In this document: piece by piece, positions 1 through 64,000 of the stretch | Layout of the letters: each line of letters opens with the position of its first letter | Position numbering within the stretch: the stretch's first letter is position 1 | IMG/VR virus record: IMGVR_UViG_2833778570_000001 | Coordinates: 1 to 64,000 of that record | Strand: one strand, 5' to 3' | Length of the DNA stretch: 64,000 nt | Origin: a virus | Lineage: Duplodnaviria > Caudoviricetes | Made by a program: the position numbers and the translations under genes | Notes under the pieces: generated by a model | Told to the model about the DNA's origin: nothing | Database searches by the model: none | What the model saw: only the letters and a program-made list of their open reading frames with translations

Positions 1-1203
1 CTAGGTGGAAGCCATTTCCCTCTGAGGGGGCGGGTCGGACGGGGGCGAGGAGCCACCGCCGAACGCCCGGTTCAAGGCCTCCCGCTGCACGTCCACGTTC
101 TTCGCGTGGTAGTGCTTGAGGGTCGTCTTCATGTCTGCGTGGTCGGCCTGGAGCTGGGCCACTCGAGCGTTGCCCGTCACGTCGATGATGCGGGTGATGG
201 CGCTGCTCCGGAGGTCCTTGAACGAGAAGGCGCCGGGGATGACCTTCGGCCAAAGGGCGAAACCACATCGCGGGCACGGCGTGGACTTGCCGCTCTTCGC
301 GGTCTCGCTAAAGCCGCAACCCCGCCGACGACAGATGAGCCGGTAGCCCTGGATGATCTTCGCGGCCTTGAGGGCGGCCTTGAAGCGAGCGTGGGGACTC
401 GTCTTCGGCAGCTGGCCGCCGTCCTCGTAGCAGAAGAGGTACTCGCCCCGGCGGCGAGCCCACATGGCACGCAGGTACGGAAGCAGAACATCGGGGATGA
501 CGGCAGGCCGTGACGACTCGCTGCGCTGCATCGTCGTGACGCGCTTTGCGCGCGTCGTCTCTATGACGCCGCGGCGGAAGTCCACGTGCTCCCACTTCAT
601 CCGCCGCAGTTCGATGTATCGGAGCGCAAGGTGCGCGGCCACCCAGATGAGGTCCTTGAGCCACGGCAGCGTCGCTGCGTCACGCAGGGCTTCCAACTGG
701 GACCAGGTCAACGCCTTTGGGTTGGCGTCAGGCACCGCGATGGCCTCCACCTCGTGGACGGGGTTCCTCTCCACGAGCCCGTCCTTCATCGCCCACTTGA
801 AGAAGGCCGACAGCGTCATGCGCAGGTGCCGGCGCGTCTGCTGGCCGTAGCCGTCATCCAGCTTCGCGGCCAGCAGCTCGTCGATGTTGGTCGGGCGAAT
901 CTGCCCCACCGGAAGCGCACCAAGCGCGGGCAGGATGTGGAGACGCCAGCGGGACTCCAAGCTGTTGAAGCTGGCCTGGTGCCGCGAGGCCTTCAGGAAC
1001 CGCGGGGCGGCCTCCGCCAACGTCTCCGCTGTCGGCTCCGTCCCGAGGTTGTTCCGGGTCCGCCACGCGCGCTCCTCCAGGTCGCGCGCGTTCTTGCGGG
1101 CCTCCGTGAGCGTGCGGCCCTTGACGGCCCGCTCCACCTTCCTGCCCGCTGAGTCCTTGAGAATGGCGTAGTAGCGCTGCCCGCGCTTCCGGACACCGGC
1201 CAT
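1..1203 (-). CDS. int: Tyrosine recombinase / phage integrase (400 aa) with a Cys4 insertion
   Basis: Start MAGVRKRG at 1203; LALRYIEL box I, KDLR box II, DHADMKTTLKHY with catalytic Tyr; CRRRGC...CPRC insert. Confidence 0.93.
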   Translation of the reverse strand: MAGVRKRGQRYYAILKDSAGRKVERAVKGRTLTEARKNARDLEERAWRTRNNLGTEPTAETLAEAAPRFLKASRHQASFNSLESRWRLHILPALGALPVGQIRPTNIDELLAAKLDDGYGQQTRRHLRMTLSAFFKWAMKDGLVERNPVHEVEAIAVPDANPKALTWSQLEALRDAATLPWLKDLIWVAAHLALRYIELRRMKWEHVDFRRGVIETTRAKRVTTMQRSESSRPAVIPDVLLPYLRAMWARRRGEYLFCYEDGGQLPKTSPHARFKAALKAAKIIQGYRLICRRRGCGFSETAKSGKSTPCPRCGFALWPKVIPGAFSFKDLRSSAITRIIDVTGNARVAQLQADHADMKTTLKHYHAKNVDVQREALNRAFGGGSSPPSDPPPQREMAST

Positions 1204-1204
1204 G

Positions 1205-1498
1205 TCAGTGCCCCCGCCCCTTCGCGACGGCGACCGGCTTGCCGACGAGCCACTTCGCGACGGTCTCCGGGTCGAAGTACAGGATGCCGCCGCGCTTCGT
1301 GTGCGGGAGATCGCCCGCTGCCACGTGCGTGTACACCCAGTCCTTCGAGCGGCCTGCGTAGGCGGCCACGTTGTCCACGTTCCAATGGTCGGGCGGCAGT
1401 TCCGACCGGGGCACCGGAGTACGACGCGAGCGCTTCCTCGCCTCCGGTGCCTCATGATCCAGCGGCGTCGTAGCGCCCTGGTTGAAGTCATCACTCAT
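1205..1498 (-). CDS. Excisionase-like helix-turn-helix protein
   Basis: WNVDNVAAYAGRSKDWVYTHVAAGDLPHTKRGGILYFDPETV is a typical Xis/MerR-like HTH; directly upstream of int. Confidence 0.75.
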   Translation of the reverse strand: MSDDFNQGATTPLDHEAPEARKRSRRTPVPRSELPPDHWNVDNVAAYAGRSKDWVYTHVAAGDLPHTKRGGILYFDPETVAKWLVGKPVAVAKGRGH

Positions 1499-1551
1499 CG
1501 AATACCCCACCAGCACGGCACTGAACGAAGGATTAGGTTTGAAGTGTGGCA

Positions 1552-1568
1552 ACAACCTGAAAGGTTGT
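1552..1568. promoter_or_regulatory. Palindrome ACAACCT-GAA-AGGTTGT, putative operator (copy 1)
   Basis: Perfect inverted repeat upstream of xis-int; the same CAACCT-N3-AGGTTG recurs at 4712-4726. Confidence 0.45.
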
Positions 1569-2072
1569 CACCCTGGCCGCGCCATGCACGCCCTGATCAA
1601 TCGGGCGGGGCACGCGCGCACGAAGAGCAACTGCCGCGCCAACTCAGGGAGGTAGAACGGAAGGGGCGCGCCTCGTCAGGACCAACAGGAAGCCTCGACG
1701 ACAGCGCACCGCTCCCAGCACGCGAGGGCAGAGCCTCGACATGGGGAGCGTGAGCGACGGAGGTGCCATGTATGGACGCACCGTCCGAGCCTGTGGATCC
1801 TGGATGTTCGGAGCGAAGCAACGCGGCGTGTGACGACGTCCCATGGCGACCCCAAAACAGGCCCCGCTGGTGCTTGCTGGTCACCAGCGGGAACCTGCGG
1901 ACACGCCACAGCGCCACGACGCGGTTGTGGGGCCCTATCACCGCCAGCCAACAAAGGCTGACGAGTGAATTCGGACTAGATCGTTTGGGGCTACCGCTGC
2001 CAGCAAGTCAGCGGGTGCTGCGGAACTGATGAATTAATCGTTACTGCCAGTACGGCCAGAAAGCAAGTCCAC

Positions 2073-3005
2073 TCACTGCGCAATCGGTCGCGGCGCTTCG
2101 GTGCCGTCCGATAGCACCATGAAGGGCGCGTAGCAGACGCTCTTGTGCTCGAAGTAGTCGTCGCCGCAAGGGGGCGCCTGTTTCACCGCGACCCAGCAAG
2201 CTCCGATGATCTCTTCCTGGTTCTTCTTGCACGGCGGCCGGCGCTGGCCCTTGAACGGCTTGCCGGGCATATCGAGCGCGATTCGGACCATCTGGTCCAA
2301 ACCGTAGACTGGGACGGGCGGAGTCACGTCGATCTCGCTGAGCGAGGTTTCTGCGATGCCCGTCGTGAGCACTGCGCGCTCCGGCTCGGGCATTGCCGAT
2401 TTGGGCTTCTCTGGAGTTGAAGGCCCCTGGCGAACCCCTACGGCCAGCAGCAAGCTGGCCGTCAGTCCCACAAGGGCCGCGTTCTTCCACTGAGCAGCGA
2501 TGATGAGACGGACCGAAGCCAGTCGGCGTCGCGCGCGCCCGATCTGCCGTCGCCAGCGCGGCACAGGAGGCGCCATCAGGTGATCCAGCACCACCGGCTT
2601 GCGCCTGACCTGGTCCACTACGTTCGACAAATCACCCAGCGTCACCGCTATCTCCTCGCACACGTCGGCGGGAGAGACCGATGCGGGCGCCTGGATCGTG
2701 AGCACTTCCACGAACGCCTGTCCGTTGAGCGACTCGACGCGCGCAGACCATGAGCACGGCGAATCGCCATCCACCTGGTCCGCTGTCGGCCGGACGCCGA
2801 GCGCTGCATGCCCGGTATGACCATTTGAAGCCAAGTAGACGTCTCCATGCTCCGTGTCGTGCGCGACGCGCTGCTTCACAACGAACGGACCTACCCTGCC
2901 GGTTTCCCAGCCATTGTCAGCCGCGCGCGCTCCCGAACTCGCACCACCACCTCCGCGCGCCCGCTGGGACGTACCACCCTGGCCGGTATTCATCGGCTTC
3001 CGCAT
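2073..3005 (-). CDS. Membrane protein with a degenerate kinase-like N-terminus and a periplasmic Cys4 domain
   Basis: GPFVVKQR...GDVYLA N-lobe-like start, TM AALVGLTASLLLAVGV, C-terminal PPC...GACW...PPC...CYAP; paralog remnant at 16.4-17.2 kb. Confidence 0.7.
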   Translation of the reverse strand: MRKPMNTGQGGTSQRARGGGGASSGARAADNGWETGRVGPFVVKQRVAHDTEHGDVYLASNGHTGHAALGVRPTADQVDGDSPCSWSARVESLNGQAFVEVLTIQAPASVSPADVCEEIAVTLGDLSNVVDQVRRKPVVLDHLMAPPVPRWRRQIGRARRRLASVRLIIAAQWKNAALVGLTASLLLAVGVRQGPSTPEKPKSAMPEPERAVLTTGIAETSLSEIDVTPPVPVYGLDQMVRIALDMPGKPFKGQRRPPCKKNQEEIIGACWVAVKQAPPCGDDYFEHKSVCYAPFMVLSDGTEAPRPIAQ

Positions 3006-3079
3006 GAACCTCTCCCGCCCGTCTGCCTGGGCACCGTAGCGCCAAGCTCCGACTCTACATTCGCGTCCTGTGCTTCCAG

Positions 3080-3346
3080 CTATTTCTTGGGCTTGGCTCC
3101 ACGCCCTTTGGGCGCCGGTTCAGCCGAAGACAGCTCTTTCTCGAGGGCAGCCAGCGCGGCTTCGTAGCGCGAGCGCTGCTCAGCGCTCGCCCCCTCCAGC
3201 CAGGCAGCAGCCTGCTGGTCCAGGGCCTCCTCCATCACGCCATTGCGGTCCTGCCCGCGGCTGAGCGCCTGGGCGATAGCGCTCCAGATCTGCCACTTCG
3301 ACCTGGGCAGGATGAGCGAACTGCGCTCCCTCGGGTTGTGGGTCAT
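3080..3346 (-). CDS. Small putative repressor (possibly ribbon-helix-helix)
   Basis: First leftward ORF at the divergence point; short beta strand RSSLILP followed by helices, basic tail. Function inferred from position. Confidence 0.45.
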   Translation of the reverse strand: MTHNPRERSSLILPRSKWQIWSAIAQALSRGQDRNGVMEEALDQQAAAWLEGASAEQRSRYEAALAALEKELSSAEPAPKGRGAKPKK

Positions 3347-3483
3347 GTCCTGAAGCGGTGCCACGTCGTCCCCTCCTCTGCTGCGCATGCGCAACGCATT
3401 CCGCATCGCGGACCTCCAGTCCTATGTGAGCAGCGCCAGGTGGGTCAACGAGCACCTTCACCAACGCCTCTTCATGCACCCAA

Positions 3484-3529
3484 ACATGCACTTGACTAAG
3501 AACCAAAGCAAGAGCATATCAATGCATGT
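3484..3529. promoter_or_regulatory. Overlapping divergent promoter region flanked by an inverted repeat
   Basis: AT-rich; TTGACT(3492)-N17-CATATC on +, TTGATA on -; arms ACATGCA(C)TTGA / TCAATGCATGT. Confidence 0.45.
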
Positions 3530-3650
3530 CGATGGCGGACGGACGTTGCCCCTCGGGGGAATGGTCGCGGAGCGGGAGTTCGGTGGTCGCCACCGAAGAC
3601 GCCAGCAGGAGCAGCACCGGAGCACGGACACGAGCGAGTGGGGGCAGACG

Positions 3651-3842
3651 ATGCGAGCGGTGGATGCGGCGAAGGCCCTGGAGGGCCAGTGGTTCCGGCG
3701 GAAGGACGACGGCAAGGACGTGGATGACCGGCAGATCCGCGAGGTGAAGGCGACGCGGCGGCAGGGCAAGCAGCTCGTCACCTTCACGGATACCGCGGGC
3801 GTGCTGCACCGGCACATCGACGTGCTGGAAGTGCGCCAGTAG
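3651..3842 (+). CDS. Hypothetical early protein (63 aa)
   Basis: First rightward ORF after the control region, coding-like codon bias. Confidence 0.55.
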   Translation: MRAVDAAKALEGQWFRRKDDGKDVDDRQIREVKATRRQGKQLVTFTDTAGVLHRHIDVLEVRQ

Positions 3843-3898
3843 CACCATCAGCGGGCGCCACCACGCGCCCGCCCCACTCCACCCACCACGAGGACGAG

Positions 3899-4162
3899 AT
3901 GGCCAACGACATGGCGTCGGGAGAGGTGCACCCGCAGACGGACGACGCCGAGGCACTGCTGAAGGAGGCGGCGGACCTGGAGTTCCGCGCGGAGCACAAG
4001 GAGCGGCAAGCCGGGGCGGACTGGTGCTCCGCGGAGGGCGCCGTCTTCCTGGAGCGCGACGCGGCCGACTTCCGCGAGCGGGCCGCCGCGAAGCGCGCCA
4101 AGGCGCAGCAACTGTGCAACCCGGGGCACGTGGTGCCCCAGAAGGAGGAGTGCCGTGGCTGA
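3899..4162 (+). CDS. Hypothetical phage protein
   Basis: GAGGA RBS; tightly packed with downstream ORFs. Confidence 0.6.
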   Translation: MANDMASGEVHPQTDDAEALLKEAADLEFRAEHKERQAGADWCSAEGAVFLERDAADFRERAAAKRAKAQQLCNPGHVVPQKEECRG

Positions 4163-4325
4163 GAAGAAGACGAAGACGCCGCGCGAGGTGCTGCGCGCCT
4201 ACTTCGATGAGCAGGAGGTGGCGCCGGAGGTGCTGCGAGCCTGGAAGGAGCTGGACACCACCGTCGAGGGCGTGGCGCTCCGGCTCGCGGCCGACCTGGC
4301 CCAGCTGAAGGGCGGCGCGAAGTGA
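4155..4325 (+). CDS. Hypothetical protein (56 aa, GTG start)
   Basis: GGAGG RBS; overlaps neighbours at both ends (MAEKKTKTPREVLRAYF...). Confidence 0.55.
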   Translation: MAEKKTKTPREVLRAYFDEQEVAPEVLRAWKELDTTVEGVALRLAADLAQLKGGAK

Positions 4326-4678
4326 AGCCCCTGCACGAGCTGGCGGACGCGCTCGCCATCCTCGCCCGCGAGGGCTGGACGCCGCCGGACCGGGACGCGG
4401 CGAGCCTCGCGCAGCAAGTGCGCGAGATGGAGGCGCAGCAGACTCAGACGCAGGAGGTGTTGCAGGCCGTCGAGTACCTCCACGAGGCGTGCGAGCCGGA
4501 CGGCACCGACGCTGCGCGCGAGCGGTGGTTGCGCCTCCAACGCCGCGTCACCAGCACGCGGCTCCAGCTCGCCCGCATCAACGAGGCGGAGGTGTACCTG
4601 CGCGCCGAGCTGGAGCGCCAAGTATGGCTCGCGCGGCACCTTCGCGCGCAGAGCGAAGCGCAGCAGGCCGCCGCGTAG
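4322..4678 (+). CDS. Helical coiled-coil hypothetical protein
   Basis: GTGA overlap with upstream stop; strong GC3 bias. Confidence 0.7.
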   Translation: MKPLHELADALAILAREGWTPPDRDAASLAQQVREMEAQQTQTQEVLQAVEYLHEACEPDGTDAARERWLRLQRRVTSTRLQLARINEAEVYLRAELERQVWLARHLRAQSEAQQAAA

Positions 4679-4711
4679 CACGTCAGACCTAATTGGTATG
4701 ACTACGGCATT

Positions 4712-4726
4712 CAACCTGAGAGGTTG
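4712..4726. promoter_or_regulatory. Palindrome CAACCT-GAG-AGGTTG, putative operator (copy 2)
   Basis: In an AT-richer intergenic gap just downstream of TGGTATGAC (extended -10-like). Confidence 0.45.
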
Positions 4727-4728
4727 CA

Positions 4729-4938
4729 TTGCCGGAAGCACACCGCTCCCCCTGCCCCGCCTACGCCGAGCACCCGGACAGAAGCTGGGTGCTGTGCGAG
4801 CGCGAGTACGAGCACGAGGGGCGGCACCGCTGGCGGGACGTGGAGTGGGACTGCCTCACCCCGGAAGACGAGGTGCAGGCCGAGTTACGGGAACTGCTGC
4901 GCCAAGCGGAACAGGCCGCGGGCGAGAGCTACGAGTAG
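4729..4938 (+). CDS. Small Cys/His-rich hypothetical protein
   Basis: C..H..C..H..H pattern; start uncertain. Confidence 0.45.
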   Translation: MPEAHRSPCPAYAEHPDRSWVLCEREYEHEGRHRWRDVEWDCLTPEDEVQAELRELLRQAEQAAGESYE

Positions 4939-4947
4939 GAGCGGTCC

Positions 4948-5238
4948 ATGGGCTGTTGGCCACGTCGTCCACGCAAGCCGTCTCAAGAAACCTTGCGGCA
5001 CCGTGCCAACCGCGCCGAGTACTTCCACGCGTTGGATGTGCTGCACGGGCGCGCACCACCGGAGCCTCCCGCGCCGCAGCCTACGGCCGCCGTGTCCACC
5101 GGCGCGGCGCCGGGGCGCATCGAGTTCTCCCCGCCACCACCCGCGCAGCACGCGCCGAACGGCCACTGCCACTGCGGCGCCCCGCTCATCCACGGCAAGG
5201 ACGGACTCATCTGCGGCTGGGGCCTGCACGACGGATGA
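4948..5238 (+). CDS. Hypothetical protein with C-terminal CxC...C
   Basis: AGGAG RBS, operonic position. Confidence 0.5.
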   Translation: MGCWPRRPRKPSQETLRHRANRAEYFHALDVLHGRAPPEPPAPQPTAAVSTGAAPGRIEFSPPPPAQHAPNGHCHCGAPLIHGKDGLICGWGLHDG

Positions 5239-5292
5239 CCCTGAGCTGAATCACCCCTGAGCTGTTCAACCCCGGTCGAAAGAGGAGACCGA

Positions 5293-6270
5293 ATGATGTC
5301 ACCCCAGCGAAATGGCAGCCCACCGCCCAGGACTCCTGGCGGACCGCAGTCGAAGCCGCCCGCCCCCTCACGCATGACGCTGGACGCGCTCGTGCGCGGG
5401 AAGCGCGCGGCCCCGCTCCGCGTCGTGCTGTACGGAGTCGAGGGCATCGGAAAGTCCACCTTCGGCGCCAATGCGCCGGACCCCATCTTTCTCGGCGCGG
5501 AGGACGGCACGGACCACCTGGACGTCACGCGCTTCCCGTCGCCGGAGAGCTGGCAGGAGGTGCTGGACGCCGTCCGCGTCCTCACCGCCGAGCAGCACGA
5601 CTACCGGACGCTGGTCGTGGACACCCTCGACTGGGCGGAGCCGCTCCTCTGGGCGCACATCTGCAAGCGGGACCAGCAGGACAACATCGAGTCGTATGGG
5701 TACGGCAAGGGCTACAGCGCGGCGCTCGACGAGTGGCGCGTCTTCCTCGCTGCGCTCGACAAGCTCCGGCGCCAGAAGGGCATGCACATCATCCTCCTGG
5801 CCCACTGCTGGATTAAGCCCTTCAAGAATCCGGAGGGGGACGACTTCGACCGCTACGAGCTGAAGCTGAACGCGAAGGCCAGCGGGTTGGTGAAGGAGTG
5901 GGCGGAGCACGTCCTCTTCGCCAATCACGAGACGTACGCCTCCAAGGACGCGCGCACGAAGCGCGTGCGCGGCGTCTCGACGGGCGCGCGTCTCATCTAC
6001 ACGACGCGCACCGCCGCCTACGACGCGAAGAATCGCGGAGACCTGCCCGAGTCCATGCCCCTGTCGTGGGCAGACTTCACCGCCGCCCTGGAGGCCCACC
6101 AGCCGGCGGATCCGCAGGCGCTGGAGGCAGCCATCCGCGAGAAGGCGGAGCAACTCTCCGAAGCGCACAAGCGCAGCGCCCTGGCCGCCATCGAGCGGGC
6201 CGGAGGGGATGCGGTGAAGCTGGCGAAGCTCAACGACTGGACGAACGCCCGCCTGGGCGAGGTGACGTGA
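5293..6270 (+). CDS. AAA_24 / Sak4-like phage ATPase (recombination)
   Basis: Walker A GVEGIGKST, Walker B LVVDTLD, ILLAH motif; adjacent to SSB. Confidence 0.85.
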   Translation: MMSPQRNGSPPPRTPGGPQSKPPAPSRMTLDALVRGKRAAPLRVVLYGVEGIGKSTFGANAPDPIFLGAEDGTDHLDVTRFPSPESWQEVLDAVRVLTAEQHDYRTLVVDTLDWAEPLLWAHICKRDQQDNIESYGYGKGYSAALDEWRVFLAALDKLRRQKGMHIILLAHCWIKPFKNPEGDDFDRYELKLNAKASGLVKEWAEHVLFANHETYASKDARTKRVRGVSTGARLIYTTRTAAYDAKNRGDLPESMPLSWADFTAALEAHQPADPQALEAAIREKAEQLSEAHKRSALAAIERAGGDAVKLAKLNDWTNARLGEVT

Positions 6271-6271
6271 C

Positions 6272-6832
6272 ATGCAACTGGAGAATGGGCGGTACAAGGC
6301 GCGCGCCGCGCAGGGCGCTCTCGGCTTCACGTCAGGCGGCAAAGAGCAGGTGGCTATCGAGTTCACCTTCCTGGGCAATGACGGCTCGGAGCCATACGCC
6401 GGCCAGAGCATCACCTGGTTCGGATTCTTCACGGATGCGTCGCTTGAGCACACCATCAAGGCCCTCCGCGCTTGTGGCTGGCAGGGCAACGACGTCTCGG
6501 ACCTCACGGGCATCGAGTCCAACGACGTGTCCCTCGTCATCGAGAACGAGGAGTACGAGGGGAAGTGGAGTCCGAAGGTGCGGTGGGTGAACCCGCTCGG
6601 CAGCGGCCTCGCCCTCAAGCAGCAGATGGAGCCCACCCAGGCGCGCAACTTCGCGGCGCAGATGCGGGGACGCATCCTCGCGATGGAGCAGGGCACCGGG
6701 CCACGTCGCGCGCCCTCCCCGGCGCCTGCCCGCGGCGCCCCGCAACAGTCACGCGGAGGCAGTCGTCCGCCTTCGTATGGCGGCGGCCCGCCCGAGCCTC
6801 CGCCGCTCACGGACGAGGACATGCCGTTCTGA
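6272..6832 (+). CDS. Phage single-stranded DNA-binding protein (DUF669-like)
   Basis: OB-fold-like N-terminus, Pro/Gly linker, SSB-type acidic tail DEDMPF. Confidence 0.8.
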   Translation: MQLENGRYKARAAQGALGFTSGGKEQVAIEFTFLGNDGSEPYAGQSITWFGFFTDASLEHTIKALRACGWQGNDVSDLTGIESNDVSLVIENEEYEGKWSPKVRWVNPLGSGLALKQQMEPTQARNFAAQMRGRILAMEQGTGPRRAPSPAPARGAPQQSRGGSRPPSYGGGPPEPPPLTDEDMPF

Positions 6833-7038
6833 AGTAGCGCAGCACCGCGCGTTCCGAAGCCGCCTCACACGGCCCGGGTCGATCTCTCAGCGCGCGGGGT
6901 TGCAACCCGGTGGCATTGGGCCACCGGGCCTTGTCGGTGGAGCGGCCAGCACACCACCTGGCTGGACGGAACGCTCCACCTCACCCCGCGCGGCATAGGG
7001 CCTCGCGGGGCCTCTCACTGCGCTGACGTTGAGCGCTG

Positions 7039-7075
7039 CCCGGCGGGGGCGGTCCCCACTCCCGCCCCCGCCGGG
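7039..7075 (+). terminator. 14-bp GC stem-loop downstream of SSB
   Basis: CCCGGCGGGGGCGG-N9-CCGCCCCCGCCGGG; U-tract weak. Confidence 0.35.
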
Positions 7076-7208
7076 ACCTTCCGTCCAAAGCAGCACCAGC
7101 AGCAACTGCCGATGACGGGGCGTGGGCCCCCGCTGGACGTCCCAGCGCTCCCGGTTCGAGTCCGGCGTCGGCACTCCGTCCAGCCGTAACCCCACCCCCA
7201 GGAGTCGT

Positions 7209-7811
7209 ATGTCTTTCCCTTCGCGTCTCACCGCGCTGGCACTCGTGTGCCTCGTGGCATCCCCGGCCCTCGCCGAGCCGTTCTCCCCACTCACCGTCAA
7301 CACCAAGATCCCCGGGCTGCGCCAGCCCTTCGCGGGCATCACATTCACCAACTCGGAGAAGTCACTGAAGGACCTCATCTCCGCCTATGGGAAGCGGTTC
7401 AGCGTGAAGTCCATCGCGGACCTGCACTCCGACGAAGTGCAGTGCGGACTCGCGAAGTTCGCTGTGATGTTCGTCCAAAACCTCATGCTCAACGAGATAC
7501 CGGGCATGAAGTCGGCGGACCTGGAGGGCTTCCCCAAGGCCCTGGAGCATTACAAGGCGCGGGAGGCGTTCTTCTGCAACCAGCCTCCCCCGCCCGGCGT
7601 CAAAGCCAATCGCGGTGCGGAGTTGATGCGCCTCTGGATGGCCCGCGTAATGGACGAGTCAGCCAAGGCTCGCGAGCAGGAGTTGGCCGCGACGTACACG
7701 GCGAGGGCCAAGCAGCGCGGCTTCGACGTGACGGCACGCGACGTTGCCATGGCAGTGGGCATCGGTCTCGCAATGCTGGCCGGCGACCTGCTTCCGATTC
7801 CGGTCCCCTAG
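7209..7811 (+). CDS. Exported protein with signal peptide and C-terminal hydrophobic helix
   Basis: MSFPSRLTALALVCLVASPALA/E signal; GGAG RBS. Confidence 0.7.
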   Translation: MSFPSRLTALALVCLVASPALAEPFSPLTVNTKIPGLRQPFAGITFTNSEKSLKDLISAYGKRFSVKSIADLHSDEVQCGLAKFAVMFVQNLMLNEIPGMKSADLEGFPKALEHYKAREAFFCNQPPPPGVKANRGAELMRLWMARVMDESAKAREQELAATYTARAKQRGFDVTARDVAMAVGIGLAMLAGDLLPIPVP

Positions 7812-7920
7812 CTCCCTCCGATGACGTGCCAGCGGGCGGTGCAGAGCGGGCCGCCCGCCCTCTTCCCGCGCGCCGTCACGACGGCGGCGCGCTCAACCCC
7901 AACAACGAAGCGAGACGAAC

Positions 7921-8325
7921 GTGGCGACGAAGACGAAGAGCAGTGGTGGCCTGCTGGAGCTGGCGGACAGGTTGGAGGACGCCGCACAGATGCTGCGCGA
8001 CACCGTGGCGAAGTTGGGCGGCATGGTGGCGCCCGCGCCTGCGGTGAAGGCGCCTCCGACGAGCGCGGCCAGGCCGGCGAAGTCCGGCAAGGCGAGGGCG
8101 GCCCCGGCAGACGGCACGCGCATGTGCGCCATCAAGGGCTGCGGCAAGCCCAGCCGGACGAAGGGCTACTGCGCGGCGCACTACCAGAAGCTGCGCAACC
8201 TGGAGAAGACGAACCGGCGCCCTGCGGCGTGGGCGGACAACGCCGCCCCCAACAGCGTGGAGGACGTCCAGCTGCCGCGCGGTCGCGCCGCCTCGAAGGC
8301 GCTGGCGGAGGCGAGCACCCAATGA
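7921..8325 (+). CDS. vegA: Shortened homolog of myxobacterial vegetative protein VegA
   Basis: CAIKGCGKPSRTKGYCAAHYQKLRNLEKTNRRP...W...SVEDVQLPRGRAASKALA matches the VegA C-terminal domain as I recall it; Ala/Lys/Pro-rich linker. Confidence 0.75.
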   Translation: MATKTKSSGGLLELADRLEDAAQMLRDTVAKLGGMVAPAPAVKAPPTSAARPAKSGKARAAPADGTRMCAIKGCGKPSRTKGYCAAHYQKLRNLEKTNRRPAAWADNAAPNSVEDVQLPRGRAASKALAEASTQ

Positions 8326-9656
8326 AATCAGCGGACGTCAGCGGCATGCCGAAGGAGCTGGAGGAGGTCCGTCGCATCGCCCTGGGCGAGGAGTCCGCCG
8401 ATGAGGCGCAGGTCCGGGCCGCGCTCGCGCAGGCATGGGCCTGGCTCGCGCCGCTGACGTCCGCCCTGCCGTCGGTTGGGCCGTCTTCGAGCGTGCCGAA
8501 GTACGCGACCGGGGATGTGGAGCGGTGGTTCCGGGCGGTGGTCGCGCGGACGAATGGCTCCACCGAAACGGTGATGGCCCGGATGCTTCGGGACGCCGCG
8601 CTGGAGGGTGCGAAGGTGCCGGGGCTGGTGGAGGACAACGCGGCGCTGGTGGACGCGCTGAAGGAGTTGGCAGACCTGATGGAAGGCGTGCGCGACGGCT
8701 CGTACACGCCCGATTCCTTCACGCTCCAGGTCGCCCACCGCCTGCTGGCCGAGGAGCACCCCGGCGCGGCCCTGCTCGCGGAGCACGAGGCAAAGGTGTC
8801 CGCCCTCCAGGCTCTGGTGGCGGAGCTGGAGGGCGAATTGGAGCAGGAGCGAGACAACTCGCGGACCCTCGCCAGCGCTGGCCTGGAGACCGAGAAACAG
8901 CGCGCAGAACTGGAGTCCGAGCGCGACGCCCTCCGCGCGCAGGTGGGGCAGTACGAGAAGTCCATCACCACCGCGCTTCGCATGCTCGCCGAAGGGCAGC
9001 ACGCGCTTGTAGAGTCGAACCTGCGCCTCGCCCTCTCCACCCCGCCCGCCGAGACGACGCCCGGCCCGAACTCTCCGACCGTTCCGGAGGGTTCAACCGC
9101 TCCCACACACCGAATGCTGTCGCCGCTCGACGTGCGCCCCGCGGTGCCGCCGCTGCTGCCCGTCAGCGAGCGCATCCAGCAGTCCCTCGCCAAGCTGGGC
9201 CACGAGCCCACGCCGCTGACGACGTCTGCGGTGGATGCGTTGCACCCGTCCGGGCGCTGCACCTGCACTGGCGAGGGCACGTGCGCGTGGTGCCGGGCGC
9301 GCTGCGACGCGTGCGGCAGCCCGTACATCCCCGAGGCGGTGCGCCACTCGCTCGCCCAGGTGTGGAGCGCCCTGCGCATCACCACCGCGCACCAGGGCGT
9401 GGCCGTCGCTGTCCTCCGTGCGGTGTACCCGGAACTGCCGGTGCCGAACGCGCGGGCTGGAGCGGACATCCTCCCGGCATGGAACGCGCTCGCCCAGGCC
9501 GTCACCGAGGCCGCGCGCCTCGGCGCGGAGGACATGCGCAACCAGGCCGCCCGTCACATCGCGGGGCTCGTGCTCGCGGGGCAGGACCCCTTCTCCTTCG
9601 CGCGTGAGCTCGATGCCCTTCCGCTGCTGCTCGGGGAGGAAGTGCCCCGTGGCTGA
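8322..9656 (+). CDS. Mosaic hypothetical phage protein (coiled coil plus CxCxxxxxCxxC motif)
   Basis: ATGA overlap with the vegA-like stop; 444 aa open frame. Confidence 0.7.
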   Translation: MKSADVSGMPKELEEVRRIALGEESADEAQVRAALAQAWAWLAPLTSALPSVGPSSSVPKYATGDVERWFRAVVARTNGSTETVMARMLRDAALEGAKVPGLVEDNAALVDALKELADLMEGVRDGSYTPDSFTLQVAHRLLAEEHPGAALLAEHEAKVSALQALVAELEGELEQERDNSRTLASAGLETEKQRAELESERDALRAQVGQYEKSITTALRMLAEGQHALVESNLRLALSTPPAETTPGPNSPTVPEGSTAPTHRMLSPLDVRPAVPPLLPVSERIQQSLAKLGHEPTPLTTSAVDALHPSGRCTCTGEGTCAWCRARCDACGSPYIPEAVRHSLAQVWSALRITTAHQGVAVAVLRAVYPELPVPNARAGADILPAWNALAQAVTEAARLGAEDMRNQAARHIAGLVLAGQDPFSFARELDALPLLLGEEVPRG

Positions 9657-10248
9657 TCCGCTCGTCTACCAATACCGCCTCCGCACCGAGAAGGGCGCAT
9701 GGCTCGCGGACGTCATCCTCCGGAGCGACGGCTTCTTCGCCACCGTATCCGACTGGGGCAGCTACGCGTTCCGGTGGACCGCGCCGGGGCGCGAGTTCCG
9801 CGCCTTCGTCGCGCACCTCGCGGGCCAGGACGATTACGTGTGCAGCAAGCTGGAGACGCGCGACTGGTGGGATGGAGCGCGAACGCTGAAGCGGATCCGC
9901 GAGCACATCCTCACCTACCGCCGCGACAGCATCTACTCGAAGGAGAAGGCGGCCGAAGCGTGGCAGTCACTGGCCGATGCGCTGGGACGCTGGAGTGGGC
10001 GTGACGCGAGGAGCGACGACGAAATCCGCATCGACGAGTTCTCCGTCTGGTGCACCAACACCACGTTGGACGAGCCCTACGAGTTCGCCTCCTACGACTA
10101 CCCGCCGGACGTGCGTGGCTTCTGCGAGAACGTGATGCCGGCCCTCGCCGCAGCCATCCGCGCGCAGCTCCAGACCGAGGCCCAGGCTCTTGCGCTCCGA
10201 CACGAGCGCGAGGCCTGGGAATCGGAAGGAGGTGCCATCCATGGATAG
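9649..10248 (+). CDS. Hypothetical phage protein
   Basis: GTG start overlapping the upstream stop, GGAGG RBS. Confidence 0.7.
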   Translation: MADPLVYQYRLRTEKGAWLADVILRSDGFFATVSDWGSYAFRWTAPGREFRAFVAHLAGQDDYVCSKLETRDWWDGARTLKRIREHILTYRRDSIYSKEKAAEAWQSLADALGRWSGRDARSDDEIRIDEFSVWCTNTTLDEPYEFASYDYPPDVRGFCENVMPALAAAIRAQLQTEAQALALRHEREAWESEGGAIHG

Positions 10249-10861
10249 AGTGCCCGGAACCTTCGTCGTCCTGGAAGGCGGAGACGGCAGCGGGAAGACG
10301 ACGCTGGCCCGACTCATTGGAGACGAGCTGCACGCCCAGGGCGCGCGGGTGCTGAACACGGAGGAGCCCTCCGGCGGGCCCGTGGGGATGCTGATCCGGC
10401 GCATGCTGGCGGAGCGCCCTCTGTCCCCGGAGGTGATGGCTCTCCTGTACGCGGCTGACCGTGCGCGCCACACAGAGACGGTCATCCGGCCGGCGCTCGC
10501 CCGCGGCGAGGTGGTGCTGTGCACCCGCTACGTGCTGTCGTCCCTGGCCTACCAGGGGCCGCACGTGGGCCTGGAGCGCGTGATGAGCCTCAACGCCCAG
10601 GCACTCAAACCGGACCTGATCCTCTTCCTGGAGTGCCCGGTGGACGTCGCTCTCGGGCGCGCGGGAGCAGCACGCACCTTGGACGCCTACGAGACTCCTG
10701 CGGTCGCGGCCAGCGCGGCCGACGGCTACGCACGGGCCCTCACGTACCTGGAGTCCCAGGGCCAGCGCGTAGTCCGCGTGGATGCGTCCCAGGGCTCCGC
10801 GCAGGTGCTGCGCACGGCTCTTGAGCAGGTGCTGCCCCTGCTCCCCCGCGCCGGCCTGTAG
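10241..10861 (+). CDS. tmk: Thymidylate (dTMP) kinase
   Basis: FVVLEGGDGSGKTT P-loop, EPSGG, LLYAADRARH, SSLAYQG, PDLILFL. Confidence 0.88.
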   Translation: MDRVPGTFVVLEGGDGSGKTTLARLIGDELHAQGARVLNTEEPSGGPVGMLIRRMLAERPLSPEVMALLYAADRARHTETVIRPALARGEVVLCTRYVLSSLAYQGPHVGLERVMSLNAQALKPDLILFLECPVDVALGRAGAARTLDAYETPAVAASAADGYARALTYLESQGQRVVRVDASQGSAQVLRTALEQVLPLLPRAGL

Positions 10862-10951
10862 CCGCCCCACCACCTCACCCCTTCACCACCTGCCGGCCCG
10901 GGCGCCGGACGGCAGGGCTCTACCCGTGCGCCCGATCCCCGAGGTTTCCCC

Positions 10952-11662
10952 GTGTCGAAGTGCTCCGCCGTCCTGCTGTCCCTCCTGCTGTCCACTGCCG
11001 CCCTCGCCCAGGAGGAGGCTCCCGCCGACGGCGCCACCTTCCCGGCGTGGAGTTCCCTCGTCGCCACCGCCACCGCGCAGGGCGTCCTCAACCCGGCCGC
11101 GCCCGGGGGCAACCCGCGCCCCTTCGCCCTGGGCGTGGGGTACGGGCGCTGGAGCGAGCGCGGCGCCCTCCAGTTGCTCACGCACCTGGCCCCCAGCGTC
11201 GCGGCGGACGGGCCGGACGCGGCCGGCGGGCTGCTGCTGCGCCCCGGTGGGCGCCTGGGCCTGAGCGCGGCTGCGCGCCTCCACCGGCTGGGCGACCGCA
11301 GCGAACTGCCGCTGACGTTGGGCGGATACCTCCGCGCCGGTGCGTCCCTCGACTCCGCGGCTGACGCCTCCTGGACGTCGCTGCGCGCCGACGCGGGCGT
11401 GGCCGCGCACTGGTGGCAGGTGCACACGCCCACGCGTCTGGTGTTGGGCACCCTGGAGGCGGGGCCGGTGCTGCGCCGCCGCACCGGGGATGCCAGCGGC
11501 ACCTGGCTGGGCCTGTCCGTGGGCGCATCCGTCACGATGCAGCGGGTGACGGCGGGCCTGACGCTGACGCACGTGCCCGCCAGAGAAGCGTCCGTGCCGG
11601 GCATGACTGGCACCCACGTCACCGCAGGCGTCGCGCTGCAGGCGGACCTGCTGCCCCTGTAG
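10952..11662 (+). CDS. Signal-peptide protein with amphipathic beta strands, possible outer-membrane barrel
   Basis: VLLSLLLSTAALA/Q signal; alternating hydrophobic strands to the C-terminus. Confidence 0.65.
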   Translation: MSKCSAVLLSLLLSTAALAQEEAPADGATFPAWSSLVATATAQGVLNPAAPGGNPRPFALGVGYGRWSERGALQLLTHLAPSVAADGPDAAGGLLLRPGGRLGLSAAARLHRLGDRSELPLTLGGYLRAGASLDSAADASWTSLRADAGVAAHWWQVHTPTRLVLGTLEAGPVLRRRTGDASGTWLGLSVGASVTMQRVTAGLTLTHVPAREASVPGMTGTHVTAGVALQADLLPL

Positions 11663-11702
11663 CCCGAGAGGTAACAAGCCCGGCGCCCAGCGTCTCTTGG
11701 GC

Positions 11703-11924
11703 ATGATGCCCAGCGCCTATCGCTGCCCCGTCTGCGGGCAGATCCTCACCCCGCTTCCGGGTGGCTTCCTGTTCTGTTCGGGCAGCCACGCGGTGGGGCC
11801 ACGCCGCCAGGACCGGACCATCTACCGCCCTGGCCGCAACGGTCGCCTCCAGCCAACGAAGATGGGGGCGGCGGCAAGGTGGCGTGCCGCTGGGGCCGCA
11901 CAGGGCATACCGCCTGAGAGGTAG
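11703..11924 (+). CDS. Possible small zinc-ribbon protein
   Basis: YRCPVCG...LFCSGSH; weak codon bias. Confidence 0.3.
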   Translation: MMPSAYRCPVCGQILTPLPGGFLFCSGSHAVGPRRQDRTIYRPGRNGRLQPTKMGAAARWRAAGAAQGIPPER

Positions 11925-11978
11925 CGATCCACCGCCCTCCCAGGCGGTACCCTCTGCCAGCGTTCACCGGAGGTCGTC

Positions 11979-12377
11979 ATGGGCGTCGTGATGGTTCGCA
12001 TCGACAGCATCATCCCGCCGCACGAAGTCCGCGATGACGGGAAGCTGGCCGCCCTGCGTGAGTCCATGGAGGAGAATGGCTGGCAGGGACGCCCGCTGCT
12101 CGGCGTGCCCCATCCTTCCGCCGTCGGCGCCTTCCTCGCACTCACGGGGAGTCACCGCACCGCCGCGGCACAAGAGGCAGGGCTTGAGGAGGTCCCCCTC
12201 TACGTGGCCCAGCTGGGCGGTGGGATCCACGTGCACGAATCCATCCACGGCGACTCCCTCCGAAACGAGAGGGACAACCCCATCGAGCAGGAGGACCTGG
12301 CCGACTACCTCCGCCCTTGGGACCCTGGCGCGGCTGCGCTCGCCGAGGCCGAGGACGCAACAAACGCCGCAGGGTGA
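11979..12377 (+). CDS. Stand-alone ParB/sulfiredoxin N-terminal domain protein
   Basis: VRIDSIIP...LRESMEENGWQGRPLL...LTGSHRTAAA. Confidence 0.75.
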   Translation: MGVVMVRIDSIIPPHEVRDDGKLAALRESMEENGWQGRPLLGVPHPSAVGAFLALTGSHRTAAAQEAGLEEVPLYVAQLGGGIHVHESIHGDSLRNERDNPIEQEDLADYLRPWDPGAAALAEAEDATNAAG

Positions 12378-12449
12378 CGCCGGGTCCCGGCCGCACCTTG
12401 CGGTTGTGGCCGCGCGTGCGCACGCGCACCCTCCGTCGTGGAGGTGGCC

Positions 12450-12650
12450 ATGTCCCTGTCCCGGATGTCCGTCGTGAAGCGGCACGTCACCACCGCCGCG
12501 CCGAGCCTGCACGAGGAGGCCATGGAGCCCGGCGGGAAGCTGCCGGCCAACGCCGAGCGTGTGGCCCACCTAGTGGACGATGCGCTCCGGGAGGCCAACC
12601 GCGAGGCCCAGACAGACGTGCGCGGGCCGGAGGACTGGGCGGCGATGTAG
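12450..12650 (+). CDS. Hypothetical protein (66 aa)
   Basis: GGAGG RBS at 12440. Confidence 0.55.
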   Translation: MSLSRMSVVKRHVTTAAPSLHEEAMEPGGKLPANAERVAHLVDDALREANREAQTDVRGPEDWAAM

Positions 12651-12681
12651 CTCGGCACGCCCCCCGCTCTCCGCGACCGGA

Positions 12682-12906
12682 ATGACGACGACGGAGCGGG
12701 TAGCGCTGGCGCAGCGCCTGGGCGAAGCGGAGCTGGCGCTGCAGGGTGCGATGCGCGGGCTGGACGGGAGTCCTGATGCACGGACACGATTGGCGGACGC
12801 GAGGACGGAGTACCTCGCCGCGGAGCGCGAGGCGCTGGTGGCCCTCGGAGCTCAACCGGGCCCGGACGCCATCGAGCTGCTTGCGTCCTCGCAGGCCACC
12901 GCGTGA
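12682..12906 (+). CDS. Small helical hypothetical protein
   Basis: Last ORF of the rightward operon, coding-like composition. Confidence 0.6.
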   Translation: MTTTERVALAQRLGEAELALQGAMRGLDGSPDARTRLADARTEYLAAEREALVALGAQPGPDAIELLASSQATA

Positions 12907-12910
12907 CGGA

Positions 12911-12965
12911 GCAGCCAGCGCGGGTGGTCGCACTGGCCCAGGCGCTTGCCGCACAGGTGGCAGCG
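12911..12965 (+). repeat. Approx. 55-bp dispersed direct repeat, second copy at 26145-26199
   Basis: First 35 bp identical (GCAGCCAGCGCGGGTGGTCGCACTGGCCCAGGCGC). Confidence 0.85.
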
Positions 12966-12989
12966 GGTGATGGTGGAAGCACTCAGGCG

Positions 12990-13256
12990 CTAGTCGCCAG
13001 CAGTGCCTTCGCGACGCTTGCGCTCAGCTTCATCAGCGAAATAGTCGGGAGGGCCATTGTATCGACCTCTGCCGACATACTCGTCGACGTTGTGCGCCAC
13101 CTCGTCGACCTTCTCTTTGATGTCGCGCAAATCACCCCGCGCCTTGTCGAGGTCCACGTAAATCAGCCACAGCGTGCCGGAACACTTCCAGAGGTAGTAG
13201 GCCAGCACGAGCCACTGCCAATTGACCTTGAGCCAGCCGATGAGTGCGTCCAGCAT
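12990..13256 (-). CDS. Small membrane-anchored protein
   Basis: Trp/Tyr-rich hydrophobic N-terminus followed by a coiled coil. Confidence 0.6.
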   Translation of the reverse strand: MLDALIGWLKVNWQWLVLAYYLWKCSGTLWLIYVDLDKARGDLRDIKEKVDEVAHNVDEYVGRGRYNGPPDYFADEAERKRREGTAGD

Positions 13257-13280
13257 GGGGCGAGCCTTGCGTGGTTGTTG

Positions 13281-13841
13281 CTACGAGGCCAACGTCCGGG
13301 CAGAAGCCCTCTCGGTTTGACGATGTTCCCGGTCTCGCAACAGTGCGACCAAGCGCTCCCAGTAAGCCACTAGGCTGTCCGTATCGATTGGGCGGTAGCG
13401 TGCGAGGAACAGCTTGTAGTGGGTGTCGAGGCGCGCTGCCATGTGGTCGTCGAGGCGACGCCATTCGTTGCGGAGTAGTGCCTCTCGGTGCTTTGCCATG
13501 CGCTCCGGCCGCAACGCCCCGGTCCCACGGGCGTCACGCTCAAGTTCAACCATGGACTCCTTCACGCTCTCTGGCGTCTGCTGGACTTCCCATTGAGCGT
13601 CGCCAACTCGGCGAAGCGCGTAGAGCGAGTAGCTGGTGATGCTCGGCCAGTCGTAGACGTTGTACTCGTGGACCATCAGCATCTCGACGAAGTCGAACAC
13701 CCAGTAGTCTGAGAACACGTCCTTGCGCTCGTGAATCTCAGGTCGCCGGAGCGCCATTGCTGTGGCGTGGCGCCGCCCGCGCCAGGTGGACCACGCCCAC
13801 AGGCCCGCGAACAACGCGACGACCCACATTGCGGCTCCCAT
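13281..13841 (-). CDS. N-terminally anchored hypothetical protein
   Basis: TM MWVVALFAGLWAW then a soluble aromatic-rich domain; GGAGG RBS upstream. Confidence 0.7.
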   Translation of the reverse strand: MGAAMWVVALFAGLWAWSTWRGRRHATAMALRRPEIHERKDVFSDYWVFDFVEMLMVHEYNVYDWPSITSYSLYALRRVGDAQWEVQQTPESVKESMVELERDARGTGALRPERMAKHREALLRNEWRRLDDHMAARLDTHYKLFLARYRPIDTDSLVAYWERLVALLRDREHRQTERASARTLAS

Positions 13842-14044
13842 GCTCGCTGCCTCCGAGGTGCTGGGTTTGTATGCAATGAGCACCAGCAACGCCGGAGCCT
13901 CCCGCGCCCGGCCCAGCCCCGTCAACGCGGGCCGCTGCTCCGCTGCGGTAGCCGAGTGTCGGGCATGTCGCCGCCCAGGCTGGCGCACCCACGGGTGAGG
14001 GCCGGGGCTCGGCAGGGCGCCGGGGGGTGTGCTACCTATATGGC

Positions 14045-14785
14045 GTGGACCACCAGGACGAACTCCAGCTCGTGATTGAGGGACCCAAGGTCCGGCCGGA
14101 GACGGCGGACCCTCTCGTTACGTTGGACCTCGCCCGCGCCTATTTCTCGCTCATCCAGCGCGTCGCTGCGGAGCATGGTGACGACCTCACCCTGCAGGGC
14201 CTCTTCATCCGCAAAGGCTCGACCGTGGTGGCCTCGCGTCCCAACCAGCAGGGCCTCGCCATCCAGGCGATGACGGACGTCTCACGGTACGTCAACGGCG
14301 TCCTGCCACCCCCGCCTCGGCTTGAAACCCCCGTGAAGGAGTTCCGGGGGAGGGTGTTCAACTTCCCGATTTCCGTCACCGTCGCCTCGCGCCTTGGCGA
14401 CCAGGTTCGCCCGCTCACGCCCGCGCACATCGAGGCCGTCATCCCTCCACGAGAGACGGTGGAGCTTCGCGCGACAGTCGTGGGCGTCGGTGGCGCCAAC
14501 ACGACCTCCGCCCGGTTCGCGTCGAAGTCCGAGCGCAGGGTACTTAGCCTGCGGACGGACGTGCCCACCGCGCAGAAGCTGGCGCACTTCCTCTACTCAG
14601 AGGTCGACATCACGGCGACGGTGCAGCGCGACGAGCACGGCCTCATCCACAGCGGTGTGCTGGATGGTTTCAGCGGCCTCACCAGCGCGCCCGACCAGCT
14701 CAAGGTGTGGCGCGAGTGGTTCCGTGAGGTGGGCGGTGACTGGAACGACATCGACGATGTCGAGCAGGAGCTGCAGCGTGTATGA
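14045..14785 (+). CDS. Large partner / putative antitoxin of the PIN protein (246 aa)
   Basis: Overlaps the PIN start; acidic C-terminal helix WNDIDDVEQEL. Confidence 0.7.
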   Translation: MDHQDELQLVIEGPKVRPETADPLVTLDLARAYFSLIQRVAAEHGDDLTLQGLFIRKGSTVVASRPNQQGLAIQAMTDVSRYVNGVLPPPPRLETPVKEFRGRVFNFPISVTVASRLGDQVRPLTPAHIEAVIPPRETVELRATVVGVGGANTTSARFASKSERRVLSLRTDVPTAQKLAHFLYSEVDITATVQRDEHGLIHSGVLDGFSGLTSAPDQLKVWREWFREVGGDWNDIDDVEQELQRV

Positions 14786-15371
14786 CGTGAAGAAGCTCCC
14801 GAGGCGCGCCCTGTGTGACACGGGCTTCTGGATTCGTGCGCTTGGAGACCGGCCGAAGGACCCGCGCTCACCCCAGGCTGAAGCCTTCTTCAAGGCGATG
14901 GCGGACAACGGCCGTGAGATGCTCCTGCCGGCGCCGTGCCTCGCGGAATTGATTCGCGGCAAGCCGGCCCTGACAATCCCGAGCACGCCCTCGGTCATCG
15001 TGGTGGGCTTCGACAGGATTGCGGCGATGGAGTTGGGCAAGAGATTTCCCGCCTCCTTCATCAAGCAGCAGAAGGTGAAGTCGGGGTACGAAAAGGGCTA
15101 CATCCAGTTCGACGCGATGATTGTGGCGTGTGCCATCCGCCACAATGCCGAGTGCATCATCACCTTCGACAACCCGATGAAGGAGCTGGACTACGGCCCC
15201 GAAGTGCAGATGCTGTTCCGCAACGTTCGCGACTTCCAGCTCCCGCTGATGGCCTCCATCAACAAGTCCCAGGAGGCGGAGTCGGCGGCACCCGAGGACA
15301 CTTCCCAGTCCACCGAGCGCTACGAAGAACTTGAGCCGGGACTCGGCGTCCGCAAGCTTGACCTCTCCTGA
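14778..15371 (+). CDS. PIN-domain (VapC-like) ribonuclease
   Basis: Acidic tetrad in ALCDTGFWI, LAELIRG, FDAMIVACA, ITFD. Confidence 0.85.
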   Translation: MYDVKKLPRRALCDTGFWIRALGDRPKDPRSPQAEAFFKAMADNGREMLLPAPCLAELIRGKPALTIPSTPSVIVVGFDRIAAMELGKRFPASFIKQQKVKSGYEKGYIQFDAMIVACAIRHNAECIITFDNPMKELDYGPEVQMLFRNVRDFQLPLMASINKSQEAESAAPEDTSQSTERYEELEPGLGVRKLDLS

Positions 15372-15383
15372 CTGGAAGTCGGG

Positions 15384-15473
15384 CTACGCCATGTGCTTCC
15401 ACGTGAGGCGCTGGACGATGCGGCGGACGTTCGCGGACGTCACGCCGAGTTCCCGGGCGAAGTGCAGACGGGC
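15384..15473 (-). pseudogene. C-terminal HTH remnant of a phage HNH endonuclease gene
   Basis: FARELGVTSANVRRIVQRLTWKHMA* with no start codon nearby. Confidence 0.6.
15393..15426 (+). repeat. Repeat B copy 1
   Basis: 32/34 identical to 16000-16033. Confidence 0.85.
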
Positions 15474-15524
15474 TGATGCTCGACTAGGCGTCAGGGCCCC
15501 GTTGACGTGAGGCAGATGGGGGCG

Positions 15525-15848
15525 TCAGCGCCTGGGCATGAGCGGCGCGATGTCGATGTGGGCGGCCGTCTCCTGTTCTATCTTTTTCACCCGCTCCTCC
15601 GCTGAGGGGAGATCAATGCCGACGCTCCGGGCCGCCATCAGGTATTCCTGCACGCTCAGGCCCGCTACAACGCGGGCGACAGCGAGGGCGTCAGACCCAT
15701 CCGGAACCTTCGGGTCGCTCTCCAGGCGCCGGCAGAGCTCCAGGTCCGCGCGTAGCTCATCCCTGGCGCGACGGAGCCACTCTTGCCGGTTTTCCTGCAT
15801 CTGAGACGTGTTCGACATGGCTGGGTGTCCTTTCGACGTGTTCGACAT
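15525..15848 (-). CDS. Hypothetical cassette protein (97 or 107 aa)
   Basis: Two alternative RBS+ATG starts (15848, 15818) created by a tandem duplication. Confidence 0.65.
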   Translation of the reverse strand: MSNTSKGHPAMSNTSQMQENRQEWLRRARDELRADLELCRRLESDPKVPDGSDALAVARVVAGLSVQEYLMAARSVGIDLPSAEERVKKIEQETAAHIDIAPLMPRR

Positions 15849-15864
15849 GGCTGGGTGTCCTTTC
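15805..15864. repeat. Exact 30-bp tandem duplication containing RBS and ATG
   Basis: GACGTGTTCGACATGGCTGGGTGTCCTTTC x2. Confidence 0.95.
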
Positions 15865-15934
15865 GGGAGGTGAAGCCCCAGCAACGCACGCCCGTAGCGG
15901 CCGGGCAACCGGTCGCATCCAGCGCTCCCGGCCG

Positions 15935-15969
15935 GCCCTACCGCTTCTTCTTCTCCCGGGCGGCGATGG
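15935..15969 (+). repeat. Repeat A copy 1
   Basis: 33/35 identical to 16373-16407. Confidence 0.85.
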
Positions 15970-15999
15970 CTTCCGCAATGAGCGCCGCCATCATGGCAC

Positions 16000-16033
16000 G
16001 TGCTTCCACGTGAGGCGCTGGATGATGCAGCGG
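16000..16033 (+). repeat. Repeat B copy 2
   Basis: See 15393-15426. Confidence 0.85.
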
Positions 16034-16035
16034 GG

Positions 16036-16356
16036 TTAGTCTTCTCCCTCGGCCAGCTTCACGTAGTAGCTGAAGAGGCGCTCTGCGAGGCGCATGAGTT
16101 CCTCGCTGGACATCGCGTTGAGCGTTGCCGCGATGGAACCCTCGTTCTGCTTGCCCGCGATGCGCGTCGCGTCCTGCTGGATGGCGTGGGCCTCCGGCCA
16201 GAGGTCCGGCGGATGGTGCTGCGGATCGTCCGCGAAGCCGAACTCCAGGATGGCGGCACTGAGGCGGTCGCGAAGCGGCGCGTCCATCGTCGCGAGAAGT
16301 TCAACAGCGTACCGCGTCTTCGAAAGGCCGTGAGCGTGCATTGGATCGAAGGTCAT
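16036..16356 (-). CDS. Hypothetical helical cassette protein
   Basis: Open frame filling the space between repeats A2 and B2. Confidence 0.65.
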   Translation of the reverse strand: MTFDPMHAHGLSKTRYAVELLATMDAPLRDRLSAAILEFGFADDPQHHPPDLWPEAHAIQQDATRIAGKQNEGSIAATLNAMSSEELMRLAERLFSYYVKLAEGED

Positions 16357-16372
16357 GCGCGCACTATAGCCC

Positions 16373-16407
16373 GCCCTACCGATTCCTCTTCTCCCGGGCG
16401 GCGATGG
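16373..16407 (+). repeat. Repeat A copy 2
   Basis: See 15935-15969. Confidence 0.85.
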
Positions 16408-16410
16408 TGC

Positions 16411-17212
16411 TCAGGGCTGGCGCCGGATGCTGGCCGGCTGCTTCTTCGCACCCTGCACCGGCGCGTAGCAGCCGCCCTTGTGCTCGACGGAGTTCTTCGG
16501 GCACGGCGGCGAGTCCTTCAGTTCCAGCCAGCATCCGCCGTTGATCTCGCGCGAGGGCGACTGACAAGGCGGCTTGGCCTGCCCCTCCAGCGGACCGTCC
16601 GGCATGCTGAGGCGGCGCTCGATGGTCTGCGCACGCAGGGTGGACGCGCCGGCAATCATGTTCGCCATCACCACGTCGCCCACGGTGGCGGGCACGTACT
16701 CCACCAGCGGCGCGGGCTCGGCGGGGGCGGCTTCGGCGCGCTCACCTGGACGGCTAGGAGGACGCCAGCAGCTGCTAGCGAGACGGCCGCGAGGAGGCGT
16801 AGGCTACGCCCACCGCGAGCAGGTGCTGGGGTGGGCTCCAACTGGAGGCGCGGCGCCACCGGAGCGCGGCCCGACAGCAGGTGCGCCAGCTTCCGGGGTG
16901 TCCCTAGCGCCGCCTGTACCGCGTCCGCGATGTCCTCCGTCACGTCGGCCACTTCCTCCACGTCGCTGGCGGGCGCCGCCGGGCAGGACTCCATCTCCAG
17001 GGCGATGAGGGCGGGGGAGGAGAACGTGCGGACGCGCAGTTCCAGGTCCACCTGGGGCGCCAGGTCCGTCCTCGCCTGTGGGCACCAGGACAAGGCTGGG
17101 CGCCCCTGTCTCCTCGTGGCGGGCCTCGTTGAGCCGGCTGCGGCTCCCCTGCCTGCAGACGCCTTCCGCAACGGTGCCCAGACGCAGCAGGTAGCAAGCC
17201 TGTTCTCGGCAT
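16411..17212 (-). pseudogene. Frameshifted paralog of the 2073-3005 kinase-like membrane protein
   Basis: Family-like segments in three frames (EARHEETGAPSLVLVP / LELRVRTFSSPALIALE...TM / PPC...GGCW...PPC...CYAP); shifts near 17070 and 16725. Confidence 0.7.
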
Positions 17213-17280
17213 GCGTCCTGCTCTTGGCCTGCGCTCTCGCGCCGAACGCCTTCGCTCCGGCGCGCCACCCAGGACACCTC

Positions 17281-18219
17281 TTGAGCCCGCGCCTCCACTC
17301 TTCCCCGCCCCGCTTCGCCCTCCTTCTTCTCGTTGCCGTGGCAGCCCTGCGATGCGGCCCGTCCGAGGACCTGGACGAGGGTCCGCCCACGCGGCCTCCT
17401 GTCTCGCAGGACGGAGGCTCCTCGGACGGCGGAGCGAGCCAGGTGGACAGCGGCATGCCCATTCAGGACGGGGGTTCCACGCCTCGTGATAGCGGGAGCG
17501 ACCCTATCTGCACTCCTTCCTGCTCCAGCAGATCCTGCGGACCGGATGGCTGTGGCAGGACGTGCGGGACGTGCCGGAGCGGCACCACGTGCAGCGGCGG
17601 CAGCTGCGTCTGCGTCCCCCAGTGCAACGGCAAGACGTGCGGCTCGGATGGATGTGGCGGCACCTGCGGCACCTGCCCCGCCAACGCCACCTGCAGCGCC
17701 GCAGGCGACTCCTGCGCGTGCGCGCCGGGCTACGTGCCCAACCAAGCGCACAACGGCTGCGTCCGCGTCGGCGGGGCCTGCGAGGGCGTCAGCCAATACG
17801 GCTACTGCTCCGGCGACACCTGGGTGCGCTGCGACGCGCAGGAGGGCATCGTCACCATGGAGTGCGGCCCGGGCCGGTGCAAGCGGCTCGACTCCGCCGG
17901 CACCGGCGCCTGCACCTGCGGCAGCATCGACGCCAACGGCGTATGCGCTACAGCCTCCGGCGCAAGCGCCGCGACGCCCCGCGTCCACTTCACCTGCGCG
18001 ACGAGCGCGGGGGTGCTCCTCGCCAGCAACTGCACTGTGGAGACAGGCTCCTCCGCGGGCTTCTGCTCCACTTTCGTGACGGCGTACGGCAACCAGACGT
18101 CATGTTTCTGCGGAACTTGCTCTGTCCCTGGGCGCAACAACCAGTGCGGCTCGCTGTGTGGCAAACCGTCGGACTGCCGCTACTACTCTCAGGGCAACTT
18201 CCACACCTGCGGCTTCTGA
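17281..18219 (+). CDS. Cys-rich myxobacterial-type lipoprotein
   Basis: FALLLLVAVAALR/C signal, CGxDGCGxxCGTC repeats; TTG start approximate. Confidence 0.75.
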   Translation: MSPRLHSSPPRFALLLLVAVAALRCGPSEDLDEGPPTRPPVSQDGGSSDGGASQVDSGMPIQDGGSTPRDSGSDPICTPSCSSRSCGPDGCGRTCGTCRSGTTCSGGSCVCVPQCNGKTCGSDGCGGTCGTCPANATCSAAGDSCACAPGYVPNQAHNGCVRVGGACEGVSQYGYCSGDTWVRCDAQEGIVTMECGPGRCKRLDSAGTGACTCGSIDANGVCATASGASAATPRVHFTCATSAGVLLASNCTVETGSSAGFCSTFVTAYGNQTSCFCGTCSVPGRNNQCGSLCGKPSDCRYYSQGNFHTCGF

Positions 18220-18509
18220 CCTTCCATGAGTTCGGCGGCCTCCGTAACAGGCTCTTGGGGGAAGGCATCCCCCACGAGGATGCCGCCCTTGCCTGGCAGA
18301 CGTCTGATGCGAGCCGGGCGCCTGCCACGCCAAGCGCCCGGCCAATTTCAACGGTCTCGGATTTGGACCTATGAGTGACGGTCTTGTTGCCCCAACTGAC
18401 CTTCCCCAAGCACGGCATGGCTGCTCTTCATCAGGGGTAGGGCCGACTTCAACTCCTGAGTCCTGACGCGCGTCGCTCTGCATCAGCCTGTCGCAGGCGC
18501 CGACTCAAC

Positions 18510-20885
18510 CTAGTTGTTGAATCCAATGGCGCCGCGTGTCTGCACAGGTATCGTTTTCCAACTCCCGGCTGCTCCAGTGCCCAACTGCCCACTGTAGTTC
18601 GTTCCCCAGGCCCAGATGGTGCCGTCTGACTTCCGCGCGATGGAATGGTCGTTTCCGGCTGCGACGCCAACAACTCCGGTGAGTCCCTGCACTTGCACGG
18701 GGGTCAGGCGGTTCGTCGTTGTTCCATCACCAAGCTGGCCTCTATCGTTGTAGCCCCAGGCCCAAACGGTTCCGTCGGATTTGACCGCCAAGGAATGAGC
18801 TGTGCCAGCCGCTATGGCGACAACGTCGGTGAGTCCTGGAATCCGAACAGCATCGTGCGAATCCGTTGTCGTCCCTATGCCCAGTTGGCCGGACGAATTA
18901 GAGCCACAGGCAATAACTGTTCGGTCGGGCATTAATGCCAATGTGTGCAACGTGCCTGCCGAGATCGCCGTACTTGCCGTCAGCGCCCAAACCCTGACGG
19001 GCACGGCGCTATATTGTCCAATCATGTAGCTGCAAAGCTGACCATCTAGATTGTAGCCCCAGGCAAATACGGTCCCGTCGGTCTTTTGGGCAAAAGAAAA
19101 ATAGCCGCCGACGGTGATGGAGCGCACGCCCGTGAGTCCGGGAACCATCATGGGGGTGTAGCGACTTGCGGATGGCTCATCGCCCAGTTGGCCGAAGCCG
19201 TTGTCGCCCCATAGCCAGACCGTCCCGTCGTCTTTGAGCGCTGCCGTATGATCGCGCTGGGATGCGATGGCTATAATGTTTGTGAGGCCCTGGACTGGCT
19301 GTGCAGTGGTGTTTCCCGTCCCTCCGTTCCCCTGCTGACCGTAATAGTTCGGCCCCCAAGTCCATACCGTTCCGTCATTCTTCAATACAGCGTTGTGCCT
19401 TTCTCCTGCAGCTATGGCGACTGCGTTCGTCATCCCTGGCACCTGGGCTGGATAGGGCCGATCCTCCTCAGCCCCATCGCCTAGCTGGCTGTAGTAGTTG
19501 CCTCCCCAGGCCCACACAATCCCATCCGACATCAAGGCAAGCGAATGGTTGTAACCGCCCTGCAGATTCTGGACTGATGCGGTACTGCAGGCAATGCCGG
19601 CTTGAAGTGTGAAAGACTGCGTGGCGGAGAGCCCAAGGGCGTTGAGGGCAGTAACTGTTACCGTGGGCGGAATTCCGTCGGGCAAGCAGTCGTCGGCCGT
19701 CCAGATGACTTCGCTGGTGTTGGTCGTGCTCGTGGCCGCATGCAGGGTGCCTGAGTTGGCGGCCCACGTGAAAGACAACGGGCTGCCCTGAGGATCATTC
19801 GCGCGTACACGGAAGACGACGGTGCCGTCGATAGGAGGAACCGTGGTTCTTGACTGGAAGGCGTCCAGAAATGATGGACGAATGTAGCCGGTAGTGGGAG
19901 TGCCGGTGTGGATGGTCAACTTGCGAATCCCCTGGCCGCCGCGGCCGTCCCTTACGTCAATGACGAACGTGCAGGTGCTGCTGGTGAGCGGTGCTGAAGG
20001 GGTGAAACTCGGCCTGGAGGTCGTGGCGTGCGTCCAGGAGCCGGCGCAGTTGGACGACCACTCAATACTGAGAATGTCGCCATCACTGTCGTAGGGCCAG
20101 GTGAAAAACTCGATGGGCTGCCCGACTGCAATGGCTGTGGGGATGGCCGCAATGCCATCTACGATGGGCCAGTGGTTGACCGAGATGTTGACGGCTGCGC
20201 TGCCGTTCTCTGGGGCCACCATGACGGTGACGCTGATGCCGGACAGGGTGCCCTTGGAGTTCACTACCCAGAGTCTCAATTCAACCGGGCCTGAATACGC
20301 CGGTGCCGTCCAACTAGTCGTGAGGCTGAAAGGGTCACTGAAAGTGCCTGCGTCGGCACCCCATTCGTATGTGAGTGTATCGCCCGGATTGGTGGAGTCG
20401 GCGACAGCTTGTAGTTCTATTTGTCCTCCATGCGCCACGGTTCCGGCGCTGGCGACAAGGGAGAGGATACGGGGCGCGGTGTCCTCTGCGGGAAGTGGCG
20501 GATTCGCTTCCTGAAGCATGAGGGTAATGGCGGTCGTCTGGCCAGCCACGACTGCCACGTCCGTTGCTTGGCCCAGATAGAGCAGGGTATTGGAGTTGTC
20601 GAAGGCCATCGCGCTGAAGGTGCGTGAGTTGCCCGCAGGCAGATTTCCCAGTACCCCACCCCACTGGCCGCCCGTCTTCACCAGGGCATCGATGCGCGTC
20701 GTCATGCCCGGGCCAGATGTGATGAGATCCACCCGGGTGATGTCGCCGGCGCTCAGCGTCTGGGGCAGTGACACCACGGCTTGGGCGCTGCCCTCCTGCA
20801 CTGCCGGGGCAGTGCTGCACCCGGATAGGGCCAGCACCACGCCTATGGCCAGCAGTGCCAGCCTTCTTCGCTTCTCACTTTTCAT
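18510..20885 (-). CDS. Lipoprotein with Ig/PKD-like domains and an RCC1 beta-propeller (791 aa)
   Basis: LALSG/C lipobox; repeated WAWGxNxxGQLG; lower GC. Confidence 0.88.
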   Translation of the reverse strand: MKSEKRRRLALLAIGVVLALSGCSTAPAVQEGSAQAVVSLPQTLSAGDITRVDLITSGPGMTTRIDALVKTGGQWGGVLGNLPAGNSRTFSAMAFDNSNTLLYLGQATDVAVVAGQTTAITLMLQEANPPLPAEDTAPRILSLVASAGTVAHGGQIELQAVADSTNPGDTLTYEWGADAGTFSDPFSLTTSWTAPAYSGPVELRLWVVNSKGTLSGISVTVMVAPENGSAAVNISVNHWPIVDGIAAIPTAIAVGQPIEFFTWPYDSDGDILSIEWSSNCAGSWTHATTSRPSFTPSAPLTSSTCTFVIDVRDGRGGQGIRKLTIHTGTPTTGYIRPSFLDAFQSRTTVPPIDGTVVFRVRANDPQGSPLSFTWAANSGTLHAATSTTNTSEVIWTADDCLPDGIPPTVTVTALNALGLSATQSFTLQAGIACSTASVQNLQGGYNHSLALMSDGIVWAWGGNYYSQLGDGAEEDRPYPAQVPGMTNAVAIAAGERHNAVLKNDGTVWTWGPNYYGQQGNGGTGNTTAQPVQGLTNIIAIASQRDHTAALKDDGTVWLWGDNGFGQLGDEPSASRYTPMMVPGLTGVRSITVGGYFSFAQKTDGTVFAWGYNLDGQLCSYMIGQYSAVPVRVWALTASTAISAGTLHTLALMPDRTVIACGSNSSGQLGIGTTTDSHDAVRIPGLTDVVAIAAGTAHSLAVKSDGTVWAWGYNDRGQLGDGTTTNRLTPVQVQGLTGVVGVAAGNDHSIARKSDGTIWAWGTNYSGQLGTGAAGSWKTIPVQTRGAIGFNN

Positions 20886-21336
20886 GGACGACTCCAGCGC
20901 GTGGGACGGGGCCTTCCGCCAGCGAGCAGGCCCTTCCGGCCACGCCCCCGGTGGACCACCGGCGGAAGGTGAGCCGAACTCTATGGGGAGTCGCTTGCTC
21001 CACGCGCCTGGGTCACCCTCGCGTCGGGGGAAGTCGTTGGAGACTTCGTGCACGCCGCCCCTTCTTGTCGTCCAGGAGGGCAATTGTGCGGCGACAGCTG
21101 TCGCGCTCTCGCGCGGTTCGGGCATTCGTCGAGAGCCCACTGCACGTCGTCTGATCATGGCCTGAGACTTCCGGCCGGGCGCCGAAGACGTCCCGCTTCC
21201 AGAGCTGCGGATTGACGGCCCAGCCTCCGTGGACGGCCGTCCCGGACACCGGATGGGGCAGTGCCCCCGCTCCAGAGGGAATGACCAGGGCACACGCGCT
21301 GCACAGCTCCGGAGGGACACGCCGCACGGAGCCAGC

Positions 21337-22374
21337 ATGGACCCCATCTCACGCAGCCGCACCGCTCTCCTCCCCACCACCTACCGCGAGCCCGCTGAGC
21401 AGCCCCAGCGCTCCACGCCGAAGCCCAAGGTCCTGGAGAGGGCAATCAACACCATCGACGCCTTCACCCCGCACACGCCCACCCAGAAGGCGCTCGTCGA
21501 CCAGGCCCGCCGCGCGACGTCGCCCACGGCCATCACCATCCGCTCGCCGGCCGAGGGCCTGACGCAGGCGGAGAGCGAGCCGCGAGTCTCCGCTCAGGGA
21601 ATCTTCGGGGACATCGGCAAGGGGCTGTCGAAGCTCGGGGACCGAGTGCTGGACGGCGTGGCGGGCATTGGCAAGGGCATCTACGACAGCGTCAAGGGCA
21701 CCCTGAAGAACACCTGGGAGATGGCGGAGACGGCCGGCAAGGGCCTCGCCAACATCTTCACCGGCCGCTTCAAGGAGGGCTTTGCGCAGCTCGGCTTGAG
21801 CGTGCTGAAGGGCATCCAGACACCGACGGACGGGCTGCTGCGCCTCGGCGGGAGTGTTCTCAGCGCCATTCAGACGATGCTCTTCATCGAGCCCGCCAGC
21901 CGCAAGCTGACGGGCGACGAGCTGGCGGCGCTGCACAAGGTGTACGGGGACTCCATCGACTACACGCGCATCGAGATCAAGGAGGGCAACGCGGGCCTCC
22001 TCACCATCGGCGGGCGCCCTTTCACCCACGGCGACACCATCTACATCCCGAAGGACTCGCTCCCTCTGACGCCGGAGCTGCTCGTCCACGAGACGGCCCA
22101 CGTGTGGCAACACCAGAACGGGGGCAACGACTACATGAGCGAGGCGTTGGTGGCGCAGCTCTTCGGCGACGGCTACAACCTCGGGAAGGCCCTCCGGCAA
22201 GGCAAGTCGTGGGAGGAGATGAACCCGGAGCAGCAAGCGGAGTTCATCGAGTTGGCCTTCGGCCAGGGCTGCTTTGAAGAGCCGCCTGCGCCGTTCAAGA
22301 TCGACGGCAGGGACTACACCCAGCAGTTCGAGGCCGCGAAGGAGTCCCTCCGCGCCGGCCAGGGAGCACCGTGA
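21337..22374 (+). CDS. DUF4157 (eCIS-core-like) HExxH metallopeptidase-domain protein
   Basis: SRKLTGDE...VYGDSIDYTRIEI...FTHGDTIY...LLVHETAHVWQ...EQQAE. Confidence 0.8.
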   Translation: MDPISRSRTALLPTTYREPAEQPQRSTPKPKVLERAINTIDAFTPHTPTQKALVDQARRATSPTAITIRSPAEGLTQAESEPRVSAQGIFGDIGKGLSKLGDRVLDGVAGIGKGIYDSVKGTLKNTWEMAETAGKGLANIFTGRFKEGFAQLGLSVLKGIQTPTDGLLRLGGSVLSAIQTMLFIEPASRKLTGDELAALHKVYGDSIDYTRIEIKEGNAGLLTIGGRPFTHGDTIYIPKDSLPLTPELLVHETAHVWQHQNGGNDYMSEALVAQLFGDGYNLGKALRQGKSWEEMNPEQQAEFIELAFGQGCFEEPPAPFKIDGRDYTQQFEAAKESLRAGQGAP

Positions 22375-22787
22375 CCATGCGCCTCCATCGAATCCTGCCG
22401 CTCGCGCTCGTCCTCCTCCAGGTGGCCTTCCTCACCGCCTGCCAGCCGCCCCTGGAGGTTGCACTCGCATCGAGCAGCGAGCGCCTGCCGAGCCCCACGT
22501 TCCTGATTGAGGAGCCGTCCCAGGATGGCGGCCCTCCGCGGTACGACGTCATCCGCGTGGTGACCGAAGAGGGGAAGACGGTGTGGCACGTGCGCGCGCT
22601 CTCCTTCGGCGGGACGCGCGGACACCGCGTCGTCTACGGCGAGGTGCCGGACGGCTTCGAGACGGTGGAGCCCGTCCAGCCGCTGCAAGCGGGGCGGCTC
22701 TACAGCATCGGGGTCTCGGGTGAGGGCTCCGGTGCGTTGCGCTTCGTCACCGGGCAGGACGGCAGCGTCCGCCCCGAGAAGGAGTAG
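22371..22787 (+). CDS. Lipoprotein, putative immunity partner
   Basis: FLTA/C lipobox; GTGA coupling to the upstream gene. Confidence 0.75.
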   Translation: MTMRLHRILPLALVLLQVAFLTACQPPLEVALASSSERLPSPTFLIEEPSQDGGPPRYDVIRVVTEEGKTVWHVRALSFGGTRGHRVVYGEVPDGFETVEPVQPLQAGRLYSIGVSGEGSGALRFVTGQDGSVRPEKE

Positions 22788-22877
22788 CGCTCAGGTCGTC
22801 CCGCGCGCCCTACCCAACAGGGCGCTCCATCAGCCGCGACTTAACTAGCAGCTTTGACCGTGCTGTCATGGATTGCC

Positions 22878-23519
22878 ATGACAGCTGCTTTCACCTTCCG
22901 CTGCCTCGCGAGCGCTGCCGCGCTTCTCTCTCTCGTCGGGTGCGGCTCGGCCACCATCGGCGGGGGCGGCAGCCCGGCGCGCGCGAAGTGGGTCGGGTCC
23001 GTCGTCAGGACACCAGACGGCGGGCAGCTCCGCACGACCATCTACTACGGGCCCTGGCAGTGCAGCGCCGCGTTCCTGTCCCGGTGCGAGTCGAAGTGCT
23101 CGGCACAGGGGCTCCCCCTCATGGGCTGCATCTGGCTGGCCGACATCAAGGGCGACTGGCAGGGCCGCTACCTCTTCATGCCCGCAGAGGCCGGGGGCCG
23201 CCTCGCCATCACCCACTGCTGCTGCGACTACCCGGCCGTGCCTGACGGCGAGGCGCAGCGGAGAATTTGGGAGCGCGGTCGCACGGCCTTCCGGCGCGAC
23301 TGGAGCACCGAGTTCGGCGACTGGCCGAAGACGGGCAAGACGAGCTGGCCCGGCCACCACATCTACGACCTGCTGCACGGAGGCCCTCCGCTCGCTGCGG
23401 GCAACATCCTCCCTGTCCCGCCCGACGTACACCTCGACTTCAACAGCGCCTACCCCGCCTGCTACGCCCCCAGGGGAAAGTGGCTGGCACCAGGCCCTGA
23501 GCGGCCCTACGTGGACTGA
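22878..23519 (+). CDS. Lipoprotein with a C-terminal HNH-type nuclease, SitA-like toxin
   Basis: LSLVG/C lipobox; Cys-rich middle; GHHIYDLLHGG...N...H...N. Confidence 0.8.
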   Translation: MTAAFTFRCLASAAALLSLVGCGSATIGGGGSPARAKWVGSVVRTPDGGQLRTTIYYGPWQCSAAFLSRCESKCSAQGLPLMGCIWLADIKGDWQGRYLFMPAEAGGRLAITHCCCDYPAVPDGEAQRRIWERGRTAFRRDWSTEFGDWPKTGKTSWPGHHIYDLLHGGPPLAAGNILPVPPDVHLDFNSAYPACYAPRGKWLAPGPERPYVD

Positions 23520-23529
23520 GGGCGCCATC

Positions 23530-23988
23530 ATGACCATGGACAGCCTGCTGAAGGAGTTCTCACGCCTCCACTTCCCCCGCCCACCAGCCGCTCCTGCGGA
23601 CATTGCCGCCTTCGAGTCCCGCGTCGGATGGAAACTGGATACGAACCTGCGCGCCTTCTACCTGCATTCCGATGGCGGAACGCTCTTCGAGGAAGAGCCC
23701 GACGCGAGCTACCGCATCCTCTCGCTCGCGGAGATCCGCCGGGCACGTGTTGCCATCATGGGCCGGGACGCCGACGAGTACGGGGCGCCATCGCAGTACA
23801 CGCTGGTGGACATGCAGGACACCAACTACGTCATCCTGGATGTGGCCCAGCTGGCTGGAGGCGCGTACCCGCTCTTCGATGCGTGGCACGAGACCTATCC
23901 AGTAGCGAAGCGCATTGCTTCCTCGTTCGCGGAGTTCCTGGAGCGCGCGATGCGGAGCGACGGCTTCTCGTACTGGCTGGGCGAGTGA
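23530..23988 (+). CDS. SMI1/KNR4 (SUKH) immunity protein
   Basis: DIAAFESRVGWKLDTNLRAFYLHSDGG...ILSLAEI...IASSFAEFLE. Confidence 0.9.
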   Translation: MTMDSLLKEFSRLHFPRPPAAPADIAAFESRVGWKLDTNLRAFYLHSDGGTLFEEEPDASYRILSLAEIRRARVAIMGRDADEYGAPSQYTLVDMQDTNYVILDVAQLAGGAYPLFDAWHETYPVAKRIASSFAEFLERAMRSDGFSYWLGE

Positions 23989-24037
23989 GTACCGCCCGCG
24001 CGTGGCGCGCCTCCCCCAGGCGTGCGATGTCCGCGCC

Positions 24038-24379
24038 GTGCCCAGCCACGACAAGACGAAGACGCCCCCGGAGCGCCGTCGCGCGCCCGCCGGCACCACC
24101 GTGCGCATCGACGGGCTGCGCCTCTCCCGCGAGGCCTGGGCGAAGGTGGAGTCACTGACGGCCCAGCTGCGCCGCGCGGGCATCCCCCGTGCCCGGCCGT
24201 CCGGCGCGCTGGATCTGCTGGTCCTGCACCCGGAGGTGGCCGCGCGAGTGTTGGCCGGAGGCTGCCGCGTCTACCGCTGCGCCACCTGCGAGGCTTGGCT
24301 GGACGCAGCGGGCGCGCTGGCCCATCAGGACGCGCTACCAACGCACGAGGTGCAAGGCTTCAGCGTGCCGGTGGCGTGA
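24038..24379 (+). CDS. Small putative DNA-binding protein with a CxxC...H...H zinc motif
   Basis: Beta-helix-helix N-terminus, YRCATC...AH...HE; GTG start. Confidence 0.55.
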   Translation: MPSHDKTKTPPERRRAPAGTTVRIDGLRLSREAWAKVESLTAQLRRAGIPRARPSGALDLLVLHPEVAARVLAGGCRVYRCATCEAWLDAAGALAHQDALPTHEVQGFSVPVA

Positions 24380-24383
24380 AACA

Positions 24384-24419
24384 CAACGGCCCGCTCCGAT
24401 GCTCTGGAGCGGGCCGTTG
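24384..24419. terminator. Stem-loop between convergent cargo and late operons
   Basis: 14-bp perfect stem CAACGGCCCGCTCC/GGAGCGGGCCGTTG, T-rich tail on -. Confidence 0.8.
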
Positions 24420-24421
24420 CA

Positions 24422-24613
24422 CTACAGGCCGAACGTGTACCGGATGCCCATGCCCGCCATCCGCTCGCGGGTGGTGGACTCGGCGAAGGCGAAGACGCCC
24501 AGGTTCTGCCGGAGCCGCGCCCCACCCTCCAGGCGCGCGTACGCGCCCGTGAGGGAGGAGACGCCGGCCTGGGCCTCCAGGTAGCCGGTCCGCACCGGCA
24601 CGTCGCTCAGCAC
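24422..24613 (-). CDS. Small beta-strand protein at the end of the lysis module (start uncertain)
   Basis: GYLEAQAG...GIRYTFGL; frame conserved in the copy at 43.1 kb. Confidence 0.6.
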   Translation of the reverse strand: MLSDVPVRTGYLEAQAGVSSLTGAYARLEGGARLRQNLGVFAFAESTTRERMAGMGIRYTFGL

Positions 24614-24630
24614 CCGCGACAGCCCCGCGG

Positions 24631-25146
24631 CTACTGCTGCCCGCGGGGCATCGAAGGGACCGCGCCCTCCACGGCCGACTTCGCGGCGACGGCTCCGAGC
24701 GCGACGGAGAGGGCCTGCTCCTGCACCTTCTCCTCCGCCTTCTGCTCGCCGTGCAACGCGGAGAACTGGAGCTTCGCCAGCGCCTGCTCCGTGGGCTTGA
24801 GCGGACGCCAGCCGTTCGCCTTCATCCAGCTGTCGATGACCTCCAAGCCCTTGGCGGCTTTGTTCAGTGCGGTGTTCTCCGGGTCCTCGGCGGCGATGTC
24901 CTCGACGACGTGGAAGGCGTGGTAGGCGCCCAGGGCGATGCGCCGCTTGCGCCGCTCGGTGAGCCAGGTGCCGCCAGCGAAGAGACCGATGGCGCCCGTC
25001 ACCGCGCCGAGCACGATGCCGATACTGGTGGGCGTGAGCAGCGCGTCCAGGATGCTGGAGCTGGCGCCGGTGGACGCCTGGGCGAAGGCCACCGGCGCGG
25101 AGAGGACGACCGCGAGGCACGCGGCCAGGGTGAGACGCTTCTTCAT
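24631..25146 (-). CDS. Signal peptide plus TM protein, lysis accessory / holin-like
   Basis: MKKRLTLAACLAVVLSAPVAFA signal, second TM, helical tail. Confidence 0.65.
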   Translation of the reverse strand: MKKRLTLAACLAVVLSAPVAFAQASTGASSSILDALLTPTSIGIVLGAVTGAIGLFAGGTWLTERRKRRIALGAYHAFHVVEDIAAEDPENTALNKAAKGLEVIDSWMKANGWRPLKPTEQALAKLQFSALHGEQKAEEKVQEQALSVALGAVAAKSAVEGAVPSMPRGQQ

Positions 25147-25221
25147 TGTGTTGCTCCTTCTGGGGGTGTGGGGCTCCCGGGAGCGCCCCGGGCAGGCGCC
25201 GGCAGCTGCCGGACGAATGCG

Positions 25222-25545
25222 TCAGGTGGCCGCGGAGGACTCGACGTCCGCCTTCATTGCTTCCGCGCGCAGCGCCAGCGCTTCCGGCAGCCACAACTCG
25301 CCCTCGGCGCCGTACTTCCACACGCCACGCTCGTCGAGGGGCTCGCCCAGTTCCTCCGAGCAGATGCGCATGAAGTCGAAGGCCAGGTCGTAGTGGCTCG
25401 GGTGGACGAAGTGCCGGAGCGTGATGGAAGCGGTGTTCCTCCCGTTGTGCGGAGTACTCGCGGTTGCGATGTCTTTGCGGACGGCCGTGCGGAATTGATC
25501 CAGCAGCTGTTCGCGGTCGACGCTGAGCTTCTGGGTGGCAGGCAT
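25222..25545 (-). CDS. Hypothetical protein
   Basis: GGAG RBS, operonic. Confidence 0.65.
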   Translation of the reverse strand: MPATQKLSVDREQLLDQFRTAVRKDIATASTPHNGRNTASITLRHFVHPSHYDLAFDFMRICSEELGEPLDERGVWKYGAEGELWLPEALALRAEAMKADVESSAAT

Positions 25546-25610
25546 GCAGGTGCTCCTGGTGGCGCTACGGGTGGGATTGAGAGACGGTGGGCCGCTGCCG
25601 GCGGAAAGCG

Positions 25611-26087
25611 TCAGACGCGCGGCATCCAGTTCCACTTGCCGGGCACGGGCGCCTCGGTGGGGGCCTGGGACACGTTGGCCGCCGTGAACGGCAGGAAGCG
25701 GGGCGGCTTCACCAGGAGCTCCACGGTGCCGTCGTCGTTGACGGCGGTGATGTCCGCCGCGCACACCACCTCATCGCGCTGGTAGTGGACGGCCCGGCCC
25801 ACGCTGGGCTTCTGGCCCGGCGGCACCACCGGGGCGCCCTTCACGGACGCGACCGGCGTGTTGATGGCCTCGGCGACCGCGAGCCAGCCGGCGCGCACCA
25901 GCGTGGAGCACTTCTCGAACGGGGGCAGCTCGGCGCCCGTCACCGCGGAGCGTCCGCCGGTGACACCGCCGTAGCACTGGTACAGCACCAAGGCAGTGGC
26001 GAGCTTCCCGGGGTTCGCCTGGGCCAGGGCCTTCTCGGCGGCGGTGATGAGTTCGGCGGGCGGCGTGTACGGCGCGGACGTCGACAT
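25611..26087 (-). CDS. Hypothetical phage protein (KPSVGRAVHY...WNWMPRV type C-terminus)
   Basis: C-terminal domain resembles a small phage protein family often found near lysis genes. Confidence 0.7.
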   Translation of the reverse strand: MSTSAPYTPPAELITAAEKALAQANPGKLATALVLYQCYGGVTGGRSAVTGAELPPFEKCSTLVRAGWLAVAEAINTPVASVKGAPVVPPGQKPSVGRAVHYQRDEVVCAADITAVNDDGTVELLVKPPRFLPFTAANVSQAPTEAPVPGKWNWMPRV

Positions 26088-26133
26088 GCAGGTACTCCTG
26101 GTGGTGCTGCGGGTTGGACTGCGAGACAGAGAC

Positions 26134-26214
26134 TCAACGGCGCGGCAGCCAGCGCGGGTGGTCGCACTGGCCCAGGCGCCGGCCGCACAGGCGGCATCGA
26201 GGAGGTGAGCCCAT
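26134..26214 (-). CDS. 26-aa CxxC...CxH micro-protein
   Basis: ATG directly follows the endolysin TGA; MGSPPRCRLCGRRLGQCDHPRWLPRR; second copy at 12.9 kb keeps the motif. Confidence 0.5.
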   Translation of the reverse strand: MGSPPRCRLCGRRLGQCDHPRWLPRR

Positions 26215-26775
26215 TCAGCCCTCCAGCGGCGCTTCGGAGGGGGCCCACTGCGCGCGGCGCTGGAGGACGTCGGCGCCGTAGTCCTTGCCGGTGGTGAGGG
26301 CGTCCATCGCGGTGATGGCGTCACGCTCCGTGACATCGTCCGGCAGCGCGCGCAGCACGGCCTCCACCTTCTCCTGGCTGGCGTTGTAGCTGGCCACCGC
26401 GCCGGCGAGACGCACCCGGGCCGAGCGCGCGCTGTGCCGCTTGTCGAAGTCGCGGATGCGGTCGGCCAGCAACTCCGCGCCATAGAGGATGTTCGCGCCC
26501 GGGTCCTGCCACGCGGGGCGCCCGTCCGGCATGAGCCGCGCGAGGAAGGCCCGGTGGTACCGGCGGTCAATCTGCATCAGCCCGTGTCCGTTGCCCTTAT
26601 CGCCCAGGCCGGCGGGCCCGCGCGGCTTGAGCCACAGTCCACCCATGGACTCGCGTTCGCAGACGGCCGCCAGCAGGTACGGACACAGGCGCGTCACCGT
26701 GGACGCGGCGTGAAGCTCGCGGCTCCACTGCGCCAGGTGCTTCGGCAGGCGCTGCTCCAACTCAGCGAGGGTCAT
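26215..26775 (-). CDS. Endolysin, lytic transglycosylase / goose-lysozyme-like fold
   Basis: LLAAVCERES catalytic Glu, GHGLMQID, ASYNA. Confidence 0.85.
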   Translation of the reverse strand: MTLAELEQRLPKHLAQWSRELHAASTVTRLCPYLLAAVCERESMGGLWLKPRGPAGLGDKGNGHGLMQIDRRYHRAFLARLMPDGRPAWQDPGANILYGAELLADRIRDFDKRHSARSARVRLAGAVASYNASQEKVEAVLRALPDDVTERDAITAMDALTTGKDYGADVLQRRAQWAPSEAPLEG

Positions 26776-27128
26776 GGCGTCACCACCATCGGGAAGCGGG
26801 CGCGGTACCAGCGGCGCCACAGCGGGTGCACGGCGAAGACGGCGCAGCCGACGAGCGCCGAGTACGAGCCCTTCGCGGCGAAGTAGGCGAACCACGCCAC
26901 TTCCTTGCCGACGAAGTAGAGGGCCGCCATCCGGAAGCACTCGACGGAGGGGACGGGCCGCGCAGCCTCCGCCTCGGCCATGCGAGACGAGACGGAGGCG
27001 TGGTGAAAGCCGAGCGCCACGGCCAGCGCGCCCAGCCACTCCAGCGCGTTCGCGCGCGTGCAGAGGTTGACGGCGATGAGGACGGCGTAGACGACGGCCG
27101 CCTCCAGGTGCCAAGTGCGAAGTTTCAT
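26772..27128 (-). CDS. Multi-TM membrane protein, holin candidate
   Basis: 3-4 hydrophobic segments, basic C-terminus, coupled to the endolysin. Confidence 0.6.
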   Translation of the reverse strand: MKLRTWHLEAAVVYAVLIAVNLCTRANALEWLGALAVALGFHHASVSSRMAEAEAARPVPSVECFRMAALYFVGKEVAWFAYFAAKGSYSALVGCAVFAVHPLWRRWYRARFPMVVTP

Positions 27129-27238
27129 CGTGCAGGCTCGCGAGGCGCTGGAGTCGAAGGCCCGCCGGAGCGCCACGCTGCCAGGACCAGAAAGGCGCAC
27201 GCGGCGAGCACGTGCGCGGCGAAGAGGGAGAGGCTCAC
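27125..27238 (-). CDS. 37-aa single-TM peptide
   Basis: Overlaps both neighbours (GTGA, ATGA). Confidence 0.4.
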   Translation of the reverse strand: MSLSLFAAHVLAACAFLVLAAWRSGGPSTPAPREPAR

Positions 27239-27789
27239 CGGCGCCTCGGCGGAGAGGCGGGCTCGGGTGCGTCCTGTACCTGCTGATGCTGCGCGGGCAC
27301 CTGGGCCTGGACGAACCACCGGCCGCACTCGCGCAGGCCCGCGAGGCCCAGCAGCCCGACGATGGCGCCCAACACCCACAGCGCCCCGGCCTGCCGGGAG
27401 TTGCGGTGCTCCTGCGCGTCCTGGCGCTCCTTCAGCACCGGGACGACCTTCACCGACTCCTTCATCTCGGAGACCTGCGTCGCGAGTTGCTCCACCTTCT
27501 CGCGCAACTCCGGGACGGCACGCACCGCAGGCGTGTGCTCCGTCACCCGCCGGTCCAAGTCCCCGATGCGGTCCTCGAGCCGGTGCACCTGCTCGGCCGT
27601 GGCCATGCGCTCGCCGATGCCACGCACCTCGACATGCACGCCCTCCACCACCCGGTGGAGGTCCACCGCCATCCGCTCAGCGGCCTTCAGCGCGGCCCCC
27701 GCGCGCTCGTTCGTCGCCTCCTGTTGGGCGGCGAGCCGGGCGAGGTCCTCACGGACGGTGTCAGGTGTGCGGCGGGGAGCGGGGGGCAT
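27235..27789 (-). CDS. Coiled-coil protein with a C-terminal TM (lysis-module accessory)
   Basis: Heptads followed by ALWVLGAIVGLLGLAGL. Confidence 0.7.
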   Translation of the reverse strand: MPPAPRRTPDTVREDLARLAAQQEATNERAGAALKAAERMAVDLHRVVEGVHVEVRGIGERMATAEQVHRLEDRIGDLDRRVTEHTPAVRAVPELREKVEQLATQVSEMKESVKVVPVLKERQDAQEHRNSRQAGALWVLGAIVGLLGLAGLRECGRWFVQAQVPAQHQQVQDAPEPASPPRRR

Positions 27790-27934
27790 ACCGCCGCATG
27801 GTCAACGCTCGCGTGGACGGCGTCCGGCACAGCCAGTGACCACCCATAGATGGGGCACGCATGCCCCATCTATGAAATCAGGGACGGCCGTGCGACAGAT
27901 CTACGTTCGGCAACACTCTGGAGACAGCGCACCA

Positions 27935-28438
27935 ATGGAATCGTTCTGGGAGAAAGTCATCCTCCTCATGATTGACAAGCTGCTTCTGGCGGCAGCAGGA
28001 GCAGGCATTGTCTTCTACTTCTCGCGAGCATTGGAGCGCTACAGACGGGACCAGTCAGTCAGCAGTGAACTCGGGAAACTCCGAGCACAAGCCTTCGCGA
28101 AAATACTCGCCGCATTGTCGTCGAACCACATGATTCTTACCCAGGCCCTTGAGCACCGACACACCGCTCAAATTCCAGATACCGACGCACTGCTGCTGGC
28201 CCGATCAAAGGAGCAATTGGAACGACTACGCGACGTGGTCCTCGAAGGAATAGGACTAATGGACAAGCCTGTAGGGACGTTGTTTTCAAATTACGCAACA
28301 GCATTTGGCGAATTTGACCTGTCCGAAAAAGCATTACTCGAAATGACCGACGAACAAATCGAAGCAAAGCTCAAAATCATTCGCGCCATGCGAGAACAAC
28401 TAGCGGCCTACATCCCTCCTATTCCAAGGGTCGACTAA
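27935..28438 (+). CDS. Low-GC moron, N-terminal TM protein
   Basis: Opposite strand, sharp GC drop, VILLMIDKLLLAAAGAGIVFYF. Confidence 0.75.
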   Translation: MESFWEKVILLMIDKLLLAAAGAGIVFYFSRALERYRRDQSVSSELGKLRAQAFAKILAALSSNHMILTQALEHRHTAQIPDTDALLLARSKEQLERLRDVVLEGIGLMDKPVGTLFSNYATAFGEFDLSEKALLEMTDEQIEAKLKIIRAMREQLAAYIPPIPRVD

Positions 28439-28457
28439 GTGGTGCGGATTGGGCCAC

Positions 28458-28997
28458 TTACGCTGTCACACCGACTGCCCTCTCTTTCCCGACGCCGAGC
28501 AGCCAGTCACGAAAGGCGGGCCAGGAGTTCTCGGTGATGAGCCCTCGCACGAAGGCGTTCGCCTGCCACTCGCGGATGAGCCCCTCGCCGCGCTGGAGTA
28601 GCCAGGGCCTCTCGCGGGCGGTCCGCTGCTCCAGCATGTACTTCTCGAACTCGGCCACCGTCTCCTCGAAGGTGGCCAGCGGGTTGTAGACGAGCCAGTC
28701 GTAGCCCTTGTCCTTCGCGTAGAAGCGCTCGTCCTGGGCCGCCATCTCGACGGTGGAGTACTTCCCCCAGTCGTCGCTGCTACCCGGGGCCGCGCCCCCG
28801 GACTCCATTTGCAGCAACTCCTGCTCGAGCGCCGTCTTCTTCACCAGCGTGGCGGAGTTCACCTCGGCGGCTGCGCGCGACAGCGCGGCCGAGGCGTCCA
28901 ACTGCCCCTTGATGCGGGCGATCTCCAGCCGCAGGTCCCGCTTCCGGGCCTCGGCGGCGTTGATGGCGTAGACGTCGCTCTGCGTGAGGGCGGGCAT
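28458..28997 (-). CDS. Tail-fibre-associated hypothetical protein
   Basis: GGAG RBS right after the fibre gene; N-terminal coiled coil. Confidence 0.7.
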   Translation of the reverse strand: MPALTQSDVYAINAAEARKRDLRLEIARIKGQLDASAALSRAAAEVNSATLVKKTALEQELLQMESGGAAPGSSDDWGKYSTVEMAAQDERFYAKDKGYDWLVYNPLATFEETVAEFEKYMLEQRTARERPWLLQRGEGLIREWQANAFVRGLITENSWPAFRDWLLGVGKERAVGVTA

Positions 28998-29006
28998 GGC
29001 CGACTC

Positions 29007-31136
29007 CTAGATGGGCTGCTTGATGTTGTGGCTGAGGAGGCCCGCGGACTCGTAAGTGCGGGCCCCGTGCACGGTGAGCTTCACGACGGCGCCCTCCCCT
29101 TCCGGCGCCACGCGGCGGACCAAGCCCGGGCGCAGTCCCTCCAGCAGTTCGCCGGGACGCAATGCGCGCAGCTCCGTCCAGCCCGCGAAGCGCCGGTAGA
29201 CGAGGTGGTTGGGCGTTGCCACCAGGACACGGCCGTCGGTGAGCTCCACCCGCCAGCGCGCGGCGCGGTGGATGGAGGCGGCCACCACCTCGAATACGCC
29301 CACGCGGCGCGTGTCCTCGTGCTGGGTGAGGACGCGCATACCCGGGCGAAGGGACGCCGCTGGTACCTCCCGCCTGTCCTCCAGGGCAATGGGCGTCTCG
29401 GGCGCGACGCACGTGCCGCCCGTCCCGCCGGAGCCGCCTCCCTCGCCGCCCGAGGGCCCCCCGCCGAAAGGCGAGGCAGTGGACTTCGCGAAGTTGATGC
29501 CCACCCCGGCGTTGTAGACGGGCGAGAACCACATGGAGGCGCTCACGCCGTAGACGCCGTGCACCTCACAGAGGAGCGCGACGTACTCCCCCAGGTTCTG
29601 CCCCCAGAGTCCCGCGAGGGCCGCCGGGGACTGGAAGGTGTGGCTGATGGCGACGCGGTTGAGCGCGTTGCCCTCCACGGCCGAAGCGTACTTCCGGTCC
29701 GGCAGGGGGATGTAGCGCGTGCCCCGGTACGTGGCGCTGACGCTGCTGTAGTAGTCCACCTTGAGGTAGCGGAGCGCATCCAGGTTGTCGTCGATGCTGG
29801 AGGGCTGGATGAAGAAGTGGTGCACCAGCCAGGAGTGGACGATGGGCGTCGTGTACCGGAAGTAGTCCGTGCACTGGACGTCCAGCCTGTCGATGAGCGG
29901 TGCGCCTCCGCGCACGCCCGTGTTGTTGCTGCCCCGGTAGTGGACGCGCCCCGCGGCCGACGTGCCGTCCAGCGCCTGGTTCGCCCTGAAGAAGGGCGTG
30001 TCCAGGAGGTAGCTGCCGATTTGGACGTTTCCACCGGCCGCCTTGAAGGCGGTGCCCACGTTGTCCAGCTTCGCTCCGGCCACGGGCACGCCGTTGCCGT
30101 CCTCCGCATAGTTGGACGTCTGGAGGGTGTTGGCCACCAGCAGGTCGAACGTCACCATCTTCCGCATGGAGACGGCGTCCAGGTACACGGCCTTCCCCGT
30201 GTCGGAATTGGCGGCGTTGATCTCGAAGTACAGCTGGACGCCGGTGCACCCCGCCGGGCAGGTGCCCTTCACCTTCACGCGCTGGTACGAGGTGGTGAGC
30301 GTGACGAAGGTGCTCGTGGACTGGCCGCCATAGGCACCGCTGGCATCCTCCCAGAGGAGAATCAGGTTGGCGCCAGGCTGGGCGAGCGCGGCGGAGGACT
30401 TCACCCAGGCCTCCGCGTAGAAGGAGTCCCCCGCGGTGCATTTGATGCGTCCTCCCGGGGCAGCGCTTTGGAAGCCGCCGATGAAGTTGAGCCCCGTGAA
30501 TCCACCACCGCTGGGCACCACCAGCTTGCGGCACCGGCGCCCCTCCTTCGCGTTGACGGGCTCCTCCACCAACGCGTCGCCCTCGGGGGACTTCCCCTGC
30601 GCATCCGCCTCCGAGTAGCCGTTGGGCACCAGGTTGTCCGTGGGCGGCAGCAGCAGGTGGGTGAAGCTGATGGCCGCCGTCGCCACCGCGGCACTGGTGA
30701 CGGAGCTGGCCGACATGTGCCTGGCGTAGACGCTGCCGGTGGGGACGTTGGAGAGGTCCGCCACGGCCATGGTGACGGTGTCCGGGTCGGCCACCACGCC
30801 ACCACCGAGGACACGCCAGCTGCTCTGGCTACCGTTGGTGTAGAGGGCCTGGACGGCGCACTGAACCTCCGTCTGCAGCGTCAGCTTCAGCGGCGCCACC
30901 CACCGCCTTTCCGAGGGGCCGAACTTCCGCGGCTCCAGCAGGTAGCTGTCGGTGTTGTTGGGGTCGCTGCCCTCGTAAACCACTACCTGGAAGCCCGAGA
31001 GGAGGTGCGCGGGGAGCACCTCGTCGTGCGTCCAGCGAATGTCCAGGTAGCGCGACTTGATGAGCTGCGGAGAGCGGACGCCGTCCACCTCGCGGTCGTA
31101 GATGCCGGCCGCTTCCTCCTGCTCGCGCGAGCGCAT
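29007..31136 (-). CDS. Tail fibre / receptor-binding protein with a C-terminal Hint domain
   Basis: FN3-like start, carbohydrate-binding-like beta sandwich, Gly linker, Hint motifs C1, TPNH, SHN. Confidence 0.8.
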   Translation of the reverse strand: MRSREQEEAAGIYDREVDGVRSPQLIKSRYLDIRWTHDEVLPAHLLSGFQVVVYEGSDPNNTDSYLLEPRKFGPSERRWVAPLKLTLQTEVQCAVQALYTNGSQSSWRVLGGGVVADPDTVTMAVADLSNVPTGSVYARHMSASSVTSAAVATAAISFTHLLLPPTDNLVPNGYSEADAQGKSPEGDALVEEPVNAKEGRRCRKLVVPSGGGFTGLNFIGGFQSAAPGGRIKCTAGDSFYAEAWVKSSAALAQPGANLILLWEDASGAYGGQSTSTFVTLTTSYQRVKVKGTCPAGCTGVQLYFEINAANSDTGKAVYLDAVSMRKMVTFDLLVANTLQTSNYAEDGNGVPVAGAKLDNVGTAFKAAGGNVQIGSYLLDTPFFRANQALDGTSAAGRVHYRGSNNTGVRGGAPLIDRLDVQCTDYFRYTTPIVHSWLVHHFFIQPSSIDDNLDALRYLKVDYYSSVSATYRGTRYIPLPDRKYASAVEGNALNRVAISHTFQSPAALAGLWGQNLGEYVALLCEVHGVYGVSASMWFSPVYNAGVGINFAKSTASPFGGGPSGGEGGGSGGTGGTCVAPETPIALEDRREVPAASLRPGMRVLTQHEDTRRVGVFEVVAASIHRAARWRVELTDGRVLVATPNHLVYRRFAGWTELRALRPGELLEGLRPGLVRRVAPEGEGAVVKLTVHGARTYESAGLLSHNIKQPI

Positions 31137-31146
31137 GCCCTCCCGT

Positions 31147-33627
31147 TTAGGGAGGCGGCGTGGACGAAATCCCCAGCGTGAGGGTGGCCGGCACCGTGGG
31201 CACGGACACCACCAGGGCGCTCGCCGCGCCGGTGCTGTAGTTGCCCGAGGTGTCGATGGCCTTCACGTGCACCAGGTGGTTGACGCCCGGCGGCGGCAGT
31301 GCCCACTCGTAGGTGGTGGCGCGCACCTTGCCGATGAGGGTGCCTGCCTCCCAGCTGGCGCCGTAGCGCAGCTCGTAGGTGTCCCTGTCCAGGTCCGGCA
31401 CCTCCGCCCAGCGCAGCGTCGCGGTGCTGCCGTTGAGGGCACAGGTGAGGCCCGTCACGTCGGAGGGCGGCGCAGCCTTGCCCACGACGGTGTAGCTGGC
31501 CGAGGCGTAGGTGGTGACGAGGCCGTTGAGGACGGCGGCCACCTGCACGGTGTACGCGCCCGGCAGGCAGTCCAGCAACTCCCAGTAGTGCGTCTGCACC
31601 GGCGTCTCCAACGTCCAGTTGCCGCCCTCGCGCTGCCAGCGCACCCGGTACTCGGTGGCGGTGGCCACCTGCGTCCACCGGGCCGTCGCCATGACTTTCA
31701 CGCCGCCATTCGTCGTCTTGTACAGCGACTCGCCCACCGCAAGGCCTGCGGGTGGCGCAGACAAAGGCAGCACGGACGTAGGCAGCGGCTGCAGCTTCAC
31801 TCCGTACTCCACCTCCGCGTACTTCCCCGGCTCGTGGCGCAGGGCGGTGATTTCGTAGAGGTGCGGCTCCACCTCCGCCACGTTGAGGATGCGCCAGAGG
31901 GTGGGCGTCAAGTCGGACGCGGCCAGCACCCAGACGGCCTGGGGCTGGGGCGCGGCAGAGAAGGGCGTGGCCACGGTGAGGGCGCGGTAGGGCGCCGGTG
32001 CGAGCGCGGCCAGCGGGCGCTCCTCCACGGTGCCATCCGGTAGCACTGCGGAGAGGGCGTACGTCTTCCCGGCTTCCAGGGTGACGTCCGCGTCGAACTC
32101 CACCTGGCTGGCGGTGGCAGCCACCACGCGCCCGCCCCACCGGCGTCCGGCCCGGTACGGGTCCTGGAGCTTCACCACGGCGCCGGGGTTGCGCATGGCG
32201 CCCTCGAAGCCGGTGCGGAACGTCACCGTCTCCGTCTCCAGCCTCTCGGTGAGGAGGAGCCACCGGCCCACGCGCTGCGCCTGGCCCCGGGAAGTACAGC
32301 CGAGCGCCACCACCTCGGTGGGGTTGTAGCCGTAGGTGGCGAGGCCCTCCTCGTCGGTGACGTACTCCTGCGCCGCCTTGAAGTGGTTGTCCGGGTCATT
32401 CCACGTCACCAGCGCGACGGTGTGCCGCGCGCGCTTCCCGCTGGAGGCGTAGGTGAAGAGGCCGTCCACCACGTTGGCCGGCGTGAAGAGGTACTCGGCG
32501 TCGCGCGGCGCGTCCTGGGCGACGAAGACGGCGCCGGAGGCCCAGTACGTCATGCCTCTGAAAACGGACGCGAGGTTGTTGATGACCTTGTACGCGTCCT
32601 CCTGCGTCTGGAGGTAGAGGTTGCAGCGGAAGCGCGGCTCCGTGCCGCCCTTCCCGTCCGGCACCAGCTCGTCGCAGTACTTCGCCACCGTGTAGAGGCC
32701 CCATTTGTCCACCGCGGCCTCGTTGAGGTAGCGGCCCAGGCCGTAGCGCTTCGTCGTGAGGAGGTCGTAGAAGCACCAAGCCGGGTTGTCCGTCCAGGCC
32801 ACCTTCCACGTGCCGTCCCAGGTGCCCTCGTACGTCCGGGCCACGGGGCTGTAGTTGCTGGGCACGCGCACCCGCAGCCCGCGAATCCGGTAGCTGCGCG
32901 TGGGGATGTTGCTGAACTGGCTGGCCGCCACCTGCAGCGCGCACAGCGCGGTGTTGGGGAAGCTGAGCTTCTCGTCCAGCAGCGTCGCGTAGGACTTCCA
33001 GATGACCTTGTTCTGCGTCGTCACGCTGTCCGCGTCCTCGCTGACGCGCGTGACGCGGATGTCCCAGGGCGGAGAGCCCGTCAGCTCCACGCGAAAGGTG
33101 CGCTCGTAGGGGCTGGTGCACTTCCCCCGGAAGAGTTCGGCGTCCTGGAAGGACTGCACCACGTACCCGCCCCCGTTGCTCTGCACAGCGATGGAGACGA
33201 GGACGCGGGTGGGCTTCAAGTCGCCCGTCGTGGGGTCCTGGTAGGTGAGCTGGGGCACCTGGAGGGTGACGCGCACGGCGTCCACCTCCGGGTCCGACAC
33301 CGTGCGCACCACCGGCGTGGCGCGCTTCACCTCGACGCCCACGGAGTGCTCCGCCTCGCCGGAGGGGAAGCCTGGGATGTACTCCTGCGACTGGGTGCCC
33401 TTCACGTCGTACACGGTGACGCCCGTGAAGTTGAAAGTGCCGTCGGGATTCTGGATGGCGACGCCGTCCAGGTAGACGGACTTCAGCCCGTCCACGAGGC
33501 CCTGAATCTCCCCCTCGCATAGCAAGTCCACCACGCGCGCCTTGGAGCTGGACTTCAGTGTGTTGGGAGACTCGACAGGGGTGCGCTGAGCGCCGCCCTC
33601 CCCTTTTCCGCCGCTGCTGCCGCCCAT
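31147..33627 (-). CDS. Host-specificity / central tail protein J (lambda gpJ-like)
   Basis: DLLCEGEIQGL, WTDNPAWCFYDLL, EPRFRCN, FN3 repeats. Confidence 0.92.
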   Translation of the reverse strand: MGGSSGGKGEGGAQRTPVESPNTLKSSSKARVVDLLCEGEIQGLVDGLKSVYLDGVAIQNPDGTFNFTGVTVYDVKGTQSQEYIPGFPSGEAEHSVGVEVKRATPVVRTVSDPEVDAVRVTLQVPQLTYQDPTTGDLKPTRVLVSIAVQSNGGGYVVQSFQDAELFRGKCTSPYERTFRVELTGSPPWDIRVTRVSEDADSVTTQNKVIWKSYATLLDEKLSFPNTALCALQVAASQFSNIPTRSYRIRGLRVRVPSNYSPVARTYEGTWDGTWKVAWTDNPAWCFYDLLTTKRYGLGRYLNEAAVDKWGLYTVAKYCDELVPDGKGGTEPRFRCNLYLQTQEDAYKVINNLASVFRGMTYWASGAVFVAQDAPRDAEYLFTPANVVDGLFTYASSGKRARHTVALVTWNDPDNHFKAAQEYVTDEEGLATYGYNPTEVVALGCTSRGQAQRVGRWLLLTERLETETVTFRTGFEGAMRNPGAVVKLQDPYRAGRRWGGRVVAATASQVEFDADVTLEAGKTYALSAVLPDGTVEERPLAALAPAPYRALTVATPFSAAPQPQAVWVLAASDLTPTLWRILNVAEVEPHLYEITALRHEPGKYAEVEYGVKLQPLPTSVLPLSAPPAGLAVGESLYKTTNGGVKVMATARWTQVATATEYRVRWQREGGNWTLETPVQTHYWELLDCLPGAYTVQVAAVLNGLVTTYASASYTVVGKAAPPSDVTGLTCALNGSTATLRWAEVPDLDRDTYELRYGASWEAGTLIGKVRATTYEWALPPPGVNHLVHVKAIDTSGNYSTGAASALVVSVPTVPATLTLGISSTPPP

Positions 33628-33628
33628 G

Positions 33629-34687
33629 TCAGTCCACCACCGTCGGGTCCGCCTTCTTCACGTTGTGGCTGAGGAGGCCGTCGGAGACGTAGGTGTGCGC
33701 GCCGGCCACGGTGAGGCGCACCACGGGCCCGTGCTCGCCCCGCGTCACCTGGCGCACCACGCCCGGCCGCGTGCCCACCAGCCGCACGCCGGCCGAGAGG
33801 TGGCGCAGCTCCATCCAGGCGTCCTCCGTCCGCACGCGGTGGTTGCCGGTGGCCTCCAGGCGCCGACCGTCCTCCAGCTCCAGCAACCACCGCACGCCTT
33901 CGGCGGGCTCCGCAGCGGTGACGAGGAAGTCTCCCCACTCCAGCGTCTCCTCGTCCTGGGTGCGCACCAGCATGCCCACCTGGACTTCGCCCGCGGGCAC
34001 CTCGCGCCCGTCCGCCAGGAGAATCGGCACCCACGGCGCGGGGCACGTGCCGCCGCCCGCTGGGGTTCCGCCGGGCCCCGTCTGCCCGCTGCCACCACTG
34101 CCCCCGAAGCCGCCGTCGGACCACTCAGTGACGAAGCCGGCGGAGACGACGCAGCTGCCCACTTCCATCTCTCCGTAGCAGATGGGCACCGGGTGGCCCT
34201 GGGCGAGCGTGTTGACGGGGCCATTGAAGACGTAGCTGGGCTTGTTGGCGTCGTCCTCGTCGGGCCCGGTGGCGGTGGGCGGGGCGAAGAGGAGCTGCGA
34301 GACGCCGCCCACCACCAGGGAAATGCCCGCGGTGATGAGGGGCACGCCCGCGCCGTACCCGTAGACGGTGAGGACGGCGCCGGCGGCGATGAGCACCGCG
34401 CCCGCTACCACCTGGAACCAGCCGGACTTCGCCCCGGCCAGGGCCGGCATGAAGGTGAGGACACGCGCGCCGGTGGGCATGCCCAGGTCGTCCTCACCGA
34501 CGTCCCGCTTGCCCGCGAAGACGTGGTAGCCGGGCTCGCTGTTCTCGGCCAGGTAGCGGCGGAAGCCGTCGCAGACGGCGGAGAGGGCCCGCACCGCCTC
34601 CGCAGGCGAGGGCACGGAGAGGTCCAGCTTCCACACGCGCCCGAAGCGCTTCCCCAGGGGCCCGCCCAGGACGATGGTCGTCAGCAT
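33629..34687 (-). CDS. Tail assembly protein I (lambda gpI-like) fused to a C-terminal Hint domain
   Basis: TIVLGGPLGKRFGR, SPAEAVRAL, GAKSG, FNGPVNT...PICYGE; then Hint. Confidence 0.9.
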   Translation of the reverse strand: MLTTIVLGGPLGKRFGRVWKLDLSVPSPAEAVRALSAVCDGFRRYLAENSEPGYHVFAGKRDVGEDDLGMPTGARVLTFMPALAGAKSGWFQVVAGAVLIAAGAVLTVYGYGAGVPLITAGISLVVGGVSQLLFAPPTATGPDEDDANKPSYVFNGPVNTLAQGHPVPICYGEMEVGSCVVSAGFVTEWSDGGFGGSGGSGQTGPGGTPAGGGTCPAPWVPILLADGREVPAGEVQVGMLVRTQDEETLEWGDFLVTAAEPAEGVRWLLELEDGRRLEATGNHRVRTEDAWMELRHLSAGVRLVGTRPGVVRQVTRGEHGPVVRLTVAGAHTYVSDGLLSHNVKKADPTVVD

Positions 34688-35412
34688 CGGGAAGCGTGCC
34701 TCACGACGCGTTGGGTGATGCGCTCCCAGAAGCCGGAGTACGTCTCCCGGCCGGACAGGCGCCCCATGACGTGGTGCAGGAGGACGTCCCCGCCCAGGTA
34801 CACGCCTGCGTGGTTGGGCACCGGGGCGCGCAGTTGCATGAGGAGGACGTCGTGCTCGCGCGGGGCTTTGCCCGTCACGTCCACGAAGCCCGCGCGGCCG
34901 AAGCCCTCCAGGTAGAGGTTGCCGCCCTTCGCCCACCAGTCGTCCGGGCGCTCGAAGTCGGGCAGCGCCAGGCCCAGGCGCTCCCAGTAGTAGTCCTGGA
35001 TGAGGGAGTAGCAGTCGAGGACGCCATGGCTGAAGGTGCGGCCCACCAGCGGCGGGCGGTAGCCGTCCGGGAAGTAGAGGCGCCAGTGCCCCACCGGGAC
35101 GTTGAGGATGAGCCAGGGCAGGCCCCAGCGCTCCATCATCACCCTGTCGGCCTCACTCGGTTCCGGCGCGGCGTTGGGGTGGGAGTGCACCACCGCCACC
35201 ACCTCGCCCTCCCCTTCTGCCTGAGCGTAGTCCTCCGGAGCTAGGACGAAGTGCGCCTGGCCGGCGGCGAGGTTCCGGCAGGGGCGGTACCGCTGGGCGC
35301 CGTCCACCAGCACCACGAGGCCGCAGGACTCGCGGGGGTAATCGGCCTGGGCGTGGGTGAGCGCGGCGCTCAGGACGTCATCAGCCAGCGTCAGCCGGCA
35401 GGGGTCGCTCAT
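34681..35412 (-). CDS. Tail assembly protein K (JAB + NlpC/P60)
   Basis: YPRESCG, HSHP...PSEAD, DCYSL, NHAGVY. Confidence 0.92.
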   Translation of the reverse strand: MSDPCRLTLADDVLSAALTHAQADYPRESCGLVVLVDGAQRYRPCRNLAAGQAHFVLAPEDYAQAEGEGEVVAVVHSHPNAAPEPSEADRVMMERWGLPWLILNVPVGHWRLYFPDGYRPPLVGRTFSHGVLDCYSLIQDYYWERLGLALPDFERPDDWWAKGGNLYLEGFGRAGFVDVTGKAPREHDVLLMQLRAPVPNHAGVYLGGDVLLHHVMGRLSGRETYSGFWERITQRVVRHASRC

Positions 35413-35545
35413 GCAGACATCGTGGCCACGAGCGTGGACGGCATCCATCTCAGACCGGACACAGAGGGGCTGTTCGGCCTGCATTCGGAAGCACCTAAAT
35501 CCGCCCAAATTGAGGCCACGGTCCTAACGGCGCTACATTCCAACA

Positions 35546-36280
35546 ATGACCTGGCAGCAATATGAACGAGCCATTCTGGAGAAGTTCTGGCGCGAGTTTC
35601 AGCCACCTCACTTCCGCGTGGAGCCATCAGGGGGAAACAGGCATTATTATACCGGTCGCCATTCAGGTGAGCTGAGACAACTGGATGTAGCAGTCTACCG
35701 ACGAGACGCGACTGCTCCGTTCTTGGTGGTTGACGCAAAGCATTGGCAGAACACTCTCGACATCAGCGACGTCGAGTCGTTCATAAGCTTCGTGGACGAT
35801 GTCGGAGCCACCCAGGGCGTGCTTGTTGCGAGTTCTGGTTTCTCTGAAGCTTCACCCCGCCGAGCGGCAGGAGCACCTGTGCCGATTCATTTGGAGATCG
35901 TCACGGCGAAGGAGGCATTGGAGTTGGATTGGCTCTGGCTGGGGCGAAAGCTCTTCCCGCAGGATTGGGCCTACCACCGTCATTTGGGCCATGCACTTCG
36001 CCTTATTGAAGGCAGCGGATCCGCAGCAGCGATTTCAGATGCGGTGGAAGGGGTTCCATTTGAGGAATGGGAGGCGGCCGTCAGCTTCGCGATCAACCAA
36101 CACCGCAGAGAAGCGCAGCATTTTCTCATTTGGGTAGCGACAAAGCACGACGACAGTGGATGGAGGTTCAATGCCGCCCGCCATCTCGCAGAAATCGGAC
36201 TGCTTACTGAATCCATCCGAAGCCAAGTCGTCGCCCTTGAAACGGACCCAACGGCATGCGCGATACTTGATGAAATGTAG
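35546..36280 (+). CDS. Mrr-like PD-(D/E)xK restriction endonuclease domain protein (moron)
   Basis: WQQYE, RQLDV, VDAKHW, GVLVASSGFS. Confidence 0.8.
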   Translation: MTWQQYERAILEKFWREFQPPHFRVEPSGGNRHYYTGRHSGELRQLDVAVYRRDATAPFLVVDAKHWQNTLDISDVESFISFVDDVGATQGVLVASSGFSEASPRRAAGAPVPIHLEIVTAKEALELDWLWLGRKLFPQDWAYHRHLGHALRLIEGSGSAAAISDAVEGVPFEEWEAAVSFAINQHRREAQHFLIWVATKHDDSGWRFNAARHLAEIGLLTESIRSQVVALETDPTACAILDEM

Positions 36281-36500
36281 AAATCACACAGCAGCTATCC
36301 GCTGAACCGTCCAAGGTAGGCCCTTTCCATCCACCAACCGAACGGCCACCGCCGTCCGCGCCAGCCATTCACTTGCACTGGCTTGCCTCGGCAAAGAGTC
36401 CCGGGACCTCCCGGAGCGTCGCCATGCCTTTGTAGGAGGCCGAAGGGGAGAGCCCAGAAGACGGCTCCATGCGTCGTACGTCTACTCCGGGAGCTCGTAC

Positions 36501-37763
36501 CTGAGCCATCCCCTCATATGAAACCGAGCGCTTCTTTGAAGACAGGGTGCTGATGGAGGAGTTCGGCGAAGCGCTCGACGAGAGGCCGCAATCGCTCCTC
36601 CTTCATCATGGGAATGGCTTGGTAATACATGCAGCCCTGCCGGAAGAGCGAGTAGGTGCGTGTCTTGACGGTATTGGCCTTCAAGCCCTTCTCCATCCCG
36701 AGACTCTCCCCCGCGGCGCCCAGCAGCGTCAGCAGCACCTGGGCCAGGGCGCTCACCAGCAGCAGCCTGTCTCTGCGCTCGGGACTCTTCACGCGCACCG
36801 TGGACAGTCCCATCCCGAATCTCAAGTCCTTGACGTCCCGGAACGTCTCCTCGCACGAGAAACGCCGGGCGTAGAGGTCCACCACCTGGCGCGCGCTGGC
36901 GGCTCCCAGGCTGGTGGCCAGACACCACGGCTCCTTCATGCCCTTCTGGCGCACCAGCACCACCGCGGGCACCGGCGTGCGGTCCGCCGTCACGTGCACG
37001 TCCGTCAGCTTCTTGGCGTGCCCGCTGGTGGGAATCCACCTGGCCGCGGGACACCCGGTGCCGCCGGCCACCTCCACCCGCACGTCCTTGCGAAAGCGCA
37101 CCACGTACTCGAAGCCCGCCTGGGCCAAAAGGGCGTACAACCGCTGGTCCGCGAAGCCCCGGTCCGCCAGCACCGTCACCTTCACCCCTTCGGGCACGCA
37201 CTCCTTGAGCCGCAGCAGCAGCTCATCCTCCGCCTGGGCGCGGTTGCCCGCCAGCGCGCTCTTCTGCAGCGTCAGCCACAGCAGGGGCGTGGTGCGTCCA
37301 TGCGAGGTGACGAGGCTGGCCACCAGGGTGGTGTGGTCATCGGCCTCGAAGTCCGTCCAGTCCAGCGCCACCAGCGCTTCGGTGCGCTCGGCCAGCACGT
37401 ACGGCACCCACGAGGCCGCCAGCTTCCACACGTCCACCGCCTCGTTGGACAGCAGTCGGTCCACCTGCTTGATGCCGTGCTTCTCACGCCGCCTCGCGCC
37501 CACGCCAGCGCCTGGCCAATGGCGTGCACCGACAGCGACGCGGCGTGCACCACCCCCAACGTCGCGTGCGCCAGCGACAGCACCCTCTTGGCGTGCAGGT
37601 CCTCCTCGAACAAGCTCTCCAGGAACCTCAGCACCTGCTCTTCGTTGATGGCCACCTTGCGTCCCAGCATGGCCTCTCTTCCTGCTCCCCACCACTCCGC
37701 CTCGCACGGGCCTGGCAGGCAGGCGGCTGGCGATCAGCTTGCCGAAATGAGGGGATCTCTCAG
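36501..37763 (-). mobile_element. IS4-family insertion sequence (1263 bp)
   Basis: 17-bp TIRs CTGAG(CC/AG)ATCCCCTCAT; 9-bp target duplication AGCTCGTAC at 36492 and 37764. Confidence 0.92.
36514..37670 (-). pseudogene. IS4 DDE transposase with a 1-nt frameshift near 37490
   Basis: N-terminal part MLGRKV...WARGG and main part EKHGIKQVD...ALDWTD...LADRGF...YARRFSCEETFRDVK are in different frames. Confidence 0.85.
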
Positions 37764-38962
37764 AGCTCGTACAGCAGGGTGTCGAGCAGTGCGATCCGAC
37801 ATCTCCAGACCCGCGCCTCAACCGGCACCAGTGGACGTGAAGCGGCAAACCAGGGAAAGGACCAAAGGGTGTCGAGGAACTTGACGTAGGTGGTCGCGCT
37901 GGTCGGGACAGTTCCGAAGACCTGCCAGAGACGCCTTCGGTTGGCGTTGTTGACCGAGAGGAAGACGTCCGGCCGTTTCATGGCGAGAAGGCGGGTGGCA
38001 GCTCCCAACCCAACACCCCTCAGAGCAAGAACTCCGTCGAGGTAGGCCTCAACCACGTCGTGCGACACACGCCCCCTGACTGGAACAGCATCCAAGAAGC
38101 GCCCCAACTGCTTGGGAGAGTCGGTGGTGAGCTGCTTGAAGTAGCCCGCCCCTTGCATTCGCCCAAAGTAGCCGGTGGTGTCCCGCCCCCATCCAGCCAC
38201 CAGCTTGCGCTCATCTTCTGGCATTGAAGCGAACGCTGGCCAACGATGGAACGCTTCCCGACAGGCTTCGGCCTCCCCTAGATAAGAGCCGTCCGGGTGA
38301 TCGAAAACGCGAATCTCAAAACCGTTAGCCAGAGCCCGCCTCTCCTGACGAGCGATGAGGGCATAATATCCCGCCCAGTCGCAACTTAGGTCTCCCAGGC
38401 ACACTGCGGCGTTAGCAGGCAAAGGCTGGGGCGCCTTCTTTATTGGAGGCTTAGGCCTGCTTTCATACAATTCATGATATGCGGCCAACCATGCCGCGCT
38501 TGGCGTGAATGCACGCGGGTCGTGCCAAGCTGCATCCACAAACGAAAGCAGGGTGCCCGCAGCATTGCACTGAGCATCTCCCTCAAAAAGGACGTTCAGT
38601 TCCGTGTTCCCATGAAAGCCTCCCCGGGTGAAGTTCGAAGATCCCCAGAGAGCACGCACCTGCCCTCCGCGTCGTCCGACAAGCAACTTCGGATGGAAGA
38701 CACCAGAGGTGTCCTCAATGACACGAAGGACTTTAGCATTGCCAAGTTCGACCAGAACCTGGGGCTCGGTCTGAGCGAAGTGGATCCCGATAACGGCCCG
38801 GCGGACACGCTCAAGGGGTAGGCACTTCCAATGCTCTGCTGTTCCTCCAGCCGAGCTAGCCCACGCGTAAACCAAGTCAATATCCGAGGCCCAAGCCACA
38901 AGCCTGCGAAGCGCATCCATCGTATCTGCTGTAGATGCCAAGACCGTGAAATTCTCTGCCAT
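37760..38962 (-). CDS. Phospholipase D (HKD) family nuclease, NgoFVII/BfiI-like
   Basis: FHPKLLV...WGSSNFTRGG...NTELN, long C-terminal domain; lower GC. Confidence 0.8.
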   Translation of the reverse strand: MAENFTVLASTADTMDALRRLVAWASDIDLVYAWASSAGGTAEHWKCLPLERVRRAVIGIHFAQTEPQVLVELGNAKVLRVIEDTSGVFHPKLLVGRRGGQVRALWGSSNFTRGGFHGNTELNVLFEGDAQCNAAGTLLSFVDAAWHDPRAFTPSAAWLAAYHELYESRPKPPIKKAPQPLPANAAVCLGDLSCDWAGYYALIARQERRALANGFEIRVFDHPDGSYLGEAEACREAFHRWPAFASMPEDERKLVAGWGRDTTGYFGRMQGAGYFKQLTTDSPKQLGRFLDAVPVRGRVSHDVVEAYLDGVLALRGVGLGAATRLLAMKRPDVFLSVNNANRRRLWQVFGTVPTSATTYVKFLDTLWSFPWFAASRPLVPVEARVWRCRIALLDTLLYEL

Positions 38963-39218
38963 ACAATTGGCCTCCAGGCCAAAGAGCGTCGCAGAAAATG
39001 AGACATCCAACCCAGATGCCCCACCGCGTCTACCGCCGTTGCGTCACCAATGCCGACCAAATGACCATTATGCTGTTGGGAAAAATAGCAGTGCTCCCAG
39101 AGCCCCAGAACTGTGTGGACATGACTTTGGCGGCTCACACCATAGGTCATATTATCCAGAGAGGTACCGGTCTACTTCAACGACCGACCAGTAGACTTCC
39201 GCGAAGAAGAAGTCGCTC

Positions 39219-40127
39219 TCAGATGACCTCAAACGCAGGTTCTGCGTTCTCTGTGACACGAGTCGCCAGCACGCTTTTCCGCCGCAAGGGGTCCGCCTTC
39301 GACCGGTCCTTCGCGCTCTTCTGGACGAGGTCGGCGCGGTGAATCACCTCGCTCGCCTGAGCCTTCACATCCTTCACGGCCACGAGGCCACACGAGGATG
39401 ACAGGTGACGAGGTTCCCCTTTCACTTTGACCGTTTCCCCTGAGAGCGATGCCAGCGCTGCACCCATGCGCCTCTGAGCCTGTTCCAGTGGCGTTGCTGG
39501 CATAACAACGACGACCTCGTCACCGCCCTTCCGGTAGGCGTCCCCAACATCGGACACGGCCTTCTCGATGGCATGGAAGAAGGCCTTGATGGCTTCGTCC
39601 CCCGTTGCATGGTCGCCGTCTTCGTTGAACGCCTTGAGCCCGTTCATGTCGAGGTAGGCCACCGACACCGGCGACTCCTCCTGGATGTTCATGATGGCAA
39701 TCGCCAAGTCGCGCTCCGCATGGCGACCGTCATAAAGGATTCCAAACGGTTCATGCAGACGAGTGGAACGAAGCTGGTCCTGCAGCTCCGCCAACCGGAG
39801 ACGGCCCAAGTGCCCCAGTTCCAACTCTACACTCTGGCCATCTAGGAGCCTTGAGACAAACTCCGCGCGACCGAGTCGCTCCCTCCGCTCAAGTTCCTCT
39901 GCAACCGCGTCGAGGCCGCCACTGCCTGGCACGTAAAGGCTCTTCCTGATGTCGGGGCCATTGATCATCCCCCTAAAGAAGAGGGAGAGGACCATCTGTA
40001 CTTCCTTTGCAGCCTCGAATGATCCCCCTCCCCCTCTCGGGAATTGCCTACTGACCCACCGAGTCTGCTCGAACCGGGCAAGAAATTGTAATTCCAGGAA
40101 GCGAGCATCATTTTTGTACTCTGCCAT
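39219..40127 (-). CDS. GGDEF-domain diguanylate cyclase-like protein
   Basis: YLDMNGLKAFNE...HATGDEAI...YRKGGDEV...SCGL...ADL. Confidence 0.85.
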   Translation of the reverse strand: MAEYKNDARFLELQFLARFEQTRWVSRQFPRGGGGSFEAAKEVQMVLSLFFRGMINGPDIRKSLYVPGSGGLDAVAEELERRERLGRAEFVSRLLDGQSVELELGHLGRLRLAELQDQLRSTRLHEPFGILYDGRHAERDLAIAIMNIQEESPVSVAYLDMNGLKAFNEDGDHATGDEAIKAFFHAIEKAVSDVGDAYRKGGDEVVVVMPATPLEQAQRRMGAALASLSGETVKVKGEPRHLSSSCGLVAVKDVKAQASEVIHRADLVQKSAKDRSKADPLRRKSVLATRVTENAEPAFEVI

Positions 40128-40260
40128 GCCGAATGAATCCCCAGTTCACCAAGGCGGGCAACGGCCCGTCTTGATGAACAACAATAGAAGAAGTTGGCAG
40201 GGCGACAAGCTCGCAACGAGCCGCCAGCCGGGTCTGAATCCACCCGGAAGGAGTCGGAGT

Positions 40261-40956
40261 TCAGCGGATGAGTCCCACTGCCGGGAACCCTCCGTACGGC
40301 AGGACGGCAGCGACTCCGAAGCGCAGCTTGCAACTGGCGAGGCGCTTCCCGCACCGGTCCTCTATGGCGCTGGACGTAGGCGTGTCGTTCACCTTCGCCA
40401 CTGGCGGCCCCGCGTAGCCGCAGCCCTCGCCGCGGTACTCCCAGGGGCACAGCTGCGTGATGATGCGCAAGGGGATGCGGACGCCATCCAGGTCGCACTT
40501 CGCAGCCAGGCTGAACTCGATGACGTGCTTGTTCTCCACCGTCTTCTGGTCCACCACGAACTCGTCGTCCGGGAAGGCGTCCAGCGGCGAGGCGGTGGGG
40601 TTGATGCCTCCGGGGAAGTTCACCGCATCCAGGTAGCGGACGAAGGTGCGCTTCCGCAGGACGCGCGCGCCCAGCAGATCGTTCAGGTCCCTCGCCATGG
40701 CGCCGATGGTGCCGGCGACGTTGGCGAGCGTCAGGGTGGGCCGGGGTAGCCGCCCCATGCCGGACTTGTCGAAGCCCTTCACCTGGATAGCCCAGGGCTC
40801 GTACGCCATGCCCTGCCAGACGACGGGCCCGCGGAGGCCGTTGGTGCCCGCGTGGAAGTGGCTGACGCCCCCGCCAGGCAGGTTGGTGGCGTCCAGGACG
40901 AAGAGCTCCACGAGGGCCCCTGCGTCCAGCCTTTGGATGTCGCTGGCGATGCTCAC
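40261..40956 (-). CDS. Minor tail protein L (lambda gpL-like)
   Basis: ALVELFVLD, PRPTLTLAN, RKRTFVRYLD, Cys motif C..C.W.YRG..C...C...C. Confidence 0.93.
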   Translation of the reverse strand: MSIASDIQRLDAGALVELFVLDATNLPGGGVSHFHAGTNGLRGPVVWQGMAYEPWAIQVKGFDKSGMGRLPRPTLTLANVAGTIGAMARDLNDLLGARVLRKRTFVRYLDAVNFPGGINPTASPLDAFPDDEFVVDQKTVENKHVIEFSLAAKCDLDGVRIPLRIITQLCPWEYRGEGCGYAGPPVAKVNDTPTSSAIEDRCGKRLASCKLRFGVAAVLPYGGFPAVGLIR

Positions 40957-41540
40957 CCTGCCTCCTCCTGGAACGTCGCGGTGAAGTCGTAGGCGTTGAA
41001 GCCCTTCGCGGTGCGGTGCCACTCCTCGCACACGACGTGCGCCGCCAGCTCGCCCGCGCCGGTGAAGGTGAGCGCGGCCCCGGTGGCTGGCGCCACAGCG
41101 AAGGTGACGAGCCCCGAGGCGGAGAGCACGTAGGCGGTCCCCGCCACCTGGGCGACGCCCGCGACGTAGATGGTCGGCGGCGCCGTCCAGTTCGTGGCCG
41201 GCACCAGCAGCTCCGGCGTCTCCGGGGACAGCGGTCGCCGCAGGAGCCACTGCGTCCGGGCCCCGTCCCCCGCCCCGAAGGGCTGCACGGCGACGGACCA
41301 GGCCGTGTCCGGGGTGACGAACTCGAAGGGCTCGACGCCCGCGCGTGCGCGCAGGAAGGCCTCCAGGGCGTCCGCGTTTAACTTCGCGAGGTTAGAGAAC
41401 TGGAGGGCCCAGCGCCGCAGGACGGGGTTGAGGCCGTCCCCTGAGCGCTGCGAATAGCCGTCGCCGAACTGCGCCCTGCGCACGCGCGGCGCCGCGTCCG
41501 CCTGGGCGCCATAGTCGGGGGTGAAGGGGAAGCGCTCCAT
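40953..41540 (-). CDS. Minor tail protein M (gpM-like) with an internal insertion
   Basis: QFGDGYSQR...GLN, AFL...PFEF, FTATFQE. Confidence 0.88.
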   Translation of the reverse strand: MERFPFTPDYGAQADAAPRVRRAQFGDGYSQRSGDGLNPVLRRWALQFSNLAKLNADALEAFLRARAGVEPFEFVTPDTAWSVAVQPFGAGDGARTQWLLRRPLSPETPELLVPATNWTAPPTIYVAGVAQVAGTAYVLSASGLVTFAVAPATGAALTFTGAGELAAHVVCEEWHRTAKGFNAYDFTATFQEEAG

Positions 41541-41853
41541 GCCTACCGCCTCCCGCCGAGATCCAGCCTGCTCATCCAAGCCATCTTCGGCGGAGGCGTG
41601 GACGACGGCCCCAGAGCGGCACTTCTGCCTGGCACCAGTTGGATACCAGGGTTTGTCCGCGCTTTATGTGGCGAGCCCCTGCGATGAGAGTGCGCCTGTC
41701 GTAGGTGTTCACCGCGCCCCGCCCTGGTTCGGAGCTGACCCGGGCCAGCGAGCGTAGACAACGAGGCGGGCCACTCCGGCCCGATCGTCGAAAGCTGGTA
41801 TGAGAGTTGATGGCTGGCTATCGACCAGCATGTCCATTCACTGGAGCATTTGA

Positions 41854-42645
41854 ATGCCTTCGAAGCACTTCCTGACTGCTTGCTCAGTTCTCACGCTCTT
41901 GGTCGCACTCCCCACGACTCCGGCACTGGCTGAGCCGTGGTATGGGGATTCCCCCGATCTGGCCTTGCGGAGCTGCCAGCATCTCTATGCCATGGGCGTC
42001 CGGCGCTCAGGCGTCTACTTTCTCAAGCCCGATGGCACGCAGGCCCTCACTACGTACTGCGACATGGAGACGCAAGGGGGAGGGTGGGCGATGGTCTACA
42101 ACAGCGTGCTCGGCACCAACACAACCGACTTCTGGAACATCCCCTATGCGGAGCGCCTGGGCCGCCGCGGCCGACCCAGCTTGGATTCCAACTTCTATGA
42201 GGGCAGCCTCTATCTCTACCGCAAGACAGAGTTCACAGATGCTGTCAGGTATATGGATGTCGTCGAGGATCTTCGAGGCAAGACTGCCATCCTTTTCACG
42301 GCCCGGACTGATGGGTTCAATTCCAGCACGATGAGGTTCCATGGGCCCCAGCAACTTGGTGGTAGTCTTGCTGTCTACGACAGGCAGTTTTCTTCGGGAT
42401 GGGCGTCTCCGGATTACGATGGCGATGCTACTTCTCTGGCGCAGTGTTCGCTCAATTACGCGAATGTCACGCAGCATTACTCTGGCTGCTGGGCATATAA
42501 TCTCGGTGCCGATGCCGAAGCCCCAATTGAGGATGGCAGGGTTGGACCTCATTTGAATAGCTCCGTGGCGGTTGAACTCGGGCTTGTAACCGACGGCACG
42601 CAGCACACGCGTGTCCGCCGCATTACGCGCTTCGTGAGGTGGTAG
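41854..42645 (+). CDS. Secreted fibrinogen-C / intelectin-like domain protein (moron)
   Basis: Signal peptide; SC...SGVY...YCDM...GGGW. Confidence 0.8.
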   Translation: MPSKHFLTACSVLTLLVALPTTPALAEPWYGDSPDLALRSCQHLYAMGVRRSGVYFLKPDGTQALTTYCDMETQGGGWAMVYNSVLGTNTTDFWNIPYAERLGRRGRPSLDSNFYEGSLYLYRKTEFTDAVRYMDVVEDLRGKTAILFTARTDGFNSSTMRFHGPQQLGGSLAVYDRQFSSGWASPDYDGDATSLAQCSLNYANVTQHYSGCWAYNLGADAEAPIEDGRVGPHLNSSVAVELGLVTDGTQHTRVRRITRFVRW

Positions 42646-42705
42646 TGCCAACGTAGGGCTCTCGTCAGACGGACGGAGCCCGGCTGTACGCGGCGGGCCA
42701 CGCTG

Positions 42706-43087
42706 GTGGCGGATGCGCGGGCGGGCGCGAAGCTGCTCTTCCGCGCGTCGCTGCTGGCCGCGGGCACGAGCCGCGAGGAGGCCTTCCTCGCCGAGGCGCT
42801 GGAGCGCGACGCGACCTTCGCGCCCGCGCGAATCCGCCGGGGCGAGCTGCGGCTGACCACGGATGCCCGCGCCGCGCTGGAGGACTTTGAGGCGGTGCTG
42901 GCCCTGTCGCCCGCGGACGTGGATGCGCCGCGAGGCGGAGCGCGTGGCCCTTACGCGCAAGGCCGCCACCGCCGTCGTGCGCGCAAGCCGCACGGACGCC
43001 GCCCGGCGGCTGCTCGCGGAGTTCTGCGCGCGCACGCCGGAGGATCTGGACGCGCGGCTGGAACTGGCCGGGCTGCACCGCAGGTAG
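42706..43087 (+). pseudogene. TPR-repeat gene remnant
   Basis: AALEDFEAVLALSP and PEDLDARLELA in different frames; no good start. Confidence 0.55.
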
Positions 43088-43092
43088 CCGTC

Positions 43093-43338
43093 GCCGCGGG
43101 GCTGTCGCGGGTGCTGAGCGACGTGCCGGTGCGGACCGGCTACCTGGAGGCCCAGGTGGGCGCGTCCTCCCTCACGGGCGCATACGCGCGCCTGGAGGGC
43201 GGGGCGCGGCTCCGGCAGAACCTGGGCATCTTCGGCTTTGCGGAGGGCAACGCCCGCGAGCGGATGGCTGGCATGGGCATCCGGTACACGTTCGGCTCGC
43301 AGTACAGCAGCCCGCTCCGAAGCATTGGGGCGAGCTGC
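43093..43338 (+). repeat. Inverted diverged copy of 24386-24631 (end of lysis module plus terminator)
   Basis: Long identical runs; stop codon and hairpin degenerate in this copy. Confidence 0.9.
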
Positions 43339-43404
43339 TGCCCTCACCAAGCAAGCAGTGTCCTCGCAGAAAATCACCAAGAACAAACTGCGAGAATTTG
43401 GCAC

Positions 43405-44691
43405 CTAGTGAGTTTCTGGCCCAGCCACGACAGCGCCTGAACTCTTGCGGCCAGCATGGATAATATAGTTCAACGCCATATTGGCAGGCCGGGTCTCAGT
43501 ATCGCCCCCCCCGACCCCGTGACCATGGCCCCCGCCGGAAATACCGTGCCCACGGTCCAAACGCGGCTCTCCGGGAGTATTGTCGGCACTATGCAGCGTC
43601 TGTACCCCATCCGACTCCAAAACAATGCCGCCATGCGAGTGAGAGCCATCGCCAGTCACTTTGAACGGCACCTTAGGCATGGCTGTCGCATAACCCTGAA
43701 CCGATCCGAGCTGCCGGTTCGCGCCATCCACATCGCGATTTTCCCCATCTCCACTTCCATTCAACCCTCGCACAAAACGCCCACGCAGATCAGGCACACG
43801 GAAGTGCTCAAACTTAGCCCCATAGACGTCTTGAATAACGACGGCGAGCTCCGGATATGCCTTTGCACTGTAGAACCCCCCATCACACAGTAGCCAACCA
43901 TCAGGGGGCGTCGTCCCGGCAAACGCCACGACAGATCCAATCGGAATTGGCGCTGCCTCTCTCTTAACCGGCGGAGCAAGCGCAGGAAAATGATACACAA
44001 TCTGCCCTTCCTCCGAATCAACCGTAAGCGTTGCGCTCTGCGCGACGCGGAATCCACCCTCAAGCCCCATCTTGCGAGAGCAGACCATATTAACTGCTCT
44101 ATTCGTAATGGTCCCCCCACGCAGAGCCATTTCTGCCAGAGATCCAGTGCAAGAAAATGCCCCCGCAGGACTCATCTGAAGTCGTTCGAGTCGCACAGAG
44201 GAGCCTTGGCTTCCATGACTAAGTGACATGGCAAACGCACCATAGTCTGGGCGCATCGAGTAGCGAACCTGAAGTCCTCGAACTCCAAGCGCCATGCACT
44301 GATTAAATGCATCCCACGCCTTGGGATTGATACGTTTGATATTTACCTGCAACTCACTCTTGACGTTCACAAGCTCAGAGTCTTCTCGCGTAAACAGCTT
44401 GGCCGTAGCTTCAGCTTCTTCTTTCGAGTAATGGCCGCCCAGCGAGAATGGTCCAAAGCCGACTCCCCCTCCTCCCCCGGCAGCCGCGCTTTGCGAACGA
44501 CTCTCGCTCTCAAGGATCGCAGCCCGAACGTCCGAGAGCTGAAGCGACGAATTCTTTTCGCTGTAATAGTCGTAGACCCCCTGTCGCAGTATCTCCACAC
44601 AATAGCTCTGCTCTGCATGAGCCGAACTCGCCATTGTCGTCACAGCGACCATGAGCGCAACACAGTTCACTTGGAGTCGCGTCCGAATCAT
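43405..44691 (-). CDS. Signal-peptide protein with a C-terminal phage tail-collar domain
   Basis: AHA/E signal; PIGSVVAFAG...GWLLCDG...YPEL...VPDLRGRFVRG...ETRPANMALNYII. Confidence 0.85.
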   Translation of the reverse strand: MIRTRLQVNCVALMVAVTTMASSAHAEQSYCVEILRQGVYDYYSEKNSSLQLSDVRAAILESESRSQSAAAGGGGGVGFGPFSLGGHYSKEEAEATAKLFTREDSELVNVKSELQVNIKRINPKAWDAFNQCMALGVRGLQVRYSMRPDYGAFAMSLSHGSQGSSVRLERLQMSPAGAFSCTGSLAEMALRGGTITNRAVNMVCSRKMGLEGGFRVAQSATLTVDSEEGQIVYHFPALAPPVKREAAPIPIGSVVAFAGTTPPDGWLLCDGGFYSAKAYPELAVVIQDVYGAKFEHFRVPDLRGRFVRGLNGSGDGENRDVDGANRQLGSVQGYATAMPKVPFKVTGDGSHSHGGIVLESDGVQTLHSADNTPGEPRLDRGHGISGGGHGHGVGGGDTETRPANMALNYIIHAGRKSSGAVVAGPETH

Positions 44692-44876
44692 TGGCGCCCC
44701 TCATTATCACTAGAGTGATTCACTTTTTGGGAGCCTTCGCCAGACCAAGCGCTCCGAGTCGACCCGTCCCACTCGCCCCCCGAATCCTCGCCAGCCCAAA
44801 CCTTGTTTTTGACGCATCCAGCAAGCAAAAGAGCAAGCGCACTCATCAGAATCCACTCCCGACGAAATCGTCGCAT
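44688..44876 (-). CDS. Small lipoprotein (62 aa)
   Basis: MRRFRR...LLLAG/C lipobox; ATGA-coupled to the collar gene. Confidence 0.65.
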   Translation of the reverse strand: MRRFRREWILMSALALLLAGCVKNKVWAGEDSGGEWDGSTRSAWSGEGSQKVNHSSDNEGRQ

Positions 44877-45081
44877 TTTGCCTTTCCGAATCAGTACTTC
44901 GAGGGGCTCTCGATAAAGATCATCGCCACCGCGACATGGACGTACTGCATCGAAAACTATATCCAGCACAGAGGAGGACATGAGGAGTGCCCTTGAGGGC
45001 TGGGTGTTCATGACCCCTGGAGGCAGCCTTTACCCGTCGAGAGAGTAGGCCAATCAGCCACATAGGGTGGTTAGCATCAGC

Positions 45082-48000
45082 CTACCTCCCCCGGACGAAC
45101 GTGTACGTCATCCCGCCTGGAGCCATCTCCTCTCGCATCACCTTGCGCACGGCGTCGGCGAGGCGTCGGCCGAGGCGCTCGGCCTCCGCGCGCCCGCCCT
45201 CCCCTGACGCGCTCACCTGGGAGGAGCCGTCCGCGTTGACGGTGATGTAGAGGGTCTGGCTCACGTCCCCTCCCCCGAGCGCCTCGTTGGGGACGATGCG
45301 GCCAGAGCTGGAGGGGATGAAGAGCTCCGGCCCGAGCTCGCCTACCAGGTGCGCTTGGGACGCGCGGACGGACCCACCGGACGCGTGCGCACCGCCCAGC
45401 ATGAATCCGTAGGTGCTGCTCATGTCCGCGCCGCCCACCAGGGTGGAGCCGCTGCCGGACGACACCGTGCCGCTGAGGGCGTCCATGCCCAGGTTGACGA
45501 GGGCCATGAAGGCCTTCTGCGCCGCGAGCCGCGCCAGGTCCTTCAGGATGCCGTCCACCAGCGACGAGAACTCCAGCCGGCCCGTGGTGACGAAGTTCGC
45601 GAAGGCGTCCGCCATGTGCTGCGTGGCCGTGCCGACAATCTCCTTCGTGTAGCTGAAGCCACCGTGCAGCTGGTCCTGGAGGCGCTCCACCTCCTGCCGG
45701 TACTGCTCCGCGGTGATGCGCCCCTCGGCGAAGAGCTGCTTCACCATCTCCAGCCGCTTCTGCAGCTCCGCCGTGGGGTTGAGCTGCTTGGCGAGCTGGT
45801 CCATTTCCGTCTTCAGCGCTGCCTCGGCCTTCCCTTCCGGCGTCCACATCGCCCGGGCCTTCTTCATGGCCGCTTCGAACTCCGCGGCCTTGAGGCGTCC
45901 CGCCTCCAGCTCCTCGCGGAGGACCTTCTGGGCCTGGCTGTACTTCTCCGTGTCCTGGTTGCCCAGCTCGCGGTTGAGGCTCTGGAGCACGCGCGCCCTT
46001 TCCTCCTCCGCCTTCTTCACCCGTTCCGTCTCCTCCTTCTGCTTCCGGATGGCCTCCAGCTGAGCGATGGCCGCGTCCGCCCGCGCCCTCATCTTCGGAT
46101 CCGTCATCGAGCGGTACTCGTCGGAGAGCTGCTTCGCCTCGTCCTTCGTCTTGCCGAGGGTGCGCGCCTCCTCCTCCAGGTTCATCAGCCACTGTTCTTG
46201 GCGCTTCAGCAGCTTCTCCCGGGCCTTCTCCTCCTGCTCAGCCTCCTTGAGCGAGGTCTTCGTGTTGGCGGAGTTCTCCTTCGCGGCGGCCGCACCTGCT
46301 CTCGCTTCCTCCGACCGTGCCTCCTTCAATCTCTGAAGGCCCTTTTCGATGTCCGCGACGCGTTGCTGCTGGGCCGCAAGGTCCTTCTCAAGAGGGACCA
46401 GCTTCTCCTCGATCTGCGGCGCGAACCTGGGGTCTTTTCGGGCACGGGTGAAGTCCTTGGTGTCGGCGAGTCCCCACCGGTAATTCACCGTCATGATCAA
46501 GTTCTGCTTTTTCTTCACCTCGTCAGCAAGGCGCGACACCTCGGCTCTGGCATTGGCAAGGTCCTCGCGCGTCAGCTTTTCGTAGACGGCGGACAGCTTG
46601 CCGACGCTGTCCACCTCTTCGGTGAGGAGATCCTGATACCGCCCGCCCAACGTCGCCATCTCGGCCTTCGCGATGTTGAGCGCGGTCGCTGCCCGGGCTT
46701 GGTCCTGAAGGGCCCGGGTTTCCTTCAGCAGCTCAACGATGATTTGGCTTCCTCGGCTCGCGTTCGACCCGGACTCCTGTGCGAACTGGCGCGTCTTCTC
46801 GCGAGCTTCGTCAGCCGCCCGTCCAAGTTCATGAAAGGCCGCCACTGCAAGAGTGAGCGCTCCCGTGATGATTCCGATGGGCCCACCCATGAAATCCAAC
46901 GCCGCCTTGCCGGCCCGCGCGGCCACGGATGCCCCCTCGATGGCTGCCGCTTCCTTTACCTTCGCCAAGGCCAGCTCCGTGGACGCCAGCGTCGCCTTCT
47001 TCGTCGCCGACATCAGGCCGCCCTCAACAGCCGCCGAGGCCTGCAGCGCCGCGTACTTCTTCTCCAACATTGCCTGGGCAGAGCGCAGCGCGGCGATGCG
47101 GCTTTCGTCAGCGGACCGGGTGTACTTCGCCTCGGCAAGCGCCGCGTTCGTCGCCGACTCACGCGCCTGGTTGAGCGCTGTGGCCTTCGACACCAGCCCC
47201 TTCACCCACTCCTGAGCCCACGCCGCGCCCCGCATTGCGGCCACCACGACCAGTGCCTCCCCAAAGAGCTTCACCGCGTAGGTCGCCGTGTCGAAGTTCT
47301 CCGTCAGCGCGCGGATGCCCGGCTCCGCGGCTGAAAGAATGTCGCTACCCACCTCGCCCTGGAGTTCTGAGAAACGCGCCCGGAGCTGGTCCAGGGCGAA
47401 CTGCGGCGTCGAGGCCATCTTCTGGAAGGCCGCCTCGGTGCGTCCGGCGGAGTCCTGCATGTGCTTCAGCGAAGCCGCGAAGTCTGCGGACGCGGTACCA
47501 GTGAGCGTCATCACCGGCAGCAGCGCTTCTACCCCGCCGAAGAGCATGGCCATCTCCTCGGCGCTGCCGTGGGTCTTCTGGTTCACCTCCTCCAGGAAGC
47601 CCGCCAGTCCGCGGGCCTTGAGGGCGGTGACGGAGAACTCCAAGCCGAGGGCGTTCGCGAGCTTCGATGCCTCCTGGGACGGCTTCGCGACGGCTGCAAT
47701 GATGGCGCGCAGTCCCTCCATGGAGGTGGACGTCTGGATGTTGTTCTTCGTCAGCGCGCCTGTGGCCGCGAGCAGCTCCGCGAGGCTGACTCCCGTTTGG
47801 GAGGCGATAGGGGCCACCCGACCGATGAAGCGCGAGAGGTCCTCGATGCTCGTCTTCCCGTCCGCCGCGGAGACGAACATCATGTCCGCCGCCTGGGTGA
47901 CGTTGCGCAGCTGGCTCCCGTAGCTGGCCATGACGCCCGTCAGGCCGTCCGCTGCCGTCCTCACGTCCGTCACGCCGCCGATGGCCAGCTTGTTGGACAC

Positions 48001-48795
48001 GGTGAGCAACTCCGTGGCCTTCGCCGCGTCGCTCGCACCCGCGCTGAGGATTTCGTAGAGCGCCCCGGCCTGGTCCGTGGGCGTCCGGCCGAACTGGTTT
48101 CCCAGCTCCTTCACCTTCGCGGTGAGCGAGTCCATCATCCCGAGTTGGTCCTGCTCAAGCACCGTGGACACCTGGGCCATGGCCGTCGAGAAGCGCAGCG
48201 CCTCCTCGGTGGCGCTCTTGATGGCAGCCCCCGCCGCCGCGACGCCAAGGAACTGGCCCGCCAGGCTCTTCATCCCGTCCGCGAACTTGCTCACCGGAGG
48301 CTCGGCCTTCGCGGCCTCCTCCCGCACCTTGCGGAGGGCGTCCGCTACGCCTTCCTTCTGCTTCCCCATCTCGTCGAAGCGCTTGTTGAGGGACTCCACG
48401 TGCGTCAAGAAGCGCGACAGCGCGGACGTGTCCGCGAGCGCTGCCTGGAGCTTCCCAGCCGCCCCTCCGAGGGACATGAGCTGGGCCTCCAGTGCCCCCG
48501 TCGCCGTCGCGGTCGCAGTAAAGGCCGTCTGAATCTTCGCGGCCGACTGCTCCAGTACCGAGAGGTGCGAGGTAGCGGACCGGATGTCGGCCAGGGCCTT
48601 CGTCGTGTTGCCCAGGCTCCGCGTCGCCTGGGCGAATGCCTTGCTGAGGGCCTCGGTCGCCGTCTCCAAGCCCGTCGTCTTCCGCTCCGTCTTCTCGGCA
48701 GCCGCTTCCACGCCACCCAGCGTCGTGACGGCCTCCTTCGCGTCGGAAGTGTCGATGCGGATGCTCAGCTCAGCCAGGTCGAAGCCGCCGGACAT
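45082..48795 (-). CDS. Tail tape measure protein (1237 aa)
   Basis: Helical Ala-rich, TP901-type core, position between chaperone and gpM. Confidence 0.95.
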   Translation of the reverse strand: MSGGFDLAELSIRIDTSDAKEAVTTLGGVEAAAEKTERKTTGLETATEALSKAFAQATRSLGNTTKALADIRSATSHLSVLEQSAAKIQTAFTATATATGALEAQLMSLGGAAGKLQAALADTSALSRFLTHVESLNKRFDEMGKQKEGVADALRKVREEAAKAEPPVSKFADGMKSLAGQFLGVAAAGAAIKSATEEALRFSTAMAQVSTVLEQDQLGMMDSLTAKVKELGNQFGRTPTDQAGALYEILSAGASDAAKATELLTVSNKLAIGGVTDVRTAADGLTGVMASYGSQLRNVTQAADMMFVSAADGKTSIEDLSRFIGRVAPIASQTGVSLAELLAATGALTKNNIQTSTSMEGLRAIIAAVAKPSQEASKLANALGLEFSVTALKARGLAGFLEEVNQKTHGSAEEMAMLFGGVEALLPVMTLTGTASADFAASLKHMQDSAGRTEAAFQKMASTPQFALDQLRARFSELQGEVGSDILSAAEPGIRALTENFDTATYAVKLFGEALVVVAAMRGAAWAQEWVKGLVSKATALNQARESATNAALAEAKYTRSADESRIAALRSAQAMLEKKYAALQASAAVEGGLMSATKKATLASTELALAKVKEAAAIEGASVAARAGKAALDFMGGPIGIITGALTLAVAAFHELGRAADEAREKTRQFAQESGSNASRGSQIIVELLKETRALQDQARAATALNIAKAEMATLGGRYQDLLTEEVDSVGKLSAVYEKLTREDLANARAEVSRLADEVKKKQNLIMTVNYRWGLADTKDFTRARKDPRFAPQIEEKLVPLEKDLAAQQQRVADIEKGLQRLKEARSEEARAGAAAAKENSANTKTSLKEAEQEEKAREKLLKRQEQWLMNLEEEARTLGKTKDEAKQLSDEYRSMTDPKMRARADAAIAQLEAIRKQKEETERVKKAEEERARVLQSLNRELGNQDTEKYSQAQKVLREELEAGRLKAAEFEAAMKKARAMWTPEGKAEAALKTEMDQLAKQLNPTAELQKRLEMVKQLFAEGRITAEQYRQEVERLQDQLHGGFSYTKEIVGTATQHMADAFANFVTTGRLEFSSLVDGILKDLARLAAQKAFMALVNLGMDALSGTVSSGSGSTLVGGADMSSTYGFMLGGAHASGGSVRASQAHLVGELGPELFIPSSSGRIVPNEALGGGDVSQTLYITVNADGSSQVSASGEGGRAEAERLGRRLADAVRKVMREEMAPGGMTYTFVRGR

Positions 48796-48904
48796 GATGA
48801 TCCTTGGTTGCTGCAGGGGAAGTTGGGAATGACAGGGTCACGCGGGGCACCCTGGCGGACTTGCCCAGTGGCGACGAGCGATGGCTTGTGGTCGGCTTCC
48901 GACC

Positions 48905-49483
48905 ATGCGCGCACACCTCGTCCTCATGGGCCTGCTGTCCCTCTCCGCATGCGACCGGCGGGAGAAGGAGATGGAGCAGGCGCGGATCGCCAGCGTCCAA
49001 CGCGAGAATGAGAAGTACGGAGGCGACGACCTGAGCTGGGAAGCTACAGGCGAGCGCCACACCACGTTTCTGCTTGTGCGGAACTACGGCACGCAAGACC
49101 CAGCGCAGATCCGCGAGGCGATGCTGAAGGGCCTCCCAGGCCTTGATGCGGGTAAGGAGGAGATGGAGCGAGACGGGTTTACCCACATCGGCCTTCGAGA
49201 CCGCGACACTGGCATCGTGATGACCAAGCCGGTGGCGGAGCTTCGCGGCGCAGCAGCTGCGGTCGTAGAAGCCGGCGGTGCACCAGGGCCAGCCGAAGCT
49301 GGCGCCCCCGTTCCTTCGTGGGCGACGAAGCCTCCTGCCACCTTCAAGGACGCGAAACAGGCATCCTGCGCCGAGAAGGGCGCGCAGGCCTGCTGCTCGT
49401 ATATCAGCAGCAAGTGCGTCTACCTTCTCTGCAGAGACACGTCGTTCAAGGCGTGGGGTGAGCAGCACACCAGTTGTAAGTGA
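48905..49483 (+). CDS. Lipoprotein moron between chaperone and tape measure
   Basis: LLSLSA/C lipobox; Cys-rich C-terminal domain; opposite strand. Confidence 0.75.
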   Translation: MRAHLVLMGLLSLSACDRREKEMEQARIASVQRENEKYGGDDLSWEATGERHTTFLLVRNYGTQDPAQIREAMLKGLPGLDAGKEEMERDGFTHIGLRDRDTGIVMTKPVAELRGAAAAVVEAGGAPGPAEAGAPVPSWATKPPATFKDAKQASCAEKGAQACCSYISSKCVYLLCRDTSFKAWGEQHTSCK

Positions 49484-49515
49484 ATTGGTCTCCACGCGCA
49501 TCCCGCGGCTGGGCT

Positions 49516-50273
49516 TCACTTCTTCGAGACTTCGACCAGGAACGCTTCATCCAGCCGTCGGAGCAACTGCACCTCGAAGGGCGTGGGCCTGTTGCCGGAG
49601 AGGCGCCCCCAGGACTCCATGTCCGGGAAGGAGATGGGGTTGAGGGTGAAGGCGCCGGCGCCGCGGGCGTTGGACAGATCCGCGAACCACCCCCAGACGT
49701 GGGCGAGGGCGTCAGGCAGCGGGGGCGCCTCCAGCAGCTCCGGCGGCGGCTTCCCGGTGGCGCGCTCCACCTGCTCCAGGTGGGCGCGGACGGAGACGCC
49801 CTCCGCATCGGTGCGGCTCAGGCGGAATTCGTGGCGGGCGAAGACGAGGAGTCGCTCGCCCTCTCCTCGAAAAAACTCGCGCGGTCCTGCACCGCCTCGT
49901 CCACCTGGCGGCGCAGCCAGGGATGGGCGGTGAAGAGGCGCCGGGCGTTGTCCGGCGTGAGAGGCACCGCCGCACCGCCCTCCATGACGCCCGTCCAGGA
50001 GGCGGTGCAGGCCACCAGCAGCTCCAGCGCGTCGGCCTCCATGTCCCGGGGCGGCTCCTGCCGAGCGCGGCGGCCGGCGCGCGGCGCGCTGGCGGTGACC
50101 TTCTCGATAATGGCGCGCGTGGCCTCGCGGTAGCGGGGCGAGTCCGCACTGGCCACCTCCACCTGCATGCCGGTCGGCTGGCCGGTGATGGGATGGAGGA
50201 TGTCCACGGCGAGGGTGTCGTGGCGGATGAGGCTGGAGAGGTCGAAGCCGGAGGTGGCGGGGGCGGTGCTCAT
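49516..50273 (-). CDS. Tail assembly chaperone G (49818-50273) and -1 frameshift product G-T
   Basis: The -1 frame after SFF reads RGEGERLLVFARHEF...VERATGKPPPELL to the stop at 49516. Confidence 0.88.
49869..49875 (-). promoter_or_regulatory. Programmed -1 frameshift slippery heptamer T TTT TTC
   Basis: X XXY YYZ in the correct phase near the end of G. Confidence 0.8.
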
Positions 50274-50320
50274 GCGGGACTCCTGGTGGTGAGGGGAGGA
50301 AGGGCTGCGCAGGCCGCGGG

Positions 50321-51469
50321 CTACGCGTTGCTGCGCTGGTAGAGGATGGAGGCGCCGGACGCGGAGTCGAGCAGCGCCGTGAAGGGCATGGACACCTGGA
50401 CGGGGCCTTCCTTCGGGTTGTCGAGCTCGCCGCCCGTGTACTTGAGGCGGGGAACCCGGAGGGTGTGGAAGTCCGTCCCGTTGACGTCCTGGAGCACCAC
50501 CTCCAGCGAGGACTCAGCCTCGTCCAAGAACTTCGCCAGCAAGTCCTGCCCCATGAAGTAGGCGCTGAGGGTGCCGGAGACGCCGAAGCCGCCCTCGTGA
50601 ATCTCCGTGGCGGAGCGCTGGCCGATGACGCCCTTCGTGGAGCGTCCGTTGGTGATGTCCAGGTCCAGGGACGTGACGTTGGCCACCAGCTGCCCGCCCT
50701 CGCGCAGGCTGCCGGTGAAGGCGTCGAAGGGGCTGTTGGTGCCCGGGGGCGTGACGGTGGCCGCGTGCGACGCCGTGGCCATCTGCATGTCCTTGCCCAG
50801 CAACGCGAAGGTGCCGGTGATGATCTCCTCGGGCTTGATGGAGAGCTTCAGCGAGTCCACCGCGCAGCCGCGGTAGAGGGCGTACTGGTTGATGTCCGTG
50901 AAGGCGCGCTCGAAGGAGAACGTCTTCAGGACGGTGCCGGACTTCAGCAGGCGGCCCACCAGCGCCACGGTGCGCCCGGCGGCGGCCGCGTCGTCCTCCA
51001 GCTCCAGGTCCACGGTGAGGGCCAGCGCGGTGACGGCCTCGACGCGCGCGCGGCCGTTGTTGCCCGCTTCCGCGAAGCCGGACACCAGCACCTGGTCCCC
51101 AGGCAGGAAGCCATCCGCGAGGAAGCTGCCGGCGGTGCGCATGAAGGCGCCGGTGGCCGCGTCGGCGGAGAGGGAGACGCTGCCGGTGGTGGCCGAAGCC
51201 CAGGTGCCGCTGAGGGCGGCCTCCAAGAGGTCATCGAAGGTGCCGAGGGAGAGCTCGACGCCGATGTCCCCGCCGACGCTCACCATGCCGTGGCGCAAGT
51301 CGGAGAGGTGCCTGTCGGCGCGAATCTCGTTGGACTGGTAGTTGGCCTTCGAGAGGTTGAGGCCGGTGCTGGTGAAGCGCAGGGCCTTGTAGGTGGTGCT
51401 GGCCGCGACGCCGAAGCTGGCCTCGGAGGTGAAGCGCAGCGCGGTGCGCTGGCCGGAAGCGGAAGGCAT
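50321..51469 (-). CDS. Major tail tube protein
   Basis: ESFGV-type start motif, SNEIRADR, FSFERAF; position. Confidence 0.85.
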   Translation of the reverse strand: MPSASGQRTALRFTSEASFGVAASTTYKALRFTSTGLNLSKANYQSNEIRADRHLSDLRHGMVSVGGDIGVELSLGTFDDLLEAALSGTWASATTGSVSLSADAATGAFMRTAGSFLADGFLPGDQVLVSGFAEAGNNGRARVEAVTALALTVDLELEDDAAAAGRTVALVGRLLKSGTVLKTFSFERAFTDINQYALYRGCAVDSLKLSIKPEEIITGTFALLGKDMQMATASHAATVTPPGTNSPFDAFTGSLREGGQLVANVTSLDLDITNGRSTKGVIGQRSATEIHEGGFGVSGTLSAYFMGQDLLAKFLDEAESSLEVVLQDVNGTDFHTLRVPRLKYTGGELDNPKEGPVQVSMPFTALLDSASGASILYQRSNA

Positions 51470-51499
51470 GGGTTTCTCCTGTCGCGCGAGGCGACGGTG

Positions 51500-51919
51500 C
51501 TACGCGTGGACGAGCCAGAAGACGGAAACGGGACGCATCCACCAGGGCTCCTCGCGGAGGCCGGGCCCGGCGGAGGCGGACAGGATGCGGACGACGGTGG
51601 TGCCCGCCTGCAGCGAGGTGCCGCGCGCGAAGCCGTCGCACACGGCCTGGGCGGCGGTGTTGGCGGTCCCGGCGCCCTCGCCCAGGGGGAAGAAGAGGGA
51701 CACCTGGAAGACGCCCGGGTGGCGCGTCTGCGCGTCCAGGCCCAGGCCGGCAGCGGCCGTGCGCGCGGGCAGATGGTCCACCCGCGCCCAGGGCGTGCCC
51801 TCCTTCGGGGCGTAGACAACGTTGGGGAAGGCGATGTTGTCCGCCCCCACCACGGGCGCCAGCACCGCCGTGGCGTGCGCCTCCAGTGCCCGGGGGATGT
51901 CCAGGAGGACGGCACTCAC
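51500..51919 (-). CDS. Tail terminator / completion protein
   Basis: IAFPNV, GVFQVSLFFP; position. Confidence 0.75.
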   Translation of the reverse strand: MSAVLLDIPRALEAHATAVLAPVVGADNIAFPNVVYAPKEGTPWARVDHLPARTAAAGLGLDAQTRHPGVFQVSLFFPLGEGAGTANTAAQAVCDGFARGTSLQAGTTVVRILSASAGPGLREEPWWMRPVSVFWLVHA

Positions 51920-52335
51920 TTCGCCGCCTCCTCGAGGATTTCATTCACCTGGGCCAGGGTGGTGCGCACCATCCCCTTCGGGGCCTGCTGGCTCCAGCCG
52001 AACTCCAGCCGGCGGGCGTAGGGGAGGTTGTTGGTGATGTAGACGGTCTCGCCCAGTTCCACCCCCTCCAGCTTCGCGCCCTCGCGGGAGACGACGGCGC
52101 TGCCGTCCTTGTCCTCCGCGTCCACGGTGCCTGCGGGCCTGTCGCCCAGCCCCACCTGCCAGTTGCCCCGGAAGCGGCCAGTGTCCACCGGGGAGGCGGT
52201 GACAACGTTGGCCAGGATGCCCAGCGCCGTCTTGCGCACCACCTCGTTGGCGCGGGCCTCAGTGGCCTTCACGAAGGCCTGCACCTGCGTCGAGAAGCGG
52301 GCGCCCTTGCGGATGCGCCTGTCCACCTTCGTCAT
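51916..52335 (-). CDS. HK97 gp10-like tail completion protein
   Basis: SPVDTGRFRGNW, NNLPYARRLEFG. Confidence 0.9.
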   Translation of the reverse strand: MTKVDRRIRKGARFSTQVQAFVKATEARANEVVRKTALGILANVVTASPVDTGRFRGNWQVGLGDRPAGTVDAEDKDGSAVVSREGAKLEGVELGETVYITNNLPYARRLEFGWSQQAPKGMVRTTLAQVNEILEEAAK

Positions 52336-52718
52336 GCGGACACCCGGAGGTTGAAGAGGATGGGGGTGCCGCCCAGCTGCGTCGGCGGGTCGGTCCGCAG
52401 CACGCGCCAGGTGCGGCCCTCCAGTGGCCCCACGGTGTCGCCCGGCGCCGGCACCACCGGCAGGCCGCCGGCCGCGACGAGTACCTTCCGCCGGTCCGCG
52501 CGCGTGGTGCCGCCGTCGGTGAGGCTGTCGCCCTCCTTGTCTTGGCCGCTGTCCGCCTGCACCAGCACCTGGACGGGGTACGCCGCGGTGGACGCCACCA
52601 CCTTCGCCGTGGCCACGTCGTACGTGCCCGGCCCGGCCCGCGTGAGGGTGGCCTGCTGGCCGTAGCGCTTCACCAGCGCCAGCGACTTGGCGGCGAGCCT
52701 GTCCGCCTGGGCGCTCAT
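52332..52718 (-). CDS. Head closure / head-tail joining protein
   Basis: Beta-rich, position, overlapping neighbours. Confidence 0.75.
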   Translation of the reverse strand: MSAQADRLAAKSLALVKRYGQQATLTRAGPGTYDVATAKVVASTAAYPVQVLVQADSGQDKEGDSLTDGGTTRADRRKVLVAAGGLPVVPAPGDTVGPLEGRTWRVLRTDPPTQLGGTPILFNLRVSA

Positions 52719-53206
52719 CCGCGCACCGTGGTGTGGACGCGGATGCCGCTGGGGCTGCCCTGGATGAGGGGCCCCAGCAGCGCCAGCACCTGGGAGGGGA
52801 TGGGCCGGTGCGTCTCCTTCGACGTCTTCAGCGGGCCCACCTGCACGCCCTCGTCCACCACAGGACCGAGGCCAGCCGTCCAGTCCTCGCCCAGCAGTCG
52901 GAAGGCGAACTCCGCCACCGCGGACTTCACCCGCCGGGGGACGGCGTCGGCCGCCAGCGGGCACCCGTCCAGCACCACGCCCCGGCGCGGCCAGGCCAGG
53001 GCCTGCTCCGCGTCAGCGCGCGCGCCCAGCCACTCGCAGCGGGAGTCCAGGACAGACGTCGCCCACTTCAGATGCCGCTCCTTTGTCTCGGTGTCGGCGG
53101 CGGCCCAGGCGTCGTTGTGGCCGCGCGCCGCGTGGTAGGCGTCCGCCTCCACGACGTCGCAGTAGGAGTCGGCGAGCGGGCCGCCGGGAGTGCTGTCGAG
53201 TGACAT
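52715..53206 (-). CDS. Head-tail adaptor (DnaT-like family)
   Basis: DSYCDVVEADAYH, QALAWPR, VPRRVKSA. Confidence 0.8.
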   Translation of the reverse strand: MSLDSTPGGPLADSYCDVVEADAYHAARGHNDAWAAADTETKERHLKWATSVLDSRCEWLGARADAEQALAWPRRGVVLDGCPLAADAVPRRVKSAVAEFAFRLLGEDWTAGLGPVVDEGVQVGPLKTSKETHRPIPSQVLALLGPLIQGSPSGIRVHTTVRG

Positions 53207-53227
53207 GGGCAGGTCCTCGTGCGCGGA

Positions 53228-53671
53228 CTACTTCGCCGCCTTGCCGGCCTTGGGCGCCTTCTCCTGGGCCTCGGCAGTGGGCGCCTCGGTGGCCGAGGTG
53301 CTGGTGCCCTTCCCAGCGCCCTCCGCGCGCGCCAGCCGGGCCTCCAGGTCCTCCCGCGCGCGCCGCGTCGCCTCCAGTTCGGCCTGGAGGTCCTCCATCG
53401 CGGTCCGCACGCGCGCCAGGTCCTTCTCGCTCACCGCCGCCTCGCCCGCAGAGGCGCCCTTCCACTGGCTCTCCTCCCACTTCTCCCGGGCCGCCTCGAA
53501 GTCCCGCGAGTCGCGCGGGTACGCCGAGTGGTACGTCGCCAGGATGCCGAGCGCGGCCGACGCATCCGCCGGCACCCGCGCCACGCCATCCACGAAATCG
53601 AAGCCCGCGAGGACGCACGACTGCCCCGCCCTCGGGCCCACCAGCTTCACTTCCACGACACGAGCAGCCAC
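53228..53671 (-). CDS. Capsid-adjacent hypothetical protein
   Basis: GGAG RBS and GTG start after the capsid gene. Confidence 0.7.
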   Translation of the reverse strand: MAARVVEVKLVGPRAGQSCVLAGFDFVDGVARVPADASAALGILATYHSAYPRDSRDFEAAREKWEESQWKGASAGEAAVSEKDLARVRTAMEDLQAELEATRRAREDLEARLARAEGAGKGTSTSATEAPTAEAQEKAPKAGKAAK

Positions 53672-53787
53672 GGAGTACTCCTAGGGAATGCGGCCAGCGC
53701 CCGCCGGCCGCGAGGTTGTGAGGTGCAGCGCCAGGCACGCTGGCCGCGAGGACGCGCAAGGCGCGCCCGGGTCCTGCCCCGCCACTG

Positions 53788-54705
53788 CTAGTTGGTGACG
53801 CCCTTCGCCACGGCGAGCGCGAGGTCGCTGTACACGGCCAGGCCGCAGTAGAACTTCACGCGGGTGATGGACTCGTCCTTCGTCTCGGACTCGCCGATGT
53901 TCTTCACCTGGATGCCCATGGCCTTCTTCGCGTGCAGGCCGGCGATGCCCACCCGCTGGCTGCCATCATCCAGGCAGCCAGCGACGATGCTGGTGGACGT
54001 CGTGCTGCTGCCCTGCGTCTGGTTGGTGGGCATCCAGTCGTTGCGGAAGACGGGGACGCCCTCGTACTCCAGCACCTCCTCGCCGCTCGGCAGCTTCAGC
54101 GTCTCGACGATGCCGGCGCCGCCCTGGCCGCGCAGCAGCGACTTCAGCGAGCGGATGGTGCGGCCGTGCATCATCAGGAAGTCCACCTTCCCGTCCTTCG
54201 CCTTCACCGCGTCCAGCAGCTCGTCCAGCATCTCGAAGGAGAGGGCCCCGCCGTTGGCGCCCGCCGTCAGCGTCTGGCCCGAGCTGGCGAGGCCCAGGAG
54301 GCCGACGAACTCATCGTTGGCCCCCGTCCCGTTGATGAGGAGGTTGGAGTACTTCCGGCCCACCGCCTTGGCCTTGCCGGCCACCTGCACGGCGAGCTGG
54401 TCCGTCGTGTCCGAGTGCGTGGCCTCGATGAAGTTGTCCACCTCGGCGTCGCCGACGATGCGCTTCAGAGGGCTCGTCACCTGGGTGAAGGTGGTGGCCG
54501 CCTTGGCGGTGATGGAGCTGCCGACGCCGAGCATCTGCACGTCGCCGAGGACGTTCTCCCGGTTGTAGACGGCCGCGGGGCCCTCGACGGGCTCGAAGGG
54601 GAGGACGCCGAAGAAGCGGTCCACCGTGACGATGTTCTCGACGATGCCGGCCACCAGGTCGTTGTTCGACAGCTTGGCGGCCTCGGAAAGGATGACGGAA
54701 GGCAT
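53788..54705 (-). CDS. Major capsid protein (HK97 fold, 305 aa)
   Basis: Position after scaffold; F.GL, LDELLD, YEGVPVFRND, RVKFYCGLA. Confidence 0.9.
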   Translation of the reverse strand: MPSVILSEAAKLSNNDLVAGIVENIVTVDRFFGVLPFEPVEGPAAVYNRENVLGDVQMLGVGSSITAKAATTFTQVTSPLKRIVGDAEVDNFIEATHSDTTDQLAVQVAGKAKAVGRKYSNLLINGTGANDEFVGLLGLASSGQTLTAGANGGALSFEMLDELLDAVKAKDGKVDFLMMHGRTIRSLKSLLRGQGGAGIVETLKLPSGEEVLEYEGVPVFRNDWMPTNQTQGSSTTSTSIVAGCLDDGSQRVGIAGLHAKKAMGIQVKNIGESETKDESITRVKFYCGLAVYSDLALAVAKGVTN

Positions 54706-54873
54706 GGAAAGGCTTTCTTCCTCGCGTGAGAGGGAAAAGAAGACGAGTGGGCGGACGCGCTACGGCGAGGGCTGGGGAAAGCCCGGTGGACGCGTCTGAT
54801 TTGGAGGGAGAGTGACTGCGTCCGGGCATCCCGCCCGGTTTGCTTCAGGCCGCATCCCGCGCACCTGAAACGG

Positions 54874-55626
54874 CTACTTCAACTCGGCCAACCCCTTCGC
54901 GATGCGCTGCGTAGAGGAGAGCTTCTCACTGCCGGGCGTCCCGCCCGTTTTGCCCCCCGGCGGCGTCCCGCTGCCGGAGGAACCCGAGCTTTCGAAGGCC
55001 CGGGCGAAGTCCGGATTCTTCTTGAGCTCCGCGACGAACTCCCGCGTCGTCACGTAGCCGCCCGACTTGTTGACGCGAGGCTCACCCTTCGCGTCGACAA
55101 TTCGAGCCAAGAAGTCACCGTCTTCCTCAATCACTTTCACATAACGCTCGACGTAAGGCAACAGCAGCGACGTGCTCCCCTTCGCGTCGGCGATGGCGGC
55201 CAGCGCCTCCGCGTGCGCGACGCGCTGGTGGTACGTGGTGCGCATGCGCTCGATGGTGGACTCCTTCTCGGTGAGCGTCTTGGAGTGCCCGGCCTCCAGC
55301 TCCGCGCGCTGCTTCTCCCACTCGGCCGCGCCCTCCCTCCCCTTCTGCGCCTCGGCCAGCTGCGCGCGCAACTCGCCCACCTGCTTCTCCGCGTCCTCGG
55401 GCGTCTTCCCCAGCTTCTGGTAGCCGGCCACCTGGGTCTTCAGCTCCTTCACCGCGTCGCGCTCCTTCTTCAGCGCGGTGCTGAGGCTGGTGGTGTCCAT
55501 GCGCTTCGCCAGGTCCGCGTCGAGGAGGTGCTTCGCGCCCTCCCCTTCCCCCTTCGCGTACAGCCCGCGGAACTTCTCCGGGACGATGTCCAGCGTGTCC
55601 AACTCCTGCTGCCACTCGAATTCCAC
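54874..55626 (-). CDS. Capsid scaffolding protein
   Basis: Long charged coiled coil, Gly/Ser tail; GTG start. Confidence 0.8.
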   Translation of the reverse strand: MEFEWQQELDTLDIVPEKFRGLYAKGEGEGAKHLLDADLAKRMDTTSLSTALKKERDAVKELKTQVAGYQKLGKTPEDAEKQVGELRAQLAEAQKGREGAAEWEKQRAELEAGHSKTLTEKESTIERMRTTYHQRVAHAEALAAIADAKGSTSLLLPYVERYVKVIEEDGDFLARIVDAKGEPRVNKSGGYVTTREFVAELKKNPDFARAFESSGSSGSGTPPGGKTGGTPGSEKLSSTQRIAKGLAELK

Positions 55627-55655
55627 GTGTCTGCCTTTCTCGGCCCGGTGGCCGA

Positions 55656-56873
55656 CTACAGCTGTGCCTTCTTGAAAGCGGCGGCCTCGGCGGCGCGCAG
55701 CTCGTCCAGGGTGAGCGTCTTGCCGCTGGCATCGGTGAAGCTGCCAAGGCGGAGTCCTGCATCCCGGAAGAGGCGACCGCGCGCGGGTCCCAACACCTCG
55801 TCCTGGAAGCTTGTGGGCTGACGGCGCAGCCAGTCCTCGTAGGACAGGCCCTTGGGCGCGGAGCCGATGTTCTCCTTGGCCCAGCGCTCGCGGATGCGCT
55901 TCACCGCCGCGCCGCGCTCCTTCTCCGTCATGTCCTTCCAGGCCTCGCCAGCCTTGGACTTCGCCTCGGCCCGGAAGTCGATTTCCCGGTTCCGCCTGTC
56001 GCGCGTGTCCCGGACGGTGGGCCTGTCGCCCACGAGGCGCACTCCGTCGATGACGGGGATGGTCGTTGTCCGGCACCGGGGGTGGAAAGGAGGCCGCTTC
56101 CCTTCCCGCACGGGGAACTCCTTCCCATCCAGCGACATGCACAGCAGCGTGGTGCGCCCGTCCAAGGTCGCAACCAGACGCACAGCCGTCACGAGGTCGG
56201 CGTTGGCCCGGTACACCTCCTCCCGGGCCTGGGTGGCCACGTGGTTGAGGGAGGTACGCACCATCGCGTCCGCGCCCCGCCGGGTCACCTCCAGGACGCC
56301 GTCCGAGTAGGACGCGGAGCGAGTGCCCATGATGTCCCGGACGATCTGCGACGTCGTGCGCCCCTCCACCACGCCCGCCTGGACGGCGCGGTCGATGCGC
56401 ACCAGGTCCGCCTCCGCAATCCCCTTCACCCAGGACTCAAGGACGGCGCCGTTGAAGGGCCGCGAGAAGACGGCCGCCTCCAGCACCTCCGCCGTGGGCG
56501 CGGCGATGGAGACATCCACGATGAGCGTCTCCTCCAGCAGGGCCGCCTGCCACCGCGCCTCGTACGCCGCGAAGGAGGCAGCCTCCTCCTGCAGCGTGCT
56601 GGAGAGGGCGGCGTAGGCGCCGGCCCGGAGGGTGCGCACCTCGGACAGCAGCCCGGCGATGCGCTCCGTCGTCTCGCGGCCGGCGTCGTACCCGCCCGCG
56701 TCCTCAATGGTCTGGAGGCGCGCGGCGAGCTGCTCCGTGAGGCGCCCCTCCGTGTCGTTGAGGAGGCCCACCACGCGCCGGGCCACGCCGGCCTTGTAGC
56801 GCTCCAACTGGACGGCGTGCGCGACGGAGCGCTCCAGCAGATCCTCGTTGGCGGTGGGGCGGACGGTGCTCAT
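55656..56873 (-). CDS. Head morphogenesis / minor capsid protein (SPP1 gp7-like)
   Basis: VRTSLNH, ATLDGRTT..C..LDG, PPFHPRCR. Confidence 0.9.
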   Translation of the reverse strand: MSTVRPTANEDLLERSVAHAVQLERYKAGVARRVVGLLNDTEGRLTEQLAARLQTIEDAGGYDAGRETTERIAGLLSEVRTLRAGAYAALSSTLQEEAASFAAYEARWQAALLEETLIVDVSIAAPTAEVLEAAVFSRPFNGAVLESWVKGIAEADLVRIDRAVQAGVVEGRTTSQIVRDIMGTRSASYSDGVLEVTRRGADAMVRTSLNHVATQAREEVYRANADLVTAVRLVATLDGRTTLLCMSLDGKEFPVREGKRPPFHPRCRTTTIPVIDGVRLVGDRPTVRDTRDRRNREIDFRAEAKSKAGEAWKDMTEKERGAAVKRIRERWAKENIGSAPKGLSYEDWLRRQPTSFQDEVLGPARGRLFRDAGLRLGSFTDASGKTLTLDELRAAEAAAFKKAQL

Positions 56874-57037
56874 CGGGCACCACCCTGGCGTGCATCCGCG
56901 CCCAGCTCGATGAAGGCCCGCCGGGCCGTCCAGTCGTGCAGCGCGTCTCCCCATGCCTCGGGGAGCACCTCCATGAGAGGGTGGGCGACGACGTTGTGCA
57001 CGAAGCGCCAGAGGCGGGCGCGCAGGGCCGGCGTCAT
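56870..57037 (-). CDS. 55-aa His-rich hypothetical protein
   Basis: ATGA overlaps on both sides; HNVVAHPL...LHDWT. Confidence 0.65.
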   Translation of the reverse strand: MTPALRARLWRFVHNVVAHPLMEVLPEAWGDALHDWTARRAFIELGADARQGGAR

Positions 57038-58509
57038 GCAGCCCTCCCGCCGACGGGCAGCTGCTGGCCCTGCGGCACTTGGCCACCCGCTGCCGGCGCC
57101 GTGCGCAGGCTGCCCAGCGCGGGACCCTCGCTCGCAAGGCGCTCCCCGTCCACCTCCACGTCGAAGTCGGCCATGAGGACACCGCGGCGCTTGAGCTCCG
57201 CCAGGAAGGCGTCGCGGGAAATCTCCCGGGCCGCCCGCGCCTTGAAGAGGACGTCCAGGCCCTGCGCGTCGGACTCGGAGATGCCGAAGTCGGTGTGCAC
57301 CTCCACCTTCAGCTTCGCGTCCTCCACCTCCAGCCCCAGCCACCGGGCCGCGAAGTAGAAGGCCAGCTCCAGCGCGTCGCTGAAGGACTCCGCCATGGCC
57401 TGCAGCTCGGAGTGGGCCTGGGCGGTGTTGATGGACTTTTCGGTGGCCGTGGGAGTGCCGGAGCGCCGGACGAGGAGCTCCACGCCCAGCATGGCCATCT
57501 CGTCCTTCAGGTCCTCCAGGTCCTGCCGGCCAGCCGTGATGGCCGCGCCGGTGTGCTCCACGTAGTAGAACTTCCCCTGCGGACTGCTTGTGGTGAGGAG
57601 CGCGTGGGGCCCCACCGTCACCTTCCCCGAGCCTCGCCCCTCCCCTTCCCCGCGGTCCTGCTCCAGCCCCGAGGCCGCCAGCATGGGGAAGCGCGCCACG
57701 GTGAGGACGTTCCGCTGGTCGCTGGCGGACTGCCAGTGCTCCACGTTCTTGTCCGCCAGGTCCATCAGTGGAGGCTTCGCGGCGCACAGGGCCGTGCGCT
57801 CCCCGGCGTACCAGGTGACGAGGGGGATGAAGCCCAGCGTGTTGGGGCCGCTCGCTGCCTGCTTCCACTCGCTGGTGCCGCTGCGCTCGTAGACGGCCCA
57901 GGTGTCGCGCTCGAGGACGCGCACCCGCTCCACCTGCACCTCTTCGAAGCCGTCCCGGCGCGTCTCGCATTCGCGGATGCGCACGTGGGTGAGCACCTCC
58001 ACCCCGCCCACCGTTTCCGCATACGCGGCGATGAGGGACTCGGCGGAGACGTGCACGAAGTACGGGCGGAGGCCGGCGCGCTGCTCGTCCTCCAGCGTCC
58101 GCACCGTCTCCGGATCCACCACCGGGAAGTCCACGAGGATGTGGGCGAGGCCCTTGGACAGGCCATCCCGGAAGACGCCGCGGGCCCAGGCGGTGATGTC
58201 GCTGCCCTGCCTGTCCACGTCGTCCACCAGGACACGCAGCGGCTCGGGCGCGGAGTCGCCCAGGCGCACGGGCTTGGCGAAGGGCTTCGCGGCGAGGTTG
58301 CGCACCGTCTTGCCGAAGACGTTGAGGAGGACGGCGCGCGCCAGGCGCTCCTTGTACGCGTCCTCCTCCTCCGCGTGGTAGCGCGGCAGGTAGGTGCGGC
58401 CAGCGGCGCGCATGGTGCTGGTGCCGCCCAGGAGGGCCAGGACGAGGGCCCACGCGGGCTGCATGGCCCGGTAGGCGCTGCTGGGGGTGCTGACGTCGGC
58501 GGCACTCAT
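57034..58509 (-). CDS. Portal protein (DUF4055-like)
   Basis: YLPR...EE.D.Y..RL.RA, RPYFVH, IPLV, PPL.DLA.KN..HWQ. Confidence 0.9.
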   Translation of the reverse strand: MSAADVSTPSSAYRAMQPAWALVLALLGGTSTMRAAGRTYLPRYHAEEEDAYKERLARAVLLNVFGKTVRNLAAKPFAKPVRLGDSAPEPLRVLVDDVDRQGSDITAWARGVFRDGLSKGLAHILVDFPVVDPETVRTLEDEQRAGLRPYFVHVSAESLIAAYAETVGGVEVLTHVRIRECETRRDGFEEVQVERVRVLERDTWAVYERSGTSEWKQAASGPNTLGFIPLVTWYAGERTALCAAKPPLMDLADKNVEHWQSASDQRNVLTVARFPMLAASGLEQDRGEGEGRGSGKVTVGPHALLTTSSPQGKFYYVEHTGAAITAGRQDLEDLKDEMAMLGVELLVRRSGTPTATEKSINTAQAHSELQAMAESFSDALELAFYFAARWLGLEVEDAKLKVEVHTDFGISESDAQGLDVLFKARAAREISRDAFLAELKRRGVLMADFDVEVDGERLASEGPALGSLRTAPAAGGQVPQGQQLPVGGRAA

Positions 58510-59000
58510 TCCGCAGGCTCCATGCGGCGGATGGCCGCCTCACCGCGCACCGCGGTGAAGACGCTCGCCACCACGTGGCCCTGCATGGCGGACGGGCCGG
58601 AGAGCAGCAGGTGCAGCACCTCCGGCCGCTCGGCGTTGAGGGTTTCGCGGACGGAGGCCTCGTCGGTGCGCGACAGCCGGGCAGGCCCGCCCGGGTGGGT
58701 GTGCCAGTCGCCCAGGTAGCGCAGGCGCGGGCGCAATCGTTCGAGGAGGCGGTTGTCGTGGAGGCGATCCGCGTCGTAGCCCACGCGTCCGCGCATGGCA
58801 TTCCGCCCGGGGCCGGTGATGGCGAGTACGTGGGCCTCGCCGTCCACCACGGCGCCCAGCAGCAGGCCGCCCGTCTCCAGCGGGGCGCGCACCCGCGCCA
58901 GGCGCAGGGCCTTGGCCAGGACGCCGGGCGCCAAGCGCACGCGGTACCCGTCCGAGACGTAGAGGGCCGGCGCGGACGCAGTCGGCAGGGGGCAGGCCAT
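58506..59000 (-). CDS. Stand-alone JAB/MPN (Mov34) metalloprotease
   Basis: ETGGLLLG, ITGPG, YLGDWHTHP...LSRTD. Confidence 0.88.
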   Translation of the reverse strand: MACPLPTASAPALYVSDGYRVRLAPGVLAKALRLARVRAPLETGGLLLGAVVDGEAHVLAITGPGRNAMRGRVGYDADRLHDNRLLERLRPRLRYLGDWHTHPGGPARLSRTDEASVRETLNAERPEVLHLLLSGPSAMQGHVVASVFTAVRGEAAIRRMEPAE

Positions 59001-60556
59001 CACCGGTAGCTCCTCACCTGGAAGGTGGCCGTGCCCTCGCCGAGCATCAGCTCCGTCAGCGCCCACACCACCGCGTCCATGCGGTTGGGGCTCCAGTCCG
59101 ACTCACCCGGCACCCACGTCGTCTGCTCGTCCTCCAGGGCAGCGAGGCGCACCACGTGGTGTGCCATCCCGCGCTCGTAAAGGGCGGCCACCGGTGCCGC
59201 GCGCTTCGCCTTGCCGCGCGTGGCCGTCACCACCTTCACGGTGACGTGCTTCTTCATCTCGCGCGCCTTGGTGCGGACGTTCGTCTCCACCATGTCGCCG
59301 CCATAGTTCTTCTCGCCCACGACGGCGTCCGCGCGCTCCTTCTCGTAGAGGGCCAACGCCTTCGCCGCCCAGCCCTCCGCGGAGTACTTCCCCGAAGCAT
59401 CCAGCCACACGTAGGCGTGGCCGTTGCTGGCCTTGCCGGCGCAGACGATGCCCACCTCGTCGTTGTCGGGCCCGTCGCCACCGGCCGGATCCACCGCCAC
59501 CACCACGCGCACCATGGGCAACGGCTTGCCCTCGGCGTCCTTCGGGAGCTCGGCGCGGCTGTTGTCCAGCAGCTCCTGAGTCCACAGCGCGCCCACCGCC
59601 GCGGCCTTGAAAGCCTCCTCCACCGTCGCCGGGTACTCGCGGCGGAAGTCGTGGATGCCCTTCTCGTAGACGGAAATCTTCGCCCGGCGCCAGGCGAGCT
59701 GCGCGTCGGCCAGCTCGAAGCCGTGCGCCTCGCGGCAGAGGGCGGCGTACCGTTCCTCCTCGCTGGTGCGCTCGAAGCCCGGCGGCACCTCGCGCCGGTA
59801 TTCCTCCTGCCAGAACCACGGGACGAAGATGAGCTCGAAGTCGTTCTCCCCCTTCTGCGCCGCCATGCACAGGTGGTGGAAGAGGCCCTGGGGCCCGTCG
59901 CTGGTGCTCTCCAGAATGACTTCGGTGCCCGGCGCCGTGGGCACGCCCTCCATGACGCCGCGCATGTGCGTCGCGGCGTTCGGCCAGAAGGCCACCTCAC
60001 TGCCGTGGAAGTACTGGATGGTGGAGGAGCGGCCCGTCCCCTTCGCGCCCGCGGTGCCCACTTTGTAGCCGGAGGACAGCTTGTCGAAGAGGAGCTCCTT
60101 CGCGTTGGAGGCGCTCGTCGAGGGCTTCACCAGGGCCGGGACATGGTCGTGGTACCGCTTCGCCATGTCGAAGAGGTTCACCGTCGCCGCGTCCTCGTGC
60201 GTGAGGATATAGGCGCGCACGCCCTTCAGGTGGCTCACCTTCCAGTAGAAGCGCGCTTCCACGTACGTGCTGCAGCCCTGCTGGCGCCCCTTCAGGACGA
60301 TGGCGCGCACGAAGCCCCGGCGCTTCAGCTGCGCCTCCAGCCGCTCGTGGATGTACAACTGCGCGCGGTTGAGCTTCAGCGCCGGCAGCTCCCCGCCCGT
60401 CACCTCCTTCGGGCGGATGCGCAGGCACCGCGAGGCGTAGTGCGGGAAGTCGTCCTTCAGGCGCTGGCGGATCCGCTTCTCGCGCGGGGAGAGAGGCTTG
60501 CGGCGCGCCCCTTGGTGGGGCGGCTCGGCCGCACGGCAACGGGCGCGGGCGCTCAT
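59000..60556 (-). CDS. terL: Terminase large subunit
   Basis: LKGRQQGCST Walker A, HGSEVAFW, ILEST, RuvC-like VAVDP...DEVG...DAVVW. Confidence 0.95.
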   Translation of the reverse strand: MSARARCRAAEPPHQGARRKPLSPREKRIRQRLKDDFPHYASRCLRIRPKEVTGGELPALKLNRAQLYIHERLEAQLKRRGFVRAIVLKGRQQGCSTYVEARFYWKVSHLKGVRAYILTHEDAATVNLFDMAKRYHDHVPALVKPSTSASNAKELLFDKLSSGYKVGTAGAKGTGRSSTIQYFHGSEVAFWPNAATHMRGVMEGVPTAPGTEVILESTSDGPQGLFHHLCMAAQKGENDFELIFVPWFWQEEYRREVPPGFERTSEEERYAALCREAHGFELADAQLAWRRAKISVYEKGIHDFRREYPATVEEAFKAAAVGALWTQELLDNSRAELPKDAEGKPLPMVRVVVAVDPAGGDGPDNDEVGIVCAGKASNGHAYVWLDASGKYSAEGWAAKALALYEKERADAVVGEKNYGGDMVETNVRTKAREMKKHVTVKVVTATRGKAKRAAPVAALYERGMAHHVVRLAALEDEQTTWVPGESDWSPNRMDAVVWALTELMLGEGTATFQVRSYR

Positions 60557-61152
60557 TCCAGCTCCCCCAGCGCGTCCTCGTGGCTGAACTGGACGGTGGT
60601 TTCCACCTTGTCGACGAAGAGGCGCAGGTGCTTGCCCAGCAGCTCCAGCGACTTCGGCTTGTCCCACAGCTTCACCTTGGCCACGGTGCCGATGGCCTCT
60701 CCGTCCACGGTGAGCTGCTCCACCTCGATGGAGGAGATGGCCCGGCGCAGGTGGGCCGGCATCTCCTTCAGCGGCAGCAGGGCCCCCGTGGGGCTGAAGG
60801 CGTCGCCGATGTCCGTCCGGGCGATGAGGAGCAGCTCGCGCAGGACGTCGTCCGCCTTCACCTCGACGCGCTCGGCCCGGGCGGCCTTCGCGGCATCTAC
60901 CGCCGCCCGGACCTTGGGATTGCTTAGCAGCTTCGAGGCCGTCACCTCCGCGGACCGCTCGGAGTAGCCAGCGCGGATGGCGGCCTGCTTCCCGTTGAGG
61001 TCGACCAAGTACTCCTGGACGAAGCGCTCCTGGTTCGCCGTCAGCGCCTGGGCGCGCGACTCACCCGCCGGCGTCTTCCGGCTGCGGCGCGTGCTGAGCT
61101 TGCGAGGAGGCGTCCTACCCACGCCGCCGAGTCTCCGGTGTCGCGTGGACAA
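60553..61152 (-). CDS. terS: Terminase small subunit
   Basis: LTANQERFVQEYLVDLNGKQAAIRAGYS, KVKLWDK..SLELLGKHL; start approximate. Confidence 0.92.
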   Translation of the reverse strand: MSTRHRRLGGVGRTPPRKLSTRRSRKTPAGESRAQALTANQERFVQEYLVDLNGKQAAIRAGYSERSAEVTASKLLSNPKVRAAVDAAKAARAERVEVKADDVLRELLLIARTDIGDAFSPTGALLPLKEMPAHLRRAISSIEVEQLTVDGEAIGTVAKVKLWDKPKSLELLGKHLRLFVDKVETTVQFSHEDALGELE

Positions 61153-61229
61153 CGTCCGGCTTGGGCGCGGGAGGCCGCCCCTTCTTCATGGGCACCGGGG
61201 CCTTTCCCCCGGCTCACCACGGAGAAGTC

Positions 61230-61442
61230 ATGCACCTGCTCTATTGCCCTGCCTGCCGCACCCACCGACCCGCGGACATGCGCCACTGGTGCTCTGGCCT
61301 GGAGGAGCTGCGCCAGCGCGCCGAGCGGCTCAGGACCTGTCCGCACACCTACGCATCCCGGGTCCCGGGCACGCAGAACTGGCACTGCTCGGACTGCGAC
61401 TACCTCGGCCCGAGCCCCAAGGGGACCCGAGAGCGCGGCTGA
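61230..61442 (+). CDS. Small zinc-binding protein (70 aa)
   Basis: CPAC, HWC, CPH, CSDC; GGAG RBS. Confidence 0.55.
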   Translation: MHLLYCPACRTHRPADMRHWCSGLEELRQRAERLRTCPHTYASRVPGTQNWHCSDCDYLGPSPKGTRERG

Positions 61443-61447
61443 CGCCT

Positions 61448-61825
61448 TCAGCCCTGTCGCTCGAGTTCGTCGCCCCACAGCGCGAGCTGCCCTTCCGGCT
61501 CCGACCGCGTCCGCGGGGCGCGAGGGGTCGGCTCTACCTGGGCTGCCGAGGGCGGCTCCTTCAGGGCGTAGCCCTGGGCCGCCTTCCGGAGCCTGTCCTG
61601 GGCACGCGCGAACTCCTCCTCATCCCCGTCGCCCGCCTCCGCGTAGGCCAGGGCTGCGGCCGTCAGCCTGTCCCAGGGCGTGGCGTAGGGCTCGCGCAGC
61701 GGCTCCGACATGGACTGCCCGCGCCGCTGCCGCATGAGGTGCCCGTGGCAGCGCCGGTGCCTAGGCGCCCGGGGCCGGGTGCAGTCGACTTCGGAGCACT
61801 GGTCTGGGGAGCGGCAAGAGGACAT
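61448..61825 (-). CDS. Hypothetical protein with an N-terminal C-x4-C...C-x2-H motif
   Basis: CSEVDC...RCHGH; duplicated at 63.7-63.9 kb. Confidence 0.65.
   Translation of the reverse strand: MSSCRSPDQCSEVDCTRPRAPRHRRCHGHLMRQRRGQSMSEPLREPYATPWDRLTAAALAYAEAGDGDEEEFARAQDRLRKAAQGYALKEPPSAAQVEPTPRAPRTRSEPEGQLALWGDELERQG
61595..61730 (+). repeat. 136-bp direct repeat, second copy at 63769-63904
   Basis: High identity; both encode QRRGQSMSEPLREPYATPW.RLTAAALAYAEA. Confidence 0.9.
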
Positions 61826-62004
61826 GGACGCCCCTACTGTGCCGCAGCCCCAGGCGACGTGCGAGAGAAGCGGCACTCCACCCTCGCTTTGGGCACCTCC
61901 GCCTGGTTCTCCTGCAACTGAATGGCCACGCACTGGTGGTAACATCCGATGGCTGCGCGTGGACCAGTGCCAGTCCCGCTCTCGAACTCGCCAGGAGGGA
62001 AGAC

Positions 62005-62811
62005 ATGAGCGCAATCCAACTCACGACGGACCGCGACTACAAAGCTTGGCGCGGCAAGAATACCGTCGGCTTCATCGCGAATATGACGAAGACGCGGCTC
62101 GCGTCCTACTATGTCATCCACAACATCAAGTGCACCCTCATCAAGCCGGGGTCGGCACGCTCAAACGCCCCTGGCGCATTCACCGAACGAGGCTATCTCA
62201 AGACGGTGGGACCGACGGTCGAGAGCGTCATCGACTGGGGGCATCGCGAGGGCTTTCCGTTCACATCGATGCGGCCATGCCAAGGGTGCCTTAAGGGCGC
62301 GAAGCTGCCCCTTCCAACTGTCGCATCGCTCTCTCGTCCTTTCGACCCGGCACGAATGCCGAAGGACTTCACGAAGGGCTCCGAATATGCGTCGCGGGAG
62401 GAGACCCTCGCCCTCCGCGAGAAGGCAACAAAAGGCCACCACGAACTGCTCGTCAATCTGCATAAAACACTGACGACATCTGACTGGACAGACCTGGACG
62501 AAATTCCGACTGCCATTGACCTCTGGGCTCGAAGCCCAAGGAGCCGAAAGCGCGTCATCTTCGAGGCCAAGACGCTAGGGAGCCAAGTGGACCAAACACG
62601 CTCCGGCCTCGCCCAGTTGCTCGAATATCGACACGTCCATGGGGCACCCGGGGACGATTTGTGCCTCGTCGTTGATGGACCACTTCGTGAAAAACGAAAC
62701 GAAATTCTAGCCGCCTCAGACATTTCCGTCCTTTGGCATGACGGACATCGATTCCAAGCCTCTGGCAATGCGTCCCGGAGCTGGCTGACAACCCTCATTA
62801 ACAAGCACTGA
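62005..62811 (+). CDS. PD-(D/E)xK nuclease with an N-terminal His/Cys domain (moron)
   Basis: HHELL, IDLW, IFEAKT, GLAQLLEY; GGAGG RBS; lower GC. Confidence 0.8.
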   Translation: MSAIQLTTDRDYKAWRGKNTVGFIANMTKTRLASYYVIHNIKCTLIKPGSARSNAPGAFTERGYLKTVGPTVESVIDWGHREGFPFTSMRPCQGCLKGAKLPLPTVASLSRPFDPARMPKDFTKGSEYASREETLALREKATKGHHELLVNLHKTLTTSDWTDLDEIPTAIDLWARSPRSRKRVIFEAKTLGSQVDQTRSGLAQLLEYRHVHGAPGDDLCLVVDGPLREKRNEILAASDISVLWHDGHRFQASGNASRSWLTTLINKH

Positions 62812-63163
62812 TGACAGACCAGTCCGCACGACCTCCAGACAATCCCTGTCCGTGCGGCAGCTCTGCTCCAGATCGGTCAGAGAGTTGCTTCAATCCTCCG
62901 TAGGTCAGCCCCGGGAAGCGCTCCAGGACGGCACGGCAGGTCCTCGCGTTCTCGGTGGCAGGCGCAGGGCGTCCTTGCTCACCGCCCTTCGTCAGCTGCG
63001 AATCCGGCAGGCAGGAGACGGCGACGCCATTCCGGTCTTGAACCACCCAGCACGTGACGCCGCGCTCGTCGTCGTGCCAGACGTGGACTTCGGAGTTGCT
63101 GGACGGGCGTCCATCCGGGCACCCCGTGAGACAGAGTGCGACCAGAGCCAGAGTGGCCTTCAT
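62798..63163 (-). CDS. Small lipoprotein, apparently fused to a duplicated 3' segment
   Basis: CLTG/C lipobox, HDDERGVTCW...SCLP. Confidence 0.6.
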   Translation of the reverse strand: MKATLALVALCLTGCPDGRPSSNSEVHVWHDDERGVTCWVVQDRNGVAVSCLPDSQLTKGGEQGRPAPATENARTCRAVLERFPGLTYGGLKQLSDRSGAELPHGQGLSGGRADWSVISAC

Positions 63164-63414
63164 GTCTCTTCCTGGGGCTCGGGCTTCAGAGGCACCGGCA
63201 GCGCGCCCGAGGAGGGCAGCGGGTCCAGGAACTCGATGCCGTTGCCGTGGAGGACGACGCGCCGCCCGCCCAGGCTCGACACGTCGATCTCCTGCCCCGT
63301 GGGCTTCAGGATGATGGTGCTCCACTCGCCGTTGCGGTGGCGGACGCCCACGAAGTGGGCGAAGTCCACGGTCTCCCAGGGCCTGAGTGAGGCCACGCGC
63401 TCGTTGGTCGCCAT
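63160..63414 (-). CDS. Hypothetical protein
   Basis: GAGG RBS, ATGA coupling. Confidence 0.65.
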   Translation of the reverse strand: MATNERVASLRPWETVDFAHFVGVRHRNGEWSTIILKPTGQEIDVSSLGGRRVVLHGNGIEFLDPLPSSGALPVPLKPEPQEET

Positions 63415-63459
63415 CCTCGCAGCGTCACCTGCGGCGTGGACAGGGTCCGGCGTTGGTCC

Positions 63460-63702
63460 TCATGGACCTGGCTGCGGCGGCTCCATCCCGGAACAGGCCG
63501 AGAGCCTCTTCGACCCGGCATAGGCGAGCCCGGGGAAGCGCTCCAGGACGGCGCTGTGGTGCACCCCTTCGCGGAGCAGCTCCAGCGCCTTCGCCCGCTG
63601 CTGGCGCCGGAGCCGCGCGGGCGTCAGCCCCTCCGGCCGGTCCGGACCGAGGTCTCGCGGATCCGGTCCCTCGTCCCACAATGGTTTGCGGCAGCAGGCC
63701 AT
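63460..63702 (-). CDS. Small HTH-like protein
   Basis: ALELLREGVHHSAVLERFPGL; GAGGGG RBS. Confidence 0.5.
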   Translation of the reverse strand: MACCRKPLWDEGPDPRDLGPDRPEGLTPARLRRQQRAKALELLREGVHHSAVLERFPGLAYAGSKRLSACSGMEPPQPGP

Positions 63703-63717
63703 GCCCCCTCACCGTGC

Positions 63718-63912
63718 CTAATCCCGGGCCCGTCCGCACGGAACGCGCTGACAGCCACGCCGGGGGCGGTCCTGGGCGAGGGAGAACTCCTCCTCGTCTC
63801 CGTCGTCCGCCTCCGCGTAGGCCAGGGCCGCAGCCGTCAGCCGCTCCCAGGGCGTGGCGTAGGGCTCGCGCAGCGGCTCCGACATGGACTGCCCGCGCCG
63901 CTGCTTCAGCAT
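63718..63912 (-). pseudogene. Truncated copy of the 61448-61825 gene
   Basis: Similarity ends abruptly after AQDR. Confidence 0.55.
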
Positions 63913-64000
63913 TGCATCGCACGCTTCGGCCCCAATATCCGAACAGACCCGACCCCTTTCCAGTCAGCCACGCCGCGGAGAGGCCCGCCCCTGGAATGCC

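Follow-up and report, generated by a model that had tools for sequence, protein, structure and literature searches.

A BIL-like Hint domain with a predicted self-excising role at the C-terminus of a myxobacterial prophage tail fibre

The distal tail fibre encoded by a myxobacterial prophage ends in a Hint domain that is judged, on balance, to be a self-excising module of the BIL type whose short C-terminal tail probably rejoins the fibre. This reading brings together the fold, the catalytic residues, a flank signature shared across the family, linkage to the fibre-tip domain, and purifying selection, all of which were observed here. The prophage was analysed in a window of 64,000 nucleotides (the whole stretch of DNA under study), in which the fibre gene starts 10 nt past the stop codon of the gpJ homologue (Table 1); the fibre has homologues that bear the name "Hint domain-containing protein" in Corallococcus, Myxococcus, and Pyxidicoccus.

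Table 1. Positions of the fibre gene, its parts, and its neighbours, in window coordinates.
Feature	Position	Strand	Basis or remark
Distal tail fibre / receptor-binding protein gene P0001, 709 aa	29007..31136	-	ORF and translation
Fibre N-terminus, ~180 aa, presumed gpJ anchor	30597..31136	-	Identity with L021:12931-14835
Fibre-tip domain, aa 371-560	29457..30026	-	jackhmmer; alignments A6, A7; AF2 model
Gly-rich linker, aa 558-575, ending Gly-Gly-Thr575 (-1 residue)	29412..29465	-	Translation
Hint (BIL-like) domain, aa 576-704	29025..29411	-	Sequence, family profile, fold
Hint catalytic codons	Cys576 29409-29411; block-B His644 29205-29207; His703-Asn704 29025-29030	-	
5-aa tail Ile-Lys-Gln-Pro-Ile	29010..29024; Lys706 (+2) 29019-29021; stop 29007-29009	-	Translation
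179-aa gene directly downstream of the fibre	28458..28997	-	Conserved neighbour of many Hint-capped fibres
gpJ homologue	31147..33627	-	NCBIfam lambda_TipJ 1.5e-149; Pfam FNIII-A_GpJ, Phage-tail_3
gpI homologue with its own C-terminal Hint	33629..34687	-	PHROG 32 tail assembly protein, 2e-54
gpI Hint residues	Cys 34043-34045; Asn 33662-33664	-	
gpK homologue (JAB + NlpC/P60)	34681..35508	-	Pfam Prok-JAB, NlpC/P60; PHROG 30

The C-terminus of the fibre contains every sequence element that a preceding sequence-only reading had described, in the order GGSGGTGGT, Cys576, a 129-residue Hint domain extending to Asn704 (...GLLSHN), IKQPI, and the stop codon. At the other end, residues 1–183 share 53% identity with the Hint-less fibre of Myxococcus sp. 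Y35 (L021:12931-14835), the remainder of which is unrelated to the window fibre; the N-terminal ~180 residues are presumed to anchor the fibre to gpJ. The gpJ homologue itself spans positions 2–716 of the 1163 of lambda TipJ and is devoid of the distal fibre/receptor-binding part of the lambda protein. The fibre-tip domain, marked by the motifs YRG-N, GGAP-I, DNLD-R, DR-Y, and NAYG-S, was recovered by jackhmmer in 79 of ~180 fetched proteins and is the usual upstream partner of the Hint family; its AF2 model (pLDDT 83) is an FN3/Ig-like sandwich that returned generic FN3/Ig-like matches only among known structures (Foldseek E of at least 1e-3; VIA Z of at most 8.5), so that the tip cannot be assigned to any particular receptor-binding fold. 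A sequence search of the fibre body against the PDB gave no meaningful match, and tblastn searches of the INPHARED cultured phages gave no match to the fibre-tip domain and a single weak one to Hint (MT835519, 33%, E 4e-5). The 179-aa product of the downstream gene, which has no Pfam, PHROG, or NCBIfam match, has homologues whose genes immediately follow that of the fibre in 21 locus entries, which represent ~11 separate places (L013, L016, and L040 among them).

The fibre's C-terminal domain is a real Hint domain, as established by the comparison of the family profile with the PDB, by the fold, and by the conserved Cys1, block-B His644, and His703-Asn704. The family profile matches the NpuDnaB intein (4o1r, 6e-15) and the BIL domain 2lwy (2e-11); the AF2 model (pLDDT 92, pTM 0.85) adopts the Hint fold, and its top Foldseek match is Tetrahymena BUBL1 BIL2 (6tmm, 6y75; 8e-11, TM ~0.8), with further matches to the Ssp and Npu DnaB mini-inteins and Cth BIL 2lwy, and with a probability of 1.00 and TM of 0.75–0.83 across BIL2, the DnaB, gp41-1, and RecA inteins, 2lwy, and Hedgehog. 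Pfam searches of both Hint copies in the window gave matches to Vint, Hint, and Intein_splicing, all sub-threshold, and PT-HINT (PF07591) gave no match to the window copy even at E up to 10. Among relatives, PT-HINT is the Pfam model most often matched (32 of 123 at E <1e-3, best 7e-11), and two individual family members scored 25.7 and 30.8 bits against it, the gathering cut-off being 27.7 bits.

The lack of an endonuclease insert, likewise anticipated from the sequence, is borne out, the fibre domain being a continuous 129-aa mini-Hint. Its +1 residue is Ile705, so that the Cys, Ser, or Thr nucleophile of a canonical (class 1) intein is missing; the canonical mobile intein was rejected as a class on account of this residue, the lack of an endonuclease, and a C-extein of 5 aa. 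Several features of BIL type A are present, namely a Hint domain, a C-terminal His-Asn, no +1 nucleophile, and tail-tip and fibre carriers with swapped distal parts, and the fibre domain is best read as a BIL type A-like module placed between a poly-Gly linker and a 5-residue tail. A Pfam search of P0001 for Peptidase_S74 (E up to 0.1) gave no match, and the sterol- or adduct-recognition region of Hog is not present after Hint, where 5 residues follow Asn704.

By homology with inteins and BIL domains, the chemical steps of excision can be predicted, as can the absence of Hint from virions. In the folded domain, Cys576 would attack the carbonyl of Thr575 in an N-S acyl shift, with help from His644, to form a thioester; Asn704 would cyclise with help from His703, thereby freeing the IKQPI tail, and Hint would depart to leave a mature fibre without it. 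With Ile at +1, canonical trans-esterification is impossible; the tail would likely be rejoined to the fibre end through aminolysis of the thioester, with attack by one of two amines, the newly formed α-amine of Ile705 or the ε-amine of the near-invariant Lys706; the resulting fibre would end in poly-Gly and a short tail, as the natural Hint-less homologues do. For BIL2, attack on the thioester by the ε-amine of a C-flank Lys, giving an isopeptide, has been reported (PMC8616854). The conserved Lys could also serve catalysis or the function of the mature tail, and not act as the nucleophile.

The fallback outcome of these steps would be plain hydrolysis of the thioester, that is, cleavage only. 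As an explanation of the whole, this course is possible though doubtful: Hint would aid or mask the folding of the trimeric tip and leave by hydrolysis, and the tail would be discarded, having been only the leaving group of Asn cyclisation, which would make the domain an analogue of the S74 intramolecular chaperone. Such a role had been put forward in the sequence-only reading and is possible by analogy, since Hint lies where S74 domains lie, at the extreme C-terminus of the fibre behind a flexible linker, and caps 33 of 35 proteins with the tip domain; moreover, BIL domains without a +1 nucleophile yield mainly cleaved rather than spliced products (PMC7664689). However, cleavage alone explains neither the retention of a tail of at least four residues with a near-invariant Lys (not Arg) nor the poly-Gly and short tail of Hint-less homologues; two natural tips fold without Hint, and gpI, which is without Hint in 105 of 120 relatives, needs no such chaperone.

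The residues that would carry out excision, and those around them, are shared by a family that comprises no fewer than 560 protein clusters and consists almost entirely of phage tail-tip proteins (gpJ-like hubs, gpI plugs, and distal fibres). Its signature consists of a Gly-linker, Cys-Pro/Val-Ala at the start of Hint, Ser-His-Asn at the end, and x-Lys in a tail of usually 4–6 residues. Cys1 is kept in 140 of 140 family copies, alignments A2 and A4 show no variation at the block-B His or the C-terminal His-Asn, and in the N-flank Gly is found at −2 in 98 and at −3 in 92 of the 140 copies. Every complete copy has at least two residues after the Asn, and usually 4–6; from these residues and the kept His-Asn, both Hint junctions look active. 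A Cys, Ser, or Thr occupies +1 in just 10 of 157 copies. Lys is found at +1 or +2 in 144 of the 157 and at +2 in 116, where Arg is found in 3, although the family proteins overall favour Arg (K/(K+R) = 0.38); the Lys and Arg counts at +2 treat related sequences as independent.

It is tentatively suggested that the Gly-linker, Hint, and x-Lys together form an ATP-independent ligation device used in virion assembly, in which the Lys or the α-amine would capture the fibre C-terminus. Mature tail-tip proteins would then possibly bear a ligated, and possibly isopeptide-branched, end, and the device would be a prokaryotic/viral counterpart of the "splicing-mediated conjugation" of ciliate BIL2. The opposite case, in which Hint is inactive and remains part of the mature fibre, serving as a knob for structure or binding, is in keeping with the fact that no processing has been observed for any family member; it is nevertheless extremely improbable, given that Cys1, the block-B His, and His-Asn are (near-)invariant over 560 clusters with typically 35–50% identity, and the retention of catalytic residues across clusters so divergent makes a degenerate binding domain unlikely.

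When the fibre-tip domain alone was used as the query against viral and metagenome loci, Hint was found directly after it in 33 of 35 loci (24/26 viral, 9/9 metagenome), and all full-length homologues of the fibre body carry Hint; the random absence from close relatives that the sequence-only reading had named as the mark of a mobile intein is not apparent among these fibre relatives. The two Hint-less tip homologues end in ...GGGGGRGYYTP and ...GGGGGIRVN, that is, in poly-Gly and a tail of 4–6 aa in which +1 or +2 is basic, and their closest Hint-bearing relative has Hint exactly between linker and tail. Such ends resemble what the expected spliced product, or "empty site," would look like; they could also be relics of a recent deletion. 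Among gpI relatives Hint is patchy (15 of 120), and one of the 105 Hint-less gpI tails fits a "GG-x-K" empty site, so that gpI lends no support to this comparison.

These patterns also bear on the unlikely case that Hint is a selfish, endonuclease-less passenger resembling a mini-intein, with the same chemistry and no benefit to the phage, which would persist because imprecise loss damages the fibre end and would spread by recombination in the coding repeats for poly-Gly. An intact empty site in Hint-less homologues is what such a passenger would leave; its patchiness among gpI relatives, the poly-Gly and short tail at the end of many Hint-less gpI proteins, and the scattered placement, on the Hint tree, of copies borne by gpI (8 changes for 8 rows) fit as well. 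A passenger would, however, hardly be kept by 33 of the 35 tip proteins or co-diverge with the tip, the distances of which co-vary with those of Hint (Mantel r 0.78, p 0.001); it has no homing endonuclease, and, provided that the tail is dispensable, a simple stop codon at the C-terminus could suffice for its removal. Judging from dN/dS (0.13 versus 0.11–0.26), Hint and the fibre body are both subject to purifying selection, and such selection is compatible with selfish and beneficial readings alike and does not discriminate between them. The earlier proposal of selection rather than a parasitic intein thus stands in part: the domain is not a canonical intein, and its linkage to the tip and its dN/dS agree with selection, whereas the empty-site tips, the few gpI relatives with Hint, and gpI copies that do not form one group on the tree weigh the other way.

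The gpI homologue in the window comprises a Ubl-like N-terminus (Lambda_tail_I), hydrophobic helices, and a C-terminal Hint domain from Cys298 to Asn425 of the printed ORF, after which a 10-aa tail starts with Val-Lys; its +1 residue is thus Val, not Cys, Ser, or Thr. BLASTP aligns the fibre and gpI Hints with 70 of 132 residues identical (53%, E 9e-37), which upholds the homology noted earlier; the similarity is far beyond chance, and the fibre Hint is an old paralogue of the gpI Hint. The junction DNA GGCGGCACGTGC, to which the sequence-only reading had drawn attention, is indeed common to both and belongs to the exact runs of at least 10 nt, of which there are only three. They coincide with conserved residues: the Gly-Gly-Thr-Cys junction and GLLSHN account for the two longest. 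With a DNA identity of 64% overall, the shared run is attributed to codon bias on conserved residues and not to recent exchange, and each window copy sits on the Hint tree among orthologues borne by the same kind of carrier; the idea that gene conversion had recently occurred between the two was rejected. A possible third provirus copy at 63445-63561 (39 aa, E 4.5e-4) lies in GC-rich sequence and was treated as spurious.

In a stronger form of the ligation reading, the thioester would serve to attach the tip of the fibre to a different partner. The Gly-rich C-terminus would be handed over to a foreign acceptor, such as a Lys of gpJ or gpI or an amine or hydroxyl of the host surface, in the manner of Hedgehog-cholesterol and BIL2-Ubl. 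BIL2 conjugates ubl4 to several substrates (PMC8616854), the same chemistry would occur on two trimeric tail-tip proteins of one module, and the N-terminal domain of gpI is itself Ubl-like. Such a hand-over is very unlikely: no acceptor- or adduct-recognition region exists within the 5 residues past Hint, the candidate conserved nucleophile (Lys) lies in cis, and most capped phages have Hint on a single protein. In gpI, the Ubl is ~200 residues from Hint, behind membrane helices, so that the activated end is not that of the Ubl. The JAB and NlpC/P60 domains of gpK match general models and a tail-protein PHROG, with no specific tie to Hint. The same pair is found in lambda gpK, which also argues against a special tie of gpK to Hint, and the covalent link between fibre and gpI that had been envisaged from the sequence finds no support.

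Rejoining of the tail after self-excision, the reading favoured here, would have consequences beyond this prophage. Literature searches combining Hint, BIL, or intein-like with tail fibre or phage returned terminase and replication inteins and the PT-HINT of polymorphic toxins, and no paper on a tail-tip cap. To our knowledge, the self-removing C-terminal modules of phage fibres described so far are S74 serine-lysine proteases; a different, thioester-based chemistry would here occupy an S74-like position on hundreds of tail-tip protein families. If Hint self-excises, the lengths annotated for fibres, and the receptor-binding tips predicted for them, are off by ~14 kDa per chain. If, in addition, the Lys-bearing tail is religated, the family would offer a natural nucleophile-free or isopeptide-forming splicing system, of interest to intein mechanism research and protein engineering.

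Several known systems can be set beside the fibre Hint. The S74 domains of endosialidases and T5-type fibres are C-terminal, self-removing chaperones on trimeric fibres that work as Ser-Lys dyad proteases; position and presumed logic are the same, whereas fold and chemistry are unrelated. Hedgehog Hog (1at0, 6tyy; fold E ~2e-7) shares the Gly|Cys junction and a thioester that modifies the C-terminus of the released part, but lacks the step at a C-terminal His-Asn and depends on a sterol-recognition region located after Hint. Class 1 mini-inteins (Npu/Ssp DnaB, gp41-1, Mtu RecA) have the same fold and catalytic residues, and NpuDnaB is the best sequence-profile match of the family; they differ in having Cys, Ser, or Thr at +1, conserved sites in essential enzymes, and a large C-extein, compared with Ile and 5 residues in the fibre. 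BIL2, from the BUBL1 polyubiquitin-like locus of Tetrahymena thermophila, is the best structural match and a precedent for the conserved Lys; however, it is eukaryotic, shares 15% identity, and has ubiquitin-like flanks and a reported zinc switch, whereas the C-flank of the fibre Hint is a pentapeptide. Type A BIL domains (Amitai 2003 and Dassa 2004, as cited in PMC7765530), together with PT-HINT and represented by the Clostridium thermocellum (Cth) BIL 2lwy (TM 0.80–0.85 to the fibre Hint), have the same fold, Cys1, block-B His, and C-terminal His-Asn, no +1 nucleophile, a location within the variable parts of secreted or surface proteins, and an expectation of self-cleavage with some splicing. 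Unlike them, the fibre Hint lies at the extreme C-terminus with no toxin or cargo behind its tail of 4–6 aa, and its family is distinguished by a near-invariant +2 Lys, a poly-Gly N-flank, and phage tail-tip carriers.

The C-terminus of the 709-aa distal tail fibre consists of a Gly-rich linker (...GGSGGTGGT), Cys576 and a 129-aa domain extending to GLLSHN (Asn704), after which only IKQPI precedes the stop; the tail protein gpI terminates in a domain of the same type, followed by a 10-aa tail beginning Val-Lys. The sequence-only reading had described this arrangement, with a Hint domain homologous to that of gpI, and translation and alignment confirmed it in every particular (53% identity over 132 residues, E 9e-37). 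The shared junction DNA is likewise real, as a 12-nt exact run that is accompanied, among the exact runs of at least 10 nt, by an 18-nt run on GLLSHN; however, since these runs fall on the most conserved residues of a genome with strong codon bias, and overall DNA identity is 64%, they are no evidence of recent exchange. A tree built from 167 Hint copies places the window's gpI Hint beside that of Myxococcus eversor gpI (64% identity) and the fibre Hint with its own Corallococcus orthologues, although gpI copies overall are scattered and deep nodes unresolved; as each copy groups with orthologues on its own carrier, the two are old paralogues evolving with their carriers. Related prophages of Corallococcus and M. 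eversor (L004, L005, L019, L020) carry both caps, and the other phages sampled have one cap only.

Pfam matches of the window copies do not reach the threshold (Vint 8e-4, Hint 0.013, Intein_splicing 0.085), yet the assignment as a Hint domain is settled by profile and predicted structure. A 38-member family profile matches the NpuDnaB mini-intein (6e-15), the BIL (bacterial-intein-like) domain 2lwy of Clostridium thermocellum (2e-11), 8w20 (an "intein C-terminal splicing domain" protein) and the gp41-1 intein. The AlphaFold2 model on the same alignment (mean pLDDT 92, pTM 0.85) is placed by Foldseek in the Hint fold at a TM of about 0.8, with BIL2 of Tetrahymena BUBL1, the Ssp and Npu DnaB mini-inteins, gp41-1, 2lwy and Hedgehog as top matches; across the family there is little or no variation at Cys1, at the block-B His (His644) and at the terminal His-Asn.

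The window belongs to a 78-kb provirus (IMG/VR) whose closest relatives lie in genomes of Corallococcus, Myxococcus and Pyxidicoccus, and its minus strand encodes a lambda-like tail module, as listed in the table. Because the gpJ homologue spans only part of lambda TipJ and the fibre ORF follows closely, the fibre takes the place of the distal fibre and receptor-binding part of lambda J. Upstream of its ATG, the fibre frame continues without a stop for about 115 nt, overlapping the gpJ 3' end in another frame (31137-31262). Four genes split the tail operon at the gpL-gpK junction. A tail-collar fibre gene and a 465-aa gene lie between tape measure and gpL (42007-44691, minus strand), a site at which fibre genes are unusual in a lambda-like module. 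The 179-aa gene downstream of the fibre has no match in Pfam, PHROG or NCBIfam; in 21 locus entries, or about 11 distinct places, its homologues immediately follow the gene of a Hint-capped fibre, including at the distant loci L013, L016 and L040, and they were not found behind the Hint-less fibres of loci L034 and L036. Its product may be a fibre assembly partner.

Tail module and neighbouring features in the window
Feature	Position	Strand	Remark
Tape measure	45082-48795	-	First in order of the tail module
Tail-collar fibre gene	43405-44691	-	Between tape measure and gpL
465-aa gene	42007-43404	-	Between tape measure and gpL; no family match
gpL	40261-41250	-	After tape measure
Inserted block	35546-40127		Between gpL and gpK; GGDEF, PLD-like, transposase and Mrr genes
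GGDEF cyclase	39219-40127		In gpL-gpK interruption
PLD-like protein	37760-39010		In gpL-gpK interruption
DDE transposase	36514-37848		In gpL-gpK interruption
Mrr-like nuclease	35546-36280	+	In gpL-gpK interruption
gpK	34681-35508	-	JAB + NlpC/P60
gpI	33629-34687	-	
gpJ homologue	31147-33627	-	Covers lambda TipJ positions 2-716 of 1163 (1.5e-149)
709-aa fibre ORF	29007-31136	-	10 nt after gpJ homologue
179-aa gene	28458-28997	-	Directly downstream of fibre

A mobile intein would be sporadic among relatives, and the fibre Hint is not. A query with fibre residues 1-560 returned 31 homologues, all with a Hint but for one frameshifted fragment and a 634-aa protein sharing the N-terminal 180 residues only. 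The latter is the fibre of the Myxococcus sp. Y35 prophage, whose gpI bears a Hint; this distal fibre is a different protein without tip domain (the roughly 190 residues before the linker) or Hint, and the two thus go together. When the tip domain was searched alone, without Hint in the query, 24 of 26 IMG/VR loci and 9/9 metagenome loci had a Hint immediately behind it. Tip and Hint co-vary in pairwise distance (Mantel r 0.78, p 0.001; r 0.41 for pairs whose tip distance is >0.5), and between close orthologues the dN/dS of the Hint, 0.13, resembles that of the fibre body, 0.11-0.26. In gpI the pattern is another: the closest myxobacterial relatives all carry the Hint, but of the 120 relatives listed only 15 do, with the Hint added behind a complete gpI body. 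Among the gpI relatives P0190-P0297, many Hint-less homologues end in a poly-Gly run and a 6-20-aa tail, and these may mark places that once had a Hint or could take one up; others end 7-8 residues past the conserved YGE..VGS..SAG motif. The earlier interpretation is partly supported: on the fibre the Hint is not sporadic, 33/35 tip loci carrying it, whereas in gpI the distribution is patchy.

An exhaustive HMMER search over 1.84 billion cluster representatives recovered 560 Hint clusters at E <=1e-3 and 148 at E <=1e-10, with the Hint nearly always at the extreme C-terminus of proteins of 130 to 2060 aa. Pfam content in 123 carriers identifies them as proteins of phage tail tips and fibres: the Hint part matches PT-HINT (32 members) or Intein_splicing (17), and the remainder Phage-tail_3 (21), FNIII-A_GpJ, Rcc01698_C, Mtd_N, Phage_Tail_Tip, PB4_spike, T7 tail fibre, Prophage_tail, carbohydrate-binding modules and collagen. 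Eight fetched proteins are gpI-like, the window's gpI included, and 79 share the 190-aa domain preceding the fibre Hint. In a well-supported clade of 24 members (P0034-P0119), the Hint is internal, with Gly linkers on both sides and 17-498 residues after it; six proteins (P0060, P0080, P0091, P0093, P0141, P0167) carry two tandem copies with short linkers. A terminase (Terminase_6C) of a Rhodoferax MAG (L022:488-2410) contains a true intein, 28% identical to the query, which is an ordinary enzyme-borne intein and a useful outgroup.

The flanks, counted over 157 Hint copies (140 for the N-flank), are stereotyped. Gly occupies -2 in 98/140 and -3 in 92/140 copies, at -1 stands Gly, Thr, Ser or Tyr, and position 1 is Cys in all 140, followed by Pro or Val and then Ala. 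Behind the terminal Asn, the +1 position holds a hydrophobic residue or Lys, with Cys, Ser or Thr in 10/157 copies only; +2 is Lys in 116 and Arg in 3, and Lys stands at +1 or +2 in 144. Tails measure 4-6 residues in 71 copies and at least 30 in 42. As Arg is commoner than Lys in the carriers overall (K/(K+R) = 0.38), this preference does not reflect charge alone; the nominal binomial p of 1e-44 is illustrative only, the copies being related. Most telling are the two Hint-less tip proteins (L034, L036), which extend past the tip domain with a poly-Gly run and 4-6 residues (...GGGGGRGYYTP and ...GGGGGIRVN); in L039, the closest of their relatives to carry a Hint, tip end and poly-Gly are the same and are followed by the Hint and finally by VKALIT. 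The native end of the fibre family would therefore be poly-Gly plus a short tail in which a basic residue comes early, and the Hint, read against these ends, lies exactly between the two, like an intein between exteins.

By homology, Thr575 would be joined to the Hint as a thioester through the action of Cys576 and His644, and His703-Asn704 would cleave the tail through succinimide formation; with Ile at +1, canonical trans-esterification is impossible. Dassa et al., in 2004, reportedly described some BIL splicing through a freed alpha-amine. Where BIL domains lack a nucleophile at +1, cleaved products predominate (PMC7664689), and cleavage only, with the tail not rejoined, is the main alternative. 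That His-Asn is invariant, that a tail is always kept and that Lys, not Arg, stands at +1, +2 or +3 would suit a tail with an active part in the reaction better than one that only leaves, and self-excision with probable religation of the tail is therefore favoured; religation would restore the layout of the Hint-less proteins. In lambda, gpI forms a trimer that serves as a structural plug of the tail tip, its C-terminal strands threading through gpJ (PMC11101478), and a 14-kDa appendage on such a plug, or on a trimeric fibre tip, would plausibly need removal. For gpK, the JAB-NlpC protein, the matching models are the general Prok-JAB and NlpC/P60 ones and a tail-protein PHROG; its presence is no evidence for a conjugation/deconjugation cycle.

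In the literature, no paper was found on phage tail-tip proteins capped at the C-terminus by a Hint domain, or on the Gly / Hint / x-Lys signature, and NCBI labels such proteins only as "Hint domain-containing protein". The fold and predicted chemistry belong to the known BIL/intein kind. BIL2, the best structural match of the fibre Hint, has been reported to splice through a C-flank lysine with an isopeptide product (PMC8616854), a precedent for the conserved Lys of the fibre tail.

What the first reader, a model, noticed from the sequence alone, without database searches (positions are those of the whole stretch)
33629..34687. Ubiquitin-fold tail protein gpI fused to a non-splicing Hint domain: possible self-activating conjugation module
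Seen: a normal gpI runs into a Gly-rich linker ending GGGT, then a complete Hint domain (Cys1 codon at 34045, block B TGNH, block G SHN) and a 10-aa tail VKKADPTVVD. The +1 residue is Val, not Cys/Ser/Thr, and the block F Asp position is Arg. Established: lambda gpI has a beta-grasp/ubiquitin-like N-terminal fold, gpK carries a JAB domain, and type A bacterial intein-like (BIL) Hint domains autocleave without a +1 nucleophile. Inference: the Hint domain could activate the gpI C-terminus as a thioester and hand it to water or to an amine on another tail protein. That would give E1-independent processing or covalent cross-linking of the tail tip, with gpK JAB as a possible trimming enzyme.
Basis: partly seen in the sequence, partly recalled or inferred. 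Interest (0 to 1): 0.9.

Follow-up and report, generated by a model that had tools for sequence, protein, structure and literature searches.

The report
Lysine-flanked Hint on phage tail plug
The protein that plugs the tail tip of this myxobacterial prophage ends in a real intein-like (Hint) self-cutting domain followed by an almost invariant lysine; it most likely cuts itself out and reattaches the short end-peptide, and it is not placed to activate the protein's ubiquitin-like domain as first proposed.

Summary
Observation confirmed: lambda-type gpI (352 aa) carries a complete 128-aa Hint domain (Cys215, His283, His341-Asn342; Arg in place of the block-F Asp; Val at +1). Fold confirmed (Z about 20 to inteins and BIL domains). 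The ubiquitin-like fold ends at residue ~86, 129 residues before the Hint junction, and is removed during maturation in a gpI homologue. gpK is the same with or without the Hint. Type A BILs can splice, so 'non-splicing' is not established. Hint-less gpI relatives often end in a Gly run plus ~11 residues, the same layout that excision plus ligation would restore (38 vs 36 residues). Best model (0.5): self-excision with cis ligation through the tail amine, probably an isopeptide at Lys344, as in Tetrahymena BIL2. Cleavage only 0.25; trans cross-linking 0.12. The Hint is patchy on gpI, was probably gained at least twice, and a second copy caps the fibre. No paper describing it was found; this scan noted the same module on other DNA. 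No activity was tested.

The parts
33629..34687 (-). gpI-Hint gene, 352 aa (lambda-type tail tip plug protein with C-terminal Hint)
34430..34687 (-). Ubiquitin-like beta-grasp domain, aa 1-86; conserved Gly85 marks its C-terminus; probably cut off during maturation
   Evidence: SAMP1 Z 9.9, MoaD Z 9.2-9.7; for processing in homologues
34289..34429 (-). Hydrophobic helical hairpin, aa 87-133
   Evidence: AF2 helices 86-108 and 114-133
34121..34288 (-). Plug segment, aa 134-189; with the second helix it corresponds to lambda gpI 134/135-223, the trimer resolved in the tip lumen
34046..34120 (-). Gly-rich linker, aa 190-214; Thr214 is the -1 residue (thioester position)
33662..34045 (-). Hint domain, aa 215-342: Cys215, Thr280/His283 (block B), Arg324 in place of the block-F Asp, His331, Ser340-His341-Asn342
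33632..33661 (-). 10-aa C-terminal peptide; Val343 (+1) and the family-conserved Lys344 (+2, codon 33658-33656), proposed amine nucleophile
34681..35412 (-). gpK (JAB + NlpC/P60), ordinary; no sign of a link to the Hint
31147..33627 (-). gpJ, proximal part of the central tail fibre (826 aa)
29007..31136 (-). Distal fibre protein (709 aa) ending in a second Hint of the same family (Cys576-Asn704 at 29411..29025, Lys at +2; 53% aa identity to the gpI Hint)

Best explanation
gpI carries a BIL-like Hint inserted between its Gly-rich linker and a short terminal peptide. Steps: (1) Cys215 forms a thioester with Thr214 (inferred from invariant Cys/His). (2) An amine on the adjacent tail attacks it in cis, most likely the side chain of Lys344 (isopeptide, as for Tetrahymena BIL2), or the alpha-amine of Val343 after step 3 (type A BIL route). 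(3) Asn342 cyclises and releases the ~14 kDa Hint. The product is gpI ending in Gly linker + ~10 residues, the layout found in many Hint-less relatives. Separately, the N-terminal Ubl is probably removed as in other gpI proteins. The Hint is then a self-removing module that moves among Gly-rich ends of tail proteins; for gpI it is optional. Shown: fold, residues, Lys conservation, patchy distribution, matching filled/empty layout, purifying selection. Inferred: all chemistry. Why the module is kept (neutral passenger, folding or timing aid) is open.
For: Cys1 167/172, block-B His 172/172, Asn 169/172 aligned domains. Lys at +1..+3 in 156 of 166 domains; background 2.3%. Non-circular checks: 43 of the 55 domains lacking Lys at +2 have it at +1, which the profile did not reward; a Tim44-domain family found through its non-Hint part has Lys at +1 in 30 of 30. 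Lys moves between +1 and +2 but is almost never replaced by Arg, which fits amine chemistry better than packing or charge (inference). 56 of 166 domains have more than 100 residues after them, some in tandem arrays separated only by Lys-Gly-Gly, where ligation is the simplest way to keep the host whole. Hint-less gpI: 46 of 178 end in a Gly run + peptide (median 11 aa; extension 36 aa); predicted spliced Hint-plus extension is 38 aa; sister proteins P0048/P0097 (Hint) and P0022/33/55 (none) share the linker up to the junction. gpI Hints keep longer tails (median 9) than other terminal Hints (median 5). Lys344 lies in the confidently modelled part. Precedents: PMC8616854, PMC4031507.
Against: No activity was tested. 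In characterised type A BILs cleavage dominates over splicing. The block-F Asp is replaced (Lys 66, Arg 32, Asn 26 of 172), so the Lys might instead act as a general acid/base. Empty sites have Lys in the first three residues in only 3 of 46: the Lys travels with the Hint, so there is no host-derived insertion site as in true inteins. Many gpI end with no extension at all (69 of 178), so the ligated peptide need not matter. The distance from Lys344 to the thioester could not be measured. Tail-length statistics are not corrected for relatedness.
Confidence: 0.5

Rival explanations
1. Cleavage only: the Hint cuts itself off by thioester hydrolysis (with or without Asn cyclisation) and acts as a removable cap or timer; the Lys helps catalysis but is not ligated.
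For: Cleavage dominates in type A BILs. 88 of 166 domains have tails of 20 residues or fewer. gpI works with no extension in many phages. The block-F Asp is missing.
Against: Does not explain internal and tandem copies with long C-terminal parts, the strict Lys-not-Arg rule at a shifting position, or the match between spliced and Hint-less layouts.
Confidence: 0.25
2. Trans conjugation (first reader, minus the ubiquitin link): the gpI thioester is captured by a Lys or N-terminus of another virion or host protein, cross-linking the tail tip without E1.
For: BIL2 conjugates in trans as well as in cis. Natural gpI-gpJ fusions (L046) suggest the gpI C-terminus is near the gpJ N-terminus, which has a Gly-rich stretch with a Lys. 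The module is concentrated on tail and virion proteins.
Against: A built-in Lys two residues from the active site should win (inference). The gpJ N-terminal Lys is equally present in Hint-less phages and a free N-terminal Gly is not conserved among Hint-plus loci. gpI and fibre Hints are gained and lost independently. Capture by a neighbouring subunit's tail Lys would not cross-link gpI subunits, because that tail is cut from its own gpI (inference). The plug must be released on infection, which a covalent link to gpJ could hinder (inference).
Confidence: 0.12
3. The Hint is not processed in vivo and stays as a folded domain outside the tip.
For: The gpI C-terminus tolerates other folded additions (P0270 FN3-like by inspection; P0020/P0036/P0045/P0101; gpI-gpJ fusion L046).
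Against: Near-invariant Cys, His, His-Asn and Lys across proteins under 50% identical.
Confidence: 0.08
4. Ubiquitin-like cycle: the Hint activates the gpI Ubl and gpK JAB edits the conjugate.
For: Ubl, JAB and Hint genes are adjacent.
Against: The Ubl ends 129 residues before Cys215; the N-terminal region is lost from mature homologues; gpK is unchanged in Hint-less loci; the -1 residue is not a conserved Gly; the same Hint sits on fibres and Tim44 proteins with no Ubl.
Confidence: 0.03

Closest known systems
Type A bacterial intein-like (BIL) domains / PT-HINT (PF07591); C. thermocellum BIL, PDB 2LWY
   Same: HINT fold (Z 18.9-19.4), Cys1, block-B His, terminal His-Asn, no Cys/Ser/Thr at +1, no endonuclease; family profile hits 2LWY at E 2e-10.
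   Different: No PT-HINT hit for the window protein; near-invariant Lys at +1/+2; block-F Asp absent; preceded by a Gly run; found at the ends of phage tail proteins.
Tetrahymena BUBL1 BIL2 (PDB 6Y75/6TMM; PMC8616854)
   Same: Same fold (Z 19.1-19.6); ATP-free transfer of the N-terminal partner onto a Lys side chain is the chemistry proposed here.
   Different: BIL2 directly follows a Ubl's C-terminal Arg-Gly-Gly; here the Ubl is 129 residues away and the acceptor would be a 10-aa peptide. 17-19% identity.
Class 1 mini-inteins (NpuDnaB, SspDnaB, gp41-1)
   Same: Best structural matches (Z 20-20.5); blocks A, B, F, G recognisable.
   Different: No +1 Cys/Ser/Thr, no block-F Asp, sits in a low-complexity terminal region rather than a conserved active site, and the putative nucleophile travels with the element.
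Hedgehog Hint (Hog) autoprocessing domain
   Same: C-terminal Hint that would activate the host C-terminus as a thioester (Z 18.1-18.3).
   Different: No sterol-recognition region (10-aa tail); keeps His-Asn.
Lambda gpI / gpK and F-pyocin PA0640 / PA0639
   Same: Same gene order, Ubl + hydrophobic hairpin + plug; JAB-NlpC neighbour.
   Different: None of the solved or GenBank phage gpI proteins carries a Hint.

Membership tests
Lambda-type gpI (TAPI) | Sequence match to the gpI family | tested here: met
   PHROG 32 E 2e-54; lambda gpI E 1e-21; Pfam PF06805 is just under its cut-off
Lambda-type gpI (TAPI) | N-terminal beta-grasp domain ending in a conserved Gly | tested here: met
   SAMP1/MoaD Z 9.2-9.9 over residues 1-86; Gly85 invariant
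Lambda-type gpI (TAPI) | Between gpK and gpJ | tested here: met
Type A BIL | HINT fold | tested here: met
Type A BIL | Cys1, block-B His, terminal His-Asn | tested here: met
Type A BIL | No conserved Cys/Ser/Thr at +1 | tested here: met
   +1 is Lys, Ala, Val, Ile, Leu, Met in most of 166 domains
Type A BIL | Match to the PT-HINT (PF07591) profile at its cut-off | tested here: not met
   No hit at E<=0.1 for the window protein; 6 of 18 relatives hit, best E 4e-8
Type A BIL | Located in variable regions of non-conserved bacterial proteins | tested here: inconclusive
   Variable Gly-rich end, but of a conserved phage structural protein; bacterial Tim44-domain hosts also exist
Type A BIL | Autocleavage / aminolytic splicing | not testable with these tools
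   needs expression
Class 1 intein | Cys/Ser/Thr at +1 | tested here: not met
   Val343
Class 1 intein | Block-F Asp | tested here: not met
   Arg324; Asp is not among the eight commonest residues in the family
BUBL-type Ubl-BIL conjugation | Ubl C-terminal Gly directly before Cys1 | tested here: not met
   Ubl ends at ~86, Cys1 is 215
BUBL-type Ubl-BIL conjugation | Isopeptide to a Lys downstream of the Hint | not testable with these tools
   A candidate Lys344 is present and conserved; the bond is untested and the primary BIL2 paper was not held
Hedgehog Hog | Sterol-recognition region after the Hint | tested here: not met
   10-aa tail
Type C BIL of predatory bacteria | Type C motifs and upstream PPS-1 domain (recalled from memory) | not tested
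   Paper not found in the library; no profile available

The most novel reading that the evidence does not exclude
Phage tail proteins use a lysine-dependent Hint as an ATP-free ligase, and in the assembled tip the gpI thioester is transferred in trans to a lysine of another virion protein (or of a host protein), making covalent isopeptide links in a siphophage tail tip.
Probability: 0.12. Interest if true: 0.9.

Novelty: new variant of a known kind. Interest (0 to 1): 0.55.

Why it matters
If the Lys is the nucleophile, this is a large, apparently undescribed class of compact (128-aa) splicing domains that join proteins through a lysine side chain without ATP, so far shown only for one ciliate locus. 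That would extend intein chemistry and offer a small tool for isopeptide ligation. The gpI case gives an unusually clean test: filled and empty versions of the same site, a 10-residue C-terminal partner, and cultured Corallococcus, Myxococcus and Pyxidicoccus lysogens. It would also mean annotated lengths of many phage tail proteins are precursors. If only cleavage occurs, it is a modest addition: a self-removing cap on tail proteins.

Tried and rejected
Ubl activation and gpK editing: rejected on geometry and distribution. A dedicated two-Hint system: rejected; L009/L010/L029 have the gpI Hint only, L026 the fibre Hint only, and the two window copies are 53% identical and do not group together with support. 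Sortase-like capture by an N-terminal Gly of gpJ: not conserved among Hint-plus loci. Frameshift between gpJ and the 709-aa gene: the split is conserved in relatives, fused only in L024. Replacement of the Hint by an S74 chaperone in Hint-less fibre homologues: not seen. Curated Hint profiles do not reach their cut-offs. Ten literature searches found no description of Hint domains ending phage tail proteins; the library lacks most subscription papers, including the primary BIL2 paper and the type C BIL paper. No GenBank phage has a full-length match. True empty sites in the Tim44 family were not found; the short homologues were fragments. No complex prediction was run: gpI-gpJ is a textbook pair and would not discriminate between the models. 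P0007 (frameshift) and P0011 (truncation) may be assembly errors and were not used as evidence.

Full report
Context. The window is most of a 78-kb virus record with a lambda-like morphogenesis operon on the minus strand: terminase, portal, capsid, tube, tape measure, gpM, gpL, several inserted genes, gpK, gpI, gpJ, a distal fibre gene and lysis genes. The nearest gpI proteins are from Corallococcus (96%), Pyxidicoccus (70%) and Myxococcus (68-69%), so this is a Myxococcaceae prophage, probably of Corallococcus (inference).

Observation. Residues 2-188 are an ordinary gpI. Residues 215-342 are a Hint domain: sequence profiles are weak, but the AF2 model has pLDDT 94 and matches inteins, the C. 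thermocellum BIL and Tetrahymena BIL2 at Z 19-20.5. Cys215, His283 and Asn342 are invariant or nearly so among 172 aligned family domains; the block-F Asp position is mostly Lys, Arg or Asn. The domain is under purifying selection (omega 0.14-0.22 in three groups of close orthologues, similar to the plug), which shows it is maintained but does not separate a useful module from a self-excising passenger.

The ubiquitin link does not hold. The beta-grasp domain is real (SAMP1 Z 9.9; the MoaD C-terminus aligns at residue 86), but the Hint junction is 129 residues downstream, after a hydrophobic hairpin, the plug and a Gly linker. In lambda only gpI 134/135-223 is resolved, as a trimer plugging the tip lumen (PMC10721106, PMC12617516); this aligns to roughly residues 112-200 here. 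[quoted passage not shown] The JAB of gpK was predicted to cut after the Ubl's Gly (PMC1779556), and its motif is the same in loci with and without the Hint. The residue before Cys1 in gpI Hints is Gly in 11 of 19 and otherwise varied. So Ubl/JAB processing and the Hint are best read as separate events at opposite ends of the plug.

In 18 Hints from related loci the invariant columns are Cys1, His69, Asn128 and Lys130. A profile search of 1.84 billion representatives gave 2,773 proteins at E<=1e-10 (this count will include other Hint types). In the best 150 proteins, 156 of 166 complete domains have Lys at +1 to +3 (109 at +2, 45 at +1), against 2.3% Lys further along the tails. The profile rewards Lys at +2, so two independent checks matter: 43 of 55 domains without it have Lys at +1, and a bacterial Tim44-domain family retrieved by its non-Hint part has Lys at +1 in 30 of 30, between Gly runs and more than 300 residues from the C-terminus. 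A third of the domains are internal, some as tandem arrays. Terminal members are mostly on gpJ-like and other tail proteins.

Filled and empty sites in gpI. Of 200 gpI homologues, 22 have a complete Hint. Among the 178 without, extensions are bimodal; 46 end in a Gly run plus a peptide of median 11 residues (whole extension 36). Removing the Hint from the Hint-plus proteins and joining the flanks gives a median of 38. Sister proteins with and without the Hint share the linker up to the junction. The Lys belongs to the element: only 3 of 46 empty sites have one in the first three residues. On a gpI tree the Hint label needs 7 changes, 2 forced by well-supported branches (FastTree), and two very different Hint subtypes occur on gpI (support 100/99, long branches). 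At least two gains are likely; the direction of individual changes was not tested with a root. Among the 80 best IMG/VR gpI loci only 4 carry it. The gpI C-terminus also tolerates other additions, including fusion to gpJ, so the site is permissive.

Second Hint. The 709-aa distal fibre protein ends in a Hint of the same family (53% identity; 249 of 384 bases). Relatives have both, gpI only, or fibre only, so the two are independent. In four host genomes the only close copies (E<1e-50) are these prophage tail genes.

Mechanism. Type A BILs can splice without a +1 nucleophile, by aminolysis of the N-terminal thioester, though cleavage dominates (PMC4031507). Tetrahymena BIL2 makes an isopeptide to a Lys without ATP, in cis and in trans (PMC8616854). 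I commit to self-excision with cis ligation, most likely through Lys344 (0.5). Every chemical step is inferred. Cleavage only (0.25) remains strong. Trans cross-linking (0.12) needs an outside amine to beat one two residues from the active site; capture by a neighbouring subunit's tail would not cross-link gpI, since that tail is cut from its own chain (inference). An unprocessed domain (0.08) and a Ubl/JAB cycle (0.03) are unlikely.

Comparison and novelty. It works like a type A BIL with BUBL-like chemistry; it fails the PT-HINT profile cut-off, the class 1 intein tests and the Ubl-adjacent test for BUBL. I found no paper on such modules in phage tails, within a library that lacks most subscription journals. 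This scan has noted the same glycine-Hint-lysine module on other DNA, including the same pair in a Myxococcus prophage; those notes are unchecked and are not counted as evidence. What this case adds is the filled/empty-site match on gpI and the separation of the Hint from the Ubl. Verdict: real, new variant of a known kind, directly testable; interest 0.55.

Noticed in passing
window 58506-59000 (-): A second, stand-alone JAB-domain gene (Prok-JAB E 3.5e-13) between terminase and portal; present in 5 of 5 related prophage records at 62-93% identity. Possible counter-defence deconjugase; untested.
   Followed up: partly
window 31147-33627 and 29007-31136 (-): The central fibre is split into gpJ (826 aa) and a distal 709-aa protein in all close relatives; L024 has one fused 1467-aa gene lacking the first ~140 residues of the distal protein.
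   Followed up: partly
P0133 and P0349-P0418 (Tim44-domain family): Bacterial proteins with signal peptide, a short Arg-Gly-rich stub, one to five Lys-flanked Hints, then a Tim44-domain membrane protein; splicing would leave a stub resembling the ubiquitin Gly-Gly-Lys remnant.
   Followed up: partly
gpI homologues, e.g. P0028, P0271, P0274: A recurring, unexplained C-terminal appendage on Hint-less gpI: Gly run followed by a short, often Trp/Pro-rich peptide (46 of 178).
   Followed up: partly
window 35546-40127: Genes inserted between gpL and gpK: Mrr-like nuclease (35546-36280 +), IS4-family transposase (36514-37848 -), and two lower-GC ORFs (37760-39010, 39219-40127 -), the second with a GGDEF-like motif by eye. 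The gpL-gpK gap varies among relatives.
   Followed up: no
window 43405-44691 (-): 428-aa protein with a phage tail collar domain (E 8e-18) between tape measure and gpM.
   Followed up: no
window 22854-23988 (+): Lipoprotein-like ORF followed by an SMI1/KNR4-like ORF by inspection; noted earlier by the scan as a possible kin-discrimination toxin-immunity pair.
   Followed up: no
P0007, P0011: gpI homologues whose Hint is frameshifted or truncated; could be natural loss or assembly error.
   Followed up: no
P0167: A 3144-aa tape-measure-like protein with a Lys-flanked Hint 127 residues from its C-terminus.
   Followed up: no

What the first reader, a model, noticed from the sequence alone, without database searches (positions are those of the whole stretch)
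58506..59000. Stand-alone JAB deubiquitinase-like gene wedged between terminase and portal
Seen: intact JAMM motif (E...WHTHP...S..D), translationally coupled on both sides (TGATG, ATGA) in a position that normally holds no gene. It is additional to the gpK JAB. Established: prokaryotic JAB proteins of this type (CBASS Cap3, Bil-system DUB) cleave ubiquitin-like conjugates, and Bil defence conjugates a Ubl to the phage central tail fibre. Inference: a late-expressed counter-defence deconjugase, or a partner of the gpI/fibre Hint chemistry.
Basis: partly seen in the sequence, partly recalled or inferred. Interest (0 to 1): 0.78.

Follow-up and report, generated by a model that had tools for sequence, protein, structure and literature searches.

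The report
Orphan Cap3-like isopeptidase in prophage
A myxobacterial prophage carries, between its DNA-packaging and portal genes, an optional lone copy of the zinc isopeptidase that bacteria use to reverse ubiquitin-like tagging in anti-phage immunity; the phage probably uses it to blunt that immunity, but this is untested.

Summary
Window 58506-59000 (minus strand) encodes a 164-aa JAB/JAMM protein with E42, H100xH102, S110 and D113 intact. It overlaps the TerL stop (TGATG) and the portal start (ATGA), and it is separate from the gpK JAB-NlpC/P60 tail protein.

It is a diverged member of the Cap3-like branch. The best solved match is the Cap3:CD-NTase complex 9ild. Of the nearest homologues outside the prophage clade, 62 of 76 lie directly downstream of a ThiF-type E1 gene (28 also carry an E2 domain). 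The 78-kb provirus has no E1 or CD-NTase.

Orthologues (58-93% identity) form one clade in Corallococcus and Myxococcus prophages. A portal-anchored survey shows the slot is optional cargo: 7 of 9 prophages carry the JAB, one has TerL abutting portal directly, and one carries an unrelated gene. That argues against a core assembly role. One JAB-less prophage keeps both Hint-capped tail proteins, which argues against a Hint partnership.

Cap2-like genes occur in 5 of 21 Corallococcus and 6 of 32 Myxococcus species genomes.

Best reading (about 0.5): a late-expressed deconjugase that counters Cap2-type or other Ubl-type defence.

The scan reported the same gene earlier in sister prophages. I found no paper describing a phage-encoded Cap3.

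The parts
58506..59000 (-). Stand-alone Cap3-like JAB/JAMM isopeptidase gene (164 aa, stop included)
   Evidence: Translation. Pfam Prok-JAB 3.5e-13. PADLOC CBASS JAB 1.4e-16. AF2 model pLDDT 89.8. Best PDB match 9ild Cap3.
58662..58703 (-). Codons for H100-T-H102 ... S110 ... D113, the zinc-binding and catalytic core of the JAMM motif
   Evidence: Read. Invariant in alignment A2.
58875..58877 (-). Codon for the catalytic glutamate E42 (PLETGG)
58998..59002 (-). TGATG overlap: TerL stop and JAB start share one base
59010..59015 (-). GAGGAG Shine-Dalgarno motif inside the last TerL codons, 9 nt before the JAB ATG
   Evidence: reverse complement of ctcctc.
58506..58509 (-). ATGA overlap: portal start and JAB stop
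59000..60667 (-). Large terminase subunit, upstream neighbour
   Evidence: Terminase_6C and phrog_979/38/2.
57034..58509 (-). Portal protein, downstream neighbour
   Evidence: DUF4055 1.6e-40 and phrog_145 1.9e-134.
34681..35508 (-). gpK-type tail protein (JAB plus NlpC/P60), the other, unrelated JAB of the prophage
   Evidence: Branch length 10 from the Cap3-like set in the tree.

Best explanation
The gene encodes a catalytically intact, single-domain JAMM zinc isopeptidase of the Cap3-like branch. In bacteria this is the enzyme that reverses conjugation made by Cap2-type E1-E2 proteins. A family of lambda-like Corallococcus and Myxococcus prophages carries it as optional cargo, inserted exactly at the TerL-stop/portal-start junction. 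It is translated as an internal cistron of the late operon. The most likely function is counter-defence. During virion production it would hydrolyse the isopeptide bonds by which a host Cap2-type enzyme conjugates its CD-NTase, or another ubiquitin-like C-terminus, to targets. That would return type II CBASS-like (or related Ubl-conjugating) immunity to its unprimed, weak state, copying the host's own negative regulator. Shown here: the gene, motif, fold, family affinity, lack of any E1/E2 partner, optional-slot behaviour, purifying selection, and presence of Cap2-type systems in the host genera. Inferred: enzymatic activity, the substrate, and the effect on defence.
For: (1) The JAMM residues are intact and invariant in 19 orthologues, and dN/dS is 0.18-0.48, like TerL and portal. 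(2) The family affinity is Cap3-like. PADLOC CBASS JAB models score 1.4e-16. The best NCBIfam hits are TIGR02256/VC0181, the 6A-MBL cap2_3 JAB part and Cap3 NF050170. Foldseek's top hit is 9ild_A, the Cap3:CD-NTase complex (TM 0.79/0.85). VIA gives Z 19.6, rmsd 2.1 over 145 residues. (3) Of the nearest homologues outside the prophage clade, 62 of 76 lie directly downstream of a ThiF-type E1 gene, and 28 of those also show Prok-E2_B. All five non-prophage homologues found in Myxococcaceae genomes also lie beside ThiF ORFs of 557-812 aa. (4) The phage copy is an orphan: no ThiF or SMODS match anywhere in the 78-kb provirus. (5) It is dispensable cargo. Among 9 portal-anchored prophages, 7 carry it, one has the TerL TGA followed at once by the portal GTG, and one holds an unrelated ORF. 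(6) Potential targets exist in the host clade. Full-length Cap2-like genes are in 5 of 21 Corallococcus and 6 of 32 Myxococcus species genomes. The host of a sister prophage has a complete CapV-CD-NTase-Cap2-Cap3 operon, and its cyclase ends in Ala. (7) Cap3-like orphans sit in the head modules of unrelated phages. (8) Published work shows that Cap2 conjugation boosts CBASS and that Cap3 reverses it (PMC10097602, PMC11153139).
Against: No activity or phenotype data exist. Scores are far below the curated Cap3 and TIGR02256 cut-offs (35.5 vs 200 bits; 50.3 vs 127.6). The protein is only about 25% identical to the one myxobacterial Cap3 examined and lies in a different subclade, so the substrate match is unknown. 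The fold match to Cap3 is statistically tied with an archaeal Rpn11 homologue (Z 18.9). A CD-NTase next to the nearest E1-JAB pairs was confirmed for only 6 loci by a local profile. Pfam SMODS matched in only 4 of the 30 genomes searched, and none of the matches could be placed beside the JAB locus, so these relatives may belong to E1-E2/JAB systems other than classical CBASS. Late expression may come too late to stop a pre-primed system. JAB presence shows no visible link with host Cap2 in the few lysogens examined. In 7 of 13 JAB-found prophages an HslV-like peptidase follows the JAB, which hints at another kind of function.
Confidence: 0.5

Rival explanations
1. Head-morphogenesis or processing protease. 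The JAB, alone or with the HslV-like Ntn peptidase that follows it in sister prophages, trims or matures a head, portal or scaffold protein.
For: It sits inside the head module and is translationally coupled to TerL and portal. An HslV-family peptidase (phrog_1040, 7.3e-21) follows it in 7 of 13 JAB-found prophages. In unrelated phages Cap3-like JABs lie next to prohead protease genes (L016, L021).
Against: Close relatives do without it. L157 has TerL abutting portal, and L155 carries an unrelated ORF instead, with the same portal, MuF and scaffold set. The window has the JAB without HslV. No PHROG and no isolated phage matches it. BFVD phage JABs match only weakly, TM 0.6 or less. The HslV-like gene lies among small accessory genes in the two isolated phages inspected.
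Confidence: 0.13
2. Partner of the tail Ubl/Hint chemistry. The JAB edits products of the Hint-capped gpI (ubiquitin-like) and tail-fibre proteins.
For: The prophage has a Lambda_tail_I/phrog_32 gpI and a fibre with weak Hint matches. JAB enzymes act on Ubl C-termini.
Against: G118's prophage keeps the full-length gpI-Hint (residues 1-350, 72% identity) and a second Hint-capped protein but has no JAB. G140 carries the JAB, yet only the gpI match passed the threshold and no second Hint-capped protein was found. The tail module already has its own gpK JAB. The stand-alone JAB travels with the portal even where TerL is swapped, and it is not tied to the tail genes.
Confidence: 0.05
3. An accessory isopeptidase with a different target. 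Examples are host proteostasis or sulfur-carrier-type Ubl adducts, competition with other mobile elements, or benefit to the lysogen by damping auto-activation of a resident E1-E2 system at induction.
For: The slot behaves as a cargo island with varied content. The systems of the nearest E1-JAB relatives are not confirmed as classical CBASS, and two of them have CapW/BrxR-like WYL regulators. One lysogen keeps both a type II CBASS and a JAB-bearing prophage.
Against: No promoter-like or terminator-like site lies on the coding strand around it, so expression from the repressed prophage is unlikely (a weak test). Family affinity points to Cap2-made conjugates.
Confidence: 0.2
4. A decaying or functionless hitch-hiker gene.
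For: It is lost in 2 of 9 related prophages.
Against: All catalytic residues are invariant in 19 orthologues down to 58% identity. dN/dS is comparable to essential genes. Translational coupling is preserved.
Confidence: 0.04

Closest known systems
Cap3, the JAB isopeptidase of type II CBASS (V. cholerae VC0181 / TIGR02256; NF050170; PDB 9ild Cap3:CD-NTase)
   Same: Same size (about 160 aa), a single MPN+ domain, a full JAMM motif, the best sequence-profile and structural match, and nearest relatives that sit beside Cap2-type E1-E2 genes.
   Different: There is no Cap2, CD-NTase or effector in the element. It sits between TerL and portal in a prophage late operon. Scores are well below the curated equivalog cut-offs. 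It forms a separate monophyletic prophage clade.
BilC, the JAB deubiquitinase of Bil systems, which conjugate a Ubl to the central tail fibre (10.1101/2023.09.04.556158)
   Same: It is a stand-alone JAB acting on Ubl conjugates. This phage has a lambda-type gpJ central fibre (phrog_31), the published Bil target, and that paper speculates that phage DUB domains could counter Bil.
   Different: No Ubl/E1/E2 operon is present. Sequence relatedness to BilC was not tested because no BilC profile or sequence was to hand. The paper's speculation concerns DUB domains within tail-assembly proteins, not a head-module gene.
Lambda gpK-type tail protein (JAB plus NlpC/P60)
   Same: It is a phage-encoded JAMM domain, and one is present in the same prophage (34681-35508).
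   Different: gpK is a fused two-domain tail-tip protein. It is very distant in the tree (branch length 10), and gpK-type hits in BFVD reach only TM about 0.5.
Minimal archaeal JAMM deubiquitinases (Caldiarchaeum Rpn11 homologue 6fno; Pyrococcus JAMM1 5ld9)
   Same: The fold match is statistically tied with Cap3 (Z 18.9 and 16.1). They have the same minimal catalytic core.
   Different: Sequence profiles favour the bacterial Cap3-like group. No Ubl/SAMP partner is encoded here.
Known anti-CBASS proteins (Acb1 nuclease; Acb2 and Vs.4 cyclic-nucleotide sponges)
   Same: They share the proposed purpose: a phage protein that lowers CBASS signalling (PMC10097602; 10.1101/2022.03.30.486325).
   Different: Those act on the second messenger. 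This protein would act upstream, by undoing the cyclase-priming conjugation. No such phage enzyme was found in the literature searched.
Phage proteasome homologues (PPH/AAH, PMC8665760; phrog_1040)
   Same: The gene that follows the JAB in sister prophages belongs to this catalogued phage-borne HslV-like group.
   Different: It is absent from this window. It travels independently of the JAB, and its function is unknown.

Membership tests
JAMM/MPN+ metalloproteases (Pfam Prok-JAB PF14464) | E ... HxH-x7-S-xx-D zinc and catalytic motif | tested here: met
   E42, H100, H102, S110 and D113 are present and invariant.
JAMM/MPN+ metalloproteases (Pfam Prok-JAB PF14464) | Profile score above the gathering cut-off | tested here: met
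   49.9 bits against 25; 50.1 bits in the six-frame search.
JAMM/MPN+ metalloproteases (Pfam Prok-JAB PF14464) | MPN fold | tested here: met
   AF2 pLDDT 89.8; Z 15-19.6 to many solved JAMM enzymes.
CBASS Cap3 (NF050170; TIGR02256) | Score above the curated equivalog cut-off | tested here: not met
   NF050170 scores 35.5 bits against 200. TIGR02256 scores 50.3 against 127.6.
CBASS Cap3 (NF050170; TIGR02256) | Operon with a Cap2 E1-E2 and a CD-NTase | tested here: not met
   The flanks are TerL and portal. There is no ThiF or SMODS match in the 78-kb provirus.
CBASS Cap3 (NF050170; TIGR02256) | Structure closest to solved Cap3 | tested here: inconclusive
   9ild_A ranks first in Foldseek and VIA, but it is within 1 Z unit of an archaeal Rpn11 homologue.
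CBASS Cap3 (NF050170; TIGR02256) | Cleaves the CD-NTase C-terminus from its conjugates | not testable with these tools
   This needs biochemistry.
Bil-system DUB (BilC) | Encoded with a Ubl, an E1 and an E2 | tested here: not met
   No ThiF match in the provirus, and the neighbours are virion genes.
Bil-system DUB (BilC) | Sequence or phylogenetic grouping with BilC | not tested
Lambda gpK tail JAB | JAB fused to NlpC/P60, located in the tail-tip module | tested here: not met
   This is a single domain of 164 aa in the head module. The true gpK lies at 34681-35508 and is distant in the tree.
Actinophage head-module stand-alone JAB (Patience 'protease' type) | Close structural or sequence similarity and a fixed place in the head module | tested here: inconclusive
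   BFVD matches to these proteins reach TM 0.45-0.52. There is no tblastn match in 50,697 phage records. The slot is optional here.

The most novel reading that the evidence does not exclude
Orphan Cap3-like isopeptidases are a recurrent and so far undescribed class of enzymatic counter-defence. Unrelated phages would have independently captured the host's own 'off switch' for E1-E2 (Cap2-type or Ubl) immunity and placed it in their late head-gene operons. There it would strip cyclase or Ubl conjugates while virions are being built.
Probability: 0.4. Interest if true: 0.75.

Novelty: new variant of a known kind. Interest (0 to 1): 0.6.

Why it matters
The known phage answers to CBASS destroy or sequester the cyclic-nucleotide signal. 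A phage-borne Cap3 mimic would be the first counter-measure aimed at the ubiquitin-like priming step. It would parallel the deubiquitinases and deISGylases of eukaryotic viruses. It would also give a natural tool for finding what Cap2-type enzymes conjugate in vivo. The family is small and soluble, and it comes from culturable non-pathogenic hosts, so the idea is directly testable.

Tried and rejected
- **Isolated phages.** tblastn of the JAB, and of two other phage-module JABs, against 50,697 isolated phage records found nothing.
- **PHROGs.** No family matched.
- **Viral-contig scans.** The pattern-based scans added only three new distant loci. The portal scan recovered only contigs already known to carry the JAB, plus relatives at 40% identity or less.
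- **CD-NTase detection.** A local iterative CD-NTase profile started from one sequence reached only 6 loci. Pfam SMODS matched in 4 of the 30 genomes searched, and none of the matches could be placed beside the JAB locus. The system type of most nearest E1-JAB relatives therefore remains unconfirmed.
- **PDB look-ups of flanking genes.** These gave CapW/BrxR-type regulators for two loci, a transposase for one, and nothing for two others.
- **Rejected: Hint-partner reading.** See the G118 counter-example.
- **Rejected: core morphogenetic gene.** The slot is empty in one relative and holds a different gene in another.
- **Rejected: recent capture of the resident host Cap3.** The two are about 25% identical and fall in different clades.
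- **Promoter and terminator scan.** Nothing was found on the coding strand. This is a weak test for a myxobacterial phage.

Full report
**The element.** The window is part of a 78-kb IMG/VR provirus with a CheckV completeness estimate of 91%. It is 68% G+C. Named close relatives come from Corallococcus and Myxococcus.

The late genes run on the minus strand:
- TerS at 60553-61152
- TerL at 59000-60667
- the JAB gene at 58506-59000
- portal at 57034-58509
- a Mu-F-like head protein, a scaffold and the major capsid protein
- a lambda-type tail: tape measure, gpM, gpL, gpK (JAB plus NlpC/P60), gpI and gpJ

**The observation.** The ORF gives 164 residues with the full JAMM signature: E42, H100-x-H102, S110 and D113. 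The TerL stop and the JAB start share a base (TGATG). The JAB stop and the portal start overlap (ATGA). A GAGGAG motif lies 9 nt upstream of the ATG. Pfam Prok-JAB is clearly met. The provirus holds exactly two Prok-JAB domains, this one and gpK.

**Which JAB it is.**
- No PHROG matches, and no isolated phage genome encodes a relative.
- The best profiles are the CBASS JAB (Cap3) models of PADLOC, down to 1.4e-16.
- In NCBIfam the best hits are TIGR02256 (the VC0181 family), the JAB part of the 6A-MBL Cap2_3 fusion, and Cap3 NF050170. All are far below their curated cut-offs.
- An AlphaFold2 model built on 26 homologues is confident, with pLDDT 89.8.
- Its best solved match is the Cap3:CD-NTase complex 9ild by Foldseek (TM 0.79/0.85) and by VIA-align (Z 19.6, rmsd 2.1 Å, 145 residues). 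An archaeal Rpn11 homologue is within one Z unit, so the fold alone does not discriminate.
- Viral structure matches, gpK-like and actinophage JABs, are weak.

**Relatives and their contexts.** Proteins of 58-93% identity occur only in Corallococcus and Myxococcus. Every locus fetched lies in the same prophage family, in the order TerL-JAB-(other genes)-portal. This holds even in three prophages whose TerL has been replaced by a different 462-aa terminase.

The next-nearest homologues, at 48% identity or less, are cellular. Of 76 examined, 62 lie immediately downstream of a ThiF-type E1 gene, usually 560-640 aa, and 28 of those also have a detectable Prok-E2_B domain. All five non-prophage homologues found in a sample of 101 Myxococcaceae genomes likewise sit beside ThiF ORFs.

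In a maximum-likelihood tree the 13 prophage JABs form one clade (SH-aLRT 96) inside this Cap3-like radiation. They are far from the window's own gpK JAB. They are also not sister to the Cap3 of a myxobacterial CBASS operon.

The provirus has no E1 and no SMODS cyclase. The gene is therefore an orphan of an E1-E2/JAB system.

**Core gene or cargo.** I anchored a survey on the portal rather than on the JAB. It found nine prophages in 53 Corallococcus and Myxococcus species genomes.
- Seven carry the JAB.
- In one (G118) the TerL TGA is followed directly by the portal GTG.
- In one (G116) an unrelated ORF of roughly 280 aa, with no Pfam match, fills the slot.

Among the JAB-bearing prophages the slot holds one of four arrangements:
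- the JAB alone, as in this window
- the JAB plus a 178-aa HslV-family peptidase (phrog_1040)
- the JAB plus an Arg-rich ORF of 70-80 aa
- all three

The junction is therefore a cargo site, and the JAB is not needed to build this virion type. Isolated phages with the same portal family carry a hypothetical gene, a polynucleotide kinase/phosphatase and a DNA ligase upstream of the portal. The gene is still under purifying selection, with dN/dS of 0.18-0.48, like TerL and portal, and with invariant catalytic residues.

**The Hint hypothesis.** G118's JAB-less prophage still encodes the full-length Hint-capped gpI (72% identity over residues 1-350) and a second Hint-capped tail protein. The stand-alone JAB is therefore not tied to the Hint fusions.

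**Potential targets in the host clade.** Full-length Cap2-like E1-E2 genes occur in 5 of 21 Corallococcus and 6 of 32 Myxococcus species genomes. C. carmarthensis CA043D hosts a sister prophage whose JAB is 93% identical. It carries a complete phospholipase-cyclase-Cap2-Cap3 operon on a low-GC island. Its cyclase ends in Ala, as reported for Cap2-dependent cyclases (PMC10097602).

**Recurrence elsewhere.** Cap3-like orphans also sit in the head modules of unrelated phages:
- a Mu-like contig, L016: TerL-portal-F-G-JAB-protease-capsid
- L019: JAB-TerL-portal
- L021/L022: portal-phrog_528-JAB-protease-capsid

In the tree these do not group with the myxobacterial clade. The deep branches are poorly resolved, so separate captures are suggested but not shown.

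**Mechanism.** Published work shows that Cap2 conjugation of the cyclase raises CBASS output and that Cap3 reverses it (PMC10097602, PMC11153139, PMC10419184). A phage that expresses a Cap3-like enzyme with its late genes would be expected to de-prime such a system. The Bil paper speculates that phage DUB domains could counter Ubl conjugation to the central tail fibre (10.1101/2023.09.04.556158), and this phage has a lambda-type gpJ. I therefore favour a counter-defence deconjugase, at about 0.5.

**Caveats.**
- Activity and substrate are unknown.
- The family scores are sub-threshold.
- The systems of the nearest relatives are only partly identified. CapW/BrxR-type regulators flank two of them. 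A CD-NTase was confirmed near only a few.
- I saw no link between JAB carriage and host Cap2 in the handful of lysogens examined.
- The HslV-like neighbour in sister prophages leaves room for a proteolytic or processing role.

**Novelty.** Four literature searches found no description of a phage-encoded Cap3-like enzyme. Other agents of this scan reached the same reading on sister prophages. My calls reproduce their main points independently. They add the portal-anchored evidence for an optional slot, the Hint counter-example, and the frequency of Cap2 in the host genera.

Noticed in passing
L002:6492-7028 (also L004, L005, L006, L007, L009, L010, L160-L162): A 178-aa HslV-family Ntn peptidase (phrog_1040, 7.3e-21; starts V-TCIAG, consistent with a Thr1 nucleophile) directly follows the JAB in many sister prophages but is absent from this window. 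Relatives occur in 210 isolated phage records. In the two records inspected they lie among small accessory genes.
   Followed up: partly
L011:6489-6701; L007:4371-4613: A conserved Arg-rich ORF of 70-80 aa lies immediately upstream of the portal in 8 of the 13 JAB-found prophages and in 5 of the 9 portal-anchored prophages. It has high GC3 and no Pfam, PHROG or PADLOC match. It is absent from this window.
   Followed up: partly
L155:~660-1504: In one Corallococcus prophage the TerL-portal slot holds an unrelated ORF of roughly 280 aa with no Pfam match, in place of the JAB.
   Followed up: partly
L016:5953-6468; L019:2680-3162; L021:5938-6405: Cap3-like stand-alone JAB genes are embedded in the head modules of unrelated phages: one Mu-like, one directly upstream of TerL, and one between portal and protease. 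None has a match in isolated phage genomes.
   Followed up: partly
L008, L011, L012 (TerL at L011:4604-5992): The terminase module is swapped. A different 462-aa TerL (Terminase_6N/6C) replaces the window-type TerL, while JAB and portal stay linked.
   Followed up: partly
L116:4808-9196 (C. carmarthensis CA043D, contig with a low-GC island): A complete type II CBASS operon: patatin-like phospholipase effector, CD-NTase ending in Ala, Cap2 E1-E2 and Cap3. It is in the genome that hosts a sister prophage.
   Followed up: yes
L030:3116-3997; L038:3003-3947: At these two of the nearest cellular E1-E2/JAB pairs, a CapW/BrxR-type WYL regulator is transcribed divergently just upstream. Several other pairs have a gene of similar size and orientation that was not examined. 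No SMODS-type cyclase could be placed beside them, so they may represent a Cap2-Cap3 module variant.
   Followed up: partly
window 36514-40127: A GGDEF cyclase, a PLD-like protein and a DDE transposase are inserted between gpL and gpK inside the tail operon.
   Followed up: no
L140 and L141 (Xanthomonas phage Xoo-sp2; Stenotrophomonas phage AXL_1): Isolated phages with the same portal family (about 50% identity) carry a hypothetical gene, a 3'-phosphatase/5'-polynucleotide kinase and a DNA ligase upstream of the portal.
   Followed up: partly
L163 (provirus 64001-78238): The part of the provirus beyond the window encodes a Ser/Thr protein kinase (low GC3), a UvrD-like helicase, an SNF2 helicase, a C5 DNA methylase-like protein and DUF5131.
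   Followed up: no
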